Virus record (IMG/VR): IMGVR_UViG_3300009695_000004 | Coordinates: 1 to 64,000 of that record | DNA from: a virus | Direction: 5' to 3' (one strand) | DNA length: 64,000 nt | Shown: in pieces, positions 1-64,000 of the stretch | How positions within the stretch are numbered: the first letter of the stretch is position 1 | Layout of the letters: every line of letters begins with the position of its first letter | Position numbers and translations under genes: made by a program | Notes under the pieces: generated by a model | The model's input: only the letters and a program-made list of their open reading frames with translations | The model's database searches: none | What the model was told of the DNA's origin: nothing

Positions 1-123
1 ATCACCCTCGTATGTTCCAACTTCATTATTACATGTGCTACCAATAGGAATTAATGCACCACAATATTCACATCTGTGTAATTTCCTAGTTTTCTTTATT
101 TTTTTACTTTCCCAAAAACTCAT
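1..123 (-). CDS. hypothetical Zn-ribbon protein, N-terminal part (ORF runs off window start)
   Basis: ATG at 123-121 with AGGAGG 11 nt upstream. Reads MSFWESKKIKKTRKLHRCEYCGALIPIGSTCNNEVGTYEGD, open to position 1. Absent from the ORF track because it is open-ended. Confidence 0.45.
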   Translation of the reverse strand, partial: MSFWESKKIKKTRKLHRCEYCGALIPIGSTCNNEVGTYEGD

Positions 124-141
124 AATTACTTATACCTCCTT

Positions 142-160
142 CGCCCTATAATCAAATTGT
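142..160 (-). promoter_or_regulatory. degenerate copy of phage promoter-like motif
   Basis: Sense strand reads ACAATTTGATTATAGGGCG. It ends 18 nt before the ATG at 123, the same spacing as the strong copies. Confidence 0.3.
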
Positions 161-194
161 TCATCAACTCGACATATAAAAGCTAACATTTATT

Positions 195-743
195 CTATGA
201 TTTTATGTACCATCGACCTTCTAGAATCTCTTTTGAAGATACTACATTACCCTCGTTATCCTTAATCTGTTTCCAAAGATTTATGTTTGGAATGTATTCA
301 TATGTAATTTCATTACAATTACTGTATATAATTTCACCATTCTCATATGCTTGTATTGCTTCTAAAAATGGGATTTCCTTATCTTTTTCTCTAATTGTAA
401 ATGGTGACATGGTCAATATGTTCTCCATAAGAATTTCATTAACTACATATTCAATACCATCTTTATCCAATATAAATTCATTAAGTTGAAGTTGTCCACT
501 TTCAATCATTGCTACAATTTGAGAACCTTTATATGCTGGGATAACTTCTACCTCTGAAGCTACTTCATCTTTAAAAGCACCCATTACAGATTCCTCAATG
601 CATACATCGCAACTTACCGTACAATTAGTTGTTAATCCCCAATATTTAGGACAATCCTTACTGTCTTGCAGAAACTTAATCATTTCATCTTTATCCATAC
701 CTTTCGTTACCTCTTGAAATTCTTTAGTACCAATAACTTTCAT
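195..743 (-). CDS. hypothetical protein (182 aa)
   Basis: ORF track. GAGGAGG lies 9 nt upstream of the ATG. Contains the Cys cluster CPKYWGLTTNCTVSCDVC. Confidence 0.6.
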   Translation of the reverse strand: MKVIGTKEFQEVTKGMDKDEMIKFLQDSKDCPKYWGLTTNCTVSCDVCIEESVMGAFKDEVASEVEVIPAYKGSQIVAMIESGQLQLNEFILDKDGIEYVVNEILMENILTMSPFTIREKDKEIPFLEAIQAYENGEIIYSNCNEITYEYIPNINLWKQIKDNEGNVVSSKEILEGRWYIKS

Positions 744-996
744 AACTATATTCCTCCTCTATTTCATAAATTTCAACTTCGTCCTCATCTTCATAACTTC
801 CCCAATATGTGAATCCATCCCAACTACTTGTATAAGCTAGAACAAGTCCTTGACCCCAATAAATATGAGATCCATCACAATCTATAAATCCTCCTTTTCT
901 TACAATGGCCTCAACTCGTCCATCTTCATCACAGAATAGAACCTTAACCCCTTCCATTTTTAATAAATCTTCTTTGAATAATCGTTTTCTTTTCAT
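724..996 (-). CDS. hypothetical protein (90 aa)
   Basis: ORF track. AAGGAGG lies 7 nt upstream of the ATG at 996. Confidence 0.55.
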   Translation of the reverse strand: MKRKRLFKEDLLKMEGVKVLFCDEDGRVEAIVRKGGFIDCDGSHIYWGQGLVLAYTSSWDGFTYWGSYEDEDEVEIYEIEEEYSYESYWY

Positions 997-1028
997 TCCT
1001 CTACCTCCTTAACTTATTTTATATTCTA

Positions 1029-1057
1029 ATTGTAACTTATTACTTTTGATTTGTCAA
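1029..1057 (-). promoter_or_regulatory. sigma-A-like promoter containing the phage motif in its spacer
   Basis: Sense strand is TTGACA, then the 17-nt spacer AATCAAAAGTAATAAGT, then TACAAT. The motif copy is ACAAATCAAAAGTAATAAG. Confidence 0.55.
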
Positions 1058-1081
1058 CAACCTAACGTAAATTCTTTTTCA

Positions 1082-1173
1082 ATTAATATCAATTAATAAA
1101 AATATTAATTCAATAGTTGTATTTTCACCGAAATAATCATATACTATTAATATAAATATTAATTGATATTAAT
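1082..1173. promoter_or_regulatory. parC-like centromere: two arrays of three ATTAAT boxes flanking the par promoter
   Basis: ATTAAT occurs at 1082, 1092 and 1104, and again at 1146, 1158 and 1168, with 10-12 bp phasing. The boxes bracket the TTGTAT-17-TATACT promoter immediately upstream of the ParM-like gene. Confidence 0.55.
1117..1145 (+). promoter_or_regulatory. par operon promoter (sigma-A-like)
   Basis: TTGTAT at 1117-1122, a 17-nt spacer, and TATACT at 1140-1145, about 40 nt upstream of the ParM ATG. Confidence 0.5.
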
Positions 1174-1186
1174 TGGAGGTCTTATT

Positions 1187-2140
1187 ATGAGCAATTTAGA
1201 ACCTATTAAAACCAAACAACCCGTCATCGTTGGTATAGACAATGGATTCTACGGAACTAAGATATATTGTAAAGGTCAAACTATTTATCTACGCAGCCGT
1301 TATGAGCAATCAAATGATACTGTAAATAAGCGAAATACCTATCATTTAGAGCTGAATGGAAAAGACTATATAGTTGGTGAGGGTGCTGGTATAAGTAGCT
1401 TAGATGCAGATAAAACATCAAATGAACTGTATAAAATTATTACTTATGCCGGATTATCAATGCTTTCTAATTACTTAGGTGAATACTTCTATCTCGTTGG
1501 ATCATATCCTTTAAATATCTATAATCAGAATAAAGAACAATTTGCTAATTACTTAAAAGGTGAAGGATTCTTTCAAACTAAACTAGATGGAGAAGATAAA
1601 ACTTTTACTATAATGGATGCTATGACTTTTCCACAAGGAATATCTCATGCTTACAATAATCTAAAACTATTTGATAAGCAAGTTAGAGGAGTATTGGACT
1701 TTGGAGGGCTTACAATTAATTGTGTTATTCTTGATGATCTTAATATTATTCCTGGAACTCCTTTTACCGAAAACTTAGGAAGTATAATTTTATATAATGA
1801 TATTAAGAAAAACCTAGATAAACGATTCAATCAAAATATTCAGCCTTATGAAGTCCCTACTATTATAAAGTCTGGCTTAAAGATTAATGGTAGATTAGAG
1901 CAAGAATCTATATCAATTATTAAATCTACAATTACAGAACATATCTTAAAAATTAAGAAAGCAATGAAGGCTAATAATTGGAATGTAGATTCCTTAGAAT
2001 TATTTATAACTGGCGGAAGCTCCTTAGATTTCCATGATGAATTATTATCAATATTCCCACAAGCAATATTCTCTACCGATCCTGTTAACGATGGTGCAAA
2101 AGGATTGCATAGAATAGGTGAGTTAATGTATAATAATTAA
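1187..2140 (+). CDS. parM: actin-like plasmid segregation ATPase (ParM/StbA family)
   Basis: Actin-fold motifs VGIDNGFYGTKI (phosphate 1), LDFGGLTINCVI (phosphate 2) and FITGGSS (adenosine). The ATG at 1187 follows GGAGG at 1175-1179. The track start at 1163 (TTG) is less likely. Confidence 0.75.
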   Translation: MSNLEPIKTKQPVIVGIDNGFYGTKIYCKGQTIYLRSRYEQSNDTVNKRNTYHLELNGKDYIVGEGAGISSLDADKTSNELYKIITYAGLSMLSNYLGEYFYLVGSYPLNIYNQNKEQFANYLKGEGFFQTKLDGEDKTFTIMDAMTFPQGISHAYNNLKLFDKQVRGVLDFGGLTINCVILDDLNIIPGTPFTENLGSIILYNDIKKNLDKRFNQNIQPYEVPTIIKSGLKINGRLEQESISIIKSTITEHILKIKKAMKANNWNVDSLELFITGGSSLDFHDELLSIFPQAIFSTDPVNDGAKGLHRIGELMYNN

Positions 2141-2146
2141 TAGGTG

Positions 2147-2434
2147 ATGCAAATGAGAAATAAAAGTAATTCTAATTCTAAAAAGATTTTTGATTTAACA
2201 TTATATCCTGATGTTCAAGAGTATTTAGAGAGGCAACCTAATATGACTAAGTACATTGTTGAACTTATACGCAAAGACATGAATAATGCAGAGACTATCG
2301 ACAAGGAAAATATATTTAAAATCATTGAAGAATACTTACAACTTAAAGGTATTAATCCTAGTGAAGTTAAACAAGAAGATATAGATAATGATAAACTTAA
2401 AACTGCTGCATTAAAAATTATGGGTAAAGGTTAA
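2147..2434 (+). CDS. ParR-like ribbon-helix-helix centromere-binding adaptor
   Basis: Small basic protein directly downstream of parM. The segment KKIFDLTLYPDVQEYLERQPNMTKYIVELIRKDM looks like a CopG/RHH fold. The start is ambiguous between GTG 2144, ATG 2147 and ATG 2153. Confidence 0.5.
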   Translation: MQMRNKSNSNSKKIFDLTLYPDVQEYLERQPNMTKYIVELIRKDMNNAETIDKENIFKIIEEYLQLKGINPSEVKQEDIDNDKLKTAALKIMGKG

Positions 2435-2461
2435 GAGAGTAAATTAATACTCTCTTTTTTA
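2434..2461. terminator. rho-independent terminator between convergent genes
   Basis: Stem AGAGAGTA (2434-2441) pairs with TACTCTCT (2448-2455), loop AATTAA, followed by a T-run to 2460. Confidence 0.65.
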
Positions 2462-3040
2462 TATACTTTTATAGAACCAATGATTGTCTATCCTTTTTAC
2501 AAACTTAACATTCTTTATCCACGAAGGCTTAACTATATTTAAATCTACAAAATAAGTCGCATCTCCTACAGGCTTACTTCCGGCCAGAGCATCTTTGGCA
2601 GCTTGCATACATTCCTCTGAAGGTTCTTGATTAAATAGATTTCCATTGATGCCAGAGAATTGACTTTTAGCATAGATTATATCTTCCATTGTGGCATTAC
2701 TATCTTCCATTCTATTAAGTACCACGGAAGCTACAGCTACTTTGTTAGTATACGATTCTGATAATGCTTCAGACTGTACTAGTTTTGCAAGTAGAACTGT
2801 ACTAGTTTTCATATTATCCTCTGTACTAGTAATTTCACCTCCTCTACTGAGCACTTTATCGCTTTTTAAAACAACTGTTTTATTAGGTATAGTAGTGGGT
2901 GTTTCTTCTATTTCGGGCATAATTCCAACTGTTTTTGGTTCATTTATAGTAGTTATTGGTTGTACATTTATCGGTCTGTACGAGTTAGTTTGAGAAATAC
3001 TAACTATAACCAATATTATTACAACCAACATCTTCTTCAT
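2459..3040 (-). CDS. cell wall hydrolase, SleB/CwlJ (Hydrolase_2) family with N-terminal signal/TM segment
   Basis: N-terminus MKKMLVVIILVIVSI is hydrophobic. The C-terminal half (LLAKLVQSEA..VAVASVVLNRMED..AKSQFSG..ATYF) is typical of SleB-type hydrolases. Confidence 0.7.
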   Translation of the reverse strand: MKKMLVVIILVIVSISQTNSYRPINVQPITTINEPKTVGIMPEIEETPTTIPNKTVVLKSDKVLSRGGEITSTEDNMKTSTVLLAKLVQSEALSESYTNKVAVASVVLNRMEDSNATMEDIIYAKSQFSGINGNLFNQEPSEECMQAAKDALAGSKPVGDATYFVDLNIVKPSWIKNVKFVKRIDNHWFYKSI

Positions 3041-3054
3041 TACGTCACTTCCTT

Positions 3055-3073
3055 TATATTACTTTTGATTTGT
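3055..3073 (-). promoter_or_regulatory. phage promoter-like motif
   Basis: Sense strand ACAAATCAAAAGTAATATA. It ends 14 nt before the ATG at 3040. Confidence 0.5.
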
Positions 3074-3879
3074 TATATAATAGGATTCATACAGGCTTCT
3101 CTAAAAGTACATAGATGCTTACAAAAGAATCCGGTATAAGGATTATATCCCATAGGCCACTTTTCAATATTATCTTTATCTGTTATAGAGATTTCAATAA
3201 ATGTATCCATTATATAGTTTTCTAAATCTTCTTTTGCAATTTTATCATACTTTATTTCTATCAATCCCTCTTCATAAGCATCAAGTAAGTTAAGTTTATT
3301 TCTTTCAACTACTGTACCTTTTCTCTTTGCATACTTCAGCATATTAAAATATATCTTAATAGGAATATCTGGATATTGTTTTTCAAGTGCGTATGCATAT
3401 AATACTAATTGTCTTTGTTTGTGCAACATATCTTTAGCACTATACTTACTACTTGTCTTTAAATCGATAATATGAAGTTCTCCATTTAATAAATAAGATA
3501 AATCAATATATCCTCTAACTGTTACTCCCTTTATATCTACTTCAAAATATTGTTCTATCTTTATATTATCTCCTGTCGTTGGTGTAAAGTTTTCAAAGAA
3601 GTGAGTAATACATTCTGTGTAATTACTTTTTACTTTATCGCTTATCCATATAAATCCTAAGATATCAGCAAGTTCTATTGAATCATTAAATTTTTCTAAT
3701 GCACCCATATTTGTTTCTTTACCTTCAATAATACCTTGAGTTAATTCATGACATACAGTTCCTAAATAAGAGTAGATATTATCTCCCCCTCTATTTTTCA
3801 GAACATATGTATTATAGTAACTTCTTTTACAATTATGAAAACTTTCTAGTCTGCTAAAAGAGTATTTTTCCTCACTCAT
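3073..3879 (-). CDS. PD-(D/E)XK exonuclease, Cas4/RecB-like with C-terminal Cys cluster
   Basis: Motifs GTVCHE, GYIDLSY..IIDLKTS and QLVLYAYAL. One N-terminal Cys (C17) plus C-terminal CKHLCTFREAC fits a Cas4/AddB-type Fe-S arrangement. Confidence 0.65.
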   Translation of the reverse strand: MSEEKYSFSRLESFHNCKRSYYNTYVLKNRGGDNIYSYLGTVCHELTQGIIEGKETNMGALEKFNDSIELADILGFIWISDKVKSNYTECITHFFENFTPTTGDNIKIEQYFEVDIKGVTVRGYIDLSYLLNGELHIIDLKTSSKYSAKDMLHKQRQLVLYAYALEKQYPDIPIKIYFNMLKYAKRKGTVVERNKLNLLDAYEEGLIEIKYDKIAKEDLENYIMDTFIEISITDKDNIEKWPMGYNPYTGFFCKHLCTFREACMNPII

Positions 3880-6800
3880 ATATTTCCTCCTTGAATTCGT
3901 ATGTGATCACTCTGAATTTATTCAGCCAATATTCAACTGATCCTTCAATGTCTCTATATATTCGCTTTCCTGTTTCTGGATTTATTTCTCCTGTAAATGT
4001 TTGTTGTGGCTTAGAATCTACTTTTTCTAAATATAGAAAATCTCCTAATTCAAATTCGTTTTTATTAAATTTAGTTGTCCACATTTTAAGGTTTTCACTT
4101 TTACCATCTTTTATTTTATAGAGAGTAATGTTCGTGATTGACTTTAAGACTTCTAATTCTGAAACATAGAATATTTTATCTGAATAAGAAGAATCTATAT
4201 GTGTTATTATTCCTAGGATCTCCTTCTGATTTTTTATAGTTTCATATAAACTCAAAGGTGTATCTTTTATGTCTTTTATGATGTCTCTTAACAAATCCTC
4301 AACTCTTAATTTTGTTATTTTTTTAGCGGTTTCATTTCCATATTGTAAAAGGAATTCTAAAGTTAGTCCTAATCCAAGTGCTTTTTCTTTAAATATTTCC
4401 TTAGCATCTCTTAGTGTGTCATACCATTTTAAAACCTCTAATAGATAATTTATTCCTCCGAACTTCTTGAAATAGTTTAACTTAATGAGCTGAGTTACTA
4501 CAGTTCTATTAATCTTTCCTCCTTTTAGATCATCTAAGAAAATAATAAAATCTTTATAATCCTTCAAGCCCATTTCATACAAAGTAGAGGCAACTCCTTC
4601 TCCAAACCCCTTTATACTAGATAAGTTAGGATATATAACCTTACTTGCTTCATCTACATTTACTTTTCTATTATCTTTTTTAAATTCATAATCTCCTAAT
4701 CTATATCCGAAATGAATCATAGCTTCTTTTACAAGTGCATCAATCTTGTCTTTTTTATTCTTTGCTTGGTAATGGTTGATTGCTACCTCATAGAATTTTG
4801 CAGTATGGTGAGCCTTAAACCATGCTTCGTATGCACTATCCCCTCCCATTGACAAGGCATGTGGAGCATTAAATGAATACCTGGCCGAATCACTGAACAC
4901 TTGCCATACCTTTTCAAAATTATCTAAATTACCTATTTGCTTCAACCAATTAGTTTTTAATGTATTTTCTAGTTTTTCTAATTTCTCTCCTTTTAATTTC
5001 TTTTTACTTATAGCTTTTATTACACCATATGCATCAGCCATAGGAACTCCTAGAAAAGCAAGTATCTTCATTAAATTTTCTTGATATAGCATTAGGTGAA
5101 ATGTGTCTTCTAAAAGATCATCTATAACTGGTTCTCCAGTAGAATAAGGTTCTCTTGCTAAAAAATTTCCAAGAAGAGATTTGAAACCAGGACGAATTCC
5201 CGCTATAAAAGCAGAGCTTTGGGCTAAATTAATAGGTTTATATTGTTTTACTTTTTTTGTAGTAGACTCTTTTTCAACTTGATTAACGCAGCAAGTTATT
5301 CCTTTTGCATAAATATCCCATGTTGCTTTATCTCCATCTATCATTTCTCTTAGTTCATCAAAACTAGGAACTTCTTTTCCTATACTTTTAAATAATTCAT
5401 AAGTCAAATGAACACTATCTACTATAAGAAAATCATTTTTTACATATCCAAATTCATCTAAATATGCTCCATCTATATTGGCACATAACACAAACTTCCC
5501 TGTTGTTTCAGAAGTAGTTCTTATTATTCCAATTTTACGTCTAATGTCACCATCGAATATTAGATATCCACAAGGATGCGCTTTAGCATTGATAGTTATT
5601 CCCTGATACTCTAGACTTTGCATATAAGTTGACATATACTCTTCTGGAATAAAATCTTCAATTAATATAAATTCTTTATCTTCATCATCTGCATACTTCA
5701 TTTTTTCATCATATTTTGTAATGAATTTAGATATTTCATTTGCAGTTTCAGGAAGTACATCATTTGCTCCAGCGTATAATTGCCACGCTGCTTTCTTTTT
5801 TAACTTCTCTATTGAAACCAATGGATAGCAACCATGTTCTCCTATTAATTCTCTCGTTGCTTTTGCAAAAGGCTCTGCTGAAGAAATGTTCCAGTCAATA
5901 TCCGGCATTTGACCACTCAAAACCCTTTCTTTTGTCAAAAATCTTTCTGGATATATCGGTATTTCTGAATTAAATCTATCTATTGTAGTGAATCCTAACA
6001 ATTTATTCACTATAAATGAAGCAGAGCTTCCTCTTGATGTAGTAGTTAATATTCCTCCGTAGTTATCTACTGCGTTATGAACTATTTTATCATTGGTAAG
6101 AAAATAATCTACAACTCCACTATCTACAATTTGCTCAACTTCATAGATAATACCTTTAACTTTTTCACTACTTTTAAGTTTCTCTTTCTTATATCTTTCA
6201 TTAATTATCTTTTTAAATATTACCACTCTCTCTTCATATGTGGTATTTGGATATACACATGGTATTTTAAAACTCCTATCAAAAGTAGTTTCTTCACATT
6301 CATTGATAAAAACATTCGTATTCATCATAGCCATTAGTATTTCTGTATTATTTAGGACACCTTGCTCTTTAAACCTTTTAAATATCTCCTTTCCGTCTGG
6401 AAAATCAAGATACCATCCTTCTTCTTCAGCATAAGTCACGCCTTTATATTTCATAATCTGATCTCTTTTAATACTATTTTCCTGTTTAGAGAAATGAGAA
6501 TCTAATCCGCAGATTAATTGAATATTGTTTTTCTTTGCAATTTCTGATATTCGTTTATTTAATTCCTTTTGGGGAGGGGTATCGTGATTTTGTACCTCTA
6601 AAAAGAAGTTATTACCAAAATGTTTATGAATTTTTAGCCATATTTCTTCTGCATCTTCATACTTCCACCCTGCCACACAGGCTGAGCTAACTATAATATT
6701 CTCTTTAGGAATCTTTAAAAGCAAGTCTAAATCAATTCTTGCCTTGTAATAATATCCTTCCTCATTTGCTAGAGAAAGAGCAAAATTTATATCCTCTCGC

Positions 6801-7162
6801 CCTTCCTCGTTTTTCGCAATTAAGACTATATGACAATTAGTTCTATCCTTTTCAAATCTATCCTTAACCCAATATGCTTCAGTGGAGTGTCTGTATTTTA
6901 ACCCATTCTCTTCTGCTACTTTATAAGTCAAGAATACATTTCCTTGGCTGCCATGCTCACCCCCAAACAGGCACTTTCCGGAATACTCCTGAGTTTTCTT
7001 TGCATAATTCTCAATAGATTCTGCTGAATCAGGACTAAAAACATTCGAGTAATCTGTATGTTTATGATAGTTTTCACAGAGTAATTCTTCCAAATACTCT
7101 TCAGCACTGTATGGAAATTTAAAAGTAAGGGTAGGAATTATCTTTTTTATTAAATCTAGCAC
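3872..7162 (-). CDS. dnaE: DNA polymerase III alpha subunit (DnaE-type, PHP domain)
   Basis: PHP-domain motifs HKHTDYSN and GGEHG. Core motifs RGSSASFIVNKLLGFTTIDR, ERFLTKERVLSGQMPDIDWNIS and FNAPHALSMG. GTG start with AAGGAGG 7 nt upstream. Confidence 0.9.
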   Translation of the reverse strand: MLDLIKKIIPTLTFKFPYSAEEYLEELLCENYHKHTDYSNVFSPDSAESIENYAKKTQEYSGKCLFGGEHGSQGNVFLTYKVAEENGLKYRHSTEAYWVKDRFEKDRTNCHIVLIAKNEEGREDINFALSLANEEGYYYKARIDLDLLLKIPKENIIVSSACVAGWKYEDAEEIWLKIHKHFGNNFFLEVQNHDTPPQKELNKRISEIAKKNNIQLICGLDSHFSKQENSIKRDQIMKYKGVTYAEEEGWYLDFPDGKEIFKRFKEQGVLNNTEILMAMMNTNVFINECEETTFDRSFKIPCVYPNTTYEERVVIFKKIINERYKKEKLKSSEKVKGIIYEVEQIVDSGVVDYFLTNDKIVHNAVDNYGGILTTTSRGSSASFIVNKLLGFTTIDRFNSEIPIYPERFLTKERVLSGQMPDIDWNISSAEPFAKATRELIGEHGCYPLVSIEKLKKKAAWQLYAGANDVLPETANEISKFITKYDEKMKYADDEDKEFILIEDFIPEEYMSTYMQSLEYQGITINAKAHPCGYLIFDGDIRRKIGIIRTTSETTGKFVLCANIDGAYLDEFGYVKNDFLIVDSVHLTYELFKSIGKEVPSFDELREMIDGDKATWDIYAKGITCCVNQVEKESTTKKVKQYKPINLAQSSAFIAGIRPGFKSLLGNFLAREPYSTGEPVIDDLLEDTFHLMLYQENLMKILAFLGVPMADAYGVIKAISKKKLKGEKLEKLENTLKTNWLKQIGNLDNFEKVWQVFSDSARYSFNAPHALSMGGDSAYEAWFKAHHTAKFYEVAINHYQAKNKKDKIDALVKEAMIHFGYRLGDYEFKKDNRKVNVDEASKVIYPNLSSIKGFGEGVASTLYEMGLKDYKDFIIFLDDLKGGKINRTVVTQLIKLNYFKKFGGINYLLEVLKWYDTLRDAKEIFKEKALGLGLTLEFLLQYGNETAKKITKLRVEDLLRDIIKDIKDTPLSLYETIKNQKEILGIITHIDSSYSDKIFYVSELEVLKSITNITLYKIKDGKSENLKMWTTKFNKNEFELGDFLYLEKVDSKPQQTFTGEINPETGKRIYRDIEGSVEYWLNKFRVITYEFKEEIYE

Positions 7163-8175
7163 TCTTTTACCTCCTTAATATAATCATTTACTAATCTTAA
7201 AAACATGTCTTTACCCATATCCGAAGGAGAGTTTTTACTTCCTTTTTCTAATATTTCATTATTTTCATCATAGATATATCCTACTTTTATATTTCTGTGT
7301 CTCAGAAATTGTTGTGTTAATTTTACATTTTTAATACTAATTTCTTCTGGAAGTCCTTCATCTAAGCAATATATGATCTTCTTAGGATTAAGAGATATAA
7401 GTCTTTTTATTTGTCCAGATGATATTTCATTTCTGCCTAGAGAGACACATGTATTTATATAAACCGAATCAAGCTGCAAACAATGCTTTTCCGACTCTCC
7501 TATGTATAAGGCATCACAGTCTACTAAGTCTTTGTAGTTAGTAGAATACCCATATAGTGCGTTTAACTTAGGAAAAGGAATTACAGGAAGCCACCTTGGA
7601 ATACCTTCTTCTTCACCTATGTATCTACCCATAATCCCGATTAGTTCTCCAACATAATTTCTCCAAGGGATTGTTATTCTTTGAGTTAATGAATCCATTC
7701 CTATCTGAAATTTCTTCTGTGTGTCAAAACTTATTCCATCTTTTAGAAATCTCATATTGAATTTATTTAAAAAAGGAACAAGAATATCTTCGTTCAAAAC
7801 ATTACATTGGACTTCCTTATGATTATTTTTCTTTATATTCTTATAAACTCCTCCAAATACACTGTTTGTATTTTTCTTACTGAATGTAAAAGAATCTATT
7901 CCTAATTCACTCTTTATAATATTCAAAATATCAATTAGTTCTAGCTGCCTTTTCTTCATAAGGAATGAAAATAGATCACCATTTGTTCCATTCTTGAAGT
8001 CTTTACAGGAAATATTATCATCAAGTTTAATATTTATTGAAACTCCTTTTCCTTTGTCTGAGTTGCCACAAGAAATACTTGTTCTATGTTTTACTATTTT
8101 ATAAAATCCTAGAGTTTCTAATATGTTTTCTATATGTTCTGGATTACTTAATAAAAGCTCCTTTATTTCTTTCAT
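7156..8175 (-). CDS. Toprim-domain DNA primase-like protein
   Basis: Lies between the helicase and the polymerase. Toprim-like IGESEKHCLQL and YCLDEG acidic motifs. The N-terminal Zn-finger is not clear. Confidence 0.5.
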   Translation of the reverse strand: MKEIKELLLSNPEHIENILETLGFYKIVKHRTSISCGNSDKGKGVSINIKLDDNISCKDFKNGTNGDLFSFLMKKRQLELIDILNIIKSELGIDSFTFSKKNTNSVFGGVYKNIKKNNHKEVQCNVLNEDILVPFLNKFNMRFLKDGISFDTQKKFQIGMDSLTQRITIPWRNYVGELIGIMGRYIGEEEGIPRWLPVIPFPKLNALYGYSTNYKDLVDCDALYIGESEKHCLQLDSVYINTCVSLGRNEISSGQIKRLISLNPKKIIYCLDEGLPEEISIKNVKLTQQFLRHRNIKVGYIYDENNEILEKGSKNSPSDMGKDMFLRLVNDYIKEVKEC

Positions 8176-8198
8176 TTAAATACCTACTTTTGGTTATT

Positions 8199-9203
8199 TT
8201 AACCTGTCAAAATATCATCTAATTGTTGCTTCATTTTTTGTTTTTTAAATTCATAATATTGTTCAGGAGTATTATTACCATACTTATATATCAAATGAAA
8301 CTCTTTATGGATATCTTCTGATAAACATACTCCTAGTCCATATTTGTAATGCAATTTTAAGCATTCTTTATTTATCCTATGAATCTCCAACTCTGTATAA
8401 CAATTCATTTCACTATGTATAGGCAATACTAATTGGGCAATTGTTTCTTGCAATATATCACTAAACCCATAGAGATGATGTATGATGGTGCTATTTATTC
8501 CTGTAATATCACATTTATAATTATATTTTTTTAAACTATCTTGTTTCCAAACAGAGATTTTGGTTCTTAGATGTTCCGCAAGAGAACTTATACCACCTTT
8601 CCAATTGAAATTATTTTCTCCTTTATTTTCTAAATTAGCACATTTACTGCATCCATGCCCTCTGAATACACTATCCCATGTAGTTTCCCATTCATAATTA
8701 TCTATTTTACATTTGAATAAAAGCTTTTCTCTAGCATTTACATATCTTTTACTCAGTAGCTCTATATTTGGATTGATCTCTTTTAATTTTTGTTTAACTT
8801 CTTCGAGGCTCAATGTTATTGTATTCGCACAACTTGGGCATCCATGTCCACTTCTAAGATGGTCGTAAGTAGAAGACCATTTATATTCATCTTTCAAACA
8901 CTTACATAATAATTTATAATCAACTCCTTTATAAATAGTGTCCACTATTTCAATGTTGGGATTAATTTCAAACATATTTTCTTTAACTTGAGTAATATTA
9001 ATTTTGGGACGCCCTGCACATTTAGGACATCCTTTCCCTTTACTTAAATTAGAATAATTAGCATCCCATTCATATGCGTCTATCCTGCATTTACATTTTA
9101 ATTTTGTTGAGTTATTTATATATATTCCATTTAGAATTTCTATATTAGGACTGATAATCTCTATTCTTCTTTTGACTTCGTCTAATGTCAGTCTCTTTAA
9201 CAT
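8199..9203 (-). CDS. free-standing HNH-like homing endonuclease with three tandem Zn-ribbon modules
   Basis: Three repeats of about 70 aa end in GCPKCAG, GCPSCAN and GCSKCAN. C-terminal IHHLYGF...IHKEFH is HNH-like. The ATG at 9203 sits 2 nt after the helicase stop with AGGTG upstream; the track start is GTG 9212. Confidence 0.55.
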   Translation of the reverse strand: MLKRLTLDEVKRRIEIISPNIEILNGIYINNSTKLKCKCRIDAYEWDANYSNLSKGKGCPKCAGRPKINITQVKENMFEINPNIEIVDTIYKGVDYKLLCKCLKDEYKWSSTYDHLRSGHGCPSCANTITLSLEEVKQKLKEINPNIELLSKRYVNAREKLLFKCKIDNYEWETTWDSVFRGHGCSKCANLENKGENNFNWKGGISSLAEHLRTKISVWKQDSLKKYNYKCDITGINSTIIHHLYGFSDILQETIAQLVLPIHSEMNCYTELEIHRINKECLKLHYKYGLGVCLSEDIHKEFHLIYKYGNNTPEQYYEFKKQKMKQQLDDILTG

Positions 9204-9204
9204 T

Positions 9205-10767
9205 CTATACACCTATTCTAATTCTTTTTGGGTAACAGTACGCTACCTCAGAAAAAGTCCCAAGACTACCTATGAATTTATAGAGCATAGCAATTCCAGT
9301 ATCGTTTGAACTTGATCCATTTCTTGTCTTTTCAAAGAAAACAGTCCTGTATGTAGCATCTGTCTCTGGAGTGTAATCTTCTTTCACCCATTTATTTCCA
9401 ATAAGTTTTCTTTGAAATGGATGACAATAAAACTTTTTATTTCCAGAATCGAGTTCCTCAAGAAATGTTGGACGAATTAGAGTCAGGCTCTCTAAAATTT
9501 CTTTCACTTGTTTACTTTGAGAAATGACTGATGCATTTAAAAACAATACATTGTTTAATCCTTCTGCTAATTGAATGTTTGCTAATCCTATAAGATTATA
9601 TTTTTTACATAGAGTATCTAAAGTCCTTGAATCCTTTATAAGTCTAAGGTGATTATTATCTCCTGCTCCTATATCCAACTCACTTTTAAAAGTATCATAA
9701 GCTAGTACATCAAATCCTTCTGTGAGAGCATATTTCCTAACTTTTTTCTTTACTATAGAGATGTCAGCATCACAAATTTGTACGAACTTAAAACTTTTTG
9801 AAAACTTTTCATTCCATACTTTCTGTGCTTTTTTAATCATCTCTCTATCTTCAAGTGTCAATTCTCCTTTATTTTTTAACTTTTTCTTACTTACTTTATA
9901 GTATTTGAAGTATTTCACAAGAATAAGCATCAAGAATTGCATTTTAAATACACTAGACCTTTGTTCGTTTGAGATAATTATTATTTTTCTTCCTCTAAAT
10001 TGAAGTCCCATTAATATCGTGGTCATCATAGTTGTCTTACCCGAACTTGAAAATCCACCTAACATATTTAGTGATTGGGGCATGAGTCCTCCGATTTCAT
10101 TACTCATATAAGAAAACCCCTTCATATTCTCTCCATCTTCTGATTCTCCAAGTATATCAAAAGGAACTCCCGACTCCAATCCTTCTTGTAATCCCTCTAA
10201 ATATTCATCTGTTATCTCTAAATCTCCTTCTTCCAAGACCTTCGTACTATTACCTGTAGAAAACTCATTTATCCTTTGCATATACCACTCAACAACAGAT
10301 TCACTGTCCATTTTTCTAAACAATTTTAAAGGAATTATCTCTTTGCCATCACAATTAATTGGTTTTAATAAATTCATTCCTAAATCATAAAGCTTTAAGA
10401 TTACATTTTCTCTATCCAATACATCAAGATATGCTTCTGCGTTTTTATCATTCATAATATCAATAACGTCTTGAATTGATTGCCATCCGCCTCTTTGTTC
10501 ATATCCATTAGTTACAACTTCTCCACATTCTGAGAAAATTGTAACATCATCTATTACATTAAAATTCTTTTTACGAATATTATTAGCTATTTCAAAGTAG
10601 AATTTGCCATCTTGAGTAATAAAATCAGTTGATTTTAAATTAACTTCATCAAGAGTTAAAATATCTTTAAAAATTATTCCGACAATATTACCCTCGTGCA
10701 TTGCTCTGTTTTCTAATAATTCTTTTGGATATCTTTCTGTGACACCTGTGATAAATATATCATCCAA
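9205..10767 (-). CDS. dnaB: replicative DNA helicase (DnaB-like)
   Basis: Walker A GGFSSSGKTTMMT with a RecA-like C-terminal domain. TTG start with GAGGAGGG upstream. Confidence 0.8.
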   Translation of the reverse strand: MDDIFITGVTERYPKELLENRAMHEGNIVGIIFKDILTLDEVNLKSTDFITQDGKFYFEIANNIRKKNFNVIDDVTIFSECGEVVTNGYEQRGGWQSIQDVIDIMNDKNAEAYLDVLDRENVILKLYDLGMNLLKPINCDGKEIIPLKLFRKMDSESVVEWYMQRINEFSTGNSTKVLEEGDLEITDEYLEGLQEGLESGVPFDILGESEDGENMKGFSYMSNEIGGLMPQSLNMLGGFSSSGKTTMMTTILMGLQFRGRKIIIISNEQRSSVFKMQFLMLILVKYFKYYKVSKKKLKNKGELTLEDREMIKKAQKVWNEKFSKSFKFVQICDADISIVKKKVRKYALTEGFDVLAYDTFKSELDIGAGDNNHLRLIKDSRTLDTLCKKYNLIGLANIQLAEGLNNVLFLNASVISQSKQVKEILESLTLIRPTFLEELDSGNKKFYCHPFQRKLIGNKWVKEDYTPETDATYRTVFFEKTRNGSSSNDTGIAMLYKFIGSLGTFSEVAYCYPKRIRIGV

Positions 10768-10768
10768 T

Positions 10769-11245
10769 TTAACCCTCCTCGTACTCGTCTAAATATTGAG
10801 CAAGACTTTTTTTCTTATCTTTTTTCTTATAGTTTACTTCAGTAGTCTCTACAACTACATTTCTCTCCACTTTGATTTCAACTATATAATCTTTAATATT
10901 ATTTCTTATAATAGTCGTAAAATATTTTATCTTTCCATATTCAGAATTAAAATTTTTTGACATAAATCCATTAATTTGGGGAAGATTATCAGTTAAATAT
11001 CCTAATATTTTCACATAGGTATGTATATTGGATATTTCTGTTAATTCCTTAAAAAGAATTGTATTCGTTGTCTTATCTAGAACTTCCATACATATATCAT
11101 ATACATCTGCTTTTGCTTTCTTTTCTATAATATCATCCAGATACTCCTTCTCATTACAATAATATTGATTCTTGTTATTAATAACTACTTTAAAAGAGCT
11201 ATCTCTTTCATTCTTTTTCTTACATACTTTACAAATTACTAACAT
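10769..11245 (-). CDS. hypothetical protein (158 aa), N-terminal CxxC pairs
   Basis: ORF track. AAGGAGGG RBS. N-terminus contains CKVCKKK...YYCNEKEY. Confidence 0.55.
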   Translation of the reverse strand: MLVICKVCKKKNERDSSFKVVINNKNQYYCNEKEYLDDIIEKKAKADVYDICMEVLDKTTNTILFKELTEISNIHTYVKILGYLTDNLPQINGFMSKNFNSEYGKIKYFTTIIRNNIKDYIVEIKVERNVVVETTEVNYKKKDKKKSLAQYLDEYEEG

Positions 11246-11258
11246 TTATTTCCCTCCT

Positions 11259-11286
11259 TAAAAAAATAAAGGGGAATTTCACCCCT
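11259..11286 (-). terminator. rho-independent terminator
   Basis: Minus strand reads AGGGG-tgaaatt-CCCCT followed by TTATTTTTTT, just downstream of the stop at 11295. Confidence 0.6.
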
Positions 11287-11294
11287 ATATTTGG

Positions 11295-12446
11295 TTATTG
11301 AAGATATTCTAAAACCTTAACAAACATTTCTGTTGGCTTATCGGTGTCTAATTTCTCTGCATTGTAGTCTGCAAATATCTTCTTTATGCCGCTAATTTTA
11401 GTTTTATCTCCGGCTTTTGCTAAATCCTTCATAATTGCTGCTATTTTATTCTTAAGTTCTTCATTCTTAGCCTTGTCTACAACCAGTTCTTCCTTTACAT
11501 CATCCTCAATAAGAATATCTTCTATAGTTTCTTCAATAGGTGCAACTTCTTTCTTAGATACAGGAGTAACTTCCTTTGTATCAGACACTGGCTTTGCATA
11601 GAAATCTACTTGTTTCTGTATTGCGTCCTCAATTGCCTTAATGAAACTATCTGTGGTGAAATCTACTTTTGCATCGATGAATTTAAGATGAGACTTATTA
11701 TCTATTGCATGTTCTTCATCTCTGAAAGCAAGAACTCTCTTTTCACTTTGGATTCTGCCGACCTTCTTATCTTTCTTTGTAAAAGCATCTTTAACAGTTT
11801 GAATATCATTCATTTCTCTTTCGACATAAGCACACCCTACGATAGCAACCCTATCTTTTATCGCATTGTAATACTTTGAATCTAAGTCGGAGGTAGTTAC
11901 TTCATATTCAATATCTGTTTGAGGATCTTTGATATTCTTTTTCTTTGTATGTCCTATAAAAAAAGGACAAATTCCAGCATTTCTTAAAGGGAATATAGTT
12001 CTTATAACTAAATCAACAACCAAGTTTTCTCCTGCCTGGAATCCTCCATATGCTGCCTTAATACTTGCTACTTTCTTTGTTGGATTAGCGTTATTATATT
12101 CAGAAACCATATAGTCTTCTGCTATCCTAAATATTTCATTGGTTGTATCCATCGCAACCATTCTTAATTCTGGATAATCTTCTTTCTTATACTTAACCAA
12201 TAGTTTAATAATTTCAGAAAAGTCCTTCCAATCTTTTGCTACTTCATTAAGTACGTTTCCCATATGTTCCGGTTTTGGCTCTTCCCCCACAGTTAGGAGA
12301 AGAACACCGTCCTCTCCATATAGTTTTTGACCAATTTCTACTGCGGTTGTAGTCTTGCCAATGCCAGCAATTCCATTAAGCATATAACTATAGTCTGCAA
12401 AGCCTGTTGCTACTGTTGTTTTTGAACCAATTTTTCTTCTCTCCAT
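11295..12446 (-). CDS. AAA_24/Sak4-like RecA-family ATPase
   Basis: Walker A GIAGIGKTTT and Walker B-like VAMDTTNE. Start moved to ATG 12446 (AAGAAGGA RBS) because the promoter motif overlaps the track start at 12467. Confidence 0.65.
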   Translation of the reverse strand: MERRKIGSKTTVATGFADYSYMLNGIAGIGKTTTAVEIGQKLYGEDGVLLLTVGEEPKPEHMGNVLNEVAKDWKDFSEIIKLLVKYKKEDYPELRMVAMDTTNEIFRIAEDYMVSEYNNANPTKKVASIKAAYGGFQAGENLVVDLVIRTIFPLRNAGICPFFIGHTKKKNIKDPQTDIEYEVTTSDLDSKYYNAIKDRVAIVGCAYVEREMNDIQTVKDAFTKKDKKVGRIQSEKRVLAFRDEEHAIDNKSHLKFIDAKVDFTTDSFIKAIEDAIQKQVDFYAKPVSDTKEVTPVSKKEVAPIEETIEDILIEDDVKEELVVDKAKNEELKNKIAAIMKDLAKAGDKTKISGIKKIFADYNAEKLDTDKPTEMFVKVLEYLQ

Positions 12447-12464
12447 AAATACAATTCCTTCTTT

Positions 12465-12483
12465 CATATTATATTTGATTTGT
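12465..12483 (-). promoter_or_regulatory. phage promoter-like motif
   Basis: Sense strand ACAAATCAAATATAATATG, immediately after the stop of the upstream gene and 18 nt before ATG 12446. Confidence 0.55.
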
Positions 12484-13700
12484 TACATAAGTCCTGCAAA
12501 AATATCCTCTGAACTATCCTCAGTATCATCTATCTTAGGAGTTTCTTTTAACTCAATGGCTTTGATTACAAAATCAGCATCTTTAAAAATTGTATCTTTT
12601 CTGCCTTTTGTATATCCTTTGCTTACTGTTTCTACTACCATTTTTTCAACCTTATCTCCGTATAAATCCCCACCTAATTCAGCTCTTACATCGTCAAGTG
12701 TCATAACTCCAAGTTCAATCATTTCCTTTTGAAAGTCATTTAGCATTTCTTCTGTAATTTCAACTTTCTGAGATCCATTTAACATCTGTACTTTAACTCC
12801 AATTTCCTTATAACTCTCATCAATAACACTGAATTGGCTAACTAAAAGTTTATGTAGCTTCTCTTTCTTTATATCAATGTCATCGTTTGTTGTATCAAGC
12901 CATACCTCTATTGGAACAGATATTTCTTGCTTTCTATCATTATCATAATTTTTAATAAATCCATTTACTAAAAATCCACCTTTGGCCTCTACTACTGCAT
13001 CCTCTTTAAAGAATATTATTATGTTTGCACTAGATGTTGCTATTGCATCTTTTGCAGCAAGGTATATTCTTGATGGAACTAAGTTCTTACGGAATTTTCC
13101 TTGATACTCTGTCCACTGAATGTCTCCCATAATCTTGAACATTCTATCAGAAAACTTTTCAGAATCTATTAACTTTTTAACAAGTTCAATGAAATCATGC
13201 TCATGTATAAATTCCTTCCTCTTCTTATGGCTATCTGTTAATGCTTTTTCAACATCAGCAAACTCTACTAACTCTAATTCTTTAAGATCATTCTCAGTGA
13301 TACTTCCATCTTTAACTTTTTCTGAAGCCTTTTCTAGTTTATATCTTCTTCCAGGCTCTTCAAGATCAATTACAAACTTTTTAAATTCGGCTACTTGTTC
13401 AATTATCTCAGGTTTATTTCTATCTCCCCATGCAAACTGAACACCCTTACCTTTAATCTTCTCTTCTGTGGTCTTATCTATTCCACCCTTATCTACAGTG
13501 AATACCTTTCCTGTTCCATCTGCTTTATATAAGCTCTTCATTCTTGTAAAATGCCTGTTGCATCCAGCTACAATAGTTGGCTGAAATATCGTAGTAGTAT
13601 ACCCTTTCGCAGAAGTTGTATTTGCGTAGGGCTTGAACTTTTCTGTTTCTTTCACCGTTGTTAGATATCCGATGAACTCAAATGTGTTATTGTTAGCCAT
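12483..13700 (-). CDS. hypothetical replication-module protein (405 aa); possible ssDNA-binding/annealing role
   Basis: ORF track. Lies next to the AAA_24 ATPase, as in Sak4-SSB modules. No diagnostic motif was recognised. Confidence 0.55.
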   Translation of the reverse strand: MANNNTFEFIGYLTTVKETEKFKPYANTTSAKGYTTTIFQPTIVAGCNRHFTRMKSLYKADGTGKVFTVDKGGIDKTTEEKIKGKGVQFAWGDRNKPEIIEQVAEFKKFVIDLEEPGRRYKLEKASEKVKDGSITENDLKELELVEFADVEKALTDSHKKRKEFIHEHDFIELVKKLIDSEKFSDRMFKIMGDIQWTEYQGKFRKNLVPSRIYLAAKDAIATSSANIIIFFKEDAVVEAKGGFLVNGFIKNYDNDRKQEISVPIEVWLDTTNDDIDIKKEKLHKLLVSQFSVIDESYKEIGVKVQMLNGSQKVEITEEMLNDFQKEMIELGVMTLDDVRAELGGDLYGDKVEKMVVETVSKGYTKGRKDTIFKDADFVIKAIELKETPKIDDTEDSSEDIFAGLM

Positions 13701-13725
13701 TAATAAATTCCTCCTCGATTCCTAT

Positions 13726-13744
13726 TATTTTATATTTGTATTGT
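13726..13744 (-). promoter_or_regulatory. phage promoter-like motif (degenerate)
   Basis: Sense strand ACAATACAAATATAAAATA, 25 nt before ATG 13700. Confidence 0.4.
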
Positions 13745-13783
13745 ATAAACTGGCTTGGACACCATTTCATAATCTACTCTCTA

Positions 13784-13812
13784 ATTATACTATATTACTT
13801 TCGTATTGTCAA
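13784..13812 (-). promoter_or_regulatory. sigma-A consensus promoter with phage motif in spacer
   Basis: Sense strand is TTGACA, the 17-nt spacer ATACGAAAGTAATATAG, then TATAAT. Confidence 0.6.
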
Positions 13813-13829
13813 TAAATATTTAAAACTAT

Positions 13830-14126
13830 TTATTCTTCTGAACTCCATCCACAGTTATTACAATAATCTTCCCTAACTTCCTCTTGAACTTCACACCCTT
13901 GGTATTCCACTACCTCATTTAAAATCACTCTTTTATCAAGCAAATTGAAGCAATCAGGGCACATATTATTCTCTCTAGCTTCCTCTATAATCAAATCTTC
14001 TATATCTGATGCTGTAGAAAATGGATAATTATTAATCTGTTCACTGAACGATTTTAGTTCGTCCAGTGTTTCTTTCTTACTTCCATAATGTTTTTCCAAT
14101 GCTTCATATAAATCTTGTACATCCAT
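13830..14126 (-). CDS. hypothetical acidic protein (98 aa) with CPDC...CNNC zinc-ribbon
   Basis: ORF track; co-directional packed array. Confidence 0.5.
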   Translation of the reverse strand: MDVQDLYEALEKHYGSKKETLDELKSFSEQINNYPFSTASDIEDLIIEEARENNMCPDCFNLLDKRVILNEVVEYQGCEVQEEVREDYCNNCGWSSEE

Positions 14127-14128
14127 GC

Positions 14129-14371
14129 CTAATCCTCCATATCCCTATATTCAATTGACAGTAACTCACCTCTCCTTCCAGCGTCATACGCCATTTGTAG
14201 CATGCTAGGTATTAAGTGTATGTCCTGGAAATTACAACCTGTATGATTCTCTTCTGCAAGTCCATCCTCTGCCTCAAATACTGTTTGTCCATCAAATCTA
14301 ATTAATATTTTGTCATCATAACCGTCCGTTTCTAAAGCATCGTAGTCTTTTGATATGTACTCAACTTTCAC
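14129..14371 (-). CDS. hypothetical acidic protein (80 aa)
   Basis: ORF track; 2-nt gap to the upstream gene. Confidence 0.5.
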   Translation of the reverse strand: MKVEYISKDYDALETDGYDDKILIRFDGQTVFEAEDGLAEENHTGCNFQDIHLIPSMLQMAYDAGRRGELLSIEYRDMED

Positions 14372-14389
14372 AATAATCTCCCCCTATTT

Positions 14390-14584
14390 TTAATCTGTAG
14401 TTTCTGCTACTTCTACCGGAACTTCTTCAACATTCATACGCCAATATCTTGCAAATTCATTTGTTTCATTACATATATGTTTAAAGTCTAAACTCTCGCT
14501 GCCTTGAATAGAATTCTTATATCTGAAACATGATTTAGACTTCTCACATTCCTCAGTAATACAAACCATTATTCCTGCCAACAT
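14390..14584 (-). CDS. hypothetical Cys-rich protein (64 aa)
   Basis: ORF track. Confidence 0.45.
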   Translation of the reverse strand: MLAGIMVCITEECEKSKSCFRYKNSIQGSESLDFKHICNETNEFARYWRMNVEEVPVEVAETTD

Positions 14585-14593
14585 ATCACCTCT

Positions 14594-14737
14594 TTAATTA
14601 TCTTGTGATGAAAGCCAATTTAAAAAATCTTTTAACTCTGTTGCAAGTTCATCATTAATAACAGTTTCCTGTTCGGCCTTATTTATAAAGTTTGTTATTG
14701 ATGCAAAGTCAGTTAAGGTTATTCTTGCACTCTTCAT
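14594..14737 (-). CDS. hypothetical protein (47 aa), not in ORF track
   Basis: ATG at 14737 with AAGGAGGAATAGT upstream. Reads MKSARITLTDFASITNFINKAEQETVINDELATELKDFLNWLSSQDN. Length is 144 nt including the stop. Confidence 0.45.
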   Translation of the reverse strand: MKSARITLTDFASITNFINKAEQETVINDELATELKDFLNWLSSQDN

Positions 14738-14755
14738 ACTATTCCTCCTTATTAT

Positions 14756-15001
14756 TTACCATTCCATTTCTCTTTCTGCTAATTCTATAAATTCATCCAT
14801 ATTTATAGAATCTAATAATAACTCTATGTCTGTACCATCGGCACATATTCCCTCTTCTTCCATTTGTTGTGTAATGCATTTTCCTTTTGTTGAGTAATTA
14901 CCACTATGTTGTCTAAACCATGTTTCAGAATATATTTTCCCATTCCATTCAATTGATCTTACGGCAATTTCATCGCTTAATGTTTCTATTGTTAATTTCA
15001 T
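14756..15001 (-). CDS. hypothetical protein (81 aa)
   Basis: ORF track; AAAGGAGGATAAGTT upstream. Confidence 0.5.
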   Translation of the reverse strand: MKLTIETLSDEIAVRSIEWNGKIYSETWFRQHSGNYSTKGKCITQQMEEEGICADGTDIELLLDSINMDEFIELAEREMEW

Positions 15002-15015
15002 AACTTATCCTCCTT

Positions 15016-15037
15016 TATTTTACATTTGAATTGTCAA
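15016..15037 (-). promoter_or_regulatory. phage promoter-like motif
   Basis: Sense strand TTGACAATTCAAATGTAAAATA, ending 14 nt before ATG 15001. Confidence 0.5.
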
Positions 15038-15189
15038 TTGGTTTTTAAATCTGCAACTTCATTATCAATCTCTTCATCTGAACGAAGATCATTTTCATAC
15101 CACTCGTCCAACTTCGTTAATAACTTTGTAGGATATTTTCTTTTTCTAGTTTCCACATCATCCAGAACTTCTATGTAATGTATTACCAA
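15034..15189 (-). CDS. hypothetical protein (51 aa, TTG start), not in ORF track
   Basis: TTG at 15189 follows AAGGAAG. Reads (M)VIHYIEVLDDVETRKRKYPTKLLTKLDEWYENDLRSDEEIDNEVADLKTN. A 12-codon ORF with a strong GGAGGTG RBS overlaps it upstream in another frame. Confidence 0.35.
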   Translation of the reverse strand: MVIHYIEVLDDVETRKRKYPTKLLTKLDEWYENDLRSDEEIDNEVADLKTN

Positions 15190-15262
15190 ATCATCACTTC
15201 CTTAGTGTAAAATTGCTTCATGTATCCACCTCCATGCCCTAAATGTCATAAAACTAGTTACA

Positions 15263-15592
15263 CTAGAGCTTAGTCTCTAGAAAATTCTTAATTGCTTCAT
15301 CCGAGTAACCAAAGGCTTTGCCTAAAATCCAATGTTCAAAACTGGTCTTTGGTTCTTCGGGAAGTAATTTTATTATTTCAAGCATATAATCATCCTTATA
15401 AATCCATATTGTTTTCCATTCAGGTGCAAGATCCTCTGCATATGTTTTTAATCCAAATACATTCCTAATTCTTATACTTATTTCTTCAAAATACCTCTCT
15501 TGGATTGCTTCACACGCACAAAGTTTTCCTTTTTGAATTAAATCACAATATAAATCTATCTTTAGTTTTATAAAATCATTTAACATTTTCAA
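15263..15592 (-). CDS. hypothetical protein (109 aa)
   Basis: ORF track. Confidence 0.5.
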   Translation of the reverse strand: MKMLNDFIKLKIDLYCDLIQKGKLCACEAIQERYFEEISIRIRNVFGLKTYAEDLAPEWKTIWIYKDDYMLEIIKLLPEEPKTSFEHWILGKAFGYSDEAIKNFLETKL

Positions 15593-15637
15593 CCTTCTTT
15601 TTACTTATTTTCTATATTATGTCGCCATTTATTTGTA

Positions 15638-15820
15638 TTATGAAATAATTTTTACTTCCTTGACAACAAAATTATTGTAATCATTAGGATGACGTAATTT
15701 ATAATTCTCTTGACCTAATAACGCCTTATCCATTGATAGATATACAATGTCATCAAGAATATCACTTGTTTCTAATCCTACATTTCCTACATATATTCCT
15801 TTAACAACATATCCTTTCAT
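15638..15820 (-). CDS. hypothetical protein (60 aa)
   Basis: ORF track; GGAGGTAAAA upstream of the ATG. Confidence 0.5.
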   Translation of the reverse strand: MKGYVVKGIYVGNVGLETSDILDDIVYLSMDKALLGQENYKLRHPNDYNNFVVKEVKIIS

Positions 15821-15845
15821 TTTTACCTCCTAAGTCGCAATATAA

Positions 15846-15874
15846 TCAGTAGTCAAGGACTACTTGACAACTGA
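15846..15874 (-). other. leader hairpin between promoter motif and gene
   Basis: TCAGT-A-GTCAAG, loop GACTA, then CTTGAC-A-ACTGA (11 bp with one A-A mismatch). Confidence 0.5.
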
Positions 15875-15894
15875 TTCACACTATTCCCAAAGTA

Positions 15895-15913
15895 CACAAT
15901 ATTTTTGAATTGT
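15895..15913 (-). promoter_or_regulatory. phage promoter-like motif (degenerate)
   Basis: Sense strand ACAATTCAAAAATATTGTG. Confidence 0.35.
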
Positions 15914-15917
15914 GAAA

Positions 15918-16253
15918 CTAAATTATATAACTAATTGATTCCCATAACGCATCACAAAGTTCATTATAGTATTCAGTTTCTTGTCCAGTAGTATAACCCT
16001 GTTTGGGGTTTATGGTTACGCAATATCTACCGCCCTCATTAATTATTTGTTGAGTGTATTTTGTTTTAGATTCAAGTATTTCAATCATTTTACCTATGGT
16101 TATCCTTTCAGCAAGTAACCCTAAATTAAAGTATTCTATACCTTCCTTATCATTTCTAACACAGTTCCCATATTGACCGAATTGTGTTGCGATTCTCTTT
16201 TGCTTTTTAAAATCGAGTATATTTAATTGTTCTACTGTTAAATGTTGCTTCAA
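15918..16253 (-). CDS. hypothetical protein (111 aa)
   Basis: ORF track; GAGGAGGG upstream. Confidence 0.5.
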   Translation of the reverse strand: MKQHLTVEQLNILDFKKQKRIATQFGQYGNCVRNDKEGIEYFNLGLLAERITIGKMIEILESKTKYTQQIINEGGRYCVTINPKQGYTTGQETEYYNELCDALWESISYII

Positions 16254-16316
16254 TATTTTCCCTCCTCAATTCATTTCACACTAAATTCAAATTGTTCATC
16301 TAATAAAATTAATTTT

Positions 16317-17789
16317 TTATTGTAGTCTTGATTTTAGTTCTTCCAGTATTTCTTCACTTGTAAAATTTTTTAGGGTTTTGATAATTACGGGTACTTCTTT
16401 CGATAAAGATAATATAACAAAATCATATCCGTTAAAGTTAGTATCATATCCACTACTTTTATTTTTCAATCCAGTATCACTAATGTTGTATAAAACACCA
16501 TTTTCCTCTGTATAAATTAATCCGCCGGAAAAATTTTTTCTAACAGTTCCTCCATCTTTAACTATATCCTTCGCTACTAATCCCCTTACTACCTGTCCAA
16601 CTTTATACTTTGGTTCTACACTCTTAACTTCTTCCGGTTGAAAGGCTAATTCTATTGCATTTTTTACTCTTAAATATCCCATACTATCTTCTTTCTTTAT
16701 TAATTCAAATTCCTTTAATGTCTTTGGCAATTCTTTAAGGTCTTCTGCCCAATATCCCCAAAGTTCATCCCTTTTAATTTCTTCAATTTTAGTAGCTTGA
16801 AACGTTCCTCCATAAGTTTTCCACATTATATAATCTCCAACCTTAAATCCTATATCTACAATTTTCTTAGGTTCTTTAACTTTGTATTCTTTAGGGAATA
16901 CCACTTTAGTAACATCCCTCATTGATATAACTTGTTCAATATTTCTAAGCTCTCGTGATTCAAGTGCATTTAGTGACTTTGGAATTTCATTAAATCCATC
17001 TCTAAAGTTTCCCCACAAACTTGTGCCCTGTATAGAATTAATTTGGCATATATCATATCTATCACCTTCATTTTTATAAGCCACATAATCTCCAATATTA
17101 AATTCTTCTTCTTTTGGTTCTGCTGCTGTAACGGTTATTTCTTCCCCTGCTATGGTCTTTGGAAATGGATCTTCTCCAAATAATCTTGCAATAGCTATTC
17201 GGCTACCTTCTACCTTACTGTATGTATCCATTTCCTCAGAATGACACCACGAAGTTCCTACATTACCATTTTCATCTTCAGCTATGGTTTGTCTACCTTT
17301 ATATAAAACATTGATTTTAAGAAAGGAATCAGCTTGTTTTAGTGGAGTTTCTTCATATAGTTCGAGGTCTTTAAGTAAGAAGTAATCGCCACTATTTTCG
17401 CTTAATTCCTCTCGTAAAACGTAGCGACCATTTCTATCACTTTTAACTACTACATATAGGTAATCTTGACGATTTTCTCTAGCTCTTCGTATTGCACCTG
17501 AAGAACTAATTGGATCTCCAGCAGATTTTGTCTTAGGCAATTTAACCTTGTCCCCTACTTTAAATTCTCTTGGAGTTTCAACTAATTTAAGCCATTCTGC
17601 ATCCCATCCACTGTCTGCTTCTCCTACATTAAACTCACTATCATTTTTTTCAAGAACTTTAATTGTTATTAATCCGACTGTATTAATTTTAATAATTTCT
17701 GCCTTACCATTATCTAATATACAATTTACTTTTGATCTTGAGCCTGTTACAATATCTCCTACTTTAAACCTAACATTCTTCTTTTCCAT
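16317..17789 (-). CDS. hypothetical protein with five KVGD-type SH3/Tudor-like repeats (490 aa)
   Basis: Repeats are RFKVGDIVTG, EFKVGDKVKL, FNIGDYVAYK, GFKVGDYIMW and KYKVGQVVRG. Start moved to ATG 17789 (GAGGAGAAGGA RBS) because the promoter motif overlaps the track start at 17810. Confidence 0.6.
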   Translation of the reverse strand: MEKKNVRFKVGDIVTGSRSKVNCILDNGKAEIIKINTVGLITIKVLEKNDSEFNVGEADSGWDAEWLKLVETPREFKVGDKVKLPKTKSAGDPISSSGAIRRARENRQDYLYVVVKSDRNGRYVLREELSENSGDYFLLKDLELYEETPLKQADSFLKINVLYKGRQTIAEDENGNVGTSWCHSEEMDTYSKVEGSRIAIARLFGEDPFPKTIAGEEITVTAAEPKEEEFNIGDYVAYKNEGDRYDICQINSIQGTSLWGNFRDGFNEIPKSLNALESRELRNIEQVISMRDVTKVVFPKEYKVKEPKKIVDIGFKVGDYIMWKTYGGTFQATKIEEIKRDELWGYWAEDLKELPKTLKEFELIKKEDSMGYLRVKNAIELAFQPEEVKSVEPKYKVGQVVRGLVAKDIVKDGGTVRKNFSGGLIYTEENGVLYNISDTGLKNKSSGYDTNFNGYDFVILSLSKEVPVIIKTLKNFTSEEILEELKSRLQ

Positions 17790-17807
17790 AATATCCTTCT
17801 CCTCTTT

Positions 17808-17826
17808 CATATTATTTTTGGTTTGT
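17808..17826 (-). promoter_or_regulatory. phage promoter-like motif (degenerate)
   Basis: Sense strand ACAAACCAAAAATAATATG, 18 nt before ATG 17789. Confidence 0.4.
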
Positions 17827-17878
17827 CCTTTTTCTACTAACTTTAAATCCTTTTATTCATTCGATATATTAAGTATAT

Positions 17879-17900
17879 AATATTACTTTAGTATTGTCAA
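17879..17900 (-). promoter_or_regulatory. phage promoter-like motif with TTGACA
   Basis: Sense strand TTGACAATACTAAAGTAATATT. Confidence 0.45.
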
Positions 17901-17960
17901 CATATATTATATTATATTTGTAATTATTTTTAAAGAATATAAAAGGTAGATTCTATTGGA

Positions 17961-18131
17961 TTATTTATTTACTCCTATATTGAAATAATTGCCTTCATCT
18001 AAATCAATAAATTTTCCTATTCCTATTTCAGAAGGATTTATATCATCATATTCATAATCCCAAATATAAAATTTTATTATTGTCTCATCATTAATATCTT
18101 TTAATAATTCTTTTAAATCTTTTGCTTTCAT
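17961..18131 (-). CDS. hypothetical protein (56 aa), not in ORF track
   Basis: ATG at 18131 with AAAGGAG upstream, 3 nt after the stop of the HNH gene. Reads MKAKDLKELLKDINDETIIKFYIWDYEYDDINPSEIGIGKFIDLDEGNYFNIGVNK. Confidence 0.5.
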   Translation of the reverse strand: MKAKDLKELLKDINDETIIKFYIWDYEYDDINPSEIGIGKFIDLDEGNYFNIGVNK

Positions 18132-18134
18132 ATA

Positions 18135-19091
18135 TTACTCCTTTCCTATCATAGAAATAAAATCTTCTTCAGATATAATTGGAACTCCTAAACTCTTAGC
18201 TTTCTGATTTTTGCTTGATGGAGAATTAACGTCATTATTTATAAGATATTCTTCAAATAAATATTTTTGTGGCGCAAATTCTCCAAAATATTTTATTTCC
18301 GCTTTTAATCTAGATGCAATAGCATTTTCCTTATTTTTAAAACTTCCTAAAGTGATACTTTTTTTATTATATTTTATTTGGGAAATCCATTTGTTTTTAA
18401 TATCACTCCAATACACCCCTGTTATTCCGCTTTTATTATTTTTAAATAGATTTCTATTCATGAGATTTTGTTGACGAGTTGATTTACGTAGATTTTCTTT
18501 TTTATTATTTAATGGGTTTTTATCTATGTGGTCTATTTGAAATTTAGTATTAGTATAATTATCAAGTCCTAAAATAACATAATGTAAACTTATAAATCTA
18601 CTACATTCATCAATGTATACCACATACCCATCTTCGTTTAAATGCCATTTATATTTTTTAATTTTATCAATGTCTTCTAAATCGGCTGTTGCCGAAGCTA
18701 TTTTATTAGAATATACATCACGTATAATTATTTCTATAAATTGTTCATTTTCAATGATTTCATTTTTATCATATTTAGTAATTTTTAATACACACTCAAA
18801 TTTATCAAATTGACCTCTATGTTTTGCACACAAATATGTATCTATCTTCTTTACATATGTTACTCTATTATCACCATCACATATATTACATAAGTGTTTA
18901 ACTTTATTGTAGTTATGACTTTTTAATTCTAATAATTTAGACGTTATTAAATGATTATTAATACTTTTTAAATTTCTTAAAATTGTATTTGAAGAACATT
19001 GATATTTTTTCGCTAAAGTTAAACTATTATGTTCAAAAGATAAAAAATCATCTTCCAATTTTTTCAAATCAATAATAATTTTTCTAGACAT
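18135..19091 (-). CDS. HNH (HNH_3) homing endonuclease with AP2 DNA-binding domain
   Basis: HNH motif QIDHIDKNPLNNKKENLRKSTRQQN. AP2 domain SGITGVYWSDIKNKWISQIKYNKKSITLGSF. Abuts the ligase gene. Confidence 0.75.
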   Translation of the reverse strand: MSRKIIIDLKKLEDDFLSFEHNSLTLAKKYQCSSNTILRNLKSINNHLITSKLLELKSHNYNKVKHLCNICDGDNRVTYVKKIDTYLCAKHRGQFDKFECVLKITKYDKNEIIENEQFIEIIIRDVYSNKIASATADLEDIDKIKKYKWHLNEDGYVVYIDECSRFISLHYVILGLDNYTNTKFQIDHIDKNPLNNKKENLRKSTRQQNLMNRNLFKNNKSGITGVYWSDIKNKWISQIKYNKKSITLGSFKNKENAIASRLKAEIKYFGEFAPQKYLFEEYLINNDVNSPSSKNQKAKSLGVPIISEEDFISMIGKE

Positions 19092-21034
19092 TAAATCATA
19101 TCCTTTATAATTTTTAGAAATTCATCTTCATACATAATTTTTACTCCATCTTTTTTTGCTTTATCCTCCTTAGAACTTCCTTTAAGCGAACCGACCACAA
19201 GGATAGATAAACTCTTAGAATATCCTACTGCAAACTCTCCTCCGAGATTCGCAATTATAGATTTTAACTGATCTTTCTTGTATGATGCAAATGTTCCCGT
19301 GCAATATATTTTTTTATCTTTAATTGGATTCTCTGCGATTACCTTAGTCTCCTTAGTTTCAAATTCCAAACATCTTAATAATTCACTGTACATTTCAATA
19401 TTTTCCTCAGTGAGCCATTTATAAATTGAATCGTTCGTTATTTCGCCTATATCTTTTATAGTAGAAAAGTCAAACCAATTTCCTATTGCATCAAATAAAT
19501 CATCTACCGAACCTTTGAAATGATTAGATATATCTTTCGCAGTTCCTTTTCCAACATTTGGTATTCCTAACCCGTATAAGAAATTTTCAAGTTTACATGT
19601 TCTAGAATTGTCAATTGCCTCAATTATTTTATTATAGGACTTTTCTCCAAAGCCTTCTAGCATTATGATGCGATCTTTGTAATATTCCAAATCATATAAA
19701 TCAGGTATAGTTTTTATAAATCCCATATCTATAAATGTTTCTAATATTGCTTCAGATACTCCTAAAATATTCATTGCATCACGACTACAAAAGTGTTCAA
19801 ATTGTGCAATCTTTTTAGAAGGACAATCTGCATTTGTACAGAATAATACTCTGGCAGTTTTTAATAATCTTACCTCAGTTTTATCTCCACAAACAGGGCA
19901 TACTTCTGGAATTTTCTCTGTATTACTTCTAGTTAAATTCCCTGTAATTTTAGGGATCACATCATTAGCTTTAATTAAAGTAACTGTGTCCCCTTGTCCT
20001 AATTGTAGTTCCTCAAAGTAATCTACATTATGTAAAGTGGCTCGTTCAATTTCACTTCCTGAGACATCACATGGTTGGAATATTCCTATAGGGTTGAGTT
20101 GACCCGTCCGAGAAGTTCTCCATTCGGTTGTAATATATTCTGTTTCAGATACTTCATCATAAAATTTAAAAGCAATTGCATTCAGAGGATGATGTGAAGT
20201 CTCACCCAAACTCTTACCATATGCAATATCATTATATTTTAAAACCTCACCATCTATGGGTATGCCTTCTATTGCAGCGATATCTTTCATATCACCAATA
20301 ATTTCCTCATCTATGTCTTCTACAATCTTGTATGGAATTGTTTCAAATCCTTGACTATTCAAAAACTCAAACTGATCCTCAACTGTTTCTAAATCTTTTT
20401 CACAAGTTAGAATATTAAACGCTAAAAAATTAACAAATCTTTCGCTACATATTTTAGAGTCAAGTTGTCTTACTGAACCGGCTACTAGATTCCTGGAGTT
20501 TTTATACTTACCATTTTCTTTATAATTTATAAACTTAAAATCTTTATTATATATAACAGCTTCTCCAGCTAATTTCAAATAGCCTTCATAATTTATCTTC
20601 AAAGGAATATTCTTAAAAGTTCTTACATTATGAGTTATATCCTCGCCAATAGTAGAATTTCCCCTAGTACTACCTTGAATAAGTTCTCCATTATTATAAA
20701 TTAATTCACAGGTGAGGCCGTCACCCTTTAACATAAGAACACATTTTTCTCCTCCGGTAAATCTGTGTAAGTCGTTAACGGATTTAGTTTTATCAAGAGA
20801 TTTTAGTGGAATAGAATGTGTTACCTTCTGGAGTTTTGATATAACTTCATATCCTACATTTTGAGTCGAGCTTTCTGATAATATAAATCCTGTCTCTATT
20901 TCTAATGCCTTCAATTCATCTTGTAGGCGATCAAATTCCTTATCCGTCATTATGATATCACTTGTATTATAGTAAGTGTCACTGGCCTTATTTAGTAGTT
21001 CTGTCAGTTTCCTTATTCTTTCTATTTTATTAAT
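19091..21034 (-). CDS. ligA: NAD-dependent DNA ligase LigA, probable non-ATG (ATT) start
   Basis: KxDG adenylation site MLKGDG, Zn finger CPVCGD...CTNADCPSK, plus HhH and BRCT regions. The reading frame stays open upstream of the track ATG (20950) and encodes INKIERIRKLTELLNKASDTYYNTSDII, which looks like domain Ia. GGAGGAG lies at 21041-21047 and only ATT/ATA codons are available as starts. Confidence 0.8.
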   Translation of the reverse strand: MNKIERIRKLTELLNKASDTYYNTSDIIMTDKEFDRLQDELKALEIETGFILSESSTQNVGYEVISKLQKVTHSIPLKSLDKTKSVNDLHRFTGGEKCVLMLKGDGLTCELIYNNGELIQGSTRGNSTIGEDITHNVRTFKNIPLKINYEGYLKLAGEAVIYNKDFKFINYKENGKYKNSRNLVAGSVRQLDSKICSERFVNFLAFNILTCEKDLETVEDQFEFLNSQGFETIPYKIVEDIDEEIIGDMKDIAAIEGIPIDGEVLKYNDIAYGKSLGETSHHPLNAIAFKFYDEVSETEYITTEWRTSRTGQLNPIGIFQPCDVSGSEIERATLHNVDYFEELQLGQGDTVTLIKANDVIPKITGNLTRSNTEKIPEVCPVCGDKTEVRLLKTARVLFCTNADCPSKKIAQFEHFCSRDAMNILGVSEAILETFIDMGFIKTIPDLYDLEYYKDRIIMLEGFGEKSYNKIIEAIDNSRTCKLENFLYGLGIPNVGKGTAKDISNHFKGSVDDLFDAIGNWFDFSTIKDIGEITNDSIYKWLTEENIEMYSELLRCLEFETKETKVIAENPIKDKKIYCTGTFASYKKDQLKSIIANLGGEFAVGYSKSLSILVVGSLKGSSKEDKAKKDGVKIMYEDEFLKIIKDMI

Positions 21035-21068
21035 AATAATCTCCTCCTTTAAAAATAAGGTTTTATTT

Positions 21069-21087
21069 TACACTGTATTTGAAATGT
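21069..21087 (-). promoter_or_regulatory. phage promoter-like motif (degenerate)
   Basis: Sense strand ACATTTCAAATACAGTGTA, upstream of the ligase RBS. Confidence 0.3.
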
Positions 21088-21090
21088 AAA

Positions 21091-21336
21091 TTAATCAATA
21101 TGTTTTTCAATAGAATTTTTTATTTCCAATAATGAAGCATAAGCAGTTTCTCCTAATTTTTTTATGCTGTATTCATTTCTATCTTTGAAATTTGCGGTTT
21201 CGATTAAATCAACTACCAATTGGAAAACAAGTTCTGTATGTTCATCTAAGTTGTTTGAACGTTTTTCATCAATATCACTATCTCCATATGGTTCTATACT
21301 TCCTATTAATTTTTTAACCACCTCATATATAGTCAT
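21091..21336 (-). CDS. hypothetical protein (81 aa)
   Basis: ORF track, with the start moved to ATG 21336, which follows GAAGGAGG. Confidence 0.5.
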   Translation of the reverse strand: MTIYEVVKKLIGSIEPYGDSDIDEKRSNNLDEHTELVFQLVVDLIETANFKDRNEYSIKKLGETAYASLLEIKNSIEKHID

Positions 21337-21392
21337 ATAAATTACCTCCTTCACCTTAACTTCATATTGTCTATTGCATTAAATCTAAGCTT

Positions 21393-21578
21393 TTAAACTA
21401 TTCTTGATTTTTGTTCTATGATATCTACGCCAACAAACAAATGAACTTTTTCATAATACTGTTTATAATATCTCTGTCTTTCTAAAGAGTATTCAATATC
21501 CTCAGTATCTATCACTTCAAGCATTATAGGAAATCCAGTTTCTAGAGAGCAAATTACATCAACGGTTTGATATTTCAT
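21393..21578 (-). CDS. hypothetical protein (61 aa)
   Basis: ORF track. Confidence 0.45.
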   Translation of the reverse strand: MKYQTVDVICSLETGFPIMLEVIDTEDIEYSLERQRYYKQYYEKVHLFVGVDIIEQKSRIV

Positions 21579-21621
21579 GTTAGTTTCTCCTTTCTATTGA
21601 TATACAATATAGTCATATTAT

Positions 21622-21852
21622 TTATTTAAGTAATTCAATAACATCTTTATATGTTTTAACATCTGTCTTTGTTACTTTTATAATATTACTAAGACCTTCC
21701 ATAATTTCTACTTTATATCCTTTTCCGTATTTACTGATATATATTATTTTACTCCAATCTCCATTTACTATTTTAAAAGAGAATGATTTTTCGCCCCAGT
21801 AATTTTTAGGAGCATATTCACTTTTAAGTAGGAATTGATATATTCTATTCAT
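21622..21852 (-). CDS. hypothetical protein (76 aa)
   Basis: ORF track, with the start moved to ATG 21852, which overlaps the upstream stop (ATGAATAG) after GAGGAAG. Confidence 0.5.
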   Translation of the reverse strand: MNRIYQFLLKSEYAPKNYWGEKSFSFKIVNGDWSKIIYISKYGKGYKVEIMEGLSNIIKVTKTDVKTYKDVIELLK

Positions 21853-22528
21853 GCTTTTCTTCCTCAGTATTATTCTTCCAATCGCAATACTTTTGGCACT
21901 CTTCTTTAGTTTTAAAATATGTATGGTAAGTTTCAACCTTTTCAAACTCTAAGCCATCTTTATATATCATTTTTGCGTAGTTACTGCTATCATATGAATA
22001 ATATTCATCATCTTTACCTTCACGATTGATTCTATACCACGCACTAATCGTTCTATCATCTCTATCAACTTTGAATTCTGTGCAAATATGTTCTTCCGGT
22101 TCATAAACCATTTTACTAGTATTGCATGCACAAGTTTCTTTTATTTTGTTTCCTTGTGGAGAGATGAATTCAATTTCTCTTTTAACATTACACTTGTTAC
22201 ATTTAGGAGATTTAACAGCTATCGTATCGGCTCTATACATTATAACTTCAAAATCTTTCATAAGAGTAGATAATTTTTCTTGCCTTACTGTTCTCATTAG
22301 ATTTTTCTTCTCATTTTCTAACGATCTTTCTCTATCTCTAATTTTACTTTCCATATCTTTCAAAACTTTATTCTCAGCTTTTAAATTTTCATTGTCTCTC
22401 TTAATATTGTCAAGTTGATACTTTACAGATACCAACAAAGCATCTTTCATTTTCTCTATATACTCCATTAAAATATCATCTGCTATACTTGGTTCATAAT
22501 ATGGTTCATCATCGCCTTCATAATACAT
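21845..22528 (-). CDS. hypothetical coiled-coil protein with Cys cluster (227 aa)
   Basis: ORF track. Contains CNKCNVKREIEFISPQGNKIKETCAC. Confidence 0.55.
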   Translation of the reverse strand: MYYEGDDEPYYEPSIADDILMEYIEKMKDALLVSVKYQLDNIKRDNENLKAENKVLKDMESKIRDRERSLENEKKNLMRTVRQEKLSTLMKDFEVIMYRADTIAVKSPKCNKCNVKREIEFISPQGNKIKETCACNTSKMVYEPEEHICTEFKVDRDDRTISAWYRINREGKDDEYYSYDSSNYAKMIYKDGLEFEKVETYHTYFKTKEECQKYCDWKNNTEEEKHE

Positions 22529-22560
22529 ATAATTTCCTCCTTTAATATGATAATTATTTA

Positions 22561-22773
22561 TTATTTTCTCTTTATAAAAAATGTATCTATTGCTTCTTCT
22601 TTGTCAAGCTGGTAAAAATGCTTGTCGCCACCGTTGTTGTATAAACTAAATATTTCTATTAAATAATATTGATTGTCATCTCCGTCCAATGGTGGAACAA
22701 ATATTATCTTCATTCTTACTGTATCAGAACCCCTAGAATGTTTAAATTTATCGCCTATATTATATTTAGACAT
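22561..22773 (-). CDS. hypothetical protein (70 aa)
   Basis: ORF track; GGGAGGAG upstream. Confidence 0.5.
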   Translation of the reverse strand: MSKYNIGDKFKHSRGSDTVRMKIIFVPPLDGDDNQYYLIEIFSLYNNGGDKHFYQLDKEEAIDTFFIKRK

Positions 22774-22801
22774 TTATACTCCTCCCGATAAAATTCTCTT
22801 T

Positions 22802-22954
22802 TTATTTTGCCAGTTCTAGTATTCTTTCTTCAATATTTTTTAAGGATATCAGAGTTTCTTCTTCTACTTCTGTATCGTCTCCGAATAAGTATAAATTAAA
22901 GCAATTCACTTTATATAGTTTTAATAACTGTTTTATTTCTTCAAGCCTTTCCAT
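22802..22954 (-). CDS. hypothetical protein (50 aa)
   Basis: ORF track, with the start moved to ATG 22954, which follows AAGGAGG and lies 1 nt after the upstream stop. Confidence 0.45.
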   Translation of the reverse strand: MERLEEIKQLLKLYKVNCFNLYLFGDDTEVEEETLISLKNIEERILELAK

Positions 22955-22955
22955 A

Positions 22956-23174
22956 TTATGCCTCCTTAACTTTTTTAAGTTCACTAAACCCACACCAGTC
23001 ATTTTGGTCACAATTTTTACAAGAAACTTCTGCACACAATTTATGATCTTCCCTCTGTTTCTTCTCTATTCTCATTCTCTCTGCCCATCTATCAGCTCTC
23101 CCTGCTGCTACACACAGCGAAAATACAGATACCATAGTAATTAATGCAAATATCCCCAATAGTATAATCTTCAT
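22956..23174 (-). CDS. hypothetical membrane protein (72 aa, N-terminal TM)
   Basis: The segment MKIILLGIFALITMVSVFSLCVAAG is hydrophobic; AGGAGGAATATCGAG upstream. Confidence 0.5.
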   Translation of the reverse strand: MKIILLGIFALITMVSVFSLCVAAGRADRWAERMRIEKKQREDHKLCAEVSCKNCDQNDWCGFSELKKVKEA

Positions 23175-23209
23175 CTCGATATTCCTCCTATTTTATATTC
23201 TTATTGTAA

Positions 23210-23374
23210 TTATCCAGATTCTTTTATAACCTGAGAAAACTCAATCCACAACTCACCTTCCTTTTCTATGTTGAATTTACCTGATATCATCATGGCTTTA
23301 TGTATCTCCTTTTCTTTATCTGAGTTGTATTCATAAAACCATGATTTTAAGATACGTACATTTATAAGTTTCAT
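23210..23374 (-). CDS. hypothetical protein (54 aa), not in ORF track
   Basis: ATG at 23374 after GAGGTGA. Reads MKLINVRILKSWFYEYNSDKEKEIHKAMMISGKFNIEKEGELWIEFSQVIKESG. Confidence 0.5.
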   Translation of the reverse strand: MKLINVRILKSWFYEYNSDKEKEIHKAMMISGKFNIEKEGELWIEFSQVIKESG

Positions 23375-23401
23375 TCTGCTCACCTCAATTGTTAGTCTAA
23401 T

Positions 23402-23420
23402 TATATTATATTTGATTTGT
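23402..23420 (-). promoter_or_regulatory. phage promoter-like motif (perfect consensus)
   Basis: Sense strand ACAAATCAAATATAATATA, 27 nt before ATG 23374. Confidence 0.6.
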
Positions 23421-23437
23421 CTTTGGTTGTCAATATA

Positions 23438-23812
23438 TTAATTAATAAATCCTTCATTCCTATAAGCTAGTATCAGGTACTCATATAATATAGCAACATT
23501 TGCTCCCTTATAATAGCCTTCTGACACCATATAACCCACCAATTGCTCAATGGCATCCTGTAGCCTTAGTATGTATTCTTCTGCATCTGTGAGCCTTATT
23601 TCTGTATCAGTTTTAACTACCTCAAAACAAGTCACAGGGTACTGATATGCATTTCCAGAACTATCTATTATTGTATATCTTGGTTCTGTTACTCTTTTAC
23701 CATCAGTTATATACATTAAACATTCTGGTTCAAATTTTATTACCTCATACACTTTCCCTATTTCAATATGCCAGAAATCTCCTTCACAATCATTTATACA
23801 TTTAATTATCAT
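23438..23812 (-). CDS. hypothetical protein (124 aa)
   Basis: ORF track; GGAGGAAAATT upstream. Confidence 0.55.
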   Translation of the reverse strand: MIIKCINDCEGDFWHIEIGKVYEVIKFEPECLMYITDGKRVTEPRYTIIDSSGNAYQYPVTCFEVVKTDTEIRLTDAEEYILRLQDAIEQLVGYMVSEGYYKGANVAILYEYLILAYRNEGFIN

Positions 23813-23850
23813 AATTTTCCTCCAATCTGTATTAGTTTTTATTTATAATC

Positions 23851-23869
23851 TGTATTACTTTTGAATTGT
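23851..23869 (-). promoter_or_regulatory. phage promoter-like motif
   Basis: Sense strand ACAATTCAAAAGTAATACA. Confidence 0.45.
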
Positions 23870-23882
23870 TATTACTATAAAC

Positions 23883-24086
23883 TCAGTTTTTTATTAAACA
23901 ATTATCAATTAAATCATCTAGCACAAAACCACTATTTTTATATTCTTTACAAAGTTCATCATATTCCTTTTGCTCTTCTCCATAAGTAAAAATATTCATA
24001 GCGTGAATCCTAATATTATATATTGCTTCACCTACTGTACTTAATTCACAATTTTTTCCTATTTCTAATGCAGTTTGTAATTTCAT
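23883..24086 (-). CDS. hypothetical protein (67 aa)
   Basis: ORF track; AAGGAGGAAATT upstream. Confidence 0.5.
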   Translation of the reverse strand: MKLQTALEIGKNCELSTVGEAIYNIRIHAMNIFTYGEEQKEYDELCKEYKNSGFVLDDLIDNCLIKN

Positions 24087-24099
24087 AATTTCCTCCTTC

Positions 24100-24261
24100 T
24101 TAATGTGAACTTCTTATTATATCTTGATAAACCTCATCCATTGCTTCATCTTGCTCTTTGTAATATTCCTCTAATATTTCTTTAGCTCTCTCGAATGAAA
24201 TATTATTAAGTTTTGCAAAATCCCTTATATCCTTTACTATATAATCAGAGTCTATTTCCAT
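24100..24261 (-). CDS. hypothetical protein (53 aa), not in ORF track
   Basis: ATG at 24261 after GGAGGGATATATT. Reads MEIDSDYIVKDIRDFAKLNNISFERAKEILEEYYKEQDEAMDEVYQDIIRSSH. Confidence 0.5.
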   Translation of the reverse strand: MEIDSDYIVKDIRDFAKLNNISFERAKEILEEYYKEQDEAMDEVYQDIIRSSH

Positions 24262-24290
24262 AATATATCCCTCCTTTTAAAAAGACTGTT

Positions 24291-24728
24291 TTATTGGATA
24301 ACTCCATCCCATTGATTGAATAGTTCTTTGTTGATCTTAAGTGATTCAGTTTCATATTTCTTTTGCTCTAATTCTTTTTTATGATTAAATTCATATCCTT
24401 CAATACACTCTGAAATAATCTTTACATAGTCATACTTAAAGGTTTCTAAGTCAACTCTAATTGAATCGATTAACTTGTCCCGATGTTTTCCATTTTTCTT
24501 AAATGCTCTTTTATAAAAATTACAGTCAGTTCCTTCATTAAATCTTGTATGATCATAAACTACTTCTGCATAATATTTATTACCCATTTTTGATACCACT
24601 GGAAACTTACTCACGTTATACTTTTTTGATATTTTATTTCTATTTCTACTATCATCTACATTCGCTTCTATAATACCTATCACTCCCAAAATAACAACCG
24701 TTAACATAATAAAACTTAATATATCCAT
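24291..24728 (-). CDS. hypothetical membrane-anchored protein (145 aa)
   Basis: N-terminal TM segment ILSFIMLTVVILGVIGII; GAGGAGGAATGT upstream. Confidence 0.55.
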   Translation of the reverse strand: MDILSFIMLTVVILGVIGIIEANVDDSRNRNKISKKYNVSKFPVVSKMGNKYYAEVVYDHTRFNEGTDCNFYKRAFKKNGKHRDKLIDSIRVDLETFKYDYVKIISECIEGYEFNHKKELEQKKYETESLKINKELFNQWDGVIQ

Positions 24729-24777
24729 AATACATTCCTCCTCTTAATTATTTTATATAAAAATCTTCTTTTATTAG

Positions 24778-25011
24778 TTAACATATTGGTGTTAGGCATG
24801 TTCTACAGTGTGTACTACATCCAATCTCTTCTTGTGCGGGATGTAGAGTAACTGTAAATTCTCCTTTATTTAATAGTTCCCATATACCTTTAAGACTATT
24901 AAATTCTAGGACTAACTTATTTCCATCTCTTGACATATTCATTTCAAATTCCTTGTCCATGATTACTCCAATGCATGTTCTCCTACCACTTACTTTTAAT
25001 ATTGCTTTCAT
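24778..25011 (-). CDS. hypothetical protein (77 aa)
   Basis: ORF track; AAAGGAGGAACTATT upstream. Confidence 0.5.
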   Translation of the reverse strand: MKAILKVSGRRTCIGVIMDKEFEMNMSRDGNKLVLEFNSLKGIWELLNKGEFTVTLHPAQEEIGCSTHCRTCLTPIC

Positions 25012-25026
25012 AATAGTTCCTCCTTT

Positions 25027-25395
25027 CTATATTATATCTTTTAATATTCTTGGTTTGTAGAATGTATTCTTCTTTAAATCCAGTTCTTGAAGTTCTACGT
25101 CAAGTTCCAACTGCTGCAATTGTTTAAGAATGGCAGATATTTTTATGTTTCCCGTTACTTTTTGAATCGTTGTCAGTTCTAACTTGATCCTACTTCTTTC
25201 AATTCTATTATCTTTAATCTTCTTAGCATAGAAATATCCATCTGCGGCGTTAAATTTGGAATTTTCAAGAATATGCAAAATATCTTGCTCTATTAAATCA
25301 CACCTTGATAACTCTTTACTTAATGAATTATATTCTGCATTTACTTCTTGATAAGATGCTATTAGATTTTTTAATATTTGACTTGCCTTACACAT
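25027..25395 (-). CDS. hypothetical coiled-coil protein (122 aa)
   Basis: ORF track, with the start moved to ATG 25395, 8 nt after GGGG(TG). Confidence 0.5.
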   Translation of the reverse strand: MCKASQILKNLIASYQEVNAEYNSLSKELSRCDLIEQDILHILENSKFNAADGYFYAKKIKDNRIERSRIKLELTTIQKVTGNIKISAILKQLQQLELDVELQELDLKKNTFYKPRILKDII

Positions 25396-25420
25396 TACCA
25401 TCACCCCTTTTATATTATAC

Positions 25421-25439
25421 TTTAATTGTAATTTATTAT
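25421..25439 (-). promoter_or_regulatory. phage promoter-like motif
   Basis: Sense strand ACAATTAAAGTATAATATA, 25 nt before ATG 25395. Confidence 0.45.
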
Positions 25440-25487
25440 ATTCGATTAGATGTTGAAACTTTTAGTATATTCTATTAAATCAATAAT

Positions 25488-26081
25488 TTATGCTATATTC
25501 TCAACTACCGCCCTAACAACATTAATATTAAGTAATCCGCAAAGCAAATAATTTATATAACCATCTTGCAATACATTTTCTTTGTCAATTACAATGTATT
25601 TATCAAATTTTTTATTAACTTTATAGTAGTCTAATTTAATTTGAATTTTATCCAAAGAAGGCTGTGTTTCCTTAAATGAATCCTGAATTATTATATCTTT
25701 AACATTAATATAAATTTTTTCTTTATTTAATTCATTACATCTTGTTTGTGCTTCTTCCTTTGTTAAGAACAAATTACTATCTGCTCTATTCAAATGACTA
25801 AATCCACAACAACCTTTATATTTTACAGATATATCCTCGTTGCTATTTATACTGATTTTAGTTGTTGAAATGATAAATGGTTCGTTACAAACTATACTGA
25901 TTTGTTTATTTGATGTAAATTTACCAATTCCCATACATTCTGGACATTTCATATCCTTATCGTTGTATTTGATTGTCTTTTTGCCTTCGCATATCGGACA
26001 CATTTTTTCTATTTTTGTTTGTTTTGTTGTGTAAACAACATCCTCTTTTTGAAATTTTACTGATATTTCTAATATTTTCAT
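25488..26081 (-). CDS. hypothetical protein with DnaJ-type CxxCxGxG zinc finger (197 aa)
   Basis: Contains CPICEGKKT...CPECMGIGKF. Confidence 0.55.
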   Translation of the reverse strand: MKILEISVKFQKEDVVYTTKQTKIEKMCPICEGKKTIKYNDKDMKCPECMGIGKFTSNKQISIVCNEPFIISTTKISINSNEDISVKYKGCCGFSHLNRADSNLFLTKEEAQTRCNELNKEKIYINVKDIIIQDSFKETQPSLDKIQIKLDYYKVNKKFDKYIVIDKENVLQDGYINYLLCGLLNINVVRAVVENIA

Positions 26082-26097
26082 AATTTATCTCTCCATT

Positions 26098-26116
26098 CGT
26101 ATTATATTTGATTTGT
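26098..26116 (-). promoter_or_regulatory. phage promoter-like motif
   Basis: Sense strand ACAAATCAAATATAATACG, 16 nt before ATG 26081. Confidence 0.55.
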
Positions 26117-26862
26117 TAATTTAATTGACTAATATCTAAAGTATCAATAAAGGCATGAACTTTGCTAAAACTAGAAACTGCAATATCTTCCCATTTATAT
26201 ACCATATACTCTTTGAATACTTTATCTTTAGCTTTTATATATGTCTGACTTTTAGCATCAATATTTCTACCATATATTTCACTTAGTTTATCTTTCAAAG
26301 TGCTAGATAAAACTTTTGTATTTCTATCTCTAAATCCTATCATGTCGGCAGTCTGATCTATTTGTAAGTCTTTTGAATTAAGACTATCTTTCACGAACTC
26401 TTCCATTCTGTCTATAGCACCAAACATACCCTGTACAACTTGATTAGTTAGTTGCATACTCTTAGCTAAGTCTAATAAATATACATCTTTACTAGAAATT
26501 CCAGGAGCTACATAACCTCCTGTCTTACGAATTGCTGGAAGAACATCTTCGGTTACCCACTTTCTAAATTCTCTGCCATTTTTTGTTTTAGATTCTAATA
26601 TAAAATCATATAGCATTACTTCATTCAGATACGTTGCACCATCATGTTGCAACCCTGTAATAGCCCCATTCATCATAACTTTGTCAATTCTATCTTCCAT
26701 GATTTGTGTATATTCTCTACCTTTTGAAAGTCTGGTTCTTGTATATCCTAGTGCTGCACCAGTAGAATATAATTCAAATAATATTTCTCCATCTTTTCCT
26801 TGTGCTAGTTTGACATCTTTTCCTTCAAACTTTTTAGCTAGAATTGTTAATCCTGTTTCCAT
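26116..26862 (-). CDS. Bro-N / KilAC-type phage antirepressor
   Basis: Bro-N-like FEGKDVKLAQGKDGEILFELYSTGAALGYTR, and FRKWVTEDVLPAIRKTGGY, which is typical of antirepressor C-terminal regions. Confidence 0.7.
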   Translation of the reverse strand: METGLTILAKKFEGKDVKLAQGKDGEILFELYSTGAALGYTRTRLSKGREYTQIMEDRIDKVMMNGAITGLQHDGATYLNEVMLYDFILESKTKNGREFRKWVTEDVLPAIRKTGGYVAPGISSKDVYLLDLAKSMQLTNQVVQGMFGAIDRMEEFVKDSLNSKDLQIDQTADMIGFRDRNTKVLSSTLKDKLSEIYGRNIDAKSQTYIKAKDKVFKEYMVYKWEDIAVSSFSKVHAFIDTLDISQLN

Positions 26863-26908
26863 AATAATATCAATCTCCTTCGTTTATTATTTTATAATCT
26901 AAATATAC

Positions 26909-26930
26909 TATATTATATTACAATTGTCAA
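26909..26930 (-). promoter_or_regulatory. sigma-A-like promoter with phage motif
   Basis: Sense strand TTGACAATTGTAATATAATATA followed by TATATT at 17-nt spacing from TTGACA. Confidence 0.5.
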
Positions 26931-26949
26931 TATATTCTAAAAATATTAT

Positions 26950-27087
26950 TTATATTTTATGTCTAATCTCAAAGTCAAGTATATCTGTAACTTCATCTAT
27001 ATCGTCAATTTCTTTGTCACCATTCAAGGTTTCGCTTATCCACACTATCATTTCTACATTTGCAAATACTTTTGCTTTATATTTCAT
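26950..27087 (-). CDS. hypothetical protein (45 aa), not in ORF track
   Basis: ATG at 27087 after AAAGGAG. Reads MKYKAKVFANVEMIVWISETLNGDKEIDDIDEVTDILDFEIRHKI. Confidence 0.45.
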   Translation of the reverse strand: MKYKAKVFANVEMIVWISETLNGDKEIDDIDEVTDILDFEIRHKI

Positions 27088-27119
27088 TATATACTCCTTT
27101 CATTATTAAAATCTTAATT

Positions 27120-27257
27120 CTATTCAATTCCATACTTATTTAAGATTGTTGCTATTTCTTCTTGTCTTCTGCAACCACGACAACCATAGTTTTCTCCATC
27201 ACAATCTTGACAAATAATAGCTAATAATTCTTGTATTAATTTTTCAATATTTTCCAT
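27120..27257 (-). CDS. hypothetical Cys-rich protein (45 aa), not in ORF track
   Basis: ATG at 27257 after AAAGGTGA. Reads MENIEKLIQELLAIICQDCDGENYGCRGCRRQEEIATILNKYGIE. Confidence 0.45.
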   Translation of the reverse strand: MENIEKLIQELLAIICQDCDGENYGCRGCRRQEEIATILNKYGIE

Positions 27258-27310
27258 CTACAGATTCACCTTTCCTTATAAAATGATTGTTTTAAAATCT
27301 AGTTATATTT

Positions 27311-27329
27311 TATTATATATTTGAATTGT
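27311..27329 (-). promoter_or_regulatory. phage promoter-like motif
   Basis: Sense strand ACAATTCAAATATATAATA. Confidence 0.5.
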
Positions 27330-27333
27330 GCAA

Positions 27334-27678
27334 CTATATACTATTACAACTAAGAACATTATTAGGATTATTGTCGGTAATAGTTTTAGGTATCTTTTTA
27401 CTTTGTGAGCAATGGATAGCTAAGCTATTGTTTATTATTCCATCAATATAAATACACTCTCCAAGGTCATCTAGCTCATTTAAATGACTACAGCCATTTG
27501 GTACAACATAATACTTGCATTTCTTTTTTAGTCTCATATTGTTCAATTCTAATCTTCCTTTTTCTATGCAATTGGTACAAATGTAGCCTTCATTGCTCTC
27601 GTTATCTATAATTTCCTTGAATAATTTTAATCCTTTTACTTGTACTCTCTGACAAAGAATACATTCATTTTCCTTCAT
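27334..27678 (-). CDS. hypothetical Cys-rich protein (114 aa)
   Basis: ORF track; AAAGGAGAAATTT upstream. Contains CILCQ...CTNC. Confidence 0.55.
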   Translation of the reverse strand: MKENECILCQRVQVKGLKLFKEIIDNESNEGYICTNCIEKGRLELNNMRLKKKCKYYVVPNGCSHLNELDDLGECIYIDGIINNSLAIHCSQSKKIPKTITDNNPNNVLSCNSI

Positions 27679-27741
27679 AAATTTCTCCTTTCAATCTTTC
27701 GTCATATATTCAAAGCAATCCCTATTTTTGAATTGCGACTA

Positions 27742-27891
27742 TTAGTTTATATTAATAACCAACATAATCTTTATAAAAACAAAATCTTTTTGTTGTAAAC
27801 ACGTAGGACAACACAGAGGCTTTGCTTTGTTTACTTCTGTTGCAAAATGATTTTCACAACCCCTACACCAATAAAAAGCTAATTTATCCAT
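27742..27891 (-). CDS. hypothetical Zn-ribbon protein (49 aa), not in ORF track
   Basis: ATG at 27891 after GAAGGAG. Reads MDKLAFYWCRGCENHFATEVNKAKPLCCPTCLQQKDFVFIKIMLVININ. Confidence 0.45.
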   Translation of the reverse strand: MDKLAFYWCRGCENHFATEVNKAKPLCCPTCLQQKDFVFIKIMLVININ

Positions 27892-27923
27892 TATAAATAC
27901 TCCTTCTTTTTAAAAATTGCATA

Positions 27924-28139
27924 TCACTTCAATTCGTTTTCTCTCATTATGTCTGTGATATCTACACCTAATATACTTATAGTTGAATGTACTTCTAACG
28001 CCTTAGTATTCATTCTTTTTTTGTTGCCGTTACTCCATTTTACATCAGCCCAAGTACAATCTTTAGCCACTCTTCTTACAGTTCCGTATGTTGGCGGAAA
28101 CCCAACACAAGTAACCCAATCAGACTTTTTAATATTCAT
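27924..28139 (-). CDS. hypothetical protein (71 aa)
   Basis: ORF track; AAAGGAGATAATTT upstream. Confidence 0.5.
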   Translation of the reverse strand: MNIKKSDWVTCVGFPPTYGTVRRVAKDCTWADVKWSNGNKKRMNTKALEVHSTISILGVDITDIMRENELK

Positions 28140-28174
28140 AAATTATCTCCTTTCAAATTCACACTATATTCATT

Positions 28175-28393
28175 TTAAGCATGTGAATTAATAAAACTAT
28201 TAATCATATCTTCCAGTGCTATTAAGGCCTCATTATATGCCTTTAGTTGAGACTTATCCTCTGAAGATGCTACGAACCCACTTGGAAGATGCTTAATCTC
28301 TACAATCCTTATTACATCATCTCCTATATATCTTTGCCTAAGATCAATTCTCATGTCTTCTTCTTTAATGAAGTCGCTTTTATATTTATCCAT
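28175..28393 (-). CDS. hypothetical protein (72 aa)
   Basis: ORF track; AAGGAGAAATA upstream. Confidence 0.5.
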   Translation of the reverse strand: MDKYKSDFIKEEDMRIDLRQRYIGDDVIRIVEIKHLPSGFVASSEDKSQLKAYNEALIALEDMINSFINSHA

Positions 28394-28409
28394 TATTTCT
28401 CCTTATAAA

Positions 28410-28751
28410 TTATTCTTTGTAATAACTATCTCCATTTTCTGATAATTTATATTTATATTTCATTGCTATATAATCCATAACATCACATGCGTTATCTGAT
28501 TCTTTATCTAAATTTACATTAGACTCATTCTTATCAATTTGAGATCCTTTTATAAATACCCACATATTTATTCTATCAGAAACTTCTACTTCGGCGACAA
28601 CTAAATCGTTATTCAATCTCAATGATATAACGCTATCTTCATCACTATTATTAAATGACTCAAGAGAATAACCCTTTTCAATTAAAATTTTTGTTAACTC
28701 TAATACCTCTGGTAAATTACTTACATCTTCAAAGTTTTTAATATTTTTCAT
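28410..28751 (-). CDS. hypothetical acidic protein (113 aa)
   Basis: ORF track, with the start moved to ATG 28751 after AAGGAGG. Confidence 0.5.
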   Translation of the reverse strand: MKNIKNFEDVSNLPEVLELTKILIEKGYSLESFNNSDEDSVISLRLNNDLVVAEVEVSDRINMWVFIKGSQIDKNESNVNLDKESDNACDVMDYIAMKYKYKLSENGDSYYKE

Positions 28752-28780
28752 AATCAAATCCTCCTTATAAAATATCGTTT

Positions 28781-29266
28781 TTATATATAGATATTAATAT
28801 CTCCTGATCTTAATTTTTCTAGACTTTCCTTTGCTAACCTTAACTCATTAGTTTTATATTTAATGCTACTTTCAATTTCCTCGATTTTATATTTCAATAC
28901 TTCTTCCATTTTAGCAGAAGACCTTTCAGCACCTTTTCTTTTATAATATTCTTTATAACATTGATGTTGCGTAGATAAGTTAAACAAATCTTCATCTGCA
29001 TAATAATCAAATTTATATTTTTCAATCTTCTCTATATCATCATAATTACAAACAAAAGTTAATTCTCCTTGTTCTAATGCTTTTTCTAGTGTAAAAGTTT
29101 TATTCTCTGTACCTGAACTCCAATATGTATCTTCTAAATACAGTTCTCCATTTCGTCTTTGCCTAACAACTAATTGCCCATCGAAACAATGATCTGACAT
29201 AAATATTTTCTCTCTCCATATCTTATTATAGTTAAACTCATATACATCATTTAATTTTAATTCCAT
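28781..29266 (-). CDS. hypothetical protein (161 aa)
   Basis: ORF track; GGAGGAGTAGTA upstream. Confidence 0.55.
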   Translation of the reverse strand: MELKLNDVYEFNYNKIWREKIFMSDHCFDGQLVVRQRRNGELYLEDTYWSSGTENKTFTLEKALEQGELTFVCNYDDIEKIEKYKFDYYADEDLFNLSTQHQCYKEYYKRKGAERSSAKMEEVLKYKIEEIESSIKYKTNELRLAKESLEKLRSGDINIYI

Positions 29267-29513
29267 TACTACTCCTCCAGTATTTTATATTTTGATTGTA
29301 GACAATATATTTGAATTGTTCATCAAACTTGTCTTCTTTTGGCATTTCCCTCATCCAACAGGCATTGCAACCTATTTTCTTGGAATCTTTTTCTGTTTGG
29401 CAATTGTAATGTTCTTCTAATCCATAAGATTTTGGACATACAGGGGCTAAACATGGTATCATTAGCTTAAATCCTGATTTTTCTAATTGTTTTACTTTTT
29501 CTAAAAATGTCAT
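29247..29513 (-). CDS. hypothetical Cys-rich protein (88 aa)
   Basis: ORF track. Its 3' end contains the two promoter motif copies for the next gene. Confidence 0.45.
   Translation of the reverse strand: MTFLEKVKQLEKSGFKLMIPCLAPVCPKSYGLEEHYNCQTEKDSKKIGCNACWMREMPKEDKFDEQFKYIVYNQNIKYWRSSNGIKIK
29281..29319 (-). promoter_or_regulatory. two tandem phage promoter-like motifs
   Basis: Sense strand ACAATTCAAATATATTGTC (29319-29301) and ACAATCAAAATATAAAATA (29299-29281). The latter ends 14 nt before ATG 29266. Confidence 0.45.
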
Positions 29514-29577
29514 AAATCCCCTTTCTTATATTCGCACTATTTTCAAATGGTTCATCAACATAAATCTTTGATTTTAA

Positions 29578-29754
29578 CTATAAAGTCTTTAACCAATCTT
29601 CTTTCTCTTTATCATTTACCATTTCTTTACAATGCTTTACCGTTACATTCTCAAAACCATATTTCTTTCTGTAGGTAACTAAGTTACACATTAAAGCGTA
29701 TTCGTTATAACACATGTTGACTAATTTGTTATTGACGTATATTCGATGTTCCAT
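29578..29754 (-). CDS. hypothetical protein (58 aa)
   Basis: ORF track, with the start moved to ATG 29754 after GGAGG. Confidence 0.45.
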   Translation of the reverse strand: MEHRIYVNNKLVNMCYNEYALMCNLVTYRKKYGFENVTVKHCKEMVNDKEKEDWLKTL

Positions 29755-29779
29755 GACTACCTCCATTCAAAACTTGATT

Positions 29780-30133
29780 TTATTCATTAATTATTTCTTG
29801 TATTCTCTTTAACTTATTTAGGTTTAAATTTAGTCGTCCATACGAATTAAAAACTTTTCTCAATTCCCTGTTTATTTTATCTGATTCTTCTTCATCTAAT
29901 ATTTCTTGAATTGAAAAGTATAACGACCATTTACAACCATAATTACTAGTCTGTCTGTTGTCCTCTTTGTCAAATTTTAATTCCCAAAAACTATCTTCTT
30001 TATTATTCACATAAAAATATTTTCTGCCTATTTTAGTAATTTTCCATTCTTCAATATGGTTCATAATATCGTCTTTTATATATCCAGCATTATCGCCTAT
30101 TGGTTTTAGATATACTGTTTGGTTAATTACCAT
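29780..30133 (-). CDS. hypothetical protein (117 aa)
   Basis: ORF track; GGAAGGAGTTATAAA upstream. Confidence 0.55.
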   Translation of the reverse strand: MVINQTVYLKPIGDNAGYIKDDIMNHIEEWKITKIGRKYFYVNNKEDSFWELKFDKEDNRQTSNYGCKWSLYFSIQEILDEEESDKINRELRKVFNSYGRLNLNLNKLKRIQEIINE

Positions 30134-30171
30134 TTTATAACTCCTTCCAATAAATTAACATTTTTAATAGA

Positions 30172-30363
30172 TTATTTAACTTCAGCTTTTAAACAATCCT
30201 TACATCTTTCATAGGCGTGCATGTCAAAATCATAATTTAATACTTCTCCAAAAAATCTACATTGGCCATATCCGCTATTAAGCTTTTTACATGCTAAGAA
30301 ACAACTTGATCCACTACAATGGATATGTGTTGGATTTCCCTCCAATTCAATTATAAGTTTCAA
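30172..30363 (-). CDS. hypothetical Cys-rich protein (63 aa, TTG start)
   Basis: ORF track; AAGGAGG 7 nt upstream of the TTG. Confidence 0.5.
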   Translation of the reverse strand: MKLIIELEGNPTHIHCSGSSCFLACKKLNSGYGQCRFFGEVLNYDFDMHAYERCKDCLKAEVK

Positions 30364-30365
30364 AC

Positions 30366-30530
30366 CTATACCTCCTTATTCGCTATTAACCTTTCTTCCT
30401 CTTTTTCAAAGAACTCAATGATTTTTATTGATTTTTGAACTACTTCCTTTTCCATTCCTTTCGTTGTCCTTTTACCTTCTTGATTATAATAAGCATTAAG
30501 TAATTCTCCAATAACTTCACTTCTTTTCAT
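30366..30530 (-). CDS. hypothetical protein (54 aa), not in ORF track
   Basis: ATG at 30530 after AAAGGAGG. Reads MKRSEVIGELLNAYYNQEGKRTTKGMEKEVVQKSIKIIEFFEKEEERLIANKEV. Confidence 0.55.
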   Translation of the reverse strand: MKRSEVIGELLNAYYNQEGKRTTKGMEKEVVQKSIKIIEFFEKEEERLIANKEV

Positions 30531-30561
30531 TATAAACCTCCTTTCATATAAATTTCCTGTT

Positions 30562-30720
30562 TTATGCCCAATCTAAATGAACATATTCTTCTCCTATATA
30601 ATCCTTATCAATCTTTACATATGCTACTTCACAAGCACCAAAATCAAATTTCACTTTTAGTTCTCCAAGTCCTTCATCTTTAAGCTTTTGTAATTCTATT
30701 ATCAATTTATTTACATTCAT
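30562..30720 (-). CDS. hypothetical protein (52 aa), not in ORF track
   Basis: ATG at 30720 after GGGAGGAG. Reads MNVNKLIIELQKLKDEGLGELKVKFDFGACEVAYVKIDKDYIGEEYVHLDWA. Confidence 0.55.
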   Translation of the reverse strand: MNVNKLIIELQKLKDEGLGELKVKFDFGACEVAYVKIDKDYIGEEYVHLDWA

Positions 30721-30761
30721 ATATATCTCCTCCCATTTAAAATGAACTTTTTATATTATAT

Positions 30762-30911
30762 TTATCTCACAACCTCTAATCCTATAAACGCTAATAACTT
30801 ATCATACTTACCTTCAACAACACTTGCTCGACTTAAATTATATGCCGGATATATAGTTGTATCTACAAACCTAATCTCCAGAAATGTAAAGTCTAATTTA
30901 ATCTTTAACAT
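30762..30911 (-). CDS. hypothetical protein (49 aa), not in ORF track
   Basis: ATG at 30911 after AAGGAAAGGAAAG. Reads MLKIKLDFTFLEIRFVDTTIYPAYNLSRASVVEGKYDKLLAFIGLEVVR. Confidence 0.45.
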   Translation of the reverse strand: MLKIKLDFTFLEIRFVDTTIYPAYNLSRASVVEGKYDKLLAFIGLEVVR

Positions 30912-30985
30912 AATTCTTTCCTTTCCTTACTAAATTATTTATTAACCATTAAAATTTATCATTTATTTCTATATATTAAGTTTAT

Positions 30986-31007
30986 TATATTATATTAGGT
31001 TTGTCAA
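30986..31007 (-). promoter_or_regulatory. phage promoter-like motif with TTGACA
   Basis: Sense strand TTGACAAACCTAATATAATATA, nearly identical to the copy at 42786-42804. Confidence 0.5.
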
Positions 31008-31077
31008 TAGATTACAACAATTTCCATAGATATAATTATTGCAGCAAAGCTTTTATACTCTACTGCATTTCCTTCCA

Positions 31078-32016
31078 TTATATTACTCCATGCTTTATGT
31101 TTGCCAAGTTTTTGTACCAAACAAGTGATTGCTTACTTTTTAAATTAAATAATCCTAATATAGTTTCATCATCAAAATATTCACGATTTTCAGGTGTTAG
31201 CATATAAACTATTTTACTTCTTCTTATATCTTCCATTGTCAAATTATCCACGTCTATACCTTCACAACTAATATCGTTATTCTTAAAAATCTTATGCAAT
31301 GTATCTCCAGGATTATTTAGAAAATCTTCTTTCTTACCTTTTCCAACATTTACAGGCTTAACTAAATATTCAGAACTTCGATAGGACATCCTCTTATATA
31401 CATTATTTTTTGTGGTAACTACGTAATACATTTCTTTCATACATTTTCTAATATCCTCTACGATTTCAAAATCTTCAATTCTTACTATTCTTCTAGTATT
31501 CAAAAATAATATTGCAATATTTTCTCCTTCATCATTTTTGGAGAACTTAATCATATCATTTTTTAACATTTTGATTTCTTCATTTGTAAGACTCGACCAT
31601 GCTAATTCAAACATTAATTTATCTCTTACGTTCAACTCTTCTGCTCCGTCCATCTTAGATAACTGATTTTTAATATTCATATACTGGCTATAATTTAATG
31701 TAAGATTGAGAATTCCTTTAATATCTATAAGATTTTCCATGTTCAATTTTTCTGTATCAAAATTTTCAATATTACAATTCTCTTTTTCGCAAATATATTC
31801 TACAAATCTTCGTACAACAGATGCATATTTATTTAAACTCGATGGTGATATCGCTTTATAAGATTTTAAATAATTAGATATATCTTTTTGATTCCAATCC
31901 AATACAGACTTCTCAATTATTTTTTCAAATTTAATAACTTTATTCAATATAAATCCAATTTCTACTTCATCGTTAGAATCATTTAAAAAACTTTTTAAAT
32001 ATTTATTTGTTAACAT
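31078..32016 (-). CDS. tyrosine-recombinase-like protein with degenerate catalytic residues
   Basis: SAM-like N-terminus (DISNYLKSYKAISPSSLNKYASVVRRFVEYI). RDKLMFELAWSSLTNEEI resembles box I but lacks the catalytic Arg. TMEDIRRS replaces HxxR, and the C-terminus retains VWY. Confidence 0.4.
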   Translation of the reverse strand: MLTNKYLKSFLNDSNDEVEIGFILNKVIKFEKIIEKSVLDWNQKDISNYLKSYKAISPSSLNKYASVVRRFVEYICEKENCNIENFDTEKLNMENLIDIKGILNLTLNYSQYMNIKNQLSKMDGAEELNVRDKLMFELAWSSLTNEEIKMLKNDMIKFSKNDEGENIAILFLNTRRIVRIEDFEIVEDIRKCMKEMYYVVTTKNNVYKRMSYRSSEYLVKPVNVGKGKKEDFLNNPGDTLHKIFKNNDISCEGIDVDNLTMEDIRRSKIVYMLTPENREYFDDETILGLFNLKSKQSLVWYKNLANIKHGVI

Positions 32017-32033
32017 TTTTAATCGCTACCCTT

Positions 32034-32543
32034 CTATAATTGATAATATGATTTAACTAATTTTTTATCTGCAATAAATGCTTTATTGTGTGTGGTAATT
32101 CCACTCTTCATATATTTTATATACAATTCATTAATATCGTCTTCTGGCGATTCAATTAAAGTAAAATGGTTTGTAACTCTTGTTAGTTCTTTCAATATAG
32201 TATTTTCTTTTTTCATTTCATTTATCATCATTTCATTTTGTTTCAATTGCTTTCTAAGTTCTTCTATTTCCTTTTTAAGATTGGTTGAATTATCAATATT
32301 ATTTTTGATTTCTGTTGTAGTATCTTTAGCAGTGTTTAATTCACTTGCAAATGCTGCAATTAAGTTATCTATTGCTTCTTCCCTTATTCCCTCTAATTCT
32401 CCATTAATAATCTTTTGAGATAGTATCTTGGCTTTAATGACATCATCGGTACGCTGAAGGGTGTTTACAATTTTATTGATTTTTATTTGTTGATTGTCTT
32501 CTGATTCGACAATTAAACTATACAAGTATTCTCGCTTATCCAT
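32034..32543 (-). CDS. hypothetical coiled-coil protein (169 aa)
   Basis: ORF track; lies between the two recombinase-like genes. Confidence 0.55.
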   Translation of the reverse strand: MDKREYLYSLIVESEDNQQIKINKIVNTLQRTDDVIKAKILSQKIINGELEGIREEAIDNLIAAFASELNTAKDTTTEIKNNIDNSTNLKKEIEELRKQLKQNEMMINEMKKENTILKELTRVTNHFTLIESPEDDINELYIKYMKSGITTHNKAFIADKKLVKSYYQL

Positions 32544-32633
32544 TTTATTCTCTCCTTTTTATTTTGCTTATTGATTTTATATTACTACAATTCTAATGTA
32601 ATGTAAATACCAAAATTTGGTTTGTTGAATGAT

Positions 32634-33527
32634 TTATGATATTATGCTATTCATTATACTATTATTTGCCTGTTTTATCATCTGTTTTTCATCTACTTGT
32701 ACGTATATTTGAGTTGTTGATAAACTTGCATGACCTAGAATTTCTTGAAGTGTTCTTAAATCCATCCCGTTCTGGAAGCTGTTTGTAGCGAATGAGTGTC
32801 TTAAGAGATGTACCAACATATCAGAATCACCTTGTGGATTAACACCGGATTTCTCCATTGCTATTCTTACCATGCTTTGAATTGATGTCTTATCCATCCT
32901 GGACTTCCTTTCACTTAAGAATAAAGCATTTTCACCTTTTACATTAGCTCTTACCTTCATATACTCTTGCAATAAGAAGTTTATTTGTTCACTCATATAC
33001 ATAGTACGTTCTTTATTACCCTTCCCTATTATTTGAGTGACTTCTTTACCTACTATGTCAATATTCAGATCAACAACCTCGCTCAATCTCATTCCAGTAT
33101 TAAGTATCAACAGTATTATTGTTTTGTCTCTTACAGCATTTCTGGGACTAACACTCTCCAATAACTTTTTGCATTGCTCGATGTTGAGATATTTTGCTTT
33201 TCTCTTTGGTATTTTAGGTTTGTCATCTTTGTCTAGTTCGAACATAACATTTTTATTAATCACCTTGATCTTTACTAAATAAGTGAAGAAGTTCGTCAAC
33301 GCACACAACTTCCTTCTTATAGCTGCTGCTGCATTGGTGTCCTTTAGATAGTACATGAAATTATATATGTGAGTTACTTGAATCTTTTTAGCATTAGTCT
33401 TATTAATTTCAAATTCCTTTTCCTTCATGTAATTACAGAACACACTTACATTGCTTTGATATCCCTTTACGCTTTCCTCACTTTTAGTAAGAGATAAGTA
33501 TTTTACATAATCTGTTATTAAATTCAT
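32634..33527 (-). CDS. tyrosine recombinase/integrase, XerC/XerD-like
   Basis: Complete catalytic signature: RDKTIILLILNTGMRLSEV, GKGNKERTMYM, VHLLRHSFAT and LGHASLSTTQIY. Confidence 0.85.
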   Translation of the reverse strand: MNLITDYVKYLSLTKSEESVKGYQSNVSVFCNYMKEKEFEINKTNAKKIQVTHIYNFMYYLKDTNAAAAIRRKLCALTNFFTYLVKIKVINKNVMFELDKDDKPKIPKRKAKYLNIEQCKKLLESVSPRNAVRDKTIILLILNTGMRLSEVVDLNIDIVGKEVTQIIGKGNKERTMYMSEQINFLLQEYMKVRANVKGENALFLSERKSRMDKTSIQSMVRIAMEKSGVNPQGDSDMLVHLLRHSFATNSFQNGMDLRTLQEILGHASLSTTQIYVQVDEKQMIKQANNSIMNSIIS

Positions 33528-33547
33528 TTCTTACACCCCCAAATTTC

Positions 33548-33655
33548 TCATGACATTAAAAATTTGATTGTCTTATATAATTGTGCTGCTCCAAATAATA
33601 CTAAACCTATCAACCAACCAAACCCATAACAGCATCCGAATAATAAATAAATCAT
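33548..33655 (-). CDS. hydrophobic micropeptide (35 aa), not in ORF track
   Basis: ATG at 33655 after GTAGGAGGAG. Reads MIYLLFGCCYGFGWLIGLVLFGAAQLYKTIKFLMS. Confidence 0.4.
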   Translation of the reverse strand: MIYLLFGCCYGFGWLIGLVLFGAAQLYKTIKFLMS

Positions 33656-33674
33656 AATTTAACTCCTCCTACTA

Positions 33675-33693
33675 TATATTATATTCATTTTAT
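33675..33693 (-). promoter_or_regulatory. phage promoter-like motif (degenerate 5' half)
   Basis: Sense strand ATAAAATGAATATAATATA, 19 nt before ATG 33655. Confidence 0.35.
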
Positions 33694-33728
33694 CATATTT
33701 TATACACATTTAGTAAATTATTTTTATA

Positions 33729-34028
33729 TCAGTTTAATGTAGTACAAACTTTTGTTAATCGTGTTCTTTTATTTATTATTCCTATCCCATGTTTATCGTG
33801 TGAATTTATACATTTAAACACATTGCTTAATGTCTCATGTTTTTTATGAGAGTGCATATATGCGTTACCTCTAGTATTTTCATGATATAGTTCTATTGCG
33901 TGTCTCTCATAATCCATATTTACTATATACCATGTAGCTCTATAGCTTTTAATTCTAATGTAACATCCTATCTCATCATAGGTAAATCCATACTTTCTAC
34001 ATAAGTTATTCAATAATTCTTTATTCAT
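33729..34028 (-). CDS. hypothetical His-rich protein (99 aa)
   Basis: ORF track; AAAGGAGATGTAAGAT upstream. Confidence 0.5.
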   Translation of the reverse strand: MNKELLNNLCRKYGFTYDEIGCYIRIKSYRATWYIVNMDYERHAIELYHENTRGNAYMHSHKKHETLSNVFKCINSHDKHGIGIINKRTRLTKVCTTLN

Positions 34029-34090
34029 ATCTTACATCTCCTTTGTGTTTTTAGCAAAAAGAAAGGAATAGAAATTTTCCTCTCTACTCC

Positions 34091-34315
34091 TCATTCTATA
34101 TAGTATGTTGTCCCACATATATTATATTTCATTTCTAAACACGTTGCCGTAAGTTCTCCTACTATATAAGTACCATCGGATTTCATAACATATCGGTCTC
34201 CCTCTAATTCTTCTATGATAGTATCATTTATTTCCTCTGCGTCTTCTGTTGTGCATCCTAACACCAGTAAATCCATTAATATTGATTCTTCTGTTAACTT
34301 GTAAATTTTAATCAT
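34091..34315 (-). CDS. hypothetical protein (74 aa)
   Basis: ORF track; a weak hairpin (AGGAA/TTCCT, 34064-34081) plus T-run lies downstream. Confidence 0.5.
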   Translation of the reverse strand: MIKIYKLTEESILMDLLVLGCTTEDAEEINDTIIEELEGDRYVMKSDGTYIVGELTATCLEMKYNICGTTYYIE

Positions 34316-34450
34316 TTTTTAATACCCCCATTTATAAACTTTTGTAGATTTTAACCATTATTATAATTTAACTATGCGCTTGACCATATATAATATCAAA
34401 CCTTCTTTCTTTTTACTTCATAAGTATACGAACAACCGTTCTTTAAATTT

Positions 34451-34479
34451 AGTATACTACCGGATAATTGAATTGTCAA
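34451..34479 (-). promoter_or_regulatory. sigma-A consensus promoter
   Basis: Sense strand is TTGACA, the 17-nt spacer ATTCAATTATCCGGTAG, then TATACT. A roughly 130-nt leader runs to ATG 34315. Confidence 0.55.
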
Positions 34480-34500
34480 ACATTTCTTTTTTATTTTATT

Positions 34501-34761
34501 TTAGTATTCTTCGGGTAATAATACCGTTGTTGAGGATCTATCGGCTTCCGTTATTATCCAGAAAGTTATACCATCTTTGCTCTCGTATACACTTAATATT
34601 CTATCATTATTTACAAGAGCTTCATCATTAGCCTCAGCGTCTTCTGGTTCTACTAATCCCCAATCTCCTATACGATGTCTATCTAATGCCATAATTAATT
34701 CTTCTCTTGATATTACTTGCTCGACCATCTTCGTCATAACTGTTGTTCCAAGTTTAAACAT
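34501..34761 (-). CDS. small conserved protein with GDWG...ITEADRS.TT.LLPEEY signature
   Basis: I recall the signature RHRIGDWG...WIITEADRSSTTVLLPEEY from small proteins on plasmids and ICEs. The family name was not recalled and the function is unknown. Confidence 0.55.
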   Translation of the reverse strand: MFKLGTTVMTKMVEQVISREELIMALDRHRIGDWGLVEPEDAEANDEALVNNDRILSVYESKDGITFWIITEADRSSTTVLLPEEY

Positions 34762-34822
34762 AATAATTTCTCCTTATTATTAGTATAATGTTTCCACTGT
34801 CCTATTTTTGGTACTACTGAGA

Positions 34823-34969
34823 TTATTTAAATTTAATATTTTTACACCTATATTCTTCTCCGGTCTTTAGAGTTACAAGTACATCGTTGTTGACTGCTAT
34901 AACTGCCCACACATCTTTCTCTTTTAGTTCTATATTCTCATCTTTATCAAGATCATATAACTTTATCAT
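34823..34969 (-). CDS. hypothetical protein (48 aa), not in ORF track
   Basis: ATG at 34969 after GAGGTGA. Reads MIKLYDLDKDENIELKEKDVWAVIAVNNDVLVTLKTGEEYRCKNIKFK. Confidence 0.45.
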   Translation of the reverse strand: MIKLYDLDKDENIELKEKDVWAVIAVNNDVLVTLKTGEEYRCKNIKFK

Positions 34970-35169
34970 TGAATCACCTCTATTCAATTAGTTGACAATA
35001 GTATTAAAATTTATACACCTCCTTTTTCTATTTCAATTAGAGAAAATAATATTTTAATCAATCTTCTAATAACACATAAAATAATGAGTAAAAATATACA
35101 TGAGTTAGATTCCATTGAATTATCCTCCTAATATTACTGTGATGTACTATTTACTTTAAACTTGTTCTT

Positions 35170-35505
35170 TTATTGTAGTAACGCATATACTTCTGGAATT
35201 AATTCTTTTTGTCTTCTGGTCAATATAGTTCCTAACCAACCGATTGTTTTAGGAAAATCTATAGTGTACGAATATGAATGATCTTGATATTGTTCTACAG
35301 TATAACACCATGATATATCTTTAGTATCTTTTCTAAAATCAGAATAGTTATGAACGAATATTTTATACTTTTCTTTTCCTACTATAACAATGAATGTTTC
35401 ATTATTGATTTTTGTATAAGACACCAGATGATATTTATTAAAATTTTCTTCATACTCTCCAGTAGGTAATAAATCATTTTCTTTTAACATTTCCGATAAT
35501 TGCAT
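35170..35505 (-). CDS. hypothetical protein (111 aa)
   Basis: ORF track. Confidence 0.5.
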   Translation of the reverse strand: MQLSEMLKENDLLPTGEYEENFNKYHLVSYTKINNETFIVIVGKEKYKIFVHNYSDFRKDTKDISWCYTVEQYQDHSYSYTIDFPKTIGWLGTILTRRQKELIPEVYALLQ

Positions 35506-35524
35506 TTTTAATACACATCCTTTA

Positions 35525-35543
35525 TATATTATATTGATTTAAA
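35525..35543 (-). promoter_or_regulatory. phage promoter-like motif (degenerate)
   Basis: Sense strand TTTAAATCAATATAATATA, 19 nt before ATG 35505. Confidence 0.35.
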
Positions 35544-35552
35544 ATCGTACGT

Positions 35553-35720
35553 TTATTGTATTTTTAATTTTTTAATTTCAATTTTAGGATTGCCTATATA
35601 TTGTACTTCTTTAGGATAATATTTTCTTTTATAATTTTCAGCTTGCTCTAATGTTTCAAAGGTTTTAACTATATATTTTCTTATAAAATCAGTTATCCAT
35701 ATCACATATGGTTCTTTCAT
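35553..35720 (-). CDS. hypothetical protein (55 aa), not in ORF track
   Basis: ATG at 35720. Reads MKEPYVIWITDFIRKYIVKTFETLEQAENYKRKYYPKEVQYIGNPKIEIKKLKIQ. Confidence 0.4.
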   Translation of the reverse strand: MKEPYVIWITDFIRKYIVKTFETLEQAENYKRKYYPKEVQYIGNPKIEIKKLKIQ

Positions 35721-35750
35721 TTTTCACATCCTTCTTATAAATTTATTATT

Positions 35751-36152
35751 TTATCTTAACAATGCATTATTCCATATATTTATTGCTCCATCTTTATTTG
35801 AAGCTTCTTCAATGTATTTTGATTCAGCTACGATATAAAATAATTCTTTATTTGTAAATTCTCTAAAAGGTAAAGGAAGTTCTATATTTTTAATAACTCT
35901 TTTTCTTTTTTCTTCTTTATACTTTGTTAGTTCTTCCAGTGCATTTTTAAACCTGCTAAACTTTGCATAGTCTTTACTTATAGTAATTAAAAATATACCT
36001 TCTTTTTCTAACTCACATATAAGATTATTAATATCAAATTTAATAAGATCCAAATTAACACCAGATAGAGAATATTTACATTCTGAATAATTTTCAATAT
36101 AATTTAAATTACTATTTAAATATTCTTTCCGTTCTTTTTTAGTTTCTAACAT
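35751..36152 (-). CDS. hypothetical protein (133 aa)
   Basis: ORF track, with the start moved to ATG 36152 after GAAGGGGTG. Confidence 0.5.
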   Translation of the reverse strand: MLETKKERKEYLNSNLNYIENYSECKYSLSGVNLDLIKFDINNLICELEKEGIFLITISKDYAKFSRFKNALEELTKYKEEKRKRVIKNIELPLPFREFTNKELFYIVAESKYIEEASNKDGAINIWNNALLR

Positions 36153-36191
36153 TATTACACACCCCTTCTTTAATCTCATAAATTCTTTAAT

Positions 36192-36479
36192 TTAGATGAA
36201 TTTACTTGTATAAACTTTATGCAATTGGCTATACATTTCTTTAATAGAAATAATCCTTTCTACATACATATTAAGAATTATTATATAAGCTATTAACATA
36301 TTATTAGTAATACCATAACTATAAATTGGTTTAGGTAGTGATCCATCCTTAAACATTCTTTGTCCTTCTATATAGTCCTGAAATATGATGTTTTTATTAT
36401 TCAATGTGTCAGTATGTTTGATTATTTCAAAATTTCCTACGCTGCAATATAATACTTCTTCAAACTTTTTATATTCCAT
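36192..36479 (-). CDS. hypothetical protein (95 aa)
   Basis: ORF track; AAGAGGTGTATTAA upstream. Confidence 0.5.
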   Translation of the reverse strand: MEYKKFEEVLYCSVGNFEIIKHTDTLNNKNIIFQDYIEGQRMFKDGSLPKPIYSYGITNNMLIAYIIILNMYVERIISIKEMYSQLHKVYTSKFI

Positions 36480-36516
36480 TTAATACACCTCTTTCATATT
36501 TAAGCTTATAGCTCTA

Positions 36517-36544
36517 CACGTTATACCCTTTAATATATAACGTG
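36517..36544 (-). other. leader hairpin between promoter motif and gene
   Basis: CACGTTATA pairs with TATAACGTG (9-bp perfect stem, 10-nt loop). Confidence 0.5.
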
Positions 36545-36577
36545 CTCGTCTTAATCTTCAAAGACTCGAAGGAGCTT

Positions 36578-36596
36578 TATTTTATATTTGAATTAT
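36578..36596 (-). promoter_or_regulatory. phage promoter-like motif
   Basis: Sense strand ATAATTCAAATATAAAATA. Confidence 0.4.
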
Positions 36597-36796
36597 ATTA
36601 ATTTTAACCTCTTATTAATTAACTTTAATTCATCACTAAAGAATTTTATCTGACCTATGTTATTATTCTTAGTATGGTATTCTATTGCGTTCTTAGTATA
36701 TGATATTCTGTTCAGTAATTCTTTTTTAGATGCATTCATAACACTATGATAAGCTTGAGATCCTATATAGTCACACTCAATGTAATTATAGTTCAT
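36593..36796 (-). CDS. hypothetical protein (67 aa)
   Basis: ORF track; ATGA overlap with the upstream ORF. Confidence 0.5.
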   Translation of the reverse strand: MNYNYIECDYIGSQAYHSVMNASKKELLNRISYTKNAIEYHTKNNNIGQIKFFSDELKLINKRLKLI

Positions 36797-37002
36797 TGTA
36801 CCACCTCCTGAAGTTCTCTTTTTCTACTATATATCTTTACATTTTGTTTACCTATAACACTATTTTTATGACAGATCAATTTATTATTTAAATATAGCCT
36901 ATTATCTTCTAATGTTAAAACTGTATTTACTGGTACTAATATTTCAAAACCTATTTCAATTTCTTTTGTTACAATGTATTTTCTATTTGTCATTTTTAAC
37001 AC
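36793..37002 (-). CDS. hypothetical protein (69 aa)
   Basis: ORF track; AAGGAGTGTTAAAA upstream. Confidence 0.5.
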   Translation of the reverse strand: MLKMTNRKYIVTKEIEIGFEILVPVNTVLTLEDNRLYLNNKLICHKNSVIGKQNVKIYSRKRELQEVVQ

Positions 37003-37077
37003 TCCTTATAAAATTTAGTTTTTAATTCAAATATTTTTGAACAAATTAATAATTTGCTTGAGTTTATTTGTAAAGAA

Positions 37078-37107
37078 AAAGGAATATATATTTTTATACA
37101 TTCCTTT
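37078..37107 (-). terminator. rho-independent terminator
   Basis: AAAGGAATATAT pairs with ATACATTCCTTT (one mismatch), followed on the minus strand by TTTCTTT, just downstream of the stop at 37112. Confidence 0.55.
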
Positions 37108-37111
37108 AAGC

Positions 37112-37264
37112 TTATAGTATTACATTTTTTCTTTCTTCTTCACATAAGATTATAAATTTACCTTCATACTTGCCAGCAAAATATGATCTTGCCTTTGTAA
37201 AACTTGTTGTCTCTATACTGTCAAAATAGCATCCCTCAGCATTTATTAATTGATATTTTTTCAT
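37112..37264 (-). CDS. hypothetical protein (50 aa), not in ORF track
   Basis: ATG at 37264 after GAAGGAGA. Reads MKKYQLINAEGCYFDSIETTSFTKARSYFAGKYEGKFIILCEEERKNVIL. Confidence 0.5.
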   Translation of the reverse strand: MKKYQLINAEGCYFDSIETTSFTKARSYFAGKYEGKFIILCEEERKNVIL

Positions 37265-37345
37265 TTTTAAAATCTCCTTCTCATTTGACTATTTTTATTA
37301 TAACATTATTTGTAATTTACATACAATTAAAATTCAGGTTTTAAA

Positions 37346-37507
37346 TTATTCTTCTTGTCTTACTGGTTCATAATTTCTCAATGCTTCAATTCTAGTAATG
37401 ATAAGATCGTTATTGTCTCCATGAGCAAATAATTGTAATGTTGCTTTATCCTCAGATATAATTGCATAGTAAGTTTTGCCAGTTAAAGTATTTTTTAATT
37501 CTAACAT
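37346..37507 (-). CDS. hypothetical protein (53 aa)
   Basis: ORF track, with the start moved to ATG 37507 after GGAGGTGAAAAA. Confidence 0.5.
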   Translation of the reverse strand: MLELKNTLTGKTYYAIISEDKATLQLFAHGDNNDLIITRIEALRNYEPVRQEE

Positions 37508-37539
37508 TTTTTCACCTCCGGTATATTTTAATTGTTCTT

Positions 37540-37668
37540 TTATTCTGTTTCTAAACATTCTTCTATAAGTTTTAGTAAATCTATTCTTGAATCTAATAAA
37601 TCAATATCGGTTAAATTTTCTAAAGCTCCTTTAATTTCGTTGAGATTATTTAATAATAATTCATTCAT
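37540..37668 (-). CDS. hypothetical protein (42 aa), not in ORF track
   Basis: ATG at 37668 after GGAGGCAAAGAAAA. Reads MNELLLNNLNEIKGALENLTDIDLLDSRIDLLKLIEECLETE. Confidence 0.45.
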   Translation of the reverse strand: MNELLLNNLNEIKGALENLTDIDLLDSRIDLLKLIEECLETE

Positions 37669-37681
37669 TTTTCTTTGCCTC

Positions 37682-37807
37682 CTATTTATATAATATTGAG
37701 AATTCAAAGATATTAAGAATAACTATAGATGATATAACCAGATAAATAATATATGATACAATACCGTAAAATCTTTCTTTGTCTTTTATTCTTATATGTT
37801 TCTGCAT
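37682..37807 (-). CDS. hydrophobic small protein (41 aa)
   Basis: ORF track, with the start moved to ATG 37807 after CAGGAGGTGAGAAG. TM segment FYGIVSYIIYLVISSIVILNIF. Confidence 0.45.
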   Translation of the reverse strand: MQKHIRIKDKERFYGIVSYIIYLVISSIVILNIFEFSILYK

Positions 37808-37995
37808 CTTCTCACCTCCTGGAAATATTAATATATTATTATTGGTTAAAGGTTTATACCTTCTATAACACATTAAATTATGAGGAATACTATTACACGC
37901 CTTACCCTCTTTAATGCATTATACAAGCTATAAAAGCCTGTTTTTATGTATTGTTATCTCTCAGAATAACGTTAATACATATTATATTATTATTG

Positions 37996-38262
37996 TTACA
38001 TTACTATTATTTTAATGATAATTTTCTCCAGTGATCTTAGGATTATATTTTTATTTAACTTTTTAGCCTCTATTACATGTTGTTTTAACTCCTCAGCTAC
38101 TTCTTGAATTTCTTCTAAACATGTTGTATAATCTTCTTTGTTAAAGTCTACATCGTCATTGTAAAATTCTCTTATAGCTTCTGCAATTTCCGGCTCTAAT
38201 AAGTCTAAACAATCTTTAATATTATTTACTATTTCTATTTTGTTATTATGATTTATAACCAT
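37996..38262 (-). CDS. hypothetical acidic protein (88 aa)
   Basis: ORF track. Confidence 0.5.
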   Translation of the reverse strand: MVINHNNKIEIVNNIKDCLDLLEPEIAEAIREFYNDDVDFNKEDYTTCLEEIQEVAEELKQHVIEAKKLNKNIILRSLEKIIIKIIVM

Positions 38263-38273
38263 TTTTACACTTC

Positions 38274-38295
38274 CTTATTATTATTCGATTGTCAA
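38274..38295 (-). promoter_or_regulatory. phage promoter-like motif with TTGACA
   Basis: Sense strand TTGACAATCGAATAATAATAAG; overlaps the 3' end of the upstream ORF. Confidence 0.4.
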
Positions 38296-38574
38296 AGTTA
38301 AGATATTGATATTGTTGTTAATGCTACATTTATTTTGAAAGAATTTAAATTCAATATGTTGCTCTTTACCTCCATAATAGTCACATAATACTTTATTATT
38401 TCTTCTATCAAACTTTATACTATCACTTATGACAGTACCGTCAATAATTTTACTAATGTAATTTTCTGCGTATGTTATGCATAGTTCTCTTTGTTCTTTA
38501 GATGTCATTTTCTCATTGCCTCTAGCTTCATCATAAAATTTTAATAACCTTTTGAGTTCTCTTAATTCGTTCAT
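38281..38574 (-). CDS. hypothetical protein (97 aa)
   Basis: ORF track. Confidence 0.5.
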   Translation of the reverse strand: MNELRELKRLLKFYDEARGNEKMTSKEQRELCITYAENYISKIIDGTVISDSIKFDRRNNKVLCDYYGGKEQHIEFKFFQNKCSINNNINILTLTIE

Positions 38575-38894
38575 TACTGGATCACTTCTCTTTCATATAA
38601 TGTATTCCATTTTTCTTTTAGGTAATACTCCGGAATGATATAACCTTTTTTAATAATCTTTTTGTAAGTATCTATAGTTATGTCAATACAATCTGTATTT
38701 GTTAGCATAGTCATATTTTTATAATTATCATAATGTTGTCTATTCTTCTCTTTCTCACTTTTAGATAATATATATCTAAGGCCTATAAAGTTATTATCAT
38801 AATCAATAGCGACATAAATTTTCTTATTAAATGCATCTTTGATATTTTCATCAATTAATTTACGATATCCATTATCTAATATTATTTTGCTCAT
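38574..38894 (-). CDS. hypothetical protein (106 aa)
   Basis: ORF track. Confidence 0.5.
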   Translation of the reverse strand: MSKIILDNGYRKLIDENIKDAFNKKIYVAIDYDNNFIGLRYILSKSEKEKNRQHYDNYKNMTMLTNTDCIDITIDTYKKIIKKGYIIPEYYLKEKWNTLYEREVIQ

Positions 38895-38940
38895 TTACAA
38901 TCATTCCTTTTTTATTAATAGTAGGTTATATAAAACCTCT

Positions 38941-38989
38941 AAAATGTATTTTTTATTGGATATGCAGCAAGTGCAGAAAAATACATTTT
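38941..38989 (-). other. 13-bp perfect-stem hairpin in leader
   Basis: AAAATGTATTTTT (38941-38953) pairs with AAAAATACATTTT (38977-38989), 23-nt loop. Lies between the motif at 39002-39020 and ATG 38894. Confidence 0.55.
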
Positions 38990-39001
38990 ACAAGTATCAA
39001 G

Positions 39002-39020
39002 CCTATTATATTTGATTTAT
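39002..39020 (-). promoter_or_regulatory. phage promoter-like motif
   Basis: Sense strand ATAAATCAAATATAATAGG. Confidence 0.45.
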
Positions 39021-39043
39021 TACAATAGGCTTGAATTGATTTA

Positions 39044-39235
39044 TTATAGAACTATACTGAATAGCATTTCATTATTATTGTTTACATGCTGAGTTAATAA
39101 ACTTCCTTCTAGGATTGATCCTCCAGTTTTCTTAGCTTTTTCTATTGCGTTTAATACTTGTCTTTCATTTCTTCCATTACCTTCTACTAATATTCTTATC
39201 ATTTCCTTTTCTGTTTTATTTCTGAATGCTCTCAT
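39044..39235 (-). CDS. hypothetical protein (63 aa)
   Basis: ORF track; AAGAGGTGAAATAAA upstream. Confidence 0.5.
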   Translation of the reverse strand: MRAFRNKTEKEMIRILVEGNGRNERQVLNAIEKAKKTGGSILEGSLLTQHVNNNNEMLFSIVL

Positions 39236-39236
39236 T

Positions 39237-39365
39237 TTATTTCACCTCTTTGTTATTAATAATATTGAATATTCTTTGTATATCACTGGTTAAATTATAA
39301 CTTTGAAATACTGTATATTTTGTCTTTGAATCTGCTATGATTGAGTTTAAATTTGTTATTATCAT
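39237..39365 (-). CDS. hypothetical protein (42 aa), not in ORF track
   Basis: ATG at 39365. Reads MIITNLNSIIADSKTKYTVFQSYNLTSDIQRIFNIINNKEVK. The RBS is weak. Confidence 0.35.
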   Translation of the reverse strand: MIITNLNSIIADSKTKYTVFQSYNLTSDIQRIFNIINNKEVK

Positions 39366-39385
39366 TTTAAAAACACATCCTTTTA

Positions 39386-40402
39386 TTATGCTACATTCAT
39401 TAGATACATAACGTACTTTTTAGCCTCCGACAATGTTCCTGTTGATTTCATACTATGCACTTCTATACCATCTTTATATATTCTAAATGCTCCCCAATTA
39501 TTAATTATTTCATATTCTTTCAATGTATGACTTGTTACACTCCACATTCTATCTGTTATGGTATTTATGTTTCCTACTCCATCAATAGGAATATCTTTTT
39601 TAATTCTTTTGAATGTTAATACCTCACCTACATTTTTTAAATTTTCATCAATTGCAGCTTTTATTATTTGTTCTTTTTCTTGTTTTTCTTGATACTTAAA
39701 AGCTTTTATTTTAGCATTAAATTCATCAATTAAACTATATAAATTCATTGACATATTATTCAATTGTTCTTGTTTCTTATTGTATCTACTAACATTTAAG
39801 CCACCTCTACCAGTTACCATCCAAGATGGATTATTAGCTTTATGTGATAATACTTTTATATATTGTTCGTGATATTTCTTTTTAAAGCTCTGTAAATAAG
39901 TTTTTGCTTTATATTCTGTATAATTGTTACACCCTGATTTTACAAGCTCTATAATATCATTGTTAGCACTTAATAGAGTGTCTTGTAGTTCTTGTTGATG
40001 ATCTATAGGTGTATTTCTTATAAATGCGTTATCATTTTCAGTTCTACTTAATTCTTTAGATACTAAATAAGTTTCTATATCTTCAATATTTATATTTGGA
40101 TAAATTGCATTATTTTTTTCTTGTTGTGATTCTTGCTTTTCTTCTTTCTTAGTCTCTACTTCTTCTTTAGTTAAAGTTACTCCTATACTTCCATTACTTG
40201 TAAAGCCCATCTTTTCAGCAAATTTAATAGCTCTATAATAACCACTTTTTTCTCGTGATACCCATGCTTTAGCTTTACCAGAAAATAAGAATATACTTTT
40301 TATTTCTGCTTTTGTTGCTCCATCTAAATTTTGATATTCCTCTTTATTAAATTGTAATTCAAGTCTTGAAGTTTCATTATTGATAATATAAGTTTTATTC
40401 AT
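39386..40402 (-). CDS. hypothetical protein (338 aa)
   Basis: ORF track; AAAGGTGGTTATATAA upstream. No motif was recognised with confidence. Confidence 0.6.
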   Translation of the reverse strand: MNKTYIINNETSRLELQFNKEEYQNLDGATKAEIKSIFLFSGKAKAWVSREKSGYYRAIKFAEKMGFTSNGSIGVTLTKEEVETKKEEKQESQQEKNNAIYPNINIEDIETYLVSKELSRTENDNAFIRNTPIDHQQELQDTLLSANNDIIELVKSGCNNYTEYKAKTYLQSFKKKYHEQYIKVLSHKANNPSWMVTGRGGLNVSRYNKKQEQLNNMSMNLYSLIDEFNAKIKAFKYQEKQEKEQIIKAAIDENLKNVGEVLTFKRIKKDIPIDGVGNINTITDRMWSVTSHTLKEYEIINNWGAFRIYKDGIEVHSMKSTGTLSEAKKYVMYLMNVA

Positions 40403-40471
40403 TTATATAACCACCTTTTAAAATTTAGTAATACATGATATTACTTTATATAGATTACAATGTACTTATGT

Positions 40472-40490
40472 AATATTATTTTAGTATTGT
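40472..40490 (-). promoter_or_regulatory. phage promoter-like motif (degenerate)
   Basis: Sense strand ACAATACTAAAATAATATT, similar to the copy at 17879-17897. Confidence 0.35.
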
Positions 40491-40519
40491 ACATTGTAAG
40501 TATTAAAAGTATTCAAATA

Positions 40520-40684
40520 TTATTTTATTTCTTTAATAGTTAAGTTTGTGATATGCTCGTAATTATCATAAATCTTTACTTTTAAATTTGTTTCGTTTGA
40601 TGCTTCTATAGTCTCAGATATATTATAAAATTTTCCTATTGCATTTAATTTTCTCCCTTTAAATTTTACTAGATATTTATTCAT
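40520..40684 (-). CDS. hypothetical protein (54 aa), not in ORF track
   Basis: ATG at 40684. Reads MNKYLVKFKGRKLNAIGKFYNISETIEASNETNLKVKIYDNYEHITNLTIKEIK. Confidence 0.45.
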   Translation of the reverse strand: MNKYLVKFKGRKLNAIGKFYNISETIEASNETNLKVKIYDNYEHITNLTIKEIK

Positions 40685-40791
40685 TTTTACATTACCTACC
40701 TTTTATTATTATTTTTTATTTGTCTTTAATCCTGGAAAATTGATAAGAATATTTTAATATGACCTTTGCAGCATTTCACATAATTAATTTT

Positions 40792-41232
40792 TTAAGCCAC
40801 TTGTAAAAGTTGTTCTATCCAATATTCATCAATTACCCTGTCAGAGTAACTATTGATGTATTCTATAACTTTTCTTATATCTTCTAATGTTATCTTTTCT
40901 TTGTTAAAATCTGCTATAACTTGATTGTAATTATTACCTAATATGTCATAGATAATTAAAAATTGTTTATATGTGAATGGATTATGTTTATAAAGTTCTA
41001 TTCTAATATTATGTTTTATATCGTTTATTTTTTCTTGTTCTTTTATAGTTTTATTCATTTCAATTCTAGGATCAATCATACTTGATTCTTTTACTTTTTC
41101 ATCTAATGCTATCAAATATAAATCATATTCTCTTTTATCTTTCTTTAACTGGTTATATTTTTTTACACTACCATAACAACACTTTATTAATTGCCTGTCA
41201 TAATTTGTTAAAGGTTTCATAATTTTTATCAT
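40792..41232 (-). CDS. hypothetical protein (146 aa)
   Basis: ORF track. Confidence 0.55.
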   Translation of the reverse strand: MIKIMKPLTNYDRQLIKCCYGSVKKYNQLKKDKREYDLYLIALDEKVKESSMIDPRIEMNKTIKEQEKINDIKHNIRIELYKHNPFTYKQFLIIYDILGNNYNQVIADFNKEKITLEDIRKVIEYINSYSDRVIDEYWIEQLLQVA

Positions 41233-41498
41233 TCCTTTTTAAGTTATTAGAATAAATAAATATTCTAGAATGCACACAAACGATGTCATATAAATTTTAT
41301 GTGCATATATACAATATTAGCGATTCATTCTATATTATTAATTGTAAACACCTCCTATAATTGATTGAGTAGAAATTTGTTATCAATTTAGTAAACATAC
41401 ATGTATCGTTAATGGTATACATATATTTGTATTTATTTTAATATATTTATATTTTTTCACGTTCTCACCTCCTTAGTAATTAAAATAAATCTTTTATA

Positions 41499-41780
41499 TT
41501 AACGGTTATAAATCATAAAATCATATGTTTCAATTTGCAGTTTCTCAGCTAGTTTATACATAATTTCCATTAAGGTTTTATGTTTCTTACAGGTGTATTC
41601 AGTTTCTAATACCTCTAATTTTTTAGTAACATTATAATAAAAACCTTCATGTATATTTTTCTGATAAGTGGCTATTAATTTTCTATTGACTATATAGCCA
41701 TATTCGTCATATTTTATTAAAAAATATTGAATAGCATTGTCGCTTCTTACTTGATTAATTTTAATATAATTTATATTCAT
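41499..41780 (-). CDS. hypothetical protein (93 aa)
   Basis: ORF track. Confidence 0.5.
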   Translation of the reverse strand: MNINYIKINQVRSDNAIQYFLIKYDEYGYIVNRKLIATYQKNIHEGFYYNVTKKLEVLETEYTCKKHKTLMEIMYKLAEKLQIETYDFMIYNR

Positions 41781-41847
41781 TGTTATTTTACACCTTCCTT
41801 TTACTGGTTTATTTTGTACTATTTATCATTCCTTTTTATTTATTATT

Positions 41848-42078
41848 TTAAAATAATATTACTTGTTTAATATCTTCATAATTTATTGTTATTAGTTTGT
41901 TATTCGAATCAATTAGAATATTGTTTGTATTTAGTTCAACGTCTGTACAATTGTAATTTGTGTTGTCTGTTAATATTATTTTTAGATACTTACAGATATT
42001 TGATTCTTTTTTATAATTAAAGTCAAAAATTGATTTTATTACTTGTTTTCTTATTTTTGAAATTTTTGGATTGTTCAT
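41848..42078 (-). CDS. hypothetical protein (76 aa)
   Basis: ORF track; AAAGGAGACTAAATAAAA upstream. Confidence 0.5.
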   Translation of the reverse strand: MNNPKISKIRKQVIKSIFDFNYKKESNICKYLKIILTDNTNYNCTDVELNTNNILIDSNNKLITINYEDIKQVILF

Positions 42079-42164
42079 TTTTATTTAGTCTCCTTTTTAT
42101 ATTTGATATATGTAATTTAAATTCTAAAATAAAAATATAATTTTATCAGCTACGATATTATTTT

Positions 42165-42395
42165 CTATTTGTATAAGTTTATCCATACATAACATTCATT
42201 TTCTTCTATCCATTCAAAACTTGTATAGCATCCACAGTCTTGAACTTCATCAATTTTACATATATTGTCGCCCTCTGTCATCCAATTTAAAAAGTCTTCA
42301 TCATTAGTATTTTTTAATATTTTATTCCATTTCTTTGTAATAGTCTCTATTGATTTTCCTTTTATAGTAGCATCTAATTGTTTGTATAATTTCAT
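42165..42395 (-). CDS. hypothetical protein (76 aa), first gene of leftward arm
   Basis: ORF track, with the start moved to ATG 42395, 9 nt after AAAGGA. The track start is GTG 42413. Confidence 0.5.
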   Translation of the reverse strand: MKLYKQLDATIKGKSIETITKKWNKILKNTNDEDFLNWMTEGDNICKIDEVQDCGCYTSFEWIEENECYVWINLYK

Positions 42396-42785
42396 TTTCT
42401 TCATTCCTTTCACTGGTTTATTTCTTAGCTGATTATTATATTCTTATTTTAGAATTTAAAGAAGGGTAATTTTAGTAATGTCTCAGTTACCCTTCTTATT
42501 ATATTCTATTTGTTCACACCTTTTTATATCTATTATTTCCTTTACTGCTTATGCCAAACGGAATACTATTGAAGTGGTATTTGTTTTTAGTGCTCCAACC
42601 TACCTAATTTATAGTTGATATAAAAAGCTTTATTCAGTTTTCAAATAACTACTTTTAGCTATAAATCGTAGAGCCCATAAACTACGATATCACAGAATGT
42701 AGACACACATTACAGATAAGTGGAACTTTAAGGAGTTCAACCCATAAGGCACGATTTATTTACTAACCTTATGTATTTATTATAA
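42396..42785 (-). ncRNA. long structured 5' leader or stand-alone RNA ending in a strong hairpin
   Basis: Lies downstream of two tandem leftward promoter motifs. No ORF is present. Hairpins are ATCGTAG/CTACGAT, GAACT/AGTTC, and an 11-bp stem at 42459-42497. Confidence 0.35.
42459..42497. terminator. 11-bp perfect-stem hairpin (terminator/attenuator candidate)
   Basis: AAGAAGGGTAA (42459-42469) pairs with TTACCCTTCTT (42487-42497), 17-nt loop. The flanks are only moderately U-rich. Confidence 0.5.
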
Positions 42786-42804
42786 CATATTATATTAGGT
42801 TTGT
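42786..42804 (-). promoter_or_regulatory. phage promoter-like motif (leftward arm entry)
   Basis: Sense strand ACAAACCTAATATAATATG. Confidence 0.5.
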
Positions 42805-42815
42805 ATATAGTTTTA

Positions 42816-42834
42816 TATAATATATTTGATTTAT
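42816..42834 (-). promoter_or_regulatory. phage promoter-like motif (leftward arm entry, second copy)
   Basis: Sense strand ATAAATCAAATATATTATA. Confidence 0.45.
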
Positions 42835-42844
42835 AATTGTTAAC

Positions 42845-43310
42845 AATTTATGAACGTTATCAGGTAATTGATCCAATGTCGGAATTATTAGTTATGCATT
42901 AGAATTTCATTGAATGTATAAGTTATTGTATATCAATGTATAATTGTATGTGTTTATGCATAGAATTTTATAGAATGGTATGTTTAAAGGGTTTATGATA
43001 TCGATTGTGTTAAATATACATTAGTATACATTGATGAATGTATATAGCTGATTGTTTATGATATAGTTGAATTGTAGAATTTTATTAGATACGATAAATT
43101 GATATGCATTATTAGTTTATTGTATGGATATTATTGGGTATTGATTGTTAATATATATTAGTGATATAGTAGGAATTAAATCAGGGATATGAGGATATAA
43201 TCATATGACTTGTATATACATGTATAGAGTTGTATAGTGTTTCATATAGTACATTTTACTTTTGACACTAAAAAGTTTATAAGTGAATGATCATTCATTT
43301 TAGATATACA
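42845..43310. other. C-depleted (top strand) repeat-rich tract
   Basis: I counted 10 C in 42901-43200. Degenerate direct repeats are present, e.g. TTATGCATTAGAATTTCATTGAATG (42893) versus TTATGCATAGAATTTTATAGAATGG (42953). No ORFs. Confidence 0.7.
43284..43297. repeat. 14-bp perfect palindrome TGAATGATCATTCA
   Basis: Read directly from the sequence. Confidence 0.7.
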
Positions 43311-43320
43311 ATATTACTTT

Positions 43321-43352
43321 ACTAACTAAATAGTTTACTAACTAAATAGTTT
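43321..43352. repeat. perfect 16-bp tandem direct repeat ACTAACTAAATAGTTT x2
   Basis: Read directly: copies at 43321-43336 and 43337-43352. Confidence 0.85.
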
Positions 43353-43403
43353 GATTGTCAAAGTAATAATGTCATATTGATTATATCGTTATTGCCAGTA
43401 AAG

Positions 43404-43570
43404 TTATCCACAGGCTAATAAGTTATCCACATTTAATCCACAAGTATTTGTAGTTTGTTCATTAATTGTTCATTAGTTATCCACAGATATTGTATGGTTA
43501 TCCACAGTTTTATGTAAGTTATAAACAAGTTATCCACAGATTATATGACTTATCCACAGAGTTATCCACA
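43404..43570 (+). promoter_or_regulatory. DnaA-box cluster (7 perfect TTATCCACA plus 1 TAATCCACA, all same orientation)
   Basis: Perfect boxes at 43404-12, 43423-31, 43477-85, 43498-506, 43530-38, 43550-58 and 43562-70. The variant is at 43434-42. Confidence 0.85.
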
Positions 43571-43959
43571 GGTAAAATACTCATAAATGAAAAAATGCAT
43601 CTTGTATAATTGAACAAAGTAAACATTTTACTATCATATAGTTATTGAAACTACATTACGTAAATATCAATGTCATAATTACCCTGTCCACATATTCACC
43701 TACTAAACATAGATATTTTACCCTAAACACTAGATTAAACATATATTTCATTGAATGTTTTTAGTGAATATGACACAAATATAGTCATATCAACGTACTA
43801 CAGGGTATTAAAACAAGCCTATTTTGCAGCAAACTAGTGAATTAGCCATATAAATTACAAGGATCATAGACCAGGGGCGTGTATTACGTTCAGCCAGTTC
43901 CGGGGTTTTTGAAATTTGGGCGTGCCTCACTAACGTCATTACCCTATCAAAAAATCACT

Positions 43960-45000
43960 TCCGTAACAATAATTTAAACATTATTTTCATAAATCCATCC
44001 TCCAATTTAAACATATTTTATAAATTCAAAACCTCAAATTCCTACAAAAATTCCTCAAATCCTAACCTTCCATCGCAAATAATACGAATCTAACAATCAA
44101 TTTCCTTCCTCTTTCTTCCAATATCTCACAAATTCATCTCAACAAAATTCAATTCCGTTATCCCCTATCGTAAACACTATCGTATTACCTTCAAAATCCC
44201 TTCCCAAATCTCATCAAAACTCACATAATATCACCTAATATATCCCATATCTCACTCAATCTCATACAATTCTACCTCATTCTCATCTGATCTCATAACG
44301 GTCAATATACTAAAACAATCCCAAACCCTATCACGGGGAGTACATTTACTTCAGAAATTATATCTTCCATATATACCCTACTACCTTCTAAAATTCACTA
44401 CACTAAATTCTCTATCTCACAGCAACAAAATCATATCCTTTTCATTAAGTTTCACAACCAATACTATCATACCTATTCGCAACTTCTAATCAACCTATAC
44501 TAAAATAAGCCACTTTATTAGTACAATTTCATCACACTGCTATTGGAGGGGCATACACTTACATCTCAACTACAATTCTCCATACCCTACCTATACCTTC
44601 CTAAAAAACATCACATCTTCTATCCCCCCTACTCCAACTCAACAAAACAACACCAATTTCCTCTCAAATTTTCACTAACCCAATTCTACCTATTCCATAG
44701 AACTATTTAATCCTGCTCTAAATAACCTACTTTTTTAGGACAATTCTATATCCTGAACCTGTCTCTACTAATATACTACATTCGGCAGCAATAATAAATC
44801 TACATCCTAATATCCTCTGGACTATATCTAAATAACATAAAATTCTTCCTAACAAAATAACTCCATTCTCATACCCTACACTAAATCAATCAAAATCACC
44901 TCTAAAAACGATTCTACCTCCTAGCCATACAAATATACTCCTAACCCTACTTTCGTTTAACCTTGCTCTAAATATAGCTACGTTTATAAGGATATTCTTT
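43960..45000. other. G-depleted (top strand) tract of degenerate 200-250-bp repeats
   Basis: I counted roughly 45 G in about 1040 nt, with abundant C. Several 60-nt lines have no G at all. Recurrent units include CTCTAAATAACCTACTTTTTTAGGACAATTC (44716) versus CTCTAAATATAGCTACGTTTATAAGGATATTC (44966), and ATACCCTAC at 44375, 44583 and 44870. No ORFs. Confidence 0.8.
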
Positions 45001-45022
45001 ACTAGAAATATATTTTACTATT

Positions 45023-45041
45023 ACAATCAGAATATAATATA
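45023..45041 (+). promoter_or_regulatory. phage promoter-like motif (rightward arm entry)
   Basis: ACAATCAGAATATAATATA. Confidence 0.5.
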
Positions 45042-45057
45042 TATTTATGAATACCTA

Positions 45058-45086
45058 TTGACAATACGAATATAATATAATATACT
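45058..45086 (+). promoter_or_regulatory. sigma-A consensus promoter with phage motif in spacer
   Basis: TTGACA, the 17-nt spacer ATACGAATATAATATAA, then TATACT. A roughly 190-nt leader runs to the rep ATG. Confidence 0.6.
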
Positions 45087-45282
45087 TATGAGTGATATAG
45101 AAAATACATTACAGAACATAGCAGAGAAAGGCGAACGCCGTCTGAGTGTTGCAAGAATAACATTACTATACATAAGAAAGGAGGAAACTAATAAGAAAAC
45201 AAAAACATTACGCTCACGACTTCAGGCGTGAAAAGAGTTACTTCAGTAACGATACTATTAGAACAACAGAAAGGAGGATCAT

Positions 45283-45726
45283 ATGAAGAAAGAACCAATA
45301 GAACATAAACCTACTCTAAAGGAAATACTACTTGACGATAGTAATGGATTCATACCACTACCAAGACAATTAATTACCATCCTAGGATTCAATGCAACAG
45401 GCTTACTAGTAGAACTATATGATAGATATGATTACTATAGTTCACAGCAATCACTAAATACCTATGGAGAATTTTTCTATACAGTCAATGATATTGAAAT
45501 CAATACAGGACTATCGAGGAGAGAACAAACCACATCTATCAAAATACTAAAGGAATACAATTTCATAGAAAGAATTATATCACGCGATATGCCACCAAAA
45601 AGATATTTCCTCATGAATAGTAATATCACACACCTCCTAAAGAATATCTATAAGAAAGCAGAAGAGAAGAAATCTAACATCATCGAAAGAAACAAAACTG
45701 AAATAGAACGAATGTTAGGAACATAA
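45283..45726 (+). CDS. winged-helix replication initiator-like protein (RepA_N/DnaD-like)
   Basis: IPLPRQLITILGFNATGLLVELYDRYDYYS...FYTVNDIEINTGLSRREQTTSIKILKEYNFIERI resembles RepA_N initiators of Firmicutes plasmids. GAAAGGAGG RBS. Iterons and palindromes lie immediately downstream. Confidence 0.45.
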   Translation: MKKEPIEHKPTLKEILLDDSNGFIPLPRQLITILGFNATGLLVELYDRYDYYSSQQSLNTYGEFFYTVNDIEINTGLSRREQTTSIKILKEYNFIERIISRDMPPKRYFLMNSNITHLLKNIYKKAEEKKSNIIERNKTEIERMLGT

Positions 45727-45780
45727 TTTCCCATATATTTCCCAGAAAAGCACATGTCTTCGGAATATAGTTTTTGATTA

Positions 45781-45828
45781 TAGTTATTGATATATAGTTA
45801 TTAGTAATAGTTATTAGTATTAGTTATT
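45781..45828 (+). repeat. four TAGTTATT iterons at 13-14 bp spacing
   Basis: Copies at 45781, 45795, 45808 and 45821. Confidence 0.75.
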
Positions 45829-45834
45829 AATAGC

Positions 45835-45937
45835 AGTGCGTTTCGCACTAATTAATTGGTACGTTTCGTGCGTTATTTACGTGCGTTTCGCACTAATCAT
45901 ACGTGCATATCGCACTAATCTTACGTACGTTTCGTAC
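45835..45937. repeat. five phased 13-15-bp palindromes GTRCGTTTCGYAC (operator/iteron/centromere-like)
   Basis: AGTGCGTTTCGCACT at 45835-49, GTACGTTTCGTGC at 45859-72, GTGCGTTTCGCAC at 45881-93, GTGCATATCGCAC at 45903-15, GTACGTTTCGTAC at 45925-37. Centres are 21-24 bp apart. Confidence 0.8.
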
Positions 45938-46091
45938 CAATTGGACTCCCTAGAGGGCTAAGAGGATATAGGTTGAAGAAATAAGGCTATGACTAAGAGC
46001 TTGTAAATGAAATATTACATAAAAATTAAGAAGACCTCTATAAAGATTATTAGAATTATAGACAAATTATATAACAATGAATAAGTATTAA

Positions 46092-46409
46092 TTATATTCA
46101 TGTTGTAATTGCAGAGCTACTAATGCATATGGTGAGAAATCTGCTATAGCATATCTACTTAACAGATTCTTAAATCCACTTGATAAAGGATTCTTTGAAG
46201 ATAAAGGTATTTCTATTGATGAAGATTTATGGGCTTTGAGTGAACTCATACAATTCATCTGGAGAAGTAGGATCAGAAATGATAAAAGTATTAATATTTA
46301 TATCCCAAATAGTCGTATGAGAATGCTGTTTAAAAATTACCTTGAAAATAACCTTGGGAAATCAGAAGTCCCAAATCAATTTTTAGATGGCTCAACCATG
46401 CGTGTTTGA
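46092..46409 (+). pseudogene. start-less C-terminal gene fragment (helicase-like C-terminus?)
   Basis: An open frame from the TAA at 46089 to the TGA at 46407-09 has no usable start. It reads ...AYGEKSAIAYLLNRFLNPLDKGFFEDKGISIDEDLWALSELIQFIWRSRIRNDKSINIYIPNSRMRMLFKNYLENN... The composition is protein-like. The family assignment is from memory only. Confidence 0.45.
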
Positions 46410-46587
46410 AGGGTGTACCCCTTAAAAGAAAATTTTATATAAAAAGAGAGTAAAAGAGAGGTTAAATTGACTATAATTTATTACTATTTTCTATAGATTA
46501 TTGCAGAGAAAGGAGAACATAATTGAAGGGCATAATTATCTTCTCTACGACTTACGTCGAACTTGTATAAATATATTTAACTTCTTA

Positions 46588-46616
46588 TTGACAATTCAAA
46601 AGTAATATGATATAGT
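46588..46616 (+). promoter_or_regulatory. sigma-A consensus promoter with phage motif in spacer
   Basis: TTGACA, the 17-nt spacer ATTCAAAAGTAATATGA, then TATAGT. Confidence 0.6.
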
Positions 46617-46644
46617 TATAGTAATAGGTTTATTTTACTTCTAC

Positions 46645-46663
46645 ACAATTCAAATATAATATA
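46645..46663 (+). promoter_or_regulatory. phage promoter-like motif (perfect)
   Basis: ACAATTCAAATATAATATA. Confidence 0.55.
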
Positions 46664-46744
46664 TGAAAAGAAGTAATCAGAAGCTATCATGAATCTGTCC
46701 GAAGTATTTGGGGAAAGTGTGTTCGTATAAAGGAGGTAGTATTA

Positions 46745-46921
46745 ATGAAATGTCCATCATGTAATAAAGAAATGAAGCAAATAGCAGTAGATACTTTTTC
46801 TTTTGAAAATTCTATGGTAATGGCAGAAGAATGTTGGTGTGAATGTGGAGTTGTATATCAGTTCTCATGCGGAGCAGAAAGATATATGAAAGATGGAGAA
46901 GAAATTAATTTCAACTTATGA
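46745..46921 (+). CDS. hypothetical Zn-ribbon protein (58 aa), not in ORF track
   Basis: ATG after AAAGGAGGTAGTATTA. Reads MKCPSCNKEMKQIAVDTFSFENSMVMAEECWCECGVVYQFSCGAERYMKDGEEINFNL. Confidence 0.55.
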   Translation: MKCPSCNKEMKQIAVDTFSFENSMVMAEECWCECGVVYQFSCGAERYMKDGEEINFNL

Positions 46922-46938
46922 AAGGAGGAAATATCAAT

Positions 46939-47100
46939 TTGAATATAATAATGTTTCTCACAGGTATAACAATAGGAATGTTTTTAATTCCAATAATTAA
47001 AGAAGTTAAGTATCACATTGATTTTAAATTTAGCATTATAAAAGATCCAGTAGAATTTATCAAAGATGTACTAGATAGAACATTTACTGGAGGTTATTAA
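46939..47100 (+). CDS. small membrane protein (53 aa)
   Basis: ORF track frame. The TTG at 46939 lies 9 nt after GGAGGA. TM segment IIMFLTGITIGMFLIPII. The track start is ATG 46918. Confidence 0.5.
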   Translation: MNIIMFLTGITIGMFLIPIIKEVKYHIDFKFSIIKDPVEFIKDVLDRTFTGGY

Positions 47101-47123
47101 TAAATAATATTAAGGAGGAAATT

Positions 47124-47255
47124 ATGAACCAAAACGAACTAATAGAGAAAATTATTTACTGGATATATGACGAAAGAGTTGAATTAACCGATCCAGAGAA
47201 AACCATCAGACAAATTAAAACTAAATTGAAGGAGGACAAGCATGTTAAATTATAA
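47124..47255 (+). CDS. hypothetical protein (43 aa), not in ORF track
   Basis: ATG after AAGGAGGAAATT. Reads MNQNELIEKIIYWIYDERVELTDPEKTIRQIKTKLKEDKHVKL. Confidence 0.5.
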   Translation: MNQNELIEKIIYWIYDERVELTDPEKTIRQIKTKLKEDKHVKL

Positions 47256-47745
47256 AACAGAATTTGTCGTTAAATTTGAAAAAGATTACAATGGTAAAAC
47301 ATATAACGTTGAGGATAATTATTTAAGTTGCAGAAATAAATCTAAAATATGGAGATATGACTCATCCACCCTAGTATTCGAATCATCCAGAAGACCTAAA
47401 CTTAAGAAAATTGACAAGCTCACAGGTAAAGTAATATTCGATCACACATACTTATTTCTAGAAGTAATCGATACAGATGCAGAACGTTTAATCTACTTTA
47501 AAGAAGAGAATTTTGATTTAGTAAAAGACCTATTTAAAGTTCGTGTTAGACGTAAAATGTCAGAGGAACAGAAAGTTGCTGCCAGAAAGAGATTACAAGA
47601 ATATAGAAATAATATAGGAATTACTGCTGATATTACCGAGGAAGATTTAGAAGAAGAAATTAATAATATCGAAGAACTTAATGATAACAATGATGAGGAA
47701 ATGGATATTGAGGGTGAGATAGAAACGGAAGAGTTTGAAGATTAA
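47242..47745 (+). CDS. hypothetical protein with acidic C-terminal tail (167 aa)
   Basis: ORF track; GAAGGAGG RBS. Confidence 0.6.
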   Translation: MLNYKTEFVVKFEKDYNGKTYNVEDNYLSCRNKSKIWRYDSSTLVFESSRRPKLKKIDKLTGKVIFDHTYLFLEVIDTDAERLIYFKEENFDLVKDLFKVRVRRKMSEEQKVAARKRLQEYRNNIGITADITEEDLEEEINNIEELNDNNDEEMDIEGEIETEEFED

Positions 47746-47887
47746 AAATGTGCTAAAAACCAACTGTTTGAACGTCAGAATCGTCCAAGCTAGTAGTTAA
47801 GGTACATTTGTATTCCTAACAAATTTAAAACGAATTATGCCCTATTTTATGTTCGGTAGACACAAATAAAATTTAAGGAGGATTATT

Positions 47888-48205
47888 ATGGAAAATGATA
47901 ATTTAATATTTAAAACAAAGATATGGAGATGTGGATGTCTGGAAGTTAAGTTATATTTATTGGAAAGAGGTTATTGTGGCATTTCATTTCCTCAGTATTT
48001 AGAGAAAGAGAAATGTATTAAGTTGATTAGTGAAAGTAAATATGAGGTTGAGAGTGTTGTAGATTGTACGGATATATTTAGAAAGGAAGAAAGATTGACG
48101 TTTAAGGTTGTTGTGAATATTGTTGGTGTCGATGGGAATTGGGAATGTATTTCTGAAGAATGTGACGTAGATGAAGGGGACGAGGTATGCGAAGACAGAA
48201 ATTAA
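47888..48205 (+). CDS. hypothetical Cys-rich acidic protein (105 aa)
   Basis: ORF track; AAGGAGG RBS. Confidence 0.55.
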   Translation: MENDNLIFKTKIWRCGCLEVKLYLLERGYCGISFPQYLEKEKCIKLISESKYEVESVVDCTDIFRKEERLTFKVVVNIVGVDGNWECISEECDVDEGDEVCEDRN

Positions 48206-48348
48206 AGGATGATTTTGAGGGATATTGGTGTGAATATGAGTTGGCTGAGGATATCAATTTTTATGAAAAAGAATATATGGAAACGATGAGGGATTATATT
48301 GAATTTTATGAGTTGCAAAGTTGGGAAGAAATGCTGGTTCGGAATTAG
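48187..48348 (+). CDS. hypothetical acidic protein (53 aa), not in ORF track
   Basis: ATG at 48187. Reads MRRQKLKDDFEGYWCEYELAEDINFYEKEYMETMRDYIEFYELQSWEEMLVRN. Ends 3 nt before the promoter motif at 48352. Confidence 0.45.
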   Translation: MRRQKLKDDFEGYWCEYELAEDINFYEKEYMETMRDYIEFYELQSWEEMLVRN

Positions 48349-48351
48349 GCG

Positions 48352-48370
48352 ACAAATCGAATATAATATA
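48352..48370 (+). promoter_or_regulatory. phage promoter-like motif
   Basis: ACAAATCGAATATAATATA, 21 nt before the TTG at 48392. Confidence 0.55.
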
Positions 48371-48391
48371 TACAGAGGAGGAATAGTATAT

Positions 48392-49120
48392 TTGGAGGAA
48401 AGATATGGTGTAATATATAAAATTACAAATATCCTTAATGACAAAGTTTATATAGGACAAACAATTAAGAGAGGCGGATTTGACTCTAGATATCATGGAA
48501 GCGTCGAGAAGACACACAACTCTCACCTAAGAAGGTCTATAGAAAAATATGGCAAAGAAAATTTTGAAATAGATAAAGAATTATACATAGCTTATTCTAA
48601 AGATGAACTCAACAATAAAGAGTTAGAATTTATAAAATTATATAAAAGTAATGATTATAATTATGGATATAACATAAAAGTTGGAGGAGACAACATAGGC
48701 AAAATTGAAGGTAAAAATAGAGCTGATATATTATTAAGACAAGGGAGCTGCATTATATGTAGGACTACCTATGAGATATTTTTATCCTTTACGGATGCGA
48801 GTGAAAAATATAATATAGGAACTGAACAAATAAGGAAACAATGCAATGGGCTCACTAATTTTAGAAAAGAAACTTTTTATAACAAAGAACTTAATACGTT
48901 TTTAGAATTCGAATATTATGATCATGTCAAAAAGGGAATTAGAAAACCAGTCATTTGTTGTAATACTAAGGAAATATTTAAAAATTGCAAATGTATTTCT
49001 GAAAAATATGATTTCATAATTAGAGAAAGTCTTAGGAGTGCATTATATCGTAGTCAAAAATATGAAAAGAATGGACTTGAATTTATGTATTTATATCATT
49101 GGGTGATTGAAAACTATTAG
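48392..49120 (+). CDS. GIY-YIG homing endonuclease
   Basis: N-terminal YGVIYKITNILNDKVYIGQT...R...YGKENF...E is GIY-YIG. The TTG at 48392 lies 9 nt after GGAGGA. The track N-terminal extension from 48299 overlaps the promoter motif and another ORF. Confidence 0.75.
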   Translation: MEERYGVIYKITNILNDKVYIGQTIKRGGFDSRYHGSVEKTHNSHLRRSIEKYGKENFEIDKELYIAYSKDELNNKELEFIKLYKSNDYNYGYNIKVGGDNIGKIEGKNRADILLRQGSCIICRTTYEIFLSFTDASEKYNIGTEQIRKQCNGLTNFRKETFYNKELNTFLEFEYYDHVKKGIRKPVICCNTKEIFKNCKCISEKYDFIIRESLRSALYRSQKYEKNGLEFMYLYHWVIENY

Positions 49121-49121
49121 T

Positions 49122-49140
49122 ACAATTCGAATATAACATA
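49122..49140 (+). promoter_or_regulatory. phage promoter-like motif
   Basis: ACAATTCGAATATAACATA, 24 nt before the start at 49165. Confidence 0.5.
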
Positions 49141-49164
49141 AGTATTGGAGGGATTATTATAGCA

Positions 49165-51786
49165 TTGAATAAGCAAATTCATATATATAGTGTAGATACT
49201 AGTGCGTTTTATAACGAAGCCGAAATGATAATCCATAGAAGATTAAGCAAATTGTATTCCTATAAAAAAGAGTTGATTCGCAAACGAGATAAATTTAAAG
49301 TTGTATTTGTTAATGAAAAATGGAAAATAAATATAAAAAAGCGTATCAGACAGTCTAGTTTGGCAATTAAAAATACAAAGCAAGGTTTATATGTAAAATT
49401 TGGAGAAAATATTGGTATAAGAAATCTCAATGAAAAATCTTTAAATAAATATAATATAATTTCAATGTTCGACTCCAGTTTAACTAGATTAATGAAAATA
49501 CCAATAAATACTATTACAGAAGATATTATAGTTGTTCAAACATATTTCTTTGAAGTTATAAAAGATATTATTATAAATGGGTTTACCTCTAAAGGAGAAA
49601 GATATGTTTGCTTCACCGCTAGTGCAGGACAAATAAGAACAAAGAAAACTGTATTCATAAAAGAAAAAGTTCTGAAAGAACATATAAATGCTATTACCTG
49701 TGGACTGAGCCTAGAAGAGATAAACAGGCATGGAGGAGTTAATGTAAATAAATACTTAGCATACTTAGCCTTATGCAATTCAGCTACAGATGAATGGGAA
49801 GGATTTGATATAACTAAAACAATAGTTGTAGAAGATATGGATACCGAAGTTCCTGGAATTGTAGATTTTATTGATGATAAGACTTATGAAATTAAAAGAA
49901 CTCCTATGGAGATACCTATTTCACATACAGATGGGTGTGGGGTTATGTTGCCTAGCAAATATAAGAAGTCAAGAATGGCTAGACTACCCTGGATTAAAGG
50001 ACTTTTAGTCCCTATGCCCTTTGATAAGTTTATTCGTGAAAAATCTAAGGAAACAGGAGTATATTGTGGGATAATACAAGATATTTATGGAAAAGAACAT
50101 GATATTCTAAAAGAAAAAATTGAAGTTATATTTACCAGAAGTCAATTTAAGATGGCGAAGTATTATGATTCGTGGGAACAATATAAAGAGAACTTTATTA
50201 AATTTGGTTGTCAATCATGTAAATGTAATGAGGAAGAAGATATTTTCAGTGAGGCTAAATTGAATTACCAGATGCTACAAACCTTAATAGATATGGAGGT
50301 TCATGAATTAAAGCCTGTTATTAAAAAAACTAAATACAATATCATAAATATTGGCAAAGATAGAAAAACAATGTTGAAGGTGTTGGGTGTTGTGGCATCT
50401 AATATAAATAAGAACTATATTCAACAAGCATTAGAGATATATCCTGAATTATTGAATGATACCTATAGTAAAGAAATATTAAAACAAGTTAAAAAGAGTT
50501 TAGTTAAAGAAGGAAGATCTGGTAAATTAGATTTAGGCAAAAACGGAATATATACTTTTATCATTCCAGATTTATATGCTTTCTGTGAATATCTATTTCT
50601 TGGAATTAAAAATCCGGAAGGAATACTTAAGAGTACAGATGTTTATTGCAGTCTTTATAAAGATTCTCCTAAGTTGGACTGTCTAAGATCTCCTCATTTA
50701 TTTTTAGAGCACGCAGTTAGAAACAATGTTATAGACAAAGAGAAAGATAGATGGTTTATTACAAGTGGACTATATACAAGCTGTCACGATATGATCAGTA
50801 AAGTGTTAATGTTTGACAATGATGGTGATAAATCCCTATTATGTGCAGACACTACTATAATTACAGTTGCTGAAAGGAATATGAAAGATATTGTTCCCTT
50901 GTATTATAATATGGCTAAAGCTCCTGCGAAAGAAATAAACAACGAGGTTATATATGAAGGATTAAAGGCAGCATATACGGGAGGTAACATAGGTTTATAT
51001 AGTAATAATATAACAAAGATATGGAATAGCGAGAATATTAACCTTGAAGCAGTAAAATTATTATGTATGGAAAATAACTTTACAATTGATTATGCTAAGA
51101 CATTGTACAAGCCTAAAAGACCATCTGATAAACAGGAGTTAATTACTAATTATACCAAATCTAAAGTTCCAAGATTCTTCATTTACGCAAAAGATAAAGA
51201 AAAGGATAAAGTTGAAAAGGCCAATAATAGTACAGTAAATAAATTACTAAAAATGATTCCAAACCCTAATATTAATTTTAAGAATATGAAGTTGGGTGAA
51301 TTTGATTTTAAAATGTTAATGAAGAATAATGATGTTGAATTAGATGAAGTTATTATTAAAAAATATACGAAATTGGATTTAAAGAAACATTTTATGTTGA
51401 GTTCACATGATGAAGAATCTAATAATATGTGTTATTTATATCAGGATATTAAAAATCAAATATTAGAAGTTAATAGTGATATTAATTATGTAACAGATGT
51501 GTTGGTTAGGTATTTATATGAAGAAAAAAAATCTAGTTTCAAAACTACTTTATGGGAATGTTTTGGAGATATTATGGTTAAAAATTTAAAAAGGAATATT
51601 CCTAATGGTTTTGAAGATGGGTATATGTTGTGTGAAATATGTGGGGATAGAATTGAAGATAGTTGCAGCACTAAAAAATATTGTGAAAAATGTGCCAAAG
51701 AACAATGGAAAGAGCAAGTTAAACTAAATATGAGAGAATATCGTAAGAGAATCGTTATAAAACGAACCGAGTCTGTTAACCCTTGA
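49165..51786 (+). CDS. YonO-like single-subunit two-barrel RNA polymerase (RdRP/beta-prime-like DxDGD motif)
   Basis: MFDNDGDKS (D-N-D-G-D at 50815-50829) matches the universal Mg-binding DxDGD/NADFDGD motif. FTASAGQIRTKKTVF (49612-) resembles the SQLR-type motif of the RdRP/YonO family. At 873 aa it is similar in size to SPbeta YonO. C-terminal Zn ribbon CEICGD...CEKC. Confidence 0.6.
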   Translation: MNKQIHIYSVDTSAFYNEAEMIIHRRLSKLYSYKKELIRKRDKFKVVFVNEKWKINIKKRIRQSSLAIKNTKQGLYVKFGENIGIRNLNEKSLNKYNIISMFDSSLTRLMKIPINTITEDIIVVQTYFFEVIKDIIINGFTSKGERYVCFTASAGQIRTKKTVFIKEKVLKEHINAITCGLSLEEINRHGGVNVNKYLAYLALCNSATDEWEGFDITKTIVVEDMDTEVPGIVDFIDDKTYEIKRTPMEIPISHTDGCGVMLPSKYKKSRMARLPWIKGLLVPMPFDKFIREKSKETGVYCGIIQDIYGKEHDILKEKIEVIFTRSQFKMAKYYDSWEQYKENFIKFGCQSCKCNEEEDIFSEAKLNYQMLQTLIDMEVHELKPVIKKTKYNIINIGKDRKTMLKVLGVVASNINKNYIQQALEIYPELLNDTYSKEILKQVKKSLVKEGRSGKLDLGKNGIYTFIIPDLYAFCEYLFLGIKNPEGILKSTDVYCSLYKDSPKLDCLRSPHLFLEHAVRNNVIDKEKDRWFITSGLYTSCHDMISKVLMFDNDGDKSLLCADTTIITVAERNMKDIVPLYYNMAKAPAKEINNEVIYEGLKAAYTGGNIGLYSNNITKIWNSENINLEAVKLLCMENNFTIDYAKTLYKPKRPSDKQELITNYTKSKVPRFFIYAKDKEKDKVEKANNSTVNKLLKMIPNPNINFKNMKLGEFDFKMLMKNNDVELDEVIIKKYTKLDLKKHFMLSSHDEESNNMCYLYQDIKNQILEVNSDINYVTDVLVRYLYEEKKSSFKTTLWECFGDIMVKNLKRNIPNGFEDGYMLCEICGDRIEDSCSTKKYCEKCAKEQWKEQVKLNMREYRKRIVIKRTESVNP

Positions 51787-51943
51787 TATGACTGGTTTGT
51801 AGGGATTTAAATTATTTATATTTTTATCAGTATGACTATAAACCTAGTGATATAGCCATTCTTATTAAAGTTGTTCAAAAACACGATAGTCTATAAAGGA
51901 GAATGAACTATATTTACACAAAAACAGAGATTTATTTTTCCCA

Positions 51944-51962
51944 ACAATTCTAAAATAATATG
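51944..51962 (+). promoter_or_regulatory. phage promoter-like motif (degenerate)
   Basis: ACAATTCTAAAATAATATG, followed by a hairpin (GTGGT 51965-69 pairing with ACCAC 51999-52003) and a T-run. Confidence 0.35.
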
Positions 51963-52017
51963 CGGTGGTTACATAGGGCGGAAATTCCTTCTGTCCTTAC
52001 CACATTATTTTTTAATA

Positions 52018-52036
52018 ACAATTCAAATATAATATA
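52018..52036 (+). promoter_or_regulatory. phage promoter-like motif (perfect)
   Basis: ACAATTCAAATATAATATA, 26 nt before the start at 52063. Confidence 0.55.
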
Positions 52037-52062
52037 TAAAAATTTATAGGACGAAAGGTTGA

Positions 52063-53505
52063 TTGTATGTGAGTAAGAACAAAGATAACGAAGTAAGTGT
52101 TCAATTTATAGGAAACTCTGCAATAGATGTCACAGGTTCAGCAGTCCTAATAACATTTATGAATAAAACATATTTAATAGAATGTGGTAGCGTCCAAGGA
52201 TATAGTCCTGACAAATGCTATACAATCAACAGTCAGTTAATTAGTAGTATAGATGTTAATAAATTAGAAGTAATCTGGCTTTGCCATAACCATAATGATC
52301 ACATTGGCATGATCCCTGGCGTAGTTAGAAAAGAAGGATTTCACGCAGATATATTTTGTACGCACGAAACTGTAAGCTTAAGTAAAATAATGCTGCTTGA
52401 TGCTTCTCATATAATAGGTAAGGAAGCTGAAATTCTAAGTAAAACTAAAAAAGTATCTCCTTTATATAAAGATGAAGATGTTTTGAAAGCTTGCGACTTC
52501 ATGAGAGGTTGCGATATTGGAGTAACATATAAAATCAATGATAATGTATCTTTTAAATTACATAATAATAATCATTGCTTAGGAGCAAGTCAACTGGAGG
52601 TATTTTTTAAGAAAAGTAATAATACGATTAAAAAGTTAGTTTATACCTCAGATTTAGGAAGCACATTAAATAAGCATAAACCATTTGTAACAAAACTTGA
52701 AAAGGTTACACAAGGGAATGTCACAGTTTTAGAGGGCACGTATGGTAAAAAAGACAGAAGTTTTACTTCTAAAGATGTCTATGATGAAAAAGAAGATTTA
52801 AAAAATAAGATAAAATTAATAATTGCAGGCGGAGGTAAGGTTTTACTCCCAACCTTTAGTTTTTCAAGAACGCAGGAAGTATTAGTGGACATGTATAATA
52901 TGTTTCACGATGATCCAGACTTTGGAGATACACCAGTTATAATAGATTCTAAATTATCTGTAAATATCACAAATTGTTATAAGGATATATTAAAAGATAA
53001 GAATCTAAAATTAATTGAAACGGTTACTGCTTGGAAAAACGTAGAATTGAATAAAGATTTTGAAGGAACTAAAATGATTATAGCGAGCAGTGAACCTTGC
53101 ATAATTCTCTCAAGTCAAGGATTTTGTGATGCGGGAAGGTCACAATTATATGCAAAGAATTTTTTAACAAATCCTAAAGATGCGATATTATTCGTGGGAT
53201 ATTGTCCTGCAAATAGTGTCGGAGGAAGAGTTCAATCAAATAAACAAGGTGGAACAGTAAAGATATGTGGACTAGATTATGTAAAAAGTTGTTTTGTTAA
53301 ATCTTATAGGACGTACTCTTCTCACGCACAGAATAAGGAATTGGTTGATTATATTACGTCAGTGAATAGCGAACAGGTTATAATTCATCATTCTGATAAA
53401 GCCGCTAAAGAAGAATTGATTAAAGATGCAAAAGAAGCATTAAGTAAGGTTTGCAAGACAACGAAAGTTATTGGTAGTACAAGGAATATGGAATTTTTTT
53501 TATAG
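52063..53505 (+). CDS. metallo-beta-lactamase fold beta-CASP nuclease (RNase J/CPSF73/SNM1-like)
   Basis: HNHNDHIG (HxHxDH), TSDLGS, EGTYG (motif A), YSSHAQNKEL (motif B) and IIHHSD (motif C). The start is TTG 52063 or GTG 52069. Confidence 0.75.
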   Translation: MYVSKNKDNEVSVQFIGNSAIDVTGSAVLITFMNKTYLIECGSVQGYSPDKCYTINSQLISSIDVNKLEVIWLCHNHNDHIGMIPGVVRKEGFHADIFCTHETVSLSKIMLLDASHIIGKEAEILSKTKKVSPLYKDEDVLKACDFMRGCDIGVTYKINDNVSFKLHNNNHCLGASQLEVFFKKSNNTIKKLVYTSDLGSTLNKHKPFVTKLEKVTQGNVTVLEGTYGKKDRSFTSKDVYDEKEDLKNKIKLIIAGGGKVLLPTFSFSRTQEVLVDMYNMFHDDPDFGDTPVIIDSKLSVNITNCYKDILKDKNLKLIETVTAWKNVELNKDFEGTKMIIASSEPCIILSSQGFCDAGRSQLYAKNFLTNPKDAILFVGYCPANSVGGRVQSNKQGGTVKICGLDYVKSCFVKSYRTYSSHAQNKELVDYITSVNSEQVIIHHSDKAAKEELIKDAKEALSKVCKTTKVIGSTRNMEFFL

Positions 53506-53524
53506 ACAATTCAAATATAATATA
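53506..53524 (+). promoter_or_regulatory. phage promoter-like motif (perfect)
   Basis: ACAATTCAAATATAATATA, directly after the stop of the MBL gene. Confidence 0.55.
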
Positions 53525-53636
53525 AGGGCGATGTTGCGAAACAGCAGTAAGACCTTATAATAGAGAATATAATAATGTCGAGATGACACAATTCAATGTT
53601 CTCCTTTTATTAATCAAATTTAAAAGGAGGATTTTT

Positions 53637-54299
53637 ATGGAAGAAACTAAATTATTATTGAAAAAATCTGGGCGATTATGGGTTAATGAATATTATAATA
53701 AAGAAGATTATATTTTATTAAAAATGTTCAGAAAAGATTTAACAGAATCTTATGATGTATTAATTGATAAATGTGATTTTGAAAAGGTTTCACAATGTCA
53801 ATGGTATGGATTTATGAATAGGAAAAATTCACACTTAAAGAATATAATACAAATTTTATGGATGGTAGAAATAGAAGGTAAAAGAATTGTATATAACATA
53901 TATCAATGGATATTAGATACAAAATATAAAGATATAATGATTGATCATAAAAATACAAATAGGTTGGATAATAGGAGAAATAATTTAAGAATGTCTAATC
54001 CTGTTGAGAACGCTATAAATCAAACATATAACGGCTATAACTATGATAAAAAAACTAAAAGATATTTGTCTAGGATTAAATGTTTTGATAAACAGGTTAA
54101 TATAGGTAGATATGATACTGAATTGGAAGCCGAAATAATATATTTAAAAGCAAATATATTACTAGGATATGATAAAATCTCACAATATCATAACGATAGG
54201 ATTAATGAACTAGGTATAAATTTAACAGAGGAAGATTATAAAAATAAATACATAACCAAACTTATAAATTTAAAAAATTTATCAACAAATCAAATATAA
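53637..54299 (+). CDS. HNH (HNH_3) homing endonuclease with AP2 domain
   Basis: MIDHKNTNRLDNRRNNLRMSN (HNH) and GYNYDKKTKRYLSRIKCFDKQVNIGRYDT (AP2). The ATG at 53637 follows AAAGGAGGA. The track start is 53583. Confidence 0.75.
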   Translation: MEETKLLLKKSGRLWVNEYYNKEDYILLKMFRKDLTESYDVLIDKCDFEKVSQCQWYGFMNRKNSHLKNIIQILWMVEIEGKRIVYNIYQWILDTKYKDIMIDHKNTNRLDNRRNNLRMSNPVENAINQTYNGYNYDKKTKRYLSRIKCFDKQVNIGRYDTELEAEIIYLKANILLGYDKISQYHNDRINELGINLTEEDYKNKYITKLINLKNLSTNQI

Positions 54300-54303
54300 A
54301 ATA
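54285..54303 (+). promoter_or_regulatory. phage promoter-like motif
   Basis: ACAAATCAAATATAAAATA; overlaps the HNH stop codon and lies 26 nt before ATG 54330. Confidence 0.45.
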
Positions 54304-54329
54304 AAAGGAAATAAAGGAGAGATATTATT

Positions 54330-54518
54330 ATGGTAAAAACTGAGAAATCAGAAATAATCAAAATTAGTGCAAAAGGAATATTGGTGTCTGTAGATTCTCT
54401 TGGAATTAAAGTTAAGGACGTAAAAGAAGGCACAATTGACACAATTCTATTTTTAGATGTTATGGCACTAATTGGTAAAGAAATTACAATTGCAATTCAG
54501 AATAAGGAAGAAGTTTAA
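54330..54518 (+). CDS. hypothetical protein (62 aa)
   Basis: ORF track; AAAGGAGAG RBS. Confidence 0.55.
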   Translation: MVKTEKSEIIKISAKGILVSVDSLGIKVKDVKEGTIDTILFLDVMALIGKEITIAIQNKEEV

Positions 54519-54544
54519 CTAAGGAAATAAAGGGAGGTCAGAGG

Positions 54545-55765
54545 GTGATAAATGAACTTGAAATACGTGAGGGTGAAACGCCTTTAGAACATCATAAACG
54601 ATTAGTATTTGGAAAGTTATTAGATAAAAGTTTATCAGATCAAGATTATACTGAATTATCTAAATATGTATACAATCAAGAATTATCTTCAGATGTTTGC
54701 AGAAGAGAAATGTATGGTTCTAAATATACTTTGAAGTTGATGGAACAAAATACATTGAAAGCTGAACCTAAAAGTCACCTTTCAGAAATAAGAGAGAAAG
54801 TTGGAGAACTTGACATTATAAAACGTCAAATCCAACTTGAAAAAAGTGAATTAAAGAAAATGAAAAATGAAATTGTAAAGTCAATATCTGTTTCTGACGA
54901 CCTTAAACAATATATGGATGACATTAATTTTCAAGTTAGTATTCCTGAGTATTGCAGCATTCCTATAGATGAAATTAGTCAGTATGAAATGATTCTTCAT
55001 ATCACAGATTTTCACATAGGATATGTTATAAATGACTGCAAAGGTAACTATTATAGCTTTGAAATTGCAAATCAGAGAATAGATAAATTGATTAGTGAAT
55101 GTTACAAATATATTGAAATGTATAATATCAAGAAGATTTATTTGGTAAATACTGGAGACGTAATAGAACACATTAGTATGCGTGCTAATCAATCGCAATT
55201 CTGTGAATTTAATCAATCAAAACAGATCAATAAAGCAATTGAAATAATTTATAGACTTATGGTTGCTCTATGTAAATTCTGCGATGTTGAATATGATTCT
55301 ATTTATGGCAATCACGATAGAATGAATGGTGATAAAAAAGCAAACTTAGATGGTGATAATGCAGAAGTTATTATTAGAGAACAGTTGGGTAAATATGTTG
55401 AGATTAGTAAGAACGCAAGAGCAAAGGTTATAGATAGAAAGTCTACAGATAAAGAAATCATAAAAGTAATCAATGGAGTAAATTGTAAATTTGTTCATGG
55501 AGAAGATAAGTCTAATGATGGCAGACAATTTATAAAGAGTGAAATATCTATGGATAATCAATTCTATACGCTTCTGTTTAAAGGCCACTTACATAATTTC
55601 AAACTAGAAAGTGAGAATAATGGAAGATATATTATTAGCACCGGATGTCTTAGTGGATACAATGATTATTCTGTAAACTTTGGTTGTACAAGCCTTCCAT
55701 CACAAACAATAGTTATTGTGGCAGAAGGTAAAGTTGAATTAATTAAGGATGTTCAGTTAAATTAA
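54545..55765 (+). CDS. calcineurin-like metallophosphoesterase (Mre11/SbcD-like fold) with about 150-aa N-terminal extension
   Basis: HITDFHIG, NTGDVIEH, YGNHDRM and FKGHLHNF motifs in canonical order. GTG start after AGGGAGG. Confidence 0.7.
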   Translation: MINELEIREGETPLEHHKRLVFGKLLDKSLSDQDYTELSKYVYNQELSSDVCRREMYGSKYTLKLMEQNTLKAEPKSHLSEIREKVGELDIIKRQIQLEKSELKKMKNEIVKSISVSDDLKQYMDDINFQVSIPEYCSIPIDEISQYEMILHITDFHIGYVINDCKGNYYSFEIANQRIDKLISECYKYIEMYNIKKIYLVNTGDVIEHISMRANQSQFCEFNQSKQINKAIEIIYRLMVALCKFCDVEYDSIYGNHDRMNGDKKANLDGDNAEVIIREQLGKYVEISKNARAKVIDRKSTDKEIIKVINGVNCKFVHGEDKSNDGRQFIKSEISMDNQFYTLLFKGHLHNFKLESENNGRYIISTGCLSGYNDYSVNFGCTSLPSQTIVIVAEGKVELIKDVQLN

Positions 55766-55789
55766 AAGGAAAGTAAGAGAGGTGTCATT

Positions 55790-56422
55790 ATGAAAGCAAA
55801 TTGGGATATATTTTTCGAACCAGAGGTAAGAGATTTAACAAAATTACATTTACCTGACCCCGAAACATTAGATTATTATGAAAGAATCTTAAATAGGGAA
55901 ATATCTTGGAATTGTGAAATTGATGATAGTTTAATTGACTTTTCATTGATGATAATTAAATGGAATAGACAAGATAAAGGTATACCTATTGAAGATAGAA
56001 AACCTATAAAAGTATTGATAAACTCTGATGGTGGCGAGCTTGTAGCAGTTATGAATTTCATAAATACAATGCAGCTTTCTAAAACACCTGTATGGACAAT
56101 AGGTATGGGTAAAACATATTCCGCAGGTGGATTAATGTTATTGGCTGGCACTAAAGGACATAGATACATATTTCAAGATACTACTGCTTTAATTCATGCA
56201 GGATCTACAGGAGCTATGGGAAATACCGACAAAGTATTGGATAACTTTGAATTTACACAAAAACAAGAAAAAAGAGTTAAGGAATTCGTAGTTGCCAATA
56301 CAAAGATAACTGATAAATTATTTACAAAGAATTATAGAAAAGATTGGTGGTTAATGTCCGAGGAAATAATTTCATTGGGTGTGGCCGACAAGATTATAAC
56401 TGATTTGGACGAAATATTTTAA
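55790..56422 (+). CDS. clpP: ClpP-family serine protease
   Basis: INSDGGELVAVMNFINTM, GKTYSAGGLMLLAG (Ser), ALIHAGS (His) and LGVADKII (Asp region). Confidence 0.8.
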   Translation: MKANWDIFFEPEVRDLTKLHLPDPETLDYYERILNREISWNCEIDDSLIDFSLMIIKWNRQDKGIPIEDRKPIKVLINSDGGELVAVMNFINTMQLSKTPVWTIGMGKTYSAGGLMLLAGTKGHRYIFQDTTALIHAGSTGAMGNTDKVLDNFEFTQKQEKRVKEFVVANTKITDKLFTKNYRKDWWLMSEEIISLGVADKIITDLDEIF

Positions 56423-56459
56423 TATAGGGTTGCTACCATAGCAGAAGGAGATAAGGATT

Positions 56460-56678
56460 ATGTGTGAATGTTCAGAGTGTTGTAGTGCGGAAGAATTTGA
56501 AGAAGAAGAATTAACTCAGGAAGAAGTAGTTTCTCTATCTTTAGAGATGATAGAAGATGGAGAATGTCTTAAGTGTACTTTAGATACTATTTTCGAATAT
56601 GCTTATTCATTAGGCAAAAGAGATTTAGCAAGAGAATCGAGAGACTTTTATCAAGATGTTTTAGATGAAGAAGAGTAG
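56460..56678 (+). CDS. hypothetical highly acidic protein (72 aa)
   Basis: ORF track; GAAGGAGATAAGGATT RBS. Confidence 0.55.
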   Translation: MCECSECCSAEEFEEEELTQEEVVSLSLEMIEDGECLKCTLDTIFEYAYSLGKRDLARESRDFYQDVLDEEE

Positions 56679-57073
56679 ATAGAAATTTAAGGGAAATCTG
56701 TGATTACTATAGGAAGTGTTATATAGACGTATATAACGGGATACACAGACATGTGCTTAGAGGTGTTAGTAGCACAAAATAAAGGATACTGAGTAAGTGA
56801 AACAGGCAGACACTTCGCTTGATGCAAACTAACCTATATGGATTGTGTGTCGAGTCTTAAAAATAGTTTGATTGGATTATCAGACTGAGTTATGCGAGAA
56901 TGCCACCTCGCCTTATCCTTTATAGTATGATTATAAACCCACTTTCCAGTATATTTCTTAGTATACTCTCTTAAAGAGTGCGGGAGTTAAGGTGCTGATT
57001 GTTCAGTGACACAAGGGTCTTTATAATTTATATCTTTATGGAGCTAAAGGCTCGAAATAATAATCTTTGGGAT

Positions 57074-57247
57074 AAAACTAAATTAAGTAGTGGCGGAATA
57101 TTTACCATCGTGGTAATAGTAGACGCTAGATTGATTAACATTAGAAACTATCGAGGTGTAATTCCTATAACGCCTTTGGAGTTGATCACCATTGACTGCG
57201 TAAGGTTTTCATGTTGGGTGCAAATCCCTACCTACTTAATCAGTTTT
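57074..57247 (+). ncRNA. structured module A closed by long-range helix
   Basis: ATTAAGTAG (57082-90) pairs with CTACTTAAT (57232-40), extended by AAAAC (57074-78) with GTTTT (57243-47). The interior starts TGGCGGAATAT. Confidence 0.45.
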
Positions 57248-58517
57248 AAAATTTAAGAGGTAGTTTAGGCATATATTTATATGTTTATCTACAGCCTTCC
57301 ATGATTGCAAGTGGAAGTTTATAATAGTGCGAAAACACTTTAAATATGGAGATAGCAGAAGCAGTCTCCTTCTGTACCTAGAGACAATAAATACATAGGT
57401 TAGTAGGCTTGGTTAGAGTCTCAGAACTAATCTGCTTCTATGGGTGTTAGTGTAACGATAGCACACCTTCAAAGGATACGTAGAACACGTTTGACTCGTG
57501 TACATCCTAATAATATTATTTTAAAAGAAGATTTTCTCATAGAGCGTGAGAAATTAAAAATAAAGAAAGCTCAATTATAAGATTTAGTTGTAGAACGCAA
57601 CTAAGTAAAAATAAAGAAAGTTCAATAGAAGAATGTTTTATAGCAGACGTAAGGTCAAACAAAAGACTGTTGAGGATCGGAAATGTTCCCGACACGCTAT
57701 CTATATTGATAGTTAACAGGTATGTAGGAAGTGCAGCCCTACCAACAGTCTAATTCTATGTAAGCTATATACCTATTCGCACCTAGAAGCCTGTGCGAGG
57801 ACGATGATAAGGGGAAACATCTAAAACCCTATAGCAAAAAATCTATAATACTAGGCAATATAGGTTTAATCTTATTTATATTACAAGGTGTATCCAGCCT
57901 TCGAAAATGGAAACTTTAAATTCATGCCATACACCAAGGGGCTTTGTACCTTGGCTATTTAGTCCGATAAGGACAAAAGTTGCACGAGTAATGACGATAG
58001 TTAACAAAGTGTAATGAAGGTAATACAACAGTTCGGAGATTACCTTTGAGACGGGAACTCCTTAAAAACGCCTAGGGAATCGCAGCGCAAATAGGAAAGG
58101 TCTAAAGTGTTTTGCGATAAACATACACTTATAGATTTATCTCACTTCTTTAAATAACAGTTCTCTCAAGCCTCTGTTTATAATGCTATTATAATTAAGC
58201 GTAACAATGAGAGCCAGAAATTTATATTTTGATAGCGACATAAATCATGTGGTTTATGTGGTTTAGGAGGAGGATTATTTTCTAATATTAACTTAAAGTT
58301 AGTGTATCTGTTGAGATACTAGCCTTTGTTACTTTATGCGATAAATTAAAGTAAATAGTATGTCGCTACTCGATATGCGACTAATAAAAGGTCGAGTTCA
58401 AATGTTGTAATCTATGGAGAGTCCCTACCATATAGTGGGAAACTTTAAACTCAAGTTCTTTAAATTTAGTTATAAATTCTTTATATATGAAGACTTTCGT
58501 ACTATTGTTAAAGAACT

Positions 58518-58636
58518 AATAAGTAGTGGCGAAATATAAACGCATGACACCTACGACTTGACTACTTTCTAGAGGTAGAGATTAGGTGATTAAACAATCA
58601 AGTCCTGCAAAGGTGAAAGTCCTTTGTCTACTTATT
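58518..58636 (+). ncRNA. structured module B, paralogue of module A
   Basis: AATAAGTAG (58518-26) pairs with CTACTTATT (58628-36). Relative to module A, one base pair is swapped U-A to A-U on both strands. The interior starts TGGCGAAATAT. Inner hairpin CAAAGG/CCTTTG. Confidence 0.45.
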
Positions 58637-58862
58637 CTTAAAATATTATGACTCATTTATATTTAGTAAGCCAAAGGGCATACACAATCATACAAACTTC
58701 CATGAACGACTAACTACATTGGATTTGTTGTTCTAAAAAAGTAGAGAGGTGTTTAGAAGTGCTTAGATTGCCAAATGGTCGAAGCTACCTCGATACTAGC
58801 CTGAGTTTGGGTTTGTAGGGCTCAAAAGGTTTTGCTGCTTTCCGAAAAAGCAGATTTAATAT

Positions 58863-58937
58863 GCTGATATGACTCAACGGTAGAGTAGCACACTTGTAAT
58901 GTGCAAGTTGTAGGTTCAAATCCTATTGTCAGCTCCA
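58863..58937 (+). tRNA. trnT: tRNA-Thr (anticodon UGU) with encoded CCA
   Basis: Folded manually. Acceptor GCTGATA/TGTCAGC (one G-U), D stem ACTC/GAGT, anticodon stem GCACA/TGTGC, loop CTTGTAA, T stem GTAGG/CCTAT, T loop TTCAAAT, discriminator T, then CCA. Confidence 0.9.
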
Positions 58938-58944
58938 GGAGCTT

Positions 58945-58976
58945 TGGTGATGGTACTCCGTTAATAACAATCACCA
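58945..58976 (+). terminator. possible terminator hairpin after tRNA
   Basis: TGGTGAT pairs with ATCACCA (7 bp, 18-nt loop), followed by CCCCCTTATATTT. The U-run is poor. Confidence 0.3.
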
Positions 58977-59051
58977 CCCCCTTATATTTAGAATAATGCA
59001 CATTTTAAAAGGTGTCTATTGTTAAGGTGTTTATTCTTGTGGATATAACTA

Positions 59052-59070
59052 ACAAATCAAATATAATATA
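59052..59070 (+). promoter_or_regulatory. phage promoter-like motif (perfect), upstream of packaging genes
   Basis: ACAAATCAAATATAATATA, 17 nt before GTG 59088. Confidence 0.55.
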
Positions 59071-59087
59071 TAAAGGAGAGATTTACT

Positions 59088-59963
59088 GTGGGTGTAGCAT
59101 CTGTAAGTAAAAAGTGTCCGTTATGTGGCGACAATAAAAAATTTGAGTCTTATTACAGCCATAGAGATAACTCAAAAGAACATGGAAGAGACGTAATCTG
59201 CAAGATTTGCAGTAAAACCATGGCGTCTTCTAAAGAAGGAATGATGAGATATTGTAGTACCAATTCAAGAAGGTTTGATGAAGTTCTTTGGAAGTGGGCT
59301 GAAGATAAAATAACATTGAAACTTAAAGAAGATATTGAACACAACTCATTGAGTGAAGATAAGAAGAAAAAGATACTCAATGAAAAAATAGCGAGTGCTT
59401 ATTTTGGTCAGATGAATCAAGTTAATTGGTATGCGTTTATTCCGGATAGTTCGGTGGACATTAAAGAGCTAAAAGCTGATTTAGAGGATGAAGAATACGA
59501 CAATACTCCTATTAAGAAGAGAAAAGAACGAAAAACATATTCTTTAAAATGGGCAGGAGATTTTACAGCAGAAGAAATTATTTATTTAGAGGATCAATAT
59601 AAGAAAGCACAAGATCAATATGATCTTAAGACTGGAAATGATTTTGAGTATGCTATGAATGTTGCAGTTGCTGGATTGATAGTTCGTAAAAATCGAAATG
59701 GATATTTAAATGGAGAAAATGGAGCGGATAAAAGATATAAAGAGGCGGTAGCAATTTATGACTCTTTGTGTACAAGTTCTAAATTTAACCAGAAGACACG
59801 CTCGACCAACGATACCGCTGGCTTAGGGTCTCTAAGTGAAATTGTAGCAAAATTAGAACAAACAGGATTTCTTCAGAAGAAAATTATATTTGAAGATGAT
59901 AGTATTGAGAAGGTTAACGCCGATTTACGTCATGTTTTAAGCAGCGTAGGTGGTGACAGTTAA
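59088..59963 (+). CDS. putative terminase small subunit / DNA-binding protein with N-terminal Zn ribbon
   Basis: Assigned by its position directly upstream of, and overlapping, the large terminase gene. Contains CPLCGD...CKIC. GTG start after AAAGGAGAG. Confidence 0.4.
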   Translation: MGVASVSKKCPLCGDNKKFESYYSHRDNSKEHGRDVICKICSKTMASSKEGMMRYCSTNSRRFDEVLWKWAEDKITLKLKEDIEHNSLSEDKKKKILNEKIASAYFGQMNQVNWYAFIPDSSVDIKELKADLEDEEYDNTPIKKRKERKTYSLKWAGDFTAEEIIYLEDQYKKAQDQYDLKTGNDFEYAMNVAVAGLIVRKNRNGYLNGENGADKRYKEAVAIYDSLCTSSKFNQKTRSTNDTAGLGSLSEIVAKLEQTGFLQKKIIFEDDSIEKVNADLRHVLSSVGGDS

Positions 59964-61720
59964 TGGCAGTAAACTATTCTAAAAAGAAACAAAATAAACA
60001 GTTTAGAACAGATATTAATGGAGATAGTCCAGATAGCCACAACGTTGTCAAGCAGTCTAGCCTTGAAAATCCTGAAGAATGGGAAAAGCAAATTTTATTC
60101 TGGAGAAGTCATTTAGATATTTTCATAGAAGATTATTTTTCTACTCCTGAAAGACCAGTTGAACTTAAAGATGTTCAGAAAGTTGTTGCAAGGAATTGTG
60201 GAAATTGTACGAATGTAATTGATATAGAATCACGTTCTTATGGTAAGACATGGAAGATGGCGTGGATATTGAGTGCCCTGAGCATTTTATACAGCGACAA
60301 TCGTATTTTGGTAGTTTCTGGTAATGTTAGCCAAGCCATGCTCGTAGCAAATTATATTAGAGATATTGCGAATGTTAATGTCAATTTTGCTAGGGAAATA
60401 CACCTACCTGTGAGAATTGCGAAGGATGGAGCTACAGTTAAATTTAAAAATAATTCTACAATAATATGCAAAGCCATGGAAAAAGATGGTAAGAACATAG
60501 TTGGGTTGCGGGAAAAAATAATTTATATTGACGAAAGTTGGCTTATAAAATCTACTGTAATTCAGAAGGCTTTAAGACCAATGTTGTCATACACCCGTGA
60601 TGTTGCAAGAGAACAAAATTTTGAAGATTTTGATTCGAAATTATTTGAAACATCATCAGCATATTTGAAAACATGTGATTTATATAAAAGATTTACAGAT
60701 AATGTTAACGACATGAAAAAAGGTAATACGAATAAGTTTGCATGTGCTTTAAATTATGAATCGGGAATTAGAACTGGTATTATTAAAAAAACATTTGTGG
60801 AAGAAGAAAAAAGCAATATGCTTGAAAGTTTATTTAGCATGGAATATGGTGCGATTTTCATTGGGAATCAGAATGGTTCATTCTTTCCATATGACCTTAC
60901 AGAGCCTTGTAGGAATATGAAATTTATGGAATTAAAGCAACCTGCTCATTCAAAATCAAGATATATACTTTCATTAGATGTAGCCACTTCTGAAAAAGAC
61001 GGCGCAGATAATGCTAGTTTATTGGTGACAAAATTCATTGAAAAAAGTGATGGAACTTTTCATAAATATGCAGTCCACATGAAAACATTTCACGGATATG
61101 CTCAAGAAAAACTTGCAGAAGAAGTAAGAAAAACTTGTATTAGGTTTCCTAACATAGAGTCAACTATTATTGACGGAAATGCTATCGGCGAAGGAGTCGT
61201 AAGTTTACTAAATTTTCCTTATGTGTGTGACAATGTAGAGTATAAGCCTTTTGTAAGAGATGATATTGGGTACACTGGTACTAATGCAATTCCCATTGTT
61301 AGATTTTTTCGTGGAAGTAATGATATCAATAATAGAATGGTTACAAAAACTAAATTGTATTTTGAAAACGGAACATTGCATCTACCTATTCCCTCTTCCG
61401 AGGCAAGAAGATTACAAGATGATACTTTCGATGGTTCAAATAAAAATGATAAAGCAAAACCAAGAGAGTTATTAATTGAAGAAATAACAATGTACTTTGA
61501 AGCTGATAAATTACAATTTGAACTTTCTACGATAATTCCTAAACTTACAACAAAGGGATCAACTTTTTATGAAACGGCTTTGACTACACAACATAATGAT
61601 AGATGTTCTTCCCTTTGGATGGCTATGGATTATATTTCACAGTTAGAGGAGAAGAACAGAGAAAGTTATAATAATAATACTGAAGGTATGTGTATGGGCA
61701 TAGCAATGACTTGGAATTAA
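59963..61720 (+). CDS. terL: terminase large subunit
   Basis: Walker A-like SRSYGKTWKMAW, Walker B IIYIDES, and a C-terminal nuclease-like LDVATSEKDGADNASLLV. ATG overlaps the upstream stop (TAATG). Confidence 0.75.
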   Translation: MAVNYSKKKQNKQFRTDINGDSPDSHNVVKQSSLENPEEWEKQILFWRSHLDIFIEDYFSTPERPVELKDVQKVVARNCGNCTNVIDIESRSYGKTWKMAWILSALSILYSDNRILVVSGNVSQAMLVANYIRDIANVNVNFAREIHLPVRIAKDGATVKFKNNSTIICKAMEKDGKNIVGLREKIIYIDESWLIKSTVIQKALRPMLSYTRDVAREQNFEDFDSKLFETSSAYLKTCDLYKRFTDNVNDMKKGNTNKFACALNYESGIRTGIIKKTFVEEEKSNMLESLFSMEYGAIFIGNQNGSFFPYDLTEPCRNMKFMELKQPAHSKSRYILSLDVATSEKDGADNASLLVTKFIEKSDGTFHKYAVHMKTFHGYAQEKLAEEVRKTCIRFPNIESTIIDGNAIGEGVVSLLNFPYVCDNVEYKPFVRDDIGYTGTNAIPIVRFFRGSNDINNRMVTKTKLYFENGTLHLPIPSSEARRLQDDTFDGSNKNDKAKPRELLIEEITMYFEADKLQFELSTIIPKLTTKGSTFYETALTTQHNDRCSSLWMAMDYISQLEEKNRESYNNNTEGMCMGIAMTWN

Positions 61721-61751
61721 TAAAACAACCTTATAATTAGGAGGTGACTAT

Positions 61752-63260
61752 ATGTCAAGAAGTAAAAAGAAAACAGCAATTGCACAGAAACAAGTGAAAC
61801 ATATTCAAGTAGTAATCCCAGAATATTCTCTTGGATTCGATATGAAATCATATCAAGGAGATGGGGGTAAACCTATTACTGTATATGAAAATAGATATTC
61901 ATCTAATGGTGATGTTAAAGGTTACAATGTCGATCAGATTTTAAAAAATAAACAAGATAATATATATAAAATATTTGAACTTTGTAATTATTATGTTGAT
62001 GCAGACCCAATATATGGAAACGCAATAAAAAAGATATTAACTCCATTCTCATTATCTGGATGGAAACTTATGGGTGCATCTGAAAAAATAAAGCAAAAGT
62101 ATATGGATTATTTTGAATCAGTGGGGATTTTCGATTTGCTTAGGGATTCATTTTATGATCTGAATCTATATGAAAATTGTTATATTTATGATAGGGGTAA
62201 CTGGTTTGATATATTCCCTCCTCATAGAATCAGAGTTAGTTCTATAGGTATTAATGGTGAACCTGTACTAGAATATAAGATTGCAGAATTTGGAAATAGA
62301 AATTATACAATTGCAAAAGAAGGATTTATAAATACCCTATTGAAACAATATGAGGGATACCCTCCTGAAATACTCGATGGAATAAAAATGGGTACTTTAT
62401 GGGTGCAATTGTCACCTGATAATTGTTATTCCTTGCAAGGTGTAAAATCTCGTTGGGAAAAATATTGTATTCCATTTATAAGTTCATGTCTAAAATCTTT
62501 TTCAAATAAAAATCTAATTGGAGATTTTGAAAACAGCCAATTATCAGCAGGAATGAAGCCATTTCTACATGTTAAGGTAGGCTCAGAACGTGTTATGCCT
62601 TCTCCTTCTCCAGATATCTTAAAAGATGTTGGACTGATATTTCGTAATGCAATTAATGGTTATCCATTAGCAATAACTTCACACGTGGTTTCTGCAAATT
62701 GGGTTTCAACCGATACTAAAAATATGTTTGATAAAGCAAAATATGACGAAGTTAATACTTCTATTTTGGCGAGTTGTGGTTTAAGTGCAATAATTGTAAC
62801 AGGAGATTCCACTGGTTCTAACTTCGCAAGTGCAACAATTAATGTATCTGTTGCTGAAAAAAAAATTTCTGCTAATCAAAAGAATGTTGCAGAATTTCTA
62901 AAGAAGATTATGAAAAAAAGAGCAATAGAATGGAGAATCGCAGAAAATAAAGTTCCAACTTTTGTATTTGACAAAGTATCAATTCAAGATGATCAAACTA
63001 TGAAAGATGAAGTATTGAAATTATTTCAAAGTGGACTTACCTCATATGCTACAACTATTAATACTCTCGGCTATGACTACGACCAAGAAAAAGAACGCAA
63101 GAAAAAAGAAAAGTCAGATGGAGATAAAGAAATATTTGAAGTGCCAGCATCTTTTAATACTCAAGCAAAAGGAGATAATGGTGGAGGTGCACCAGAAGTT
63201 CCGGGTGCGAACAAGGATTCAAGCGCCACAGGAAAACAACCAAAGCCTAGTACAGCTTGA
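61752..63260 (+). CDS. putative portal protein
   Basis: 502 aa, immediately after terL. Low-complexity basic/Gly-rich C-terminal tail. Assigned by synteny and size only. Confidence 0.5.
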   Translation: MSRSKKKTAIAQKQVKHIQVVIPEYSLGFDMKSYQGDGGKPITVYENRYSSNGDVKGYNVDQILKNKQDNIYKIFELCNYYVDADPIYGNAIKKILTPFSLSGWKLMGASEKIKQKYMDYFESVGIFDLLRDSFYDLNLYENCYIYDRGNWFDIFPPHRIRVSSIGINGEPVLEYKIAEFGNRNYTIAKEGFINTLLKQYEGYPPEILDGIKMGTLWVQLSPDNCYSLQGVKSRWEKYCIPFISSCLKSFSNKNLIGDFENSQLSAGMKPFLHVKVGSERVMPSPSPDILKDVGLIFRNAINGYPLAITSHVVSANWVSTDTKNMFDKAKYDEVNTSILASCGLSAIIVTGDSTGSNFASATINVSVAEKKISANQKNVAEFLKKIMKKRAIEWRIAENKVPTFVFDKVSIQDDQTMKDEVLKLFQSGLTSYATTINTLGYDYDQEKERKKKEKSDGDKEIFEVPASFNTQAKGDNGGGAPEVPGANKDSSATGKQPKPSTA

Positions 63261-63278
63261 TAAATCAAATATAATATC
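63260..63278 (+). promoter_or_regulatory. phage promoter-like motif
   Basis: ATAAATCAAATATAATATC, 18 nt before ATG 63297. Confidence 0.45.
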
Positions 63279-63296
63279 AAATTAAGGAGATAAGGA

Positions 63297-63476
63297 ATGA
63301 AGAAACATTTAGTTTTTAACAATCATTGCGCAGGATGGATGATGACTCAGAATTTTATTCTTCAAGATATATCAAAAAGAAATAAAGGTAATACAGATTT
63401 AAATGTCTATGTTTTTAATGAAACAGAAGATTTTTTAAACAAACTCAATGAATATAAGCGGTTGCTTAAAGGGTGA
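63297..63476 (+). CDS. hypothetical protein (59 aa), not in ORF track
   Basis: ATG after AAGGAGATAAGGA. Reads MKKHLVFNNHCAGWMMTQNFILQDISKRNKGNTDLNVYVFNETEDFLNKLNEYKRLLKG. Confidence 0.5.
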   Translation: MKKHLVFNNHCAGWMMTQNFILQDISKRNKGNTDLNVYVFNETEDFLNKLNEYKRLLKG

Positions 63477-63522
63477 CTGCTTTTATTATATCAAATTTTA
63501 AAAATCAAAGGAGAAATGTATT

Positions 63523-64000
63523 ATGTTATTAACGACAGAAGTGGCAGTAAAATTAGGTAAAAAAACAGATTCATATTACGAATCTAAAGGGTACATTATA
63601 CCAAAGGAATATGATAAAAGGCATCATAGATGGCATGTTAAAGAAGGAACAACTCTTAAAATAAAAGTGAATGATTTATTATCTAATAGTAAAATTACCG
63701 TTGAAGCTTTATGTGATTACTGTAAAGAAGAGCATATATTTACAACATATCAAGGATTTAATAGAGGTAGACACGAAATTGATAAAGATTGTTGTTTATC
63801 TTGTAAATTTTTAAAACAACAAGATATTATTAGAAATAGATATGGTGTAGATTTCCCATCACAAACTCCAGGCACAGGCACTAAAATAAAAGAAGCTTTG
63901 AGAAAAGATTTTACAATAATACAAGAGGCTTTTATAAAAAGTAATTTTAAATTATTATCTACTGAAAAAGAATATGAAAACGCAGATTCTATATTAAGGT
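63523..64000 (+). CDS. putative homing-endonuclease-like protein, N-terminal part (runs off window end)
   Basis: ATG after AAAGGAGAAATGTATT. Reads MLLTTEVAVKLGKKTDSYYESKGYIIPKEYDKRHH...CDYCKEEH...CCLSCKF...FKLLSTEKEYENADSILR. The module style resembles the Zn-ribbon repeats of the 8199-9203 endonuclease. Open to the window end. Confidence 0.4.
   Translation, partial: MLLTTEVAVKLGKKTDSYYESKGYIIPKEYDKRHHRWHVKEGTTLKIKVNDLLSNSKITVEALCDYCKEEHIFTTYQGFNRGRHEIDKDCCLSCKFLKQQDIIRNRYGVDFPSQTPGTGTKIKEALRKDFTIIQEAFIKSNFKLLSTEKEYENADSILR

Follow-up and report, generated by a model that had tools for sequence, protein, structure and literature searches.

Deletion of DnaA-box clusters in Bacillus subtilis has only mild effects, and the datA locus of Escherichia coli acts by IHF-dependent ATP hydrolysis and not by plain titration. 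The iteron origins P1 oriR, F oriS, pSC101 and RK2 oriV contain one to five DnaA boxes each, at distances of tens to a few hundred bp from their iterons, and in Buchnera plasmids the DnaA-box region is regarded as the origin. The link between phages and DnaA has so far been studied mainly in lambda, P1 and T5, and the full-text literature that we searched held no description of such a link for Firmicute phages. Stable binding of DnaA in vivo needs at least four close high-affinity boxes (PMC2533591; Ishikawa et al. 2007). The eight sites bound in vivo in B. subtilis, both halves of oriC included, have four to eight boxes each, of which none to three are TTATCCACA, and the six DnaA-box clusters (DBCs) outside oriC, such as gcp-ydiF, yqeG-sda and ywlC-ywlB, regulate neighbouring promoters or the availability of DnaA (PMC2533591). 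Basal unwinding systems (BUS) are searched for as tandem boxes at most 3 bp apart with at least three NAN trios within 16 nt of a box (PMC8287927). Finally, the iss region of T5-like phages, whose role lies outside replication, is a large untranslated stretch rich in repeats and with eight DnaA boxes; the boxes form pairs 3 bp apart inside inverted repeats of the terminal repeat, about half of them are non-consensus, and a role in stopping injection has been proposed but not shown (bioRxiv 10.1101/866236).

Here we analysed a 64,000-nucleotide stretch of viral DNA (IMG/VR record IMGVR_UViG_3300009695_000004, positions 1 to 64,000), which we call the window. Its source looks like a phage-plasmid of ~120 kb, similar to SPbeta and c-st, from a low-GC Gram-positive host. 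Nucleotide searches with the untranslated hub described below and 25 kb of the left arm gave no match among cultured phages and plasmids, and the window represents a new phage. The element encodes a tyrosine recombinase besides a ParM-like partition protein, and the accompanying genes named in a preliminary description of this DNA are real:

1163-2140: ParM-like partition protein
3872-7162: Pol III alpha
7156-8175: primase
9205-10767: DnaB-like helicase

The feature of interest is a row of DnaA boxes with the following components:

43404-43570, + strand: DnaA-box array, eight co-oriented boxes in 167 bp
43455-43475, + strand: tandem TTGTTCATTAA x2 (period 11, 1.9 copies, 100% match)
43519-43527, + strand: decayed ninth box TTATAAACA, two mismatches, read from the sequence

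All eight co-oriented boxes that the preliminary description had counted within 167 bp are present on the + strand. Seven are perfect TTATCCACA boxes (43404, 43423, 43477, 43498, 43530, 43550 and 43562) and the eighth, at 43434, is TAATCCACA; outside the array, a single further perfect TTATCCACA box occurs in the 64 kb, at 27036. Dinucleotide shuffles gave an expectation of 0.82 perfect boxes per 64-kb window and none of 100 shuffles reached eight or more; scaled from this rate, the Poisson chance of seven boxes in 167 bp would be about 1e-20. G..G flanks in six of the eight boxes give the extended motif (a/g)GTTATCCACAG, and the spacers vary in sequence whereas the boxes stay constant. The decayed box is in register, 21 nt past box 43498 and 11 nt ahead of box 43530. 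Two 9-mers (TTGTTCATT, at 43455 and 43466), which match five of the nine box positions and run in exact 11-bp steps up to box 43477, may be low-affinity DnaA sites. With the decayed box included, the start-to-start distances are 19, 11, 43, 21, 21, 11, 20 and 12 nt (mean for the eight boxes, ~22 nt), and the array is phased at a period of 10.5 bp (Rayleigh resultant 0.91, p ~6e-4), which places all its boxes on one face of the helix. One pair of boxes is separated by 2 bp and one by 3 bp, the latter being the tandem boxes 43550 and 43562 (spacer GAG) at the array edge, and the other gaps are 10-34 nt. A repeat search found no inverted-repeat frame around the boxes. Four metagenome copies of the region (42-47 kb) share 100% identity, with no box-versus-spacer polymorphism among them.

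We applied the criteria of Ishikawa et al. 2007, namely at least four clustered boxes with at most one mismatch, a high-affinity sequence and an intergenic site, and the array agrees with them in box number, box sequence and location. Its seven TTATCCACA boxes compare with a maximum of three at any B. subtilis site (PMC2533591), which bears out the earlier statement that the density matches or exceeds that of an oriC. A tblastn search of the window, 64 kb of a genome of ~122 kb, with DnaA domain IV query sequences found no phage DnaA-like binder. The perfect consensus, the high-affinity-type flanks, the helical phasing and the lack of a domain IV homolog in the window together support the boxes well as sites for host DnaA, and judging from the sequence the array very probably captures this protein.

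The array lies in a 2.6-kb ORF-free gap (~42620-45280), with the last leftward gene on one side and the first rightward genes on the other, and thus sits exactly at the strand switch, as had been proposed. It is also close to the GC-skew minimum, which is confounded with gene orientation. The surrounding hub is organized as follows:

42760-43400: left flank, AT-rich, C-depleted on the + strand (2-10% C over 42800-43300)
43318-43352, + strand: exact 16-nt direct repeat TTTACTAACTAAATAG x2.2, immediately upstream of the first box
43540-43568, - strand: promoter-like site embedded in the array (10/12 match)
43571-43939: right flank, first 80 nt 79% AT compared with 71% in the window
43940-45030: G-depleted untranslated spacer (4.4% G, 28% C on the + strand)
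45058-45086, + strand: strong early promoter of the rightward arm, sigma-A type (TTGACA-17-TATACT)

Besides the promoter region of the leftward arm (42777-42836, ranked third among the window's least stable 60-mers), the left flank contains the motifs TGTATA (eight times) and TATACA (four times) in 10-bp sub-clusters. To the right of the array, a 6-nt spacer is followed by exactly three NAN trios (3'-TAT GAG TAT-5'), for which we estimate a chance of ~40% in AT-rich DNA. The stability of the two array flanks is -1.04 and -1.10 kcal per step, only ~1 SD less stable than the window (mean -1.17, sd 0.07), and the right flank (-1.10) is outside the 25 least stable 60-mers. The right flank also has a G+C island at 43850-43940; neither strand of 43790-43960 gave a signal in RNA folding, and an Rfam search of the hub at a permissive threshold gave no match. 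The G-depleted spacer contains the window's four longest runs without G, is overlapped by a region enriched in the motif [AT]TACCCT[AG] (43679-44871), and revealed no tandem repeat structure in self-comparison. A 19-mer in this spacer is shared with one relative (L154), and a scan of viral and metagenome contigs returned only L161, which is the L155 contig. The early promoter region is duplicated at 46588-46616 (repeat families D3/D4). The promoter-like site embedded in the array has its -35 (TGGATA) within box 43562, box 43550 in its 17-nt spacer, a perfect -10 (TATAAT, 43545-43540) and its start point at box 43530. Such a match carries no statistical weight, as 31 promoter-like sites were found compared with 33 expected from shuffles of this AT-rich DNA. 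Sigma-54-type promoters were looked for beside the array and none was found, and there is no dnaA or dnaN near it, the neighbouring ORFs having no such Pfam or PHROG matches.

To the right of the early promoter, a second set of elements has the layout of an iteron origin:

45283-45726, + strand: 147-aa winged-helix protein of DnaD-like / replication-initiator N-terminal type (PHROG 186, 428 and 9773; E 9e-6 to 1e-3)
45765-45832: AT-rich 13-nt repeat, ATAGTTATTGAT-like, ~5 copies, candidate DNA-unwinding element
45833-45943: five palindrome-containing 22-bp iterons, GTGCGTTTCGCACTAATCATAC-like (family D1; period 22, 4.8 copies)

The 147-aa protein is a candidate iteron-binding initiator, similar to DnaD/RepA_N. 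Its AF2 model (pLDDT 81.6) has as best structural matches a Rep-DNA complex (5kbj), 4pql and 4pt7, with TM 0.48-0.51 and E of at least 0.04; a profile search of the family against PDB sequences returned nothing meaningful, and a scan of viral contigs with the protein found no relative. The 13-nt repeat overlaps 45772-45831, which ranks seventh among the least stable 60-mers of the 64 kb (-0.95 kcal per step). It is conserved in the relatives L148 and L154, where different 22-bp iterons occupy the same place, so that three lineages have three iteron sequences, and the iterons co-vary with the initiator protein in both. The module is 70% identical in nucleotide sequence to that of L148, whereas the rest of L148 gives only weak tblastx matches (21-29% identity in the RNA-polymerase region). 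These relatives keep the iteron module without DnaA boxes, the array being absent from L148. In the window, no box with at most one mismatch occurs between 43571 and 47309, hence none at 45.6-46.1 kb, and the iterons lie ~2.2 kb to the right of the array. From these features, the initiator-iteron module at 45283-45943 is more likely than the array to be the phage's own origin.

No homologous array was found in the 23 viral and 11 genomic relatives identified through the YonO-like RNA polymerase. A cluster of at least three boxes is absent in 21 of 23 RNA-polymerase relatives (up to 10 kb upstream, less at contig ends) and the remaining two have small clusters only; a Brevibacillus element (L136, the same as L173), in which four boxes abut a gene start, and L142 are the only polymerase relatives with such clusters. 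The c-st boxes lie on either side of a TTGACA-17-TATAGT promoter and of the start of CST015. The genome termini of c-st lie away from both its strand switch and its box cluster. We had considered, by analogy with c-st, that the hub marks virion termini, and the position of the c-st ends outside the strand switch led us to reject this idea. A similar array does occur in the untranslated hub of the virulent Lactococcus 949 group (Audreyjarvisvirus: 949, phiL47, WRP3, AM1-12, LW81 and P1048), siphophages of 115-133 kb with a distantly related YonF-type TerL terminase and a divergent strand switch. In the 949 hub, three to four AAGTTATCCACAG boxes follow one another every 21 bp in a single orientation and are matched by the array of the window in BLAST, and the hub of phiL47 is ~2.2 kb of non-coding DNA with a stretch of G>C to the left of the boxes. 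The boxes are not mentioned in the phiL47 genome paper (PMC3888941).

Similar arrays were also found in more than 100 viral metagenome contigs. The flanks A-G-[box]-G-G, as in the window, occur at 552 clustered boxes of viral contigs, and the usual layout, in which a leftward gene, the array and a rightward gene follow one another, equals that of the window. The boxes read toward the co-directional gene, with 19 of the 29 neighbours upstream and 18 of the 28 downstream fitting this layout, and sigma-54-type promoter-like elements follow 15 of 120 arrays, many of the loci in both counts being related and not independent. By PHROG, the genes flanking 20 of these arrays belong to families of unknown function, plus one small terminase and one endolysin. 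There was no AT enrichment next to the last box across 52 viral arrays. The only PLSDB records resembling the array are Buchnera plasmids, and in a T7-like Shigella phage boxes lie at positions 90-149 of the genome end.

We tentatively favour, at somewhat less than even chances, a reading in which the array is an accessory DnaA-loading platform in the control hub that gates early transcription and the neighbouring replicon. ATP-DnaA would bind the eight or nine co-oriented, same-face boxes cooperatively and form one oriented filament, a step strongly suggested by their arrangement, and the filament might then gate events in the hub. By covering the promoter-like site within the array, it may control transcription into the skewed non-coding flanks and, through such transcription or through contact with the DnaD-like initiator, could couple firing of the iteron origin and early expression to the DnaA-ATP level of the host. 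The array itself would not be the unwinding site, as its flank stability is near the mean, the 13-nt repeat is less stable and AT enrichment is absent at the 52 viral arrays; sequestration of DnaA on amplified phage DNA would be a by-product. The accessory nature of the array is indicated by its absence from L148 and from most polymerase relatives. A local, directional and promoter-linked role is suggested by the position of the 949 hub, by c-st and L136, by the orientation of the viral-contig arrays and by the 15 of 120 cases with sigma-54-type elements. However, the embedded promoter is without statistical support, and the iterons and the early promoter are 2.2 kb and 1.5 kb away from the array, respectively. 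To our knowledge, the former distance exceeds that in every known DnaA-assisted iteron origin, and promoter control usually needs fewer than eight consensus boxes. Furthermore, the identical metagenome copies offer no sign of conservation at the level of sites.

The preliminary description had suggested that the phage recruits host DnaA to fire its own origin. The consensus, flanks and phasing of the boxes uphold the first half of this suggestion. The second half is weakened by flanks that are only ~1 SD less stable than the mean and a DnaA-trio test at chance level, by the complete initiator/AT-repeat/iteron module at 45283-45943 that is conserved in box-free relatives, and by the 21 of 23 polymerase relatives that lack a cluster of at least three boxes. 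In its most explicit form, the array would be a DnaA-dependent oriV for theta replication in the plasmid state and the initiator-iteron module would be the lytic origin, by analogy with oriR and oriL of P1, with unwinding immediately to the right of the final box, the side to which the boxes point, as at R1 and E. coli oriC. We consider this unlikely. The phage-plasmid traits of the element, with its ParM-like protein and tyrosine recombinase, would fit, as would the Buchnera plasmids as sole PLSDB lookalikes, but an analogous array in virulent 949-group phages shows that a plasmid lifestyle is not required for it. Its location near the skew minimum, at the strand switch, is confounded with gene orientation. 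The tandem boxes 43550/43562, the 6-nt spacer and the three NAN trios formally pass the BUS rule and the 80 nt downstream are AT-richer than the window (79% and 71%), but trios within 16 nt at ~40% chance level carry no weight, and the array has neither a strong adjoining unwinding element nor a dnaA/dnaN gene nearby. The array is also missing from relatives with the same replication genes, and the phage has initiator, helicase, primase and polymerase genes of its own.

We are similarly doubtful of the other reading in the preliminary description, that the array is primarily a sink for DnaA, like the B. subtilis clusters and datA, in which the amplified boxes would soak up DnaA, block host initiation and disturb the DnaA regulon. 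Such a role requires no adjoining unwinding element, and the patchy distribution of the array in relatives is typical of host-takeover cargo; arrays of this kind also occur in virulent phages and many unrelated viral contigs. However, the fixed position, the co-orientation and the consistent orientation to flanking genes are not needed by a pure sink, and in c-st and L136 the boxes are promoter-proximal. These positions and orientations suggest a directional, local role instead. The mild effects of cluster deletions in B. subtilis and the ATP hydrolysis at datA, which depends on IHF, also speak against it, even though in sequence the array goes beyond what stable DnaA binding requires (PMC2533591).

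It is highly unlikely that DnaA does not use the boxes at all, and that they are instead phage-protein iterons with a chance identity to the DnaA consensus or a captured, inert remnant of a host oriC. In favour of this, hubs of this type often contain iteron arrays, the array has a lineage-specific distribution, and no variant copies display purifying selection. Against this, seven exact 9-mer matches with flanks common to 552 clustered boxes are no coincidence, constant boxes with varying spacers speak against a recent duplication or a decaying relic, the window has neither a DnaA-like DNA-binding domain nor a dnaA/dnaN remnant, and analogous arrays are kept across the 949 group. Hardly credible, finally, is a DNA-handling signal by which membrane-associated DnaA would hold incoming or resident DNA and so pause entry or anchor or segregate the genome: T5-like phages offer a precedent in eight boxes of an untranslated region (bioRxiv 10.1101/866236), the window array likewise lies in a large repeat-rich untranslated region and the T7-like Shigella phage has its boxes near a genome end, but the T5 model is itself a proposal, the array has one 3-bp pair only, no inverted-repeat frame and no sign of genome ends at the hub, and in c-st, the nearest cultured relative with known ends, the termini are not at the strand switch or box cluster.

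If the array does load DnaA, this phage and the 949 group would either tie their early programme or replicon to the master initiator of the host or disarm that initiator. We regard it as possible, but rather doubtful, that phased, co-oriented rows of DnaA boxes are an unrecognised recurrent phage device for sensing or hijacking the replication-initiation potential of the host, with the AAA+ protein DnaA as a transcription or replication switch and with host initiation starved as phage DNA amplifies. This idea draws on the phage-plasmid described here, the 949 group, the c-st promoter and the many unrelated viral contigs, in some of which the arrays are directly upstream of tandem sigma-54-type promoters. 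For annotation, the locus teaches that an origin need not coincide with the densest cluster of DnaA boxes at a strand switch; the better candidate here is an initiator-iteron module, which moves as one block among distant genomes. The arrays are short, sharply defined and present in phages with genetic tools, so that the competing models are directly testable, and the 949-group phages are dairy-relevant and culturable.

Compared with known systems, the array is like the B. subtilis DBCs and E. coli datA in being intergenic, with at least four tight high-affinity boxes and no adjoining unwinding element. Unlike them, it is phage-borne, and its boxes all point one way with a 10.5-bp phase; an IHF-type site was not identified at the array. 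With chromosomal oriC it shares co-oriented boxes, of which the last two form a tandem 3 bp apart and read toward an AT-richer flank that formally passes the search rule. In contrast to oriC, its three trios are at chance level, the flank, ~1 SD less stable, does not amount to a marked AT-rich unwinding element, and there is no linkage to dnaA/dnaN. Like the T5 iss, the array has about eight boxes in a large, repeat-rich untranslated region, whereas it differs from it as a co-oriented phased row with one 3-bp pair, no inverted-repeat frame and no sign of a terminal repeat. The 949 hub is distinguished from that of the window by three extra boxes, two of them head to head and one 240 bp upstream, giving seven in total, and by different surrounding repeat families, and the 949 phages are strictly lytic. 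The element as a whole resembles the P1, F, pSC101 and RK2 origins as a low-copy element with partition genes, a winged-helix initiator beside iterons, an adjoining AT-rich repeat and host DnaA boxes. It is unlike them in that its eight to nine boxes are 2.2 kb from the iterons and none lies in or flanks the minimal origin module. In the platform function that we tentatively propose, the array would be comparable to the boxes through which DnaA supports iteron origins in P1, F and RK2, and to the DnaA-stimulated transcriptional activation of ori-lambda.

The eight co-oriented DnaA boxes claimed in the preliminary description are all present on the + strand, and partial matches accompany them:

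DnaA boxes and box-like sites of the array
43404, 43423, 43477, 43498, 43530, 43550 and 43562, + strand: perfect boxes TTATCCACA, read from sequence
43434, + strand: variant box TAATCCACA, read from sequence
43519: two-mismatch box TTATAAACA, in register with the other boxes
43455 and 43466: two 5/9 box matches, at exact 11-bp steps ahead of the box at 43477

Dinucleotide shuffles held 0.82 perfect boxes per window, and none of 100 reached eight. The boxes occupy one helix face (Rayleigh resultant 0.91 at 10.5 bp, p about 6e-4), and six of the eight share a G at −1 and a G at +1. Because the repeat-family and tandem-repeat calls reach only a few bases past each box, with a match of about 70-81%, the array does not resemble a recent tandem duplication. 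The box density had been said to equal or exceed that of a chromosomal oriC, and this holds against B. subtilis, where eight in vivo DnaA sites, including oriC, contain at most three copies of TTATCCACA each, fewer in every case than the seven in the array (PMC2533591). Judging from the boxes themselves, we consider it highly probable that DnaA binds here. Elsewhere in the 64 kb there is one perfect box (27036, + strand), in a left-arm intergenic gap; the window's least stable 60-mer (26900-26959) is about 80 nt away. Four metagenome assemblies contain the identical phage, on contigs of up to 122 kb; a 5.6-kb assembly of it (JGI contig Ga0123336_10015074) starts at window position 43581, ten bases past the last box, and the repeat array may break short-read assemblies.

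The G+C content of the window is 29%, and nothing in cultured phages or plasmids matches it at the nucleotide level. As described previously, the array lies between divergent gene arms and the phage has its own replication genes. The gap between the arms is 2.6 kb long and ORF-free. On the minus strand, the left arm carries genes for Pol III alpha, a primase, a DnaB-like helicase, an AAA_24 protein and an NAD-dependent ligase, together with an exonuclease, a tyrosine recombinase and an anti-repressor. Genes of the right arm, on the plus strand, specify a YonO-like RNA polymerase, a beta-CASP nuclease, ClpP, both terminase subunits and a portal protein. The large terminase shares 33% identity with its counterpart in Clostridium phage c-st, a plasmid prophage, and is a distant relative of YonF-type terminases from SPbeta-like, phiCD211-like and Lactococcus 949-group phages; relatives of the phage are found in Brevibacillus, Paenibacillus, Clostridium and other Bacillota. 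The single-subunit RNA polymerase (49165-51786, + strand, 873 aa) has a Pfam RdRP match and a DxDGD-type motif, MFDNDGDK, and its relatives, at 43-72% identity, come from 23 viral contigs and from genomes of Brevibacillus, Paenibacillus, Cohnella and Lachnospiraceae. A ParM-like partition gene (1163-2140, + strand) is immediately preceded by four copies of CAATTAATA within 1080-1167, likely a centromere (parC-like) site. Two tandem 6A RNA motifs, a skipping-rope RNA and a tRNA-Thr(TGT) stand in a row 5' of the small terminase gene (57529-57750 and 58863-58937), all Rfam matches above the gathering score.

On either side of the array the sequence shows extreme and opposite strand bias, and to the right a candidate replication module follows:

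Features flanking the array
42800-43300: C-poor, G/T-rich flank, + strand C 2-10%, with TGTATA eight times and TATACA four times in sub-clusters about 10 bp apart
43940-45030: G-poor untranslated flank of 1.1 kb, + strand G 4.4% (48 G), C 28%
45283-45726, rightward: candidate initiator gene, 147 aa, the first sizeable rightward gene
45765-45832: AT-rich 13-nt repeat, about five copies, directly 3' of the stop codon of the 147-aa gene
45833-45943: five 22-bp iterons, after the 13-nt repeat

Each flank has a bias contrary to that of its neighbouring coding arm. The window's four longest G-free runs (148, 111, 106 and 89 nt) all fall in the G-poor flank, which gave no Rfam match; six of the nine window copies of [AT]TACCCT[AG] lie at 43679-44871, inside this flank and just upstream. 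From base composition, any transcript running out of the array would be poor in G and rich in C, and any running into it rich in G and poor in C. G-poor DNA likewise forms the end of the related contig L154, upstream of its own early promoter, and Lactococcus phage phiL47 has a stretch with more G than C left of its boxes.

The proposal that the array fires the phage's own origin is supported in part only. The published rule for a basal unwinding system asks for a box and, after a spacer no longer than 16 nt, three or more NAN trios (PMC8287927). Formally the array conforms: the boxes at 43550 and 43562, 3 bp apart, are followed by a 6-nt spacer and three trios. However, three is the minimum of this rule, its chance occurrence being estimated at about 40% of AT-rich sequence, and the array flanks fall below the mean stability of the window by only about one standard deviation; in 52 co-oriented viral-contig arrays the DNA beside the last box showed no AT enrichment. 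No DnaA box lies near the iterons. We therefore assign the array neither to oriC-type origins nor to the DnaA-box part of a P1-type iteron origin, since each assignment fails on a defining feature.

The module 2.2 kb to the right appears, from its sequence, to be the better origin candidate. Classical replicons are recognized by an initiator, co-varying iterons and an adjoining unwinding element that travel as a unit. The 147-aa protein matches PHROG families of DnaD-like helicase loaders and replication initiators, and is predicted to fold as a winged-helix core with a long C-terminal helix (pLDDT 81.6). In structure comparison it scored best (TM 0.48-0.51) against a Rep-DNA complex and 'initiator' N-terminal domains (5kbj, 4pql, 4pt7), with weak E-values and with similar scores for many unrelated winged-helix regulators. 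Among all 60-mers of the window, the one ranked seventh in instability (45772-45831) overlaps the 13-mer repeat. In L148, a 123.8-kb contig, the 147-aa gene and AT-rich repeat are 70% identical to the window at the nucleotide level, while most tblastx matches elsewhere are below 40% identity, and four to five 22-bp iterons of different sequence follow; L154, a third lineage, has a 72% identical protein and, in the same position, iterons that differ in sequence from both. Immediately right of the window's iterons, a start-less frame of 101 codons (46095-46409, + strand, containing SELIQFIWRSRIRNDK) is conserved at the nucleotide level in L154 and a further relative, L161, has no Pfam match, and may represent either a remnant gene or one whose start is unusual.

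L148 contains no DnaA boxes, and its inter-arm gap is only about 170 bp. Among the 23 viral-contig relatives found by RNA polymerase, just two have small box clusters within the up to 10 kb of upstream sequence covered (less where a contig ends), with four boxes adjoining a gene start in a 136-kb Brevibacillus gelatini contig (L136) and three in L142. The array is accessory, being lineage-specific and separable from the replicon. That it serves as a second origin, in a plasmid mode, we consider unlikely.

Comparable arrays also occur elsewhere. More than 120 IMG/VR contigs have at least three co-oriented perfect boxes, and 52 have at least four, co-oriented and more than 120 nt from a locus end, spaced mostly by 11, 12, 21, 22 or 33 nt. 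Box flanks follow the same A-G-[box]-G-G pattern. Genes for terminases and VapE-like proteins show the array-bearing contigs to be real phages. Commonly, as in the window, the array stands after a leftward gene and before a rightward one, and its boxes point to the gene that shares their direction. One to four tandem sigma-54-type elements (TGGCAC-N5-TTGC[AT]), conserved only at sigma-54-critical positions, lie 10-150 nt past the co-oriented array in 15 of 120 cases, against fewer than one expected, at mutually related loci (among them contigs L026, 10194-10420; L117, 3560-3800; L110, reverse strand; L068, L081, L031 and L054). In c-st, five co-oriented boxes (11485-11650), two of them perfect and abutting and none annotated in its record, flank a TTGACA-17-TATAGT promoter on both sides and overlap the CST015 start; by sequence the site looks like a DnaA-controlled phage promoter.

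We tentatively favour the array as a DnaA-loading platform that gates the control hub, because it is accessory and is too consistently placed and oriented, and in the analogues too near promoters, for a purely passive sink. Bound DnaA would cover a promoter-like site embedded in the array, a site match that carries no statistical weight, and through transcription or DnaA-initiator contact could couple the iteron origin and early expression to host DnaA-ATP. Titration of DnaA as the primary function, the other reading in the preliminary description, is doubtful: array position and orientation are too consistent, and promoters in the analogues too near, for a purely passive role. The observation itself is confirmed, and its interpretation in part supported. 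Boxes without any use by DnaA are very improbable. Least probable is a DNA-handling signal as in T5-like phages, whose untranslated injection-stop region has eight boxes and for which a halt of DNA entry is a proposed role only (bioRxiv 10.1101/866236).

At matched stringency, array BLAST retrieved 26 cultured phage records, 22 of them Lactococcus phages (949 group, PMBT69), and from PLSDB two Buchnera plasmids only. Small ssDNA microviruses (gokushovirus-like; KT264787, MK496754, PQ006258 and others) also have arrays resembling that of the window, in or near the replication-initiator gene or an intergenic region. Like the window, phiL47 has its boxes (6732-7064) in an untranslated region, of 2.2 kb, at a divergent strand switch, and five further 949-group phages (L168-L172) share the layout, with both flanking genes divergent in three. 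A head-to-head pair and a third box are followed by a conserved 240-bp spacer, three to four co-oriented AAGTTATCCACAG boxes 21 bp apart and about eight copies of a TTTGA(C/G)TTTCTAATTTTTGAA-like repeat; all six phages have six or seven boxes, the last one missing in phiL47. Phages of this group are virulent. Neither the boxes nor the repeat are mentioned in the genome paper on phiL47 (PMC3888941). The array of the window belongs to a known kind, the phage-borne or extra-oriC DnaA-box clusters, of which it is an unusually clean and dense example with a culturable analogue.

Follow-up and report, generated by a model that had tools for sequence, protein, structure and literature searches.

The open reading frame found at positions 49165..51786 (+) of the window, i.e. 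of the whole 64-kb stretch of DNA analysed here from a contig of ~120 kb, very probably encodes an orthologue of the SPbeta YonO, a ~100-kDa single-chain DNA-dependent RNA polymerase whose active site is formed by two double-psi-beta-barrels and has its like in the cellular RNA polymerases and in the enzymes of the QDE-1/RDR type. Since experiments have proven that YonO transcribes late genes from DNA, the gene from the window adds a further member to a known family and does not represent a novel type of enzyme. A sequence-only reading had already placed a YonO-family polymerase of 873 residues, close in size to YonO, at this very position, and that proposal is borne out by BLASTP, Pfam, AlphaFold and Foldseek; its opinion that the YonO-type enzymes are poorly characterised, on the other hand, does not hold, the activity, the catalytic triad and the late-gene role all having been shown in 2017 (Forrest et al. 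2017, PMC5467207).

The gene begins with TTG and ends with TGA, and a separate gene prediction for the source contig arrived at the same 873-residue product. A Shine-Dalgarno sequence, GGAGGG, can be read at 49147..49152 (+), 12 nt ahead of the start codon; this spacing is rather long and, together with the TTG start, was counted against the call. The protein exhibits 52% identity to the SPbeta YonO (844 residues, E = 0, BLASTP) from end to end, being 34 residues longer (873 vs 839), and 51-61% identity to the yonO products of D-1873, phi3T, Goe11-14 and other phages, the match to phrog_8308 covering positions 1-848 (E = 3e-290). An identity of 61-75% is shared with CLG_B2308 from the Clostridium botulinum phage D-1873 and with the uncultured relatives P0002-P0011, which also possess the element e1 (see below) after the gene. 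They are all annotated as hypothetical, and the repeated 18-mer discussed later differs in its version from lineage to lineage. The only Pfam match of the protein is the family PF05183 (RdRP) with 46.1 bits (E = 4e-12), exceeding the curated gathering threshold of 23.8 bits, its best stretch (residues 125-262) taking in the SAGQIR region. In some relatives yonO is split by an insert of 1083 nt that has no match in Rfam. As far as the nomenclature is concerned, the Bacillus protein is named by NCBI as "DNA-directed RNA polymerase YonO". The following segments of the protein are of importance:

49621..49647 (+), S153-K161 (SAGQIRTKK), conserved motif in the N-terminal (beta-like) barrel region (Pfam, BLASTP, alignment)
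50686..50700 (+), codons for R508-L512 (RSPHL), before the metal-binding loop (alignment of homologues)
50815..50829 (+), catalytic Mg-binding Asp triad D551-N-D-G-D555 (alignment; the 3D>3N mutant of the SPbeta YonO is inactive, PMC5467207)
51631..51693 (+), C823-x2-C826 ... C840-x2-C843, followed by a basic helix (BLASTP, alignment, AlphaFold)

The heptapeptide FDNDGDK and the segment SAGQIRTKK are identical in the window protein and the SPbeta YonO. Both the DNDGD signature and, ~400 residues N-terminal to it, the motif likened to the SQLR-type one (YVCFTASAGQIRTKKTVFIKE, residues 147-167) are located where they had been suggested, and they represent more than chance resemblances because D551, D553, G554 and D555 as well as S153, G155, Q156, I157, R158, K160 and K161 are invariant in 67 homologues. 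The same applies to R508, S509, P510 and L512, the RSPHL stretch being similar to the R-x-P-x-L-H motif of beta-prime, and to the four cysteines C823, C826, C840 and C843, also present in the SPbeta YonO, which form a putative C-terminal zinc ribbon that would bind zinc.

The AlphaFold model (pLDDT 88.5, pTM 0.84) supports with confidence a single ~100-kDa chain with a two-barrel architecture resembling that of QDE-1 and RDR2, as deduced from the whole-chain match. In the Foldseek comparison with PDB, the top 21 matches were all RDR2 (7W82, 7RQS) or QDE-1 (2J7N, 7Y7P), with E-values from 1e-16 to 6e-11 (the best ones 1e-16 for RDR2 and ~1e-13 for QDE-1), TM of ~0.45-0.53, a probability of 1.00 and ~800-900 aligned columns; these enzymes belong to the same Pfam family and share the DxDGD metal loop, their sequence identity to the window protein being, however, just 11-14%. 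Among the double-psi-beta-barrel polymerases that the sequence-only reading had put forward for comparison, QDE-1 was thus recovered, but not beta-prime, since the whole-chain comparison with the chain 6f6w_D was non-significant (E = 0.57). The top BFVD matches were phage proteins named RNA-dependent RNA polymerase. The PDB sequence searches, performed with both the single protein and the 67-sequence profile, yielded nothing relevant, including no match to beta-prime chains, so that no solved YonO structure turned up. The T7-like single-subunit RNA polymerases are functional analogues only, being likewise phage-encoded, single-chain, processive and dedicated to the takeover of late transcription; their right-hand, Pol I-like fold is unrelated to YonO, and neither a sequence nor a structure match to the window protein was found in the searches run. 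With the multisubunit RNA polymerases, the protein shares the DxDGD triad (as in NADFDGD of beta-prime) and the R-x-P-x-L motif preceding it; a two-barrel origin common to YonO and the beta-prime/beta subunits is described in the literature (PMC5467207, PMC2919709), whereas the multisubunit core of ~400 kDa contrasts with the one ~100-kDa YonO chain for which, according to the literature, there is no homology to the trigger loop, flap, lid or clamp.

The window belongs to an SPbeta-like phage of a low-GC (~29% GC), Clostridium-like host, and not of a Bacillus as in the case of SPbeta itself. The strand switches at 44-46 kb, the minus strand carrying the replication module (DNA polymerase, primase, DnaB-like helicase and ligase), and yonO follows after the switch, succeeded on its 3' side by the genes for YonJ-like, ClpP-like and YonG-like proteins, terminase and portal. 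The surroundings consist of:

48392..49120 (+), free-standing GIY-YIG homing endonuclease, just upstream of yonO (PHROGs, gene call)
52063..53505 (+), beta-CASP / RMMBL metallo-beta-lactamase-fold nuclease (Beta-Casp E = 2e-20, RMMBL domains)
54545..55765 (+), YonJ-like metallophosphoesterase / exonuclease (phrog_284)
56682..59087 (+), non-coding stretch of 2.4 kb ahead of the packaging genes (RNA and tRNA matches inside)
57529-57630, two 6A RNAs, inside the 2.4-kb stretch
57665-57750, skipping-rope RNA, inside the 2.4-kb stretch
58863-58937, tRNA-Thr, inside the 2.4-kb stretch
59088-59963 (+), YonG-like, start of the late (packaging) genes (59088..63260)
59963-61720 (+), large terminase
61752-63260 (+), portal

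The two nucleases named as neighbours of yonO in the earlier reading are therefore present: the upstream gene, with its true start probably at 48392, matched homing-endonuclease PHROGs (best E = 1e-19), one of them described with a GIY-YIG motif, while giving no Pfam match at 1e-3, and the downstream beta-CASP nuclease gene adjoins yonO in the related loci L116 and L117, too. These two relatives and six further loci have the gene order in common (in L116 and L117 yonO, beta-CASP, phosphoesterase, ClpP, YonG, terminase and portal), the spacer before yonG being, however, only 143-400 nt long in L116 and L117 vs 2.4 kb in the window. The pattern search for the skipping-rope RNA gave seven matches.

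As in SPbeta, yonO is positioned after a divergent early control region and before terminase and portal, with an operator of the SPBRE type upstream. Unlike SPbeta, there is neither yonP upstream nor the HU-like yonN downstream; instead, yonO is flanked by the homing endonuclease and the beta-CASP nuclease, the latter together with an HNH endonuclease separating it from the yonJ-like gene, and yonG is preceded by the RNA-rich 2.4-kb spacer. When 19 SPbeta proteins were compared with the window by tblastn, 18 of them, including YopR, YonN, YonK, YonJ, YonG and YonF, remained without a match, the single one being a partial match to the C-terminal part of YonV (46101-46349); in the opposite direction, when ORFs of the window were compared by tblastn with the yonO region of SPbeta, YonO and a weak portal segment only were recovered. 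The window spacer at 56.7-59.1 kb showed no nucleotide similarity to the non-coding DNA that follows yonN in SPbeta.

With regard to function, the SPbeta YonO synthesises RNA in a strictly DNA-templated and primer-independent manner, strongly preferring DNA over RNA templates and being in this respect stricter than the E. coli RNA polymerase; 37 late genes are silent in the yonO deletion strain, and the YonO-dependence is limited to the late cluster transcribed from a single start site (PMC5467207). The polymerase function of the window protein may be inferred from its 52% identity to this one characterised enzyme. By orthology, yonO would be read early by the host polymerase and would be kept silent in the lysogen by the master repressor, as would follow from the SPBRE-like operator lying in the spacer of both sigma-A-type promoters at ~45058 and ~46588. 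The YonO-type enzyme would then transcribe the late (packaging, structural and lysis) genes rightward, in a processive way with little response to pause signals, working presumably without a trigger loop or proofreading.

The comparison of the loci revealed, immediately behind yonO, the sole non-coding element next to this gene that is conserved across the family, designated here as e1:

51881..51951 (+), conserved element e1: CGATAGTCTATAAAGGAGAA, then the hairpin GGAGAAUGAA / UUUAUUUUUCC with the loop CUAUAUUUACACAAAAACAGAGA
51965..52014 (+), terminator-like hairpin (dG -16.4 kcal/mol, z = -3.0), followed by AUUAUUUUUU

The element is ~70 nt long, occurs once in the window as well as once per locus elsewhere, and its consensus consists of TAATnGTCTnTAAGGGAGA and a hairpin with the conserved loop CUAAUAUACAAA..AAGAG. 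It lies 45-200 nt past the yonO stop codon in 68 of the 115 loci (~60%), compared with ~1% of control windows, in phages of the Bacillus, Paenibacillus and Clostridium types, and all 13 testable IMG/VR matches to its pattern have yonO directly upstream; no Rfam family matched it. Tentatively, and with less than even probability, e1 may act in cis as a so far undescribed element coupled in function to YonO, either as its promoter plus leader or at the RNA level, as an attenuator or leader gating the entry of transcription into the late genes. The terminator-like hairpin behind it is flanked by SPBRE-like copies at 51944-51961 and 52018-52035.

A more specific variant, in which e1 combines the promoter of YonO with a hairpin in the 5' leader, the late transcription starting at ~51897 and reading through the hairpin 51965-52003, is rather unlikely. 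It would be in line with the placement, the single copy and the invariable yonO neighbour mentioned above, with the terminator-like hairpins that often separate yonO from e1, with the order yonO, e1, a 63-aa ORF (as large as yonK) and yonJ in the locus L115, as well as with the unpaired 5' half TAATnGTCTnTAA preceding a GGGAGA that opens a stem co-varying between phages in single-sequence folds. The published YonO start site (2,225,998), placed with the aid of the B. subtilis 168 gene-distance tables (PMC4448311), corresponds, however, to L001:12303-12326, which is ~630 nt downstream of the SPbeta e1 (L001:11625, position ~61,231 of AF020713) and without any sequence shared with it. Moreover, of the 12-mer GATAATNGTCAT, present in exactly two copies in the 132 kb of SPbeta, i.e. 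in e1 and near the mapped start, the second copy lies within the YonO transcript and thus points to an RNA-level motif; the 12-mer had also been considered as a mark of the YonO promoter, and was dropped with the mapped start located 75-100 nt upstream of that copy. Concerning the stem, RNAalifold predicted no pairs on the MAFFT alignments of e1, in which the stems are out of step with the conserved loop, and with the column-based covariation test having failed, the evidence comes from single-sequence folds with self-chosen ends and is weaker for that reason. It should also be noted that the region around the mapped SPbeta start has no recognisable counterpart in the window, so that the late start site cannot be transferred to this phage.

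The second candidate for a signal recognised by YonO is the repeated 18-mer, which is found at the yonO gene as follows:

49122..49139 (+), SPBRE-like 18-mer ACAATTCGAATATAACAT beside the yonO ribosome-binding site (motif search; SPBRE homology)

The copy of the motif that the earlier reading had described upstream of yonO is real (an exact ACAATTCRAATATAAYAT match 25 nt before the start codon), but it is the counterpart of SPBRE and provides no evidence for a YonO promoter. The 18-mer, ACAAATCAAATATAATAT in the window vs ACAAATACAAATAATATG in SPbeta (the latter found in front of yonP and yonX), is a homologue of SPBRE, to which the master repressor MrpR of SPbeta binds as its operator. This binding was shown by ChAP-seq and EMSA at early promoters including that of yonP-yonO (PMC10516654); the 18-mer therefore bears on the repression and on the host-polymerase reading of yonO rather than on recognition by YonO. 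The tblastn of the SPbeta YopR (MrpR) for a cognate repressor gave no match at E <= 0.01 in the window, which covers 64 kb of the ~120-kb contig.

It is accordingly improbable that the 18-mer ACAATTCAAATATAATAT is itself the YonO promoter, with ~40 promoters serving, in a T7 RNA polymerase-like fashion, most of the phage genes including yonO. Such an idea could draw on the abundance of the motif (45 matches with up to three mismatches vs 2.4 expected, 43 of the 45 co-oriented with genes), on ~18 copies that abut a ribosome-binding site and lack -35 and -10 boxes of the sigma-A type in the expected register (the copy at yonO has neither a TTGACA ahead of it nor a -10 box behind it), and on the loci L003 and L013 having their own, similarly arranged version GTAATTAAAGGATAATAT, one copy of which is directly upstream of yonO in L003. 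Besides the homology to SPBRE, it is opposed by at least six window copies, including those at 45061, 46591, 13792, 26910 and 30987, that are placed between the two boxes of TTGACA-N17-TATAxT promoters, by the occurrence of the motif before the replication genes and yonO, which are needed before YonO exists, by the restriction of the YonO-dependence in SPbeta to the late cluster with its one start site (PMC5467207), and by several copies for which a start 7 nt past the internal TATAAT would land in the Shine-Dalgarno sequence.

Very improbable as well is that the protein copies RNA, e.g. amplifying phage or defence RNA, instead of transcribing DNA: the RdRP name of its sole Pfam family, the RNA-templated RDR2 and QDE-1 as the best structural matches, the label "RNA dependent RNA polymerase" of several homologues and the structured RNAs clustered 3' of yonO in several phages would fit it, but the labels derive from the Pfam name, and the template preference of the SPbeta enzyme as well as its requirement for late mRNA synthesis (PMC5467207) speak against it. 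The cell-encoded QDE-1 and RDR2 serve gene silencing by copying RNA or single-stranded templates, whereas YonO is a strict DNA-dependent phage transcriptase.

Since over 1000 clusters (50% identity) of the YonO family already exist, with ~290 matches among 185,000 species genomes, one more orthologue changes little, and the value of the present one is comparative: it extends the late-transcription module of the SPbeta type to a host with ~29% GC and to a different set of neighbours, and it was the comparison with ~115 other loci that exposed e1 as a conserved non-coding element right behind the gene. The 2017 study (PMC5467207) left open by what means the enzyme locates its promoter, no later answer having been found in the literature searched. 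The element e1 is short, conserved, single-copy and adjacent to yonO, and as such it is directly testable; if its tentative coupling to YonO is true, it would be the first family-wide handle on the targeting of a two-barrel single-subunit RNA polymerase.

The comparisons support yonO of the window as a fresh member of the known, experimentally characterised YonO family. The only Pfam family of its product is PF05183 (RdRP), matched with E = 4e-12 and 46.1 bits (cut-off 23.8 bits) across the SAGQIR region, and phrog_8308 is its full-length match in PHROGs (E = 3e-290). When 50,697 phage records were searched in translated form, the yonO genes of SPbeta, phi3T and the Goe phages, among others, matched at 51–52% identity over 97% of the query, and that of Clostridium phage D-1873 at 61%. 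The window and SPbeta proteins have 435/844 identities in BLASTP, FDNDGDK and SAGQIRTKK being identical in both and a C-terminal CxxC...CxxC common to them. The same 873-aa product emerged from a separate, independent gene prediction for the source contig. The gene and its surroundings are as follows.

Features of yonO and its neighbourhood in the window
Left of 44–46 kb, minus strand: DNA polymerase, primase, DnaB-like helicase, NAD ligase and several HNH endonucleases
Right of 44–46 kb, plus strand, in order: small ORFs, GIY-YIG homing endonuclease, yonO, beta-CASP/RMMBL nuclease, HNH endonuclease, YonJ-like phosphoesterase, ClpP-like protease, 2.4-kb non-coding stretch, YonG-like gene, large terminase, portal
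48392–49120, plus: GIY-YIG homing endonuclease, just 5' of yonO
49165–51786, plus: yonO, TTG start, 873 codons; Shine-Dalgarno GGAGGG read in the sequence 12 nt upstream of the TTG
Residues 147–167 of the window YonO: YVCFTASAGQIRTKKTVFIKE
50815–50829, plus: DNDGD (residues 551–555), the predicted catalytic motif
51881–51951, plus: element e1, a conserved non-coding element, the window's one copy (score 21.0, control maximum 16.9)
52063–53505, plus: beta-CASP/RMMBL nuclease, 3' neighbour of yonO

When the window YonO is aligned with 66 homologues, D551, D553, G554 and D555 are invariant, as are S153, G155, Q156, I157, R158, K160 and K161, the group R508, S509, P510 and L512, and the four C-terminal cysteines C823, C826, C840 and C843. 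A DxDGD pattern alone could be due to chance; the invariance of its residues across homologues places the DNDGD of the window protein beyond it. Built from 67 sequences, the AlphaFold model reaches high confidence (pLDDT 88.5, pTM 0.84), and its 21 best PDB structure matches are plant RDR2 or fungal QDE-1 throughout (E = 1e-16 to 6e-11, TM ~0.45 to 0.53). Both are solved two-barrel single-chain polymerases, and the resemblance of the whole-chain model to them points to the two-barrel architecture on which the sequence-only reading had hinged. Sequence searches, both single-sequence and profile-based, retrieved no PDB structure matching the window YonO, and the whole-chain similarity of a cellular beta-prime subunit to the model is not significant (E = 0.57). 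The YonO-family polymerase proposed in that reading is thus supported by homology, PF05183, PHROGs and the model matches; the DNDGD and YVCFTASAGQIRTKKTVFIKE motifs lie exactly where it had placed them, and the GIY-YIG and beta-CASP genes flank yonO as it had stated.

Concerning the family, the YonO of SPbeta is a strictly DNA-dependent RNA polymerase whose elongation complexes are stable; it shows little pausing and no proofreading, and the exchange of three Asp for Asn abolishes all activity. It is required for 37 late SPbeta genes, which are transcribed from a single start site upstream of yonK (Forrest et al., PMC5467207). The remark that such enzymes are poorly characterised therefore does not hold for activity and late-gene role, both established in that study, and holds for the promoter, which was left undetermined there (PMC5467207); no later determination was found in the literature searched. 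The B. subtilis protein is named 'DNA-directed RNA polymerase YonO' at NCBI. The family counts 3801 matches among scored candidates from a 5.8-billion-protein set, 1031 clusters at 50% identity, and 292 confirmed matches in 185,579 species genomes, mostly of Bacillus, Paenibacillus, Lachnospiraceae and Oscillospiraceae.

The GC skew of the window switches sign at 44–46 kb. Two relatives (L116 and L117), with YonO proteins 68–70% identical, have the same gene order as the window, and the order yonO, yonG-like gene, terminase is common to six more distant loci; the source contig, at 116–122 kb, is near the 134 kb of SPbeta. This places the window in an SPbeta-like phage or prophage, with a host of ~29% GC. 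The beta-CASP/RMMBL nuclease 3' of yonO is conserved in this clostridial lineage (also L116:13123–14598 and L117:13013–14467), whereas SPbeta and L115 lack it as the downstream neighbour; the L117 copy has a weak precomputed Pfam match to Anti-Pycsar_Apyc1. A stretch at 46101–46349 (plus) is 55% identical to the final 83 residues of SPbeta YonV and, overlapping only a 57-aa ORF, probably represents what is left of a gene.

The window contains no fewer than four endonuclease genes of the HNH or GIY-YIG type. One HNH ORF (18135–19091, minus) directly follows the NAD-dependent DNA ligase gene (19091–20950, minus), and its final 36 residues match the C-terminal end of the ligase, which suggests that a homing-endonuclease insertion duplicated the ligase 3' end. 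The window yonO is intact, yet homing endonuclease genes of the GIY-YIG and HNH types lie on its flanks. In several relatives it is interrupted (L119, L121, L122, L126, L129, L026 and phage records H3–H19). Five IMG/VR contigs carry a 1083-nt insert, rich in stop codons, that splits the catalytic motif precisely at the FD/VDGD junction; this insert resembles an intron and had no Rfam match. In phi3T, Goe11 and related phages, yonO is annotated as two pieces with an ORF between; the L026 match ends at YonO residue 625, and in BUCT083 a GIY-YIG nuclease gene lies beneath the match.

The spacer 5' of the packaging genes contains several structured RNAs.

Features of the 2.4-kb spacer
56682–59087, plus: non-coding stretch of 2.4 kb with raised GC
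57491–57519, plus: sigma-A-like promoter TTGACT-17-TATTAT, just 5' of the spacer RNAs
57529–57630, plus: two tandem 6A RNAs
57665–57750, plus: skipping-rope RNA
58863–58937, plus: tRNA-Thr(TGT)

About 2 kb of this spacer matches neither Rfam nor any retrieved yonO locus, and L116 and L117 have merely 143–400 nt in its place. Poorly understood structured RNAs, namely skipping-rope, DUF3800-VIII, drum and ROOL, are found repeatedly in different phages in the interval from yonO to the late genes, on the strand of yonO (L020:13455–13556, L007:13228–13318, L031:17311–17432, L001:13381–13446, L002:15650–15757, L072:15289–15887). Downstream of yonO, SPbeta (L001) has a DUF3800-VIII RNA, D-1873 a drum RNA, and L072 ROOL, a tmRNA and ~20 tRNAs; skipping-rope RNA occurs there in 4 of the 21 loci scanned. 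Weinberg et al. describe skipping-rope, drum and DUF3800 RNAs as associated with nearby proteins, which their main text does not name. The link of skipping-rope RNA to yonO is not exclusive, since only three of its seven IMG/VR matches adjoin yonO; the other four show neither yonO nor shared proteins within the stretch examined.

Comparison of the post-yonO intergenic regions of the closest relatives revealed the e1 block. An HMM of five copies matched dozens of loci, nearly always 100–200 nt past the yonO end and on the same strand. The element, ~70 nt overall and situated 45–200 nt past the yonO stop codon, consists of TAATnGTCTnTAAGGGAGA(C) followed by a hairpin, the stem of which starts with GGGAGA and has a partner co-varying among phages: GGGAGAC/GTTTCCC in SPbeta, GGGGGA/TCCCCC in L018, GGGAAAAGGC/GCCTTTTCCC in L074, GGGAGGTA/TATCTCCC in L027 and GGGAGTAA/TTACTTCC in L040. 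The loop has a conserved CTAATATACAAA..AAGAG. The ends are paired in the minimum-energy structure in 19 of 20 single-sequence folds (mean z-score −2.4, the ends having been chosen by the analyst). A weight matrix, trained on 26 of the loci concerned, scored 68 of 115 loci, some duplicating one contig, higher than 99% of 644 control windows, 29–252 nt from the yonO stop codon. The pattern occurs at 14 places in IMG/VR, with the yonO C-terminus 120–180 nt upstream on the same strand in all 13 that have upstream sequence. There is one copy per locus, that of SPbeta at L001:11611–11675, and no Rfam family matches. An upstream TCCCTT offers the AAGGGA of e1 an alternative pairing partner, and a T-run follows some copies, as would suit a leader or attenuator. 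The element e1 remains a robust conserved element that could be a leader/attenuator, a small RNA, a 3'-UTR element of yonO or a promoter.

That e1 is the YonO promoter seems unlikely. Exactly two copies of GATAATNGTCAT are present in 132 kb of SPbeta, one within e1 and the other between the primers that mapped the YonO start site, which would favour a promoter role. From the gene-distance tables of strain 168 (yonP start 2,222,441, or 2,222,418 in the second table; PMC4448311), the start site 2,225,998 corresponds to L001:12303–12307, or 12326 with the second table; the two tables being ~22 nt apart, the range is L001:12303–12326 (AF020713 ~60,529–60,552), with yokF, yosA and yolC cross-checks agreeing within 2–3 nt. 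The published site, however, lies ~630 nt downstream of SPbeta e1 and 75–100 nt upstream of the second GATAATNGTCAT copy, which therefore falls inside the transcript; as this copy also pairs with a downstream complement, GATAATNGTCAT suggests an RNA-level motif. The mapped site lies where the authors' forward primer has its 3' end, homology between SPbeta and the relative L022 starts exactly at L001:12303–12306, and the region around the site is not conserved beyond close SPbeta relatives.

The 18-mer ACAAWTCAAATATAATAT has 45 matches in the window (2.4 expected), all but two of them on the minus strand left of 43 kb or on the plus strand right of 45 kb, e.g. 12466–12483 (−), 26099–26116 (−), 45061–45078 (+) and 59052–59069 (+). 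One group of copies lies inside TTGACA-N17-TATAxT promoters (45061, 46591, 13792, 26910, 30987); in the other, ~18 copies, that of yonO included, adjoin a Shine-Dalgarno sequence without either promoter box. SPbeta likewise carries ACAAATACAAATAATATG in the spacers of sigma-A-type promoters of yonP (the gene before yonO), yonX, yonT, aimR and yopV; the 38 kb of SPbeta examined contained none adjoining a ribosome-binding site, and the relatives L003 and L013 have a version of their own, GTAATTAAAGGATAATAT, in both settings. The SPbeta motif is SPBRE, to which the master repressor MrpR binds according to ChAP-seq and EMSA (PMC10516654). Judged by sequence, the 18-mer is its counterpart and, because of this homology, is read as a candidate repressor operator; that it is instead the YonO promoter is highly improbable. 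The 'own copy of the promoter motif' ascribed to yonO is present as an exact copy at 49122–49139 (plus), the term promoter giving way to putative operator.

The interest of the window yonO itself is low to moderate, and e1 is the sole lead able to make the question of YonO targeting directly testable.

Follow-up and report, generated by a model that had tools for sequence, protein, structure and literature searches.

What occupies the 2.2 kb that separate a ClpP-like protease gene and a small acidic ORF from a putative small terminase gene (terS) in the phage DNA analysed here? The window, by which we mean the whole 64,000-nt stretch, comes from a large phage (~122 kb) that probably infects Clostridium, and in it the region at 56690-58937 and all its neighbours read on the same strand. 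A sequence-only reading had proposed a giant structured RNA of the GOLLD or ROOL type, several tandem copies of one, or a new class. Our analysis makes it quite likely that the region does not encode one giant RNA but forms a phage 'RNA gene island', in which many small structured RNAs, each with a gene of its own, are lined up.

The claim that the region lacks a coding signal was borne out. No credible ORF lies in 56679-59087: the largest, which had been called junk-like (85 aa, TTG start, 56999-57256), has no match in Pfam or PHROG, and all others span 52 aa or less. The idea of a decayed protein gene was dropped when tblastn with all ORFs of five relatives returned no match there. G+C content is 35.2% across 56690-58937; the window as a whole has 29.1%, and the flanks have 28.8% on the upstream side and 31.7% on the downstream side. 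The enrichment reported earlier is real, and the line 57721-57780 does reach 40%, but the mean excess is only ~6 points and a value of ~40% does not hold throughout.

The region is also dense in structure, as had been judged by eye. In 120-nt windows on the + strand, the mean MFE z-score was -1.11 in the region versus -0.05 in 252 flanking windows (Mann-Whitney p = 4e-7), and it remained at -1.03 without the windows covering Rfam motifs; on the minus strand it was weaker (-0.61). The excess was uneven, with z of about -3 at 56776-56925, 57960-58079 and 58410-58520 and folding indistinguishable from shuffles at 57751-57885 and 58720-58862. Promoter-like sites were no more numerous in a consensus scan of the region than expected from shuffles, and a terminator scan was not above chance. 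The reading of a non-coding region, rich in structured RNA and transcribable on the + strand like its neighbours, is supported.

A gathering-threshold scan of the whole window with Rfam 15 returned a tRNA, a skipping-rope RNA and two 6A RNAs, all on the + strand. When cmscan was relaxed to E ≤ 10 over 56000-59500, only three chance hits joined them, and GOLLD, ROOL and all other large-RNA families stayed absent, which speaks against the GOLLD or ROOL class that had been suggested. Every stem and repeat listed in the sequence-only reading is nevertheless present exactly where it was placed, and several belong to the small RNAs described below. The island comprises tRNA-Thr(UGU), a skipping-rope RNA with a possible expanded variant, two tandem 6A RNAs, and the elements X, Y, A, B, Z and P. 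Together with the other features of the region they are, in order:

56781-56922, + strand: possible expanded skipping-rope-like RNA, closed by AAGGAUA/UAUCCUU, with a ~75-nt expansion of the central arm.
57072-57253, + strand: module A, a multibranch RNA closed by AUUAAGUAG/CUACUUAAU (MFE z -2.7).
57443-57507, + strand: truncated duplicate of 56762-56790 (GGTGTTAGT..AGCACA..AAAGGATAC), then a hairpin with a T-loop-like 7-nt loop (MFE z -0.5).
57491-57519, + strand: sigma-70-like promoter match from a consensus scan only (TTGACT-17-TATTAT), with the 6A pair starting 10 nt downstream.
57529-57579, + strand: 6A RNA copy 1 (Rfam RF02925), 56.3 bits (gathering score 41.2) over all 52 model positions.
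57580-57630, + strand: 6A RNA copy 2, abutting copy 1, 55.0 bits (gathering score 41.2) over all 52 model positions.
57665-57750, + strand: canonical skipping-rope RNA (Rfam RF02924), 58.8 bits (gathering score 36.7) over all 80 model positions.
57752-57895, + strand: element Y, a conserved structured module of ~140 nt with homologues at L089 25-165 and L103 1603-1748.
57905-57924, + strand: motif Z copy 1, a small hairpin with conserved loop ACUUUAAA (GGAAACUUUAAAUUCA), recurring at 58438.
57960-58079, + strand: unassigned cluster of stable hairpins including AAGGUAAU/AUUACCUU (MFE z -2.8; 2 of 200 shuffles as stable).
58300-58360, + strand: element P, with a conserved 38-nt core, TACTAGCnTTTrTTACTTTnGCGAwAAATTAAAGTAA, also in L002, L090, L103 and L092.
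58362-58396, + strand: element X, an H-type pseudoknot of 10 bp followed by UUCAAAU, with homologues in L103, L090 and L025.
58434-58453, + strand: motif Z copy 2 (GGGAAACUUUAAACUCA), a repeat of copy 1.
58454-58517, + strand: long imperfect hairpin with 32-nt arms, 75% complementary (MFE z -3.1 for 58410-58520).
58505-58650, + strand: module B, a cloverleaf-like four-way junction of ~145 nt with a homologue at L103 1712-1856 (nhmmer E 1e-10).
58863-58937, + strand: tRNA-Thr(UGU) with the CCA end encoded (ARAGORN; Rfam RF00005, 68.6 bits).

The canonical skipping-rope RNA, whose last hairpin is the GTAGG/CCTAC stem that had been paired by eye, also scored 67.5 bits with R2, a model built here; its structure was set by hand because RNAalifold, run on 19 skipping-rope RNAs aligned with MAFFT, yielded no more than one helix. 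An early strict pattern for this RNA had a single match over IMG/VR. Skipping-rope RNAs are present at the same locus in six clade members, with terS identity to the window down to 37%. The window copy is 83% identical to the one in a temperate phage contig (L022), and this likeness to the RNA of an unrelated phage suggests horizontal transfer.

The AAGGATA/TATCCTT stem of the sequence-only reading would close a second, expanded RNA of this kind. An HMM of the clade's variants, made from Rfam-verified RNAs of L025 and L090 (two copies), matched 56799-56919 in nhmmer (E 0.026), and the candidate at 56781-56922 folds with a z-score of -3.0. In a local alignment with L090 2745-2860, both sequences hold AGGAUA..GAAACAGGCAG.. 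and share a 3' block, GAG..AUG.G.GA.UGCCA.C.CGCCUUAUCC. The R2 score was weak (7.1 bits, E 0.49), and no Rfam family matched the candidate at E ≤ 10.

A comparison of four 6A sequences shows the hairpin and a GAGC/GCUC pseudoknot paired in every one. All 10 pairs are kept, 5 of them with compensatory change; copy 2 departs from the commonest pair among the four, in a compensatory manner, four times in the hairpin and once in the pseudoknot (GAAC/GUUC). A type III antitoxin RNA array would call for tandem repeats adjoining a ToxN/AbiQ-type toxin gene and for a tandem layout throughout the family. We rejected the 6A pair as a mimic of such an antitoxin: two other 6A loci are single-copy and lack a toxin gene, no toxin gene adjoins the pair in the window, and the skipping-rope loci contain no 6A RNA.

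Elements X and Y had no Rfam match at E ≤ 10. Stem 1 of X pairs GUCGC (58362-58366) with GCGAC (58377-58381), and stem 2 pairs CUCGA (58369-58373) with UCGAG (58392-58396); all 10 pairs form in all 4 sequences, 4 with compensatory change, and slid controls were 20-35% paired. Element Y has an outer helix (57764-57769/57830-57835) and hairpins at 57776-57799, which contains the by-eye stem TCGCAC/GTGCGA as a covarying helix, and at 57839-57867. Its homologues were found by nhmmer at E ~1e-12 from the single window sequence and at 1e-37 to 1e-41 after iteration. The Y consensus has 27 pairs with 96% of cells paired, 4 compensatory, against 16-43% paired in slid controls. These covariation counts for X and Y, like those for module B, come from only 2-4 sequences per module and lean towards the structures, because the structures were derived from the same sequences. 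Motif Z occurs twice in L090 (3317-3391) and twice in L091 (2470-2535).

The core of element P holds an inverted repeat, TTACTTT/AAAGTAA, whose stem never varies, so that an RNA and a DNA role cannot be told apart. P marks the start of the cluster in most relatives that carry it: it lies near the start of the non-coding cluster in L002, L103 and L092, in the last of which it abuts a skipping-rope RNA, and in L090 a 198-aa ORF separates it from the first skipping-rope RNA. The 64-kb window has P at a single place, and we therefore rejected it as a general phage promoter. P may instead serve the cluster as its promoter, its leader or a site of processing.

In module B an 8-bp helix closes the junction, followed by UG, a hairpin with the stem GCG/CGC, a long arm at the centre and a 7-bp hairpin; this last one has the loop UGAAAGU and lies directly against the 3' closing strand. 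In the consensus with its relative, 28 of 28 pairs are kept in both sequences, 7 with compensatory change, and B folds with a z-score of -2.1; no Rfam family, that of the tRNAs included, matched it at E ≤ 10. Modules A and B share the 5' motif TAAGTAGTGGCGRAATAT and a closing strand. The openings at 57082 and 58518 and the closing strands CTACTTA[AT]T at 57232 and 58628 agree with the paralogy that had been noticed by eye, and the U-A to A-U pair swap in the closing helix is there as described; for B this helix is kept through compensatory changes in the relative, and A has the same helix sequence. Self-BLAST aligned 57067-57101 with 58505-58537 at 80% over 35 nt (E 0.006). Module A thus appears, from sequence likeness, to be a diverged paralogue of B. 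A covariance model of B homologues scored A at 22.9 bits (E 0.11) with default filters and at 10.7 bits (E 0.5) with filters off, and covariance models weakly support both this homology and the expanded skipping-rope variant. R2 also gave 9.4 bits on the minus strand of module A, which is probably spurious. No homologue of A was found outside the present phage, and an exact-pattern scan of IMG/VR with TAAGTAGTGGCGRAATAT gave no matches.

As had been claimed, a tRNA-Thr ends the region; its anticodon is UGU, and it is the conserved core of the cluster. It lies upstream of terS and on the terS strand in 12 of 37 tabulated relatives, as well as in L002 and L014. The truncated duplicate at 57443-57507 is probably a remnant; ARAGORN called a tRNA with a defective anticodon arm at 57441-57509, only at relaxed thresholds (-ps80, -ps70). 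The Rfam tRNA model RF00005 found nothing besides tRNA-Thr in 56000-59500 at E ≤ 10. An array of tRNA pseudogenes was rejected, with one weak, defective ARAGORN candidate and none from the Rfam tRNA model. The module B model gave the true tRNA-Thr only 10.9 bits, and modules A and B and 57441-57509 are cloverleaf-like in topology only.

How these modules behave in other phages bears directly on whether they form one molecule. Searches with blastn using the whole region and 57430-57800 against 50,697 phage records gave nothing or 30-nt noise, so the homologous-region comparison suggested earlier was of no use by that route; relatives found via the neighbouring terS gene did show helices kept by compensatory change. 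Contigs with identical TerS or ClpP-like proteins (L006-L013), copies of this very phage from different samples, are 100% identical across the region and hence carry no covariation information, one metagenome scan with TerS yielded a single relative at 59% identity, and the contigs of the closest TerS relative (89% identity) have only 15 nt ahead of terS. At least one + strand tRNA, most commonly Thr(UGU), lies upstream in 23 of the 37 terS-homologue loci whose upstream contig DNA was examined.

Among related phages, the RNA sets at this locus differ in combination. L025 has a skipping-rope RNA with tRNA-Tyr, Thr and Met, L090 two skipping-rope RNAs with tRNAs, L092 a skipping-rope RNA with a tRNA, and L014 four tRNAs, while the L089 segment examined has Y with tRNAs alone. 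L103 has the order P, skipping-rope, X, Y and B, with five tRNA or tRNA-like genes behind them, compared with skipping-rope, Y, P, X and B in the window; in L025 a 264-aa ORF stands between X and the skipping-rope RNA. Because orders, copy numbers and subsets vary and ORFs intervene, the modules look like independent small RNA genes. No homologues were found for 56923-57071, 57254-57442, 57925-58299 and 58651-58862, which make up about half of the 2.2 kb and include the hairpin cluster at 57960-58079, nor for the long hairpin at 58454-58517.

The same variability is incompatible with one giant RNA or its tandem copies. A single very large structured RNA over most of the 2.2 kb, with the modules as its domains, would suit a long, ORF-free, G+C-richer stretch adjoining a tRNA in a phage, the + strand excess of local structure and the long-range inverted repeats of ~70% complementarity; those repeats, however, are weak and none is kept in relatives. 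Three pieces of the stretch are independently defined small Rfam families, the large-RNA models stay silent even at E ≤ 10, and modules stand alone, reordered or ORF-separated in relatives; a GOLLD/ROOL scaffold of roughly 600-800 nt with always co-occurring domains was not found in L025, L089, L090, L092 or L103. We therefore give this explanation almost no credence. The suggested new class holds in part, as several small uncatalogued motifs but not as a single giant class. A cis-acting DNA element, whether a packaging site (pac/cos), a replication origin or a late-operon promoter/operator, is also very improbable. The position immediately upstream of terS and terL would fit it, as would the assembly break next to the 89% identical terS, and the invariant inverted repeat of P could bind a protein. 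Yet, the two 6A units apart, the region has neither iterons nor tandem repeats, its GC skew shows no turn, its structure excess is strand-asymmetric, covariance models match RNA families in it, and its G-U-tolerant compensatory changes are a signature of RNA and not of duplex DNA sites. For P alone, a role as DNA could still apply.

Harder to dismiss, although still improbable, is a decaying or selfish assemblage of tRNA-array remnants and mobile RNA-like modules spread between phages, with little or no function for the phage beyond the tRNA. Variation at the locus is extreme (relatives whose TerL is 82-84% identical have only ~90 nt and the tRNA in common with the window), it contains the truncated duplicate and tRNA-like remnants seen only at relaxed thresholds, and aberrant tRNA-like genes occur in L002 (8456-8529) and L103 ('Tyr(ata)'). 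The suggested horizontal transfer of the skipping-rope RNA and the several segments that fold no better than chance would also be expected. Against this stand the compensatory substitutions by which X, Y, B and both 6A RNAs keep their helices and which point to purifying selection on structure, the recurrence of skipping-rope RNA across distant clade members, and the intact tRNA-Thr with its encoded CCA end.

How might an island of separate RNA genes work? By analogy with phage tRNA clusters, transcription would yield a single precursor or a few, one of them starting near P, with the promoter-like site at 57491 perhaps giving rise to a second, and host tRNA-processing nucleases would cut these into stable small RNAs. 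With less assurance, we suppose that the tRNA-Thr would replace damaged host tRNA and that the other members of the island may work in trans on enzymes that target RNA. To our knowledge, skipping-rope and 6A RNAs, though catalogued since 2017, have no known function.

Gene neighbourhood offers a lead for the skipping-rope RNA. A PBECR3-like gene (PF18812) adjoins it in 25 of 59 genomic pattern matches, nearly always 30-120 nt upstream on the same strand; the RNase gene is absent at the other 34, of which ~10 are chance matches inside long ORFs. In the prophage loci examined, the pair is flanked by a CI-like repressor (~8 loci) and an integrase (3 confirmed), and viral contig L022 has the same arrangement. 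PBECR domains are predicted metal-independent endoRNases (PMC5512222), and PBECR3 has been grouped with colicin-like BECR RNases (bioRxiv 10.64898/2026.08.28.747851). A six-frame search of the 64-kb window with an HMM of 24 such proteins gave no PBECR3-like ORF at E ≤ 1, and the clade loci examined (L089-L172) contained no homologue. PBECR3 has no match in PADLOC, and we dropped the idea that it is a known defence protein. A skipping-rope RNA that usually lies behind PBECR3 in prophage immunity regions and is an orphan in the DNA examined here could therefore bind and neutralise the colicin-like RNase; neighbourhood, the sole basis of the idea, suggests a decoy or antitoxin mimic.

One may go further and see the island as an RNA counter-defence arsenal in which the orphan skipping-rope RNAs of this phage clade disarm a prophage PBECR3 RNase and A, B, X, Y and 6A are further decoys, a reading that we offer tentatively and judge rather unlikely. 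Its parts, held jointly at that same low level, are that skipping-rope RNA is the immunity factor or target mimic of an unrecognised prophage PBECR3 system, that PBECR3 and skipping-rope are expressed from the prophage repressor-integrase region, and that A, B, X, Y and 6A, among them at least three new RNA families, decoy RNA- or tRNA-targeting enzymes.

Finding skipping-rope and 6A RNAs in a phage island, and skipping-rope RNA behind a predicted RNase elsewhere, opens their function to experiment. The locus adds X, Y and the A/B module as candidate RNA motifs, three that Rfam 15 does not contain, and presents the 'tRNA region' across a clade of large phages of Clostridium-like hosts as a shuffling ground for structured RNAs. 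It also carries a correction for readers of such sequences, as a helix-rich, ORF-free stretch by a phage tRNA need not be a GOLLD/ROOL-type giant. Were the modules decoys, RNA-based anti-defence would extend beyond the single ToxI example.

Set against known systems, the region shares with GOLLD and ROOL (Weinberg et al. 2017, PMC5737381) a phage setting, adjoining tRNA genes, a long ORF-free stretch and many helices, but it splits into units of 35 to ~180 nt found independently in relatives and has no conserved multi-junction scaffold spanning the whole stretch. Its skipping-rope RNA keeps the three-hairpin fold and the conserved GAGG, GGAAA and AUG..GGA..GC..CC nucleotides of RF02924. That family was described with terminators behind it and with an association with a particular nearby protein gene (PMC5737381), whereas the window copy has no terminator-like site behind it (57750-58600, + strand), with element Y starting 2 nt downstream, and lacks the associated protein gene that elsewhere, as PBECR3, usually lies directly upstream. 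It sits in a tRNA/ncRNA island, and a general link between skipping-rope RNA and tRNAs was rejected, a tRNA lying within 2 kb in only 1 of 59 genomic matches. The two full-length 6A copies likewise keep the hairpin and A-rich tail of RF02925; they form a head-to-tail pair, whereas two IMG/VR examples are single copies directly past a stop codon, and their loop-to-tail pseudoknot GAGC/GCUC, with one compensatory pair, is absent from the structure line of the Rfam model.

In architecture, we draw a parallel with the tRNA region of phage T4, which encodes eight tRNAs and the stable RNAs C and D. Both are ORF-free stretches of co-oriented small RNA genes between protein-coding modules, with tRNA genes alongside non-tRNA stable RNAs and a content that differs among related phages. 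The window, in contrast, has one true tRNA and ~2 kb dominated by non-tRNA modules, which include skipping-rope, 6A and motifs absent from Rfam 15, and processing from a common precursor is assumed for it. For the decoy idea, the working analogy is ToxI, a type III antitoxin RNA, and pseudo-ToxI, its mimic borne by phage PhiTE. In ToxI systems an RNA repeat array lies upstream of a nuclease with the ToxN/AbiQ fold, whereas the prophage skipping-rope RNA lies downstream of its nuclease gene and PBECR3 has the BECR fold. In both, an endoRNase gene on a mobile element has a genetic link to a small structured RNA with a pseudoknot, and the phage of the window, like PhiTE, carries the RNA without the nuclease.

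The gene-free 2.2 kb at 56690-58937 is a phage tRNA/small-RNA island, about half of it covered by assigned modules, and our analysis establishes its architecture, the family memberships of its RNAs and the conservation of their folds. An acidic 72-aa ORF stops at 56678 and the next long ORF opens at 59088; in between, the longest ORF encodes 85 aa, with no match to a protein family. The stems, repeats and coordinates picked out by the sequence-only reading were all found again exactly as listed, confirming an ORF-free, structure-dense region; the rise in G+C noted there is real but moderate (35.2% in 56690-58937 vs 29.1% across the whole window), the proposed 40% being true of single lines only. 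In sliding 120-nt windows scored against dinucleotide shuffles, the + strand has a mean folding z-score of -1.11 in the region versus -0.05 in 252 flanking windows (p = 4e-7), and the value is still -1.03 without windows over Rfam motifs. The minus strand is weaker (-0.61), and stability is patchy, some segments reaching z of about -3 and others equalling their shuffles.

Scanning with Rfam 15 at gathering thresholds returned four matches in the region, all on the + strand:

57529-57579, + strand, 6A RNA (RF02925) copy 1, 56.3 bits (gathering score 41.2)
57580-57630, + strand, 6A RNA copy 2, abutting copy 1, 55.0 bits (gathering score 41.2)
57665-57750, + strand, full-length skipping-rope RNA (RF02924), 58.8 bits (gathering score 36.7)
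58863-58937, + strand, tRNA-Thr(UGU)

All pairs are intact in the second 6A copy, with compensatory changes at four pairs of the hairpin and one of the loop-to-tail pseudoknot, counted against the most frequent pair at each position in a comparison of four 6A sequences. The other two 6A RNAs retrieved lie in high-G+C phage contigs (L015 2360-2741 and L021 848-1140; 97% identity over 185 nt), each 4-6 nt behind a stop codon. There, 6A stands at the head of non-coding DNA that bears additional conserved hairpins (~380 nt in L015, ~290 nt in L021), and the end of L021 resembles the first part of a tRNA.

Upstream, the island is flanked by genes for an HNH endonuclease, an SbcD-like exonuclease and a ClpP-like protease and by the acidic 72-aa ORF; on the downstream side come the presumed small terminase, a zinc-ribbon protein (TerS, gene terS), the large terminase (TerL) and the portal. 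The nearest named phage, Clostridium phage c-st, has a TerL only 33% identical, and TerS homologues carry the names Clostridium sp., Clostridium sp. FP2 and C. estertheticum. Several metagenome assemblies contain the same phage with 100% identity, including one contig of 122 kb, and such copies offer no variation usable for covariation. IMG/VR relatives with 82-84% identical TerL have almost no DNA in common with the region, yet tRNAs occupy the same place. For the closest relative (89% identical TerS), two independent assemblies (L023 and L024) both start exactly 15 nt before terS; assembly may be breaking off at this hypervariable or repetitive RNA island. Relatives with informative clusters, reached outward from TerS homologues, carry the following:

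L025, skipping-rope RNA with tRNA-Tyr, tRNA-Thr(UGU) and tRNA-Met
L090, two skipping-rope RNAs with tRNAs
L092, skipping-rope RNA with one tRNA
L014, tRNA-Cys, tRNA-Phe, tRNA-Trp and tRNA-Thr(UGU)
L103, a 1.95-kb non-coding stretch behind a ClpP-like gene, with a skipping-rope RNA (65 bits with R2, our own covariance model of this RNA with a hand-supplied structure) and five tRNA or tRNA-like genes

Within the upstream DNA present, 23 of 37 TerS-homologue loci have at least one tRNA upstream on the terS strand, and Thr(UGU) is by far the commonest tRNA among the 37. Carrying a small-RNA cluster upstream of terS is therefore characteristic of the clade, and tRNA-Thr forms the core of that cluster.

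Several clusters hold further elements. A CUA-anticodon tRNA, labelled 'Pyl' by ARAGORN, lies ~1.4-2.5 kb upstream of terS in L112, L114, L123, L134, L135 and L143; such a tRNA would suppress amber codons, which may be a sign that these distant relatives recode TAG. Aberrant tRNA-like genes occur in L002 (8456-8529) and L103 (~2068-2145 and 2200-2275), the calls comprising one two-base 'anticodon' (ARAGORN), one Tyr(AUA) and one further Ser(GGA) in L103; where tested, the Rfam tRNA model accepts them with 41-47 bits. Downstream of the tRNAs, extra conserved non-coding blocks absent from the window are found in L002 (~8790-9080), L025 (~1830-2140) and L103 (~2690-2830), with 82% identity between L002 and L025 over 584 nt; one block is the hairpin AGAGAGAAUA...UAUUCUCUCU.

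Profile searches of the region against ~0.9 Mb of TerS-homologue loci uncovered homologues of modules outside Rfam. Module X (58362-58396) is an H-type pseudoknot with homologues in L103, L090 and L025; all four sequences keep each of the 10 pairs, 4 of which are changed on both sides, and sliding the partner strand by 1-3 columns left pairing at 20-35%. Module Y (57752-57895), with homologues in L089 and L103, has a consensus of 27 pairs in which 96% of cells are paired and 4 pairs are compensatory. Among the stems first paired by eye, TCGCAC/GTGCGA is part of Y, and GTAGG/CCTAC forms the final hairpin of the skipping-rope RNA. Module B (58505-58650) has a homologue in L103, and 28 of 28 pairs hold in both sequences, 7 of them changed on both sides. 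Its modelled fold is a cloverleaf-like four-way junction, running from an 8-bp closing helix through UG, a short GCG/CGC hairpin and a long central arm to a 7-bp hairpin that has a 7-nt loop and lies directly against the 3' closing strand; Rfam did not recognise B as a tRNA (E<=10). Module A (57072-57253) has a 5' motif and closing helix in common with B and is weakly backed by the covariance model of the B homologues (22.9 bits, E 0.11 with default filters; 10.7 bits with filters off). Because the covariation draws on 2-4 sequences per module, with structures drawn from those same sequences, the new motifs are candidates.

Shorter elements complete the inventory. Element P (58300-58360) has a 38-nt core that occurs once in the 64-kb window and also in L002, L090, L103 and L092; it lies near the cluster start in L002, L103 and L092 and directly abuts the skipping-rope RNA in the last. 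Its inverted repeat is invariant, so that RNA and DNA roles are inseparable. Element Z, a short hairpin with the loop ACUUUAAA, is present in two copies each in the window, L090 and L091. The segment 56781-56922, closed by AAGGATA/TATCCTT (another stem first paired by eye), has 5' and 3' blocks that resemble those of expanded skipping-rope variants in L090 and L025; given its poor covariance-model score (E 0.49), we grade it only as a possible expanded variant. The stretch 57443-57507 looks like a shortened duplicate. R2 also matched the minus strand of module A (57081-57241; 9.4 bits, E ~0.1), scoring above the candidate variant at 56784-56918, and this reverse-strand match is probably spurious. 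The 3' strand of X and its tail (58392-58403) read GGUCGAGUUCAAAU, matching the 5' strand of a tRNA T-stem plus T-loop, with the pairing partner upstream where a tRNA T-stem has it downstream; the likeness may stem from tRNA ancestry or from a tertiary motif of the T-loop type.

The density of structure in a phage region ending in tRNA-Thr had suggested one or more giant RNAs of the GOLLD or ROOL type, or a new class. Dense structured non-coding RNA is indeed present, but it is neither GOLLD, ROOL nor any single giant RNA. A permissive Rfam scan of 56000-59500 (E<=10) gave no match to GOLLD, ROOL, OLE, raiA, HEARO or other large RNAs, the extra matches being of chance quality. Module order also differs, with skipping-rope, Y, P, X and B in the window versus P, skipping-rope, X, Y and B in L103, and copy number varies (skipping-rope once or twice; 6A, among the loci compared, in the window only). 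Subsets occur, with L089, whose sequence starts at the contig end, holding Y with tRNAs only, and ORFs intervene: one of 264 aa between X and skipping-rope in L025, and one of 198 aa between P and the first skipping-rope RNA in L090. Each module has a closing helix of its own. Independent genes show this pattern, those of phage tRNA clusters included. The tRNA/small-RNA island is unusual in that non-tRNA modules dominate, including two Rfam motifs of unexplained function and at least three candidate motifs absent from Rfam 15.

Outside this clade, skipping-rope RNA keeps different company. Scanning GTDB genomes with a sequence pattern picked up 59 skipping-rope-like sites, about 10 of them chance matches inside long ORFs; Rfam re-testing of 12 loci, 11 without an RNase gene, recovered skipping-rope in 12 of 12 (54-79 bits). 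A tRNA lies within 2 kb in only 1 of the 59, and 25 adjoin a gene for a 117-147-aa PBECR3 protein (PF18812), nearly always 30-120 nt upstream on the same strand. Bacterial examples include L035, L079, L087 (from Clostridium cavendishii) and 21 other loci among L030-L088, and the temperate-phage contig L022 (3659-4213) has the same arrangement. The prophage loci examined have the pair flanked by a CI-like repressor (HTH_3 + Peptidase_S24) on one side and a tyrosine integrase on the other. PBECR domains have been predicted to be metal-independent phage endoRNases (PMC5512222), and PBECR3 has been placed with colicin-like BECR RNases (bioRxiv 10.64898/2026.08.28.747851); it is not in PADLOC. The pair looks like an unrecognised RNase-plus-RNA cassette of the lysogeny module. 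Weinberg et al. describe skipping-rope as having a "compelling association" with a neighbouring protein, unnamed in the text concerned (PMC5737381), so the association itself is probably already known.

No PBECR3-like protein is encoded in the window or in the clade loci examined, making the phage skipping-rope copies orphans. ToxI and pseudo-ToxI provide a precedent for decoy RNAs, and by analogy an orphan skipping-rope could neutralise a prophage-borne RNase or divert it, and tRNA-Thr would stand in for damaged tRNA; we hypothesize this from gene neighbourhoods. The cluster would be co-transcribed, perhaps starting at P and at 57491, where a promoter-like site lies (such sites being no commoner than chance), and the precursors would be cut by tRNA-maturation nucleases. 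An 873-aa protein of the same phage (L006 78-2699, ~49165-51786 of the window) weakly matches PF05183 (RdRP fold). YonO-type single-subunit RNA polymerases occur in SPbeta-like phages; the protein recalls them, and a phage polymerase could transcribe the island. Its closest parallel in layout is the tRNA region of phage T4, which encodes two extra stable RNAs of unknown function: in both, non-tRNA stable RNAs lie beside tRNA genes.
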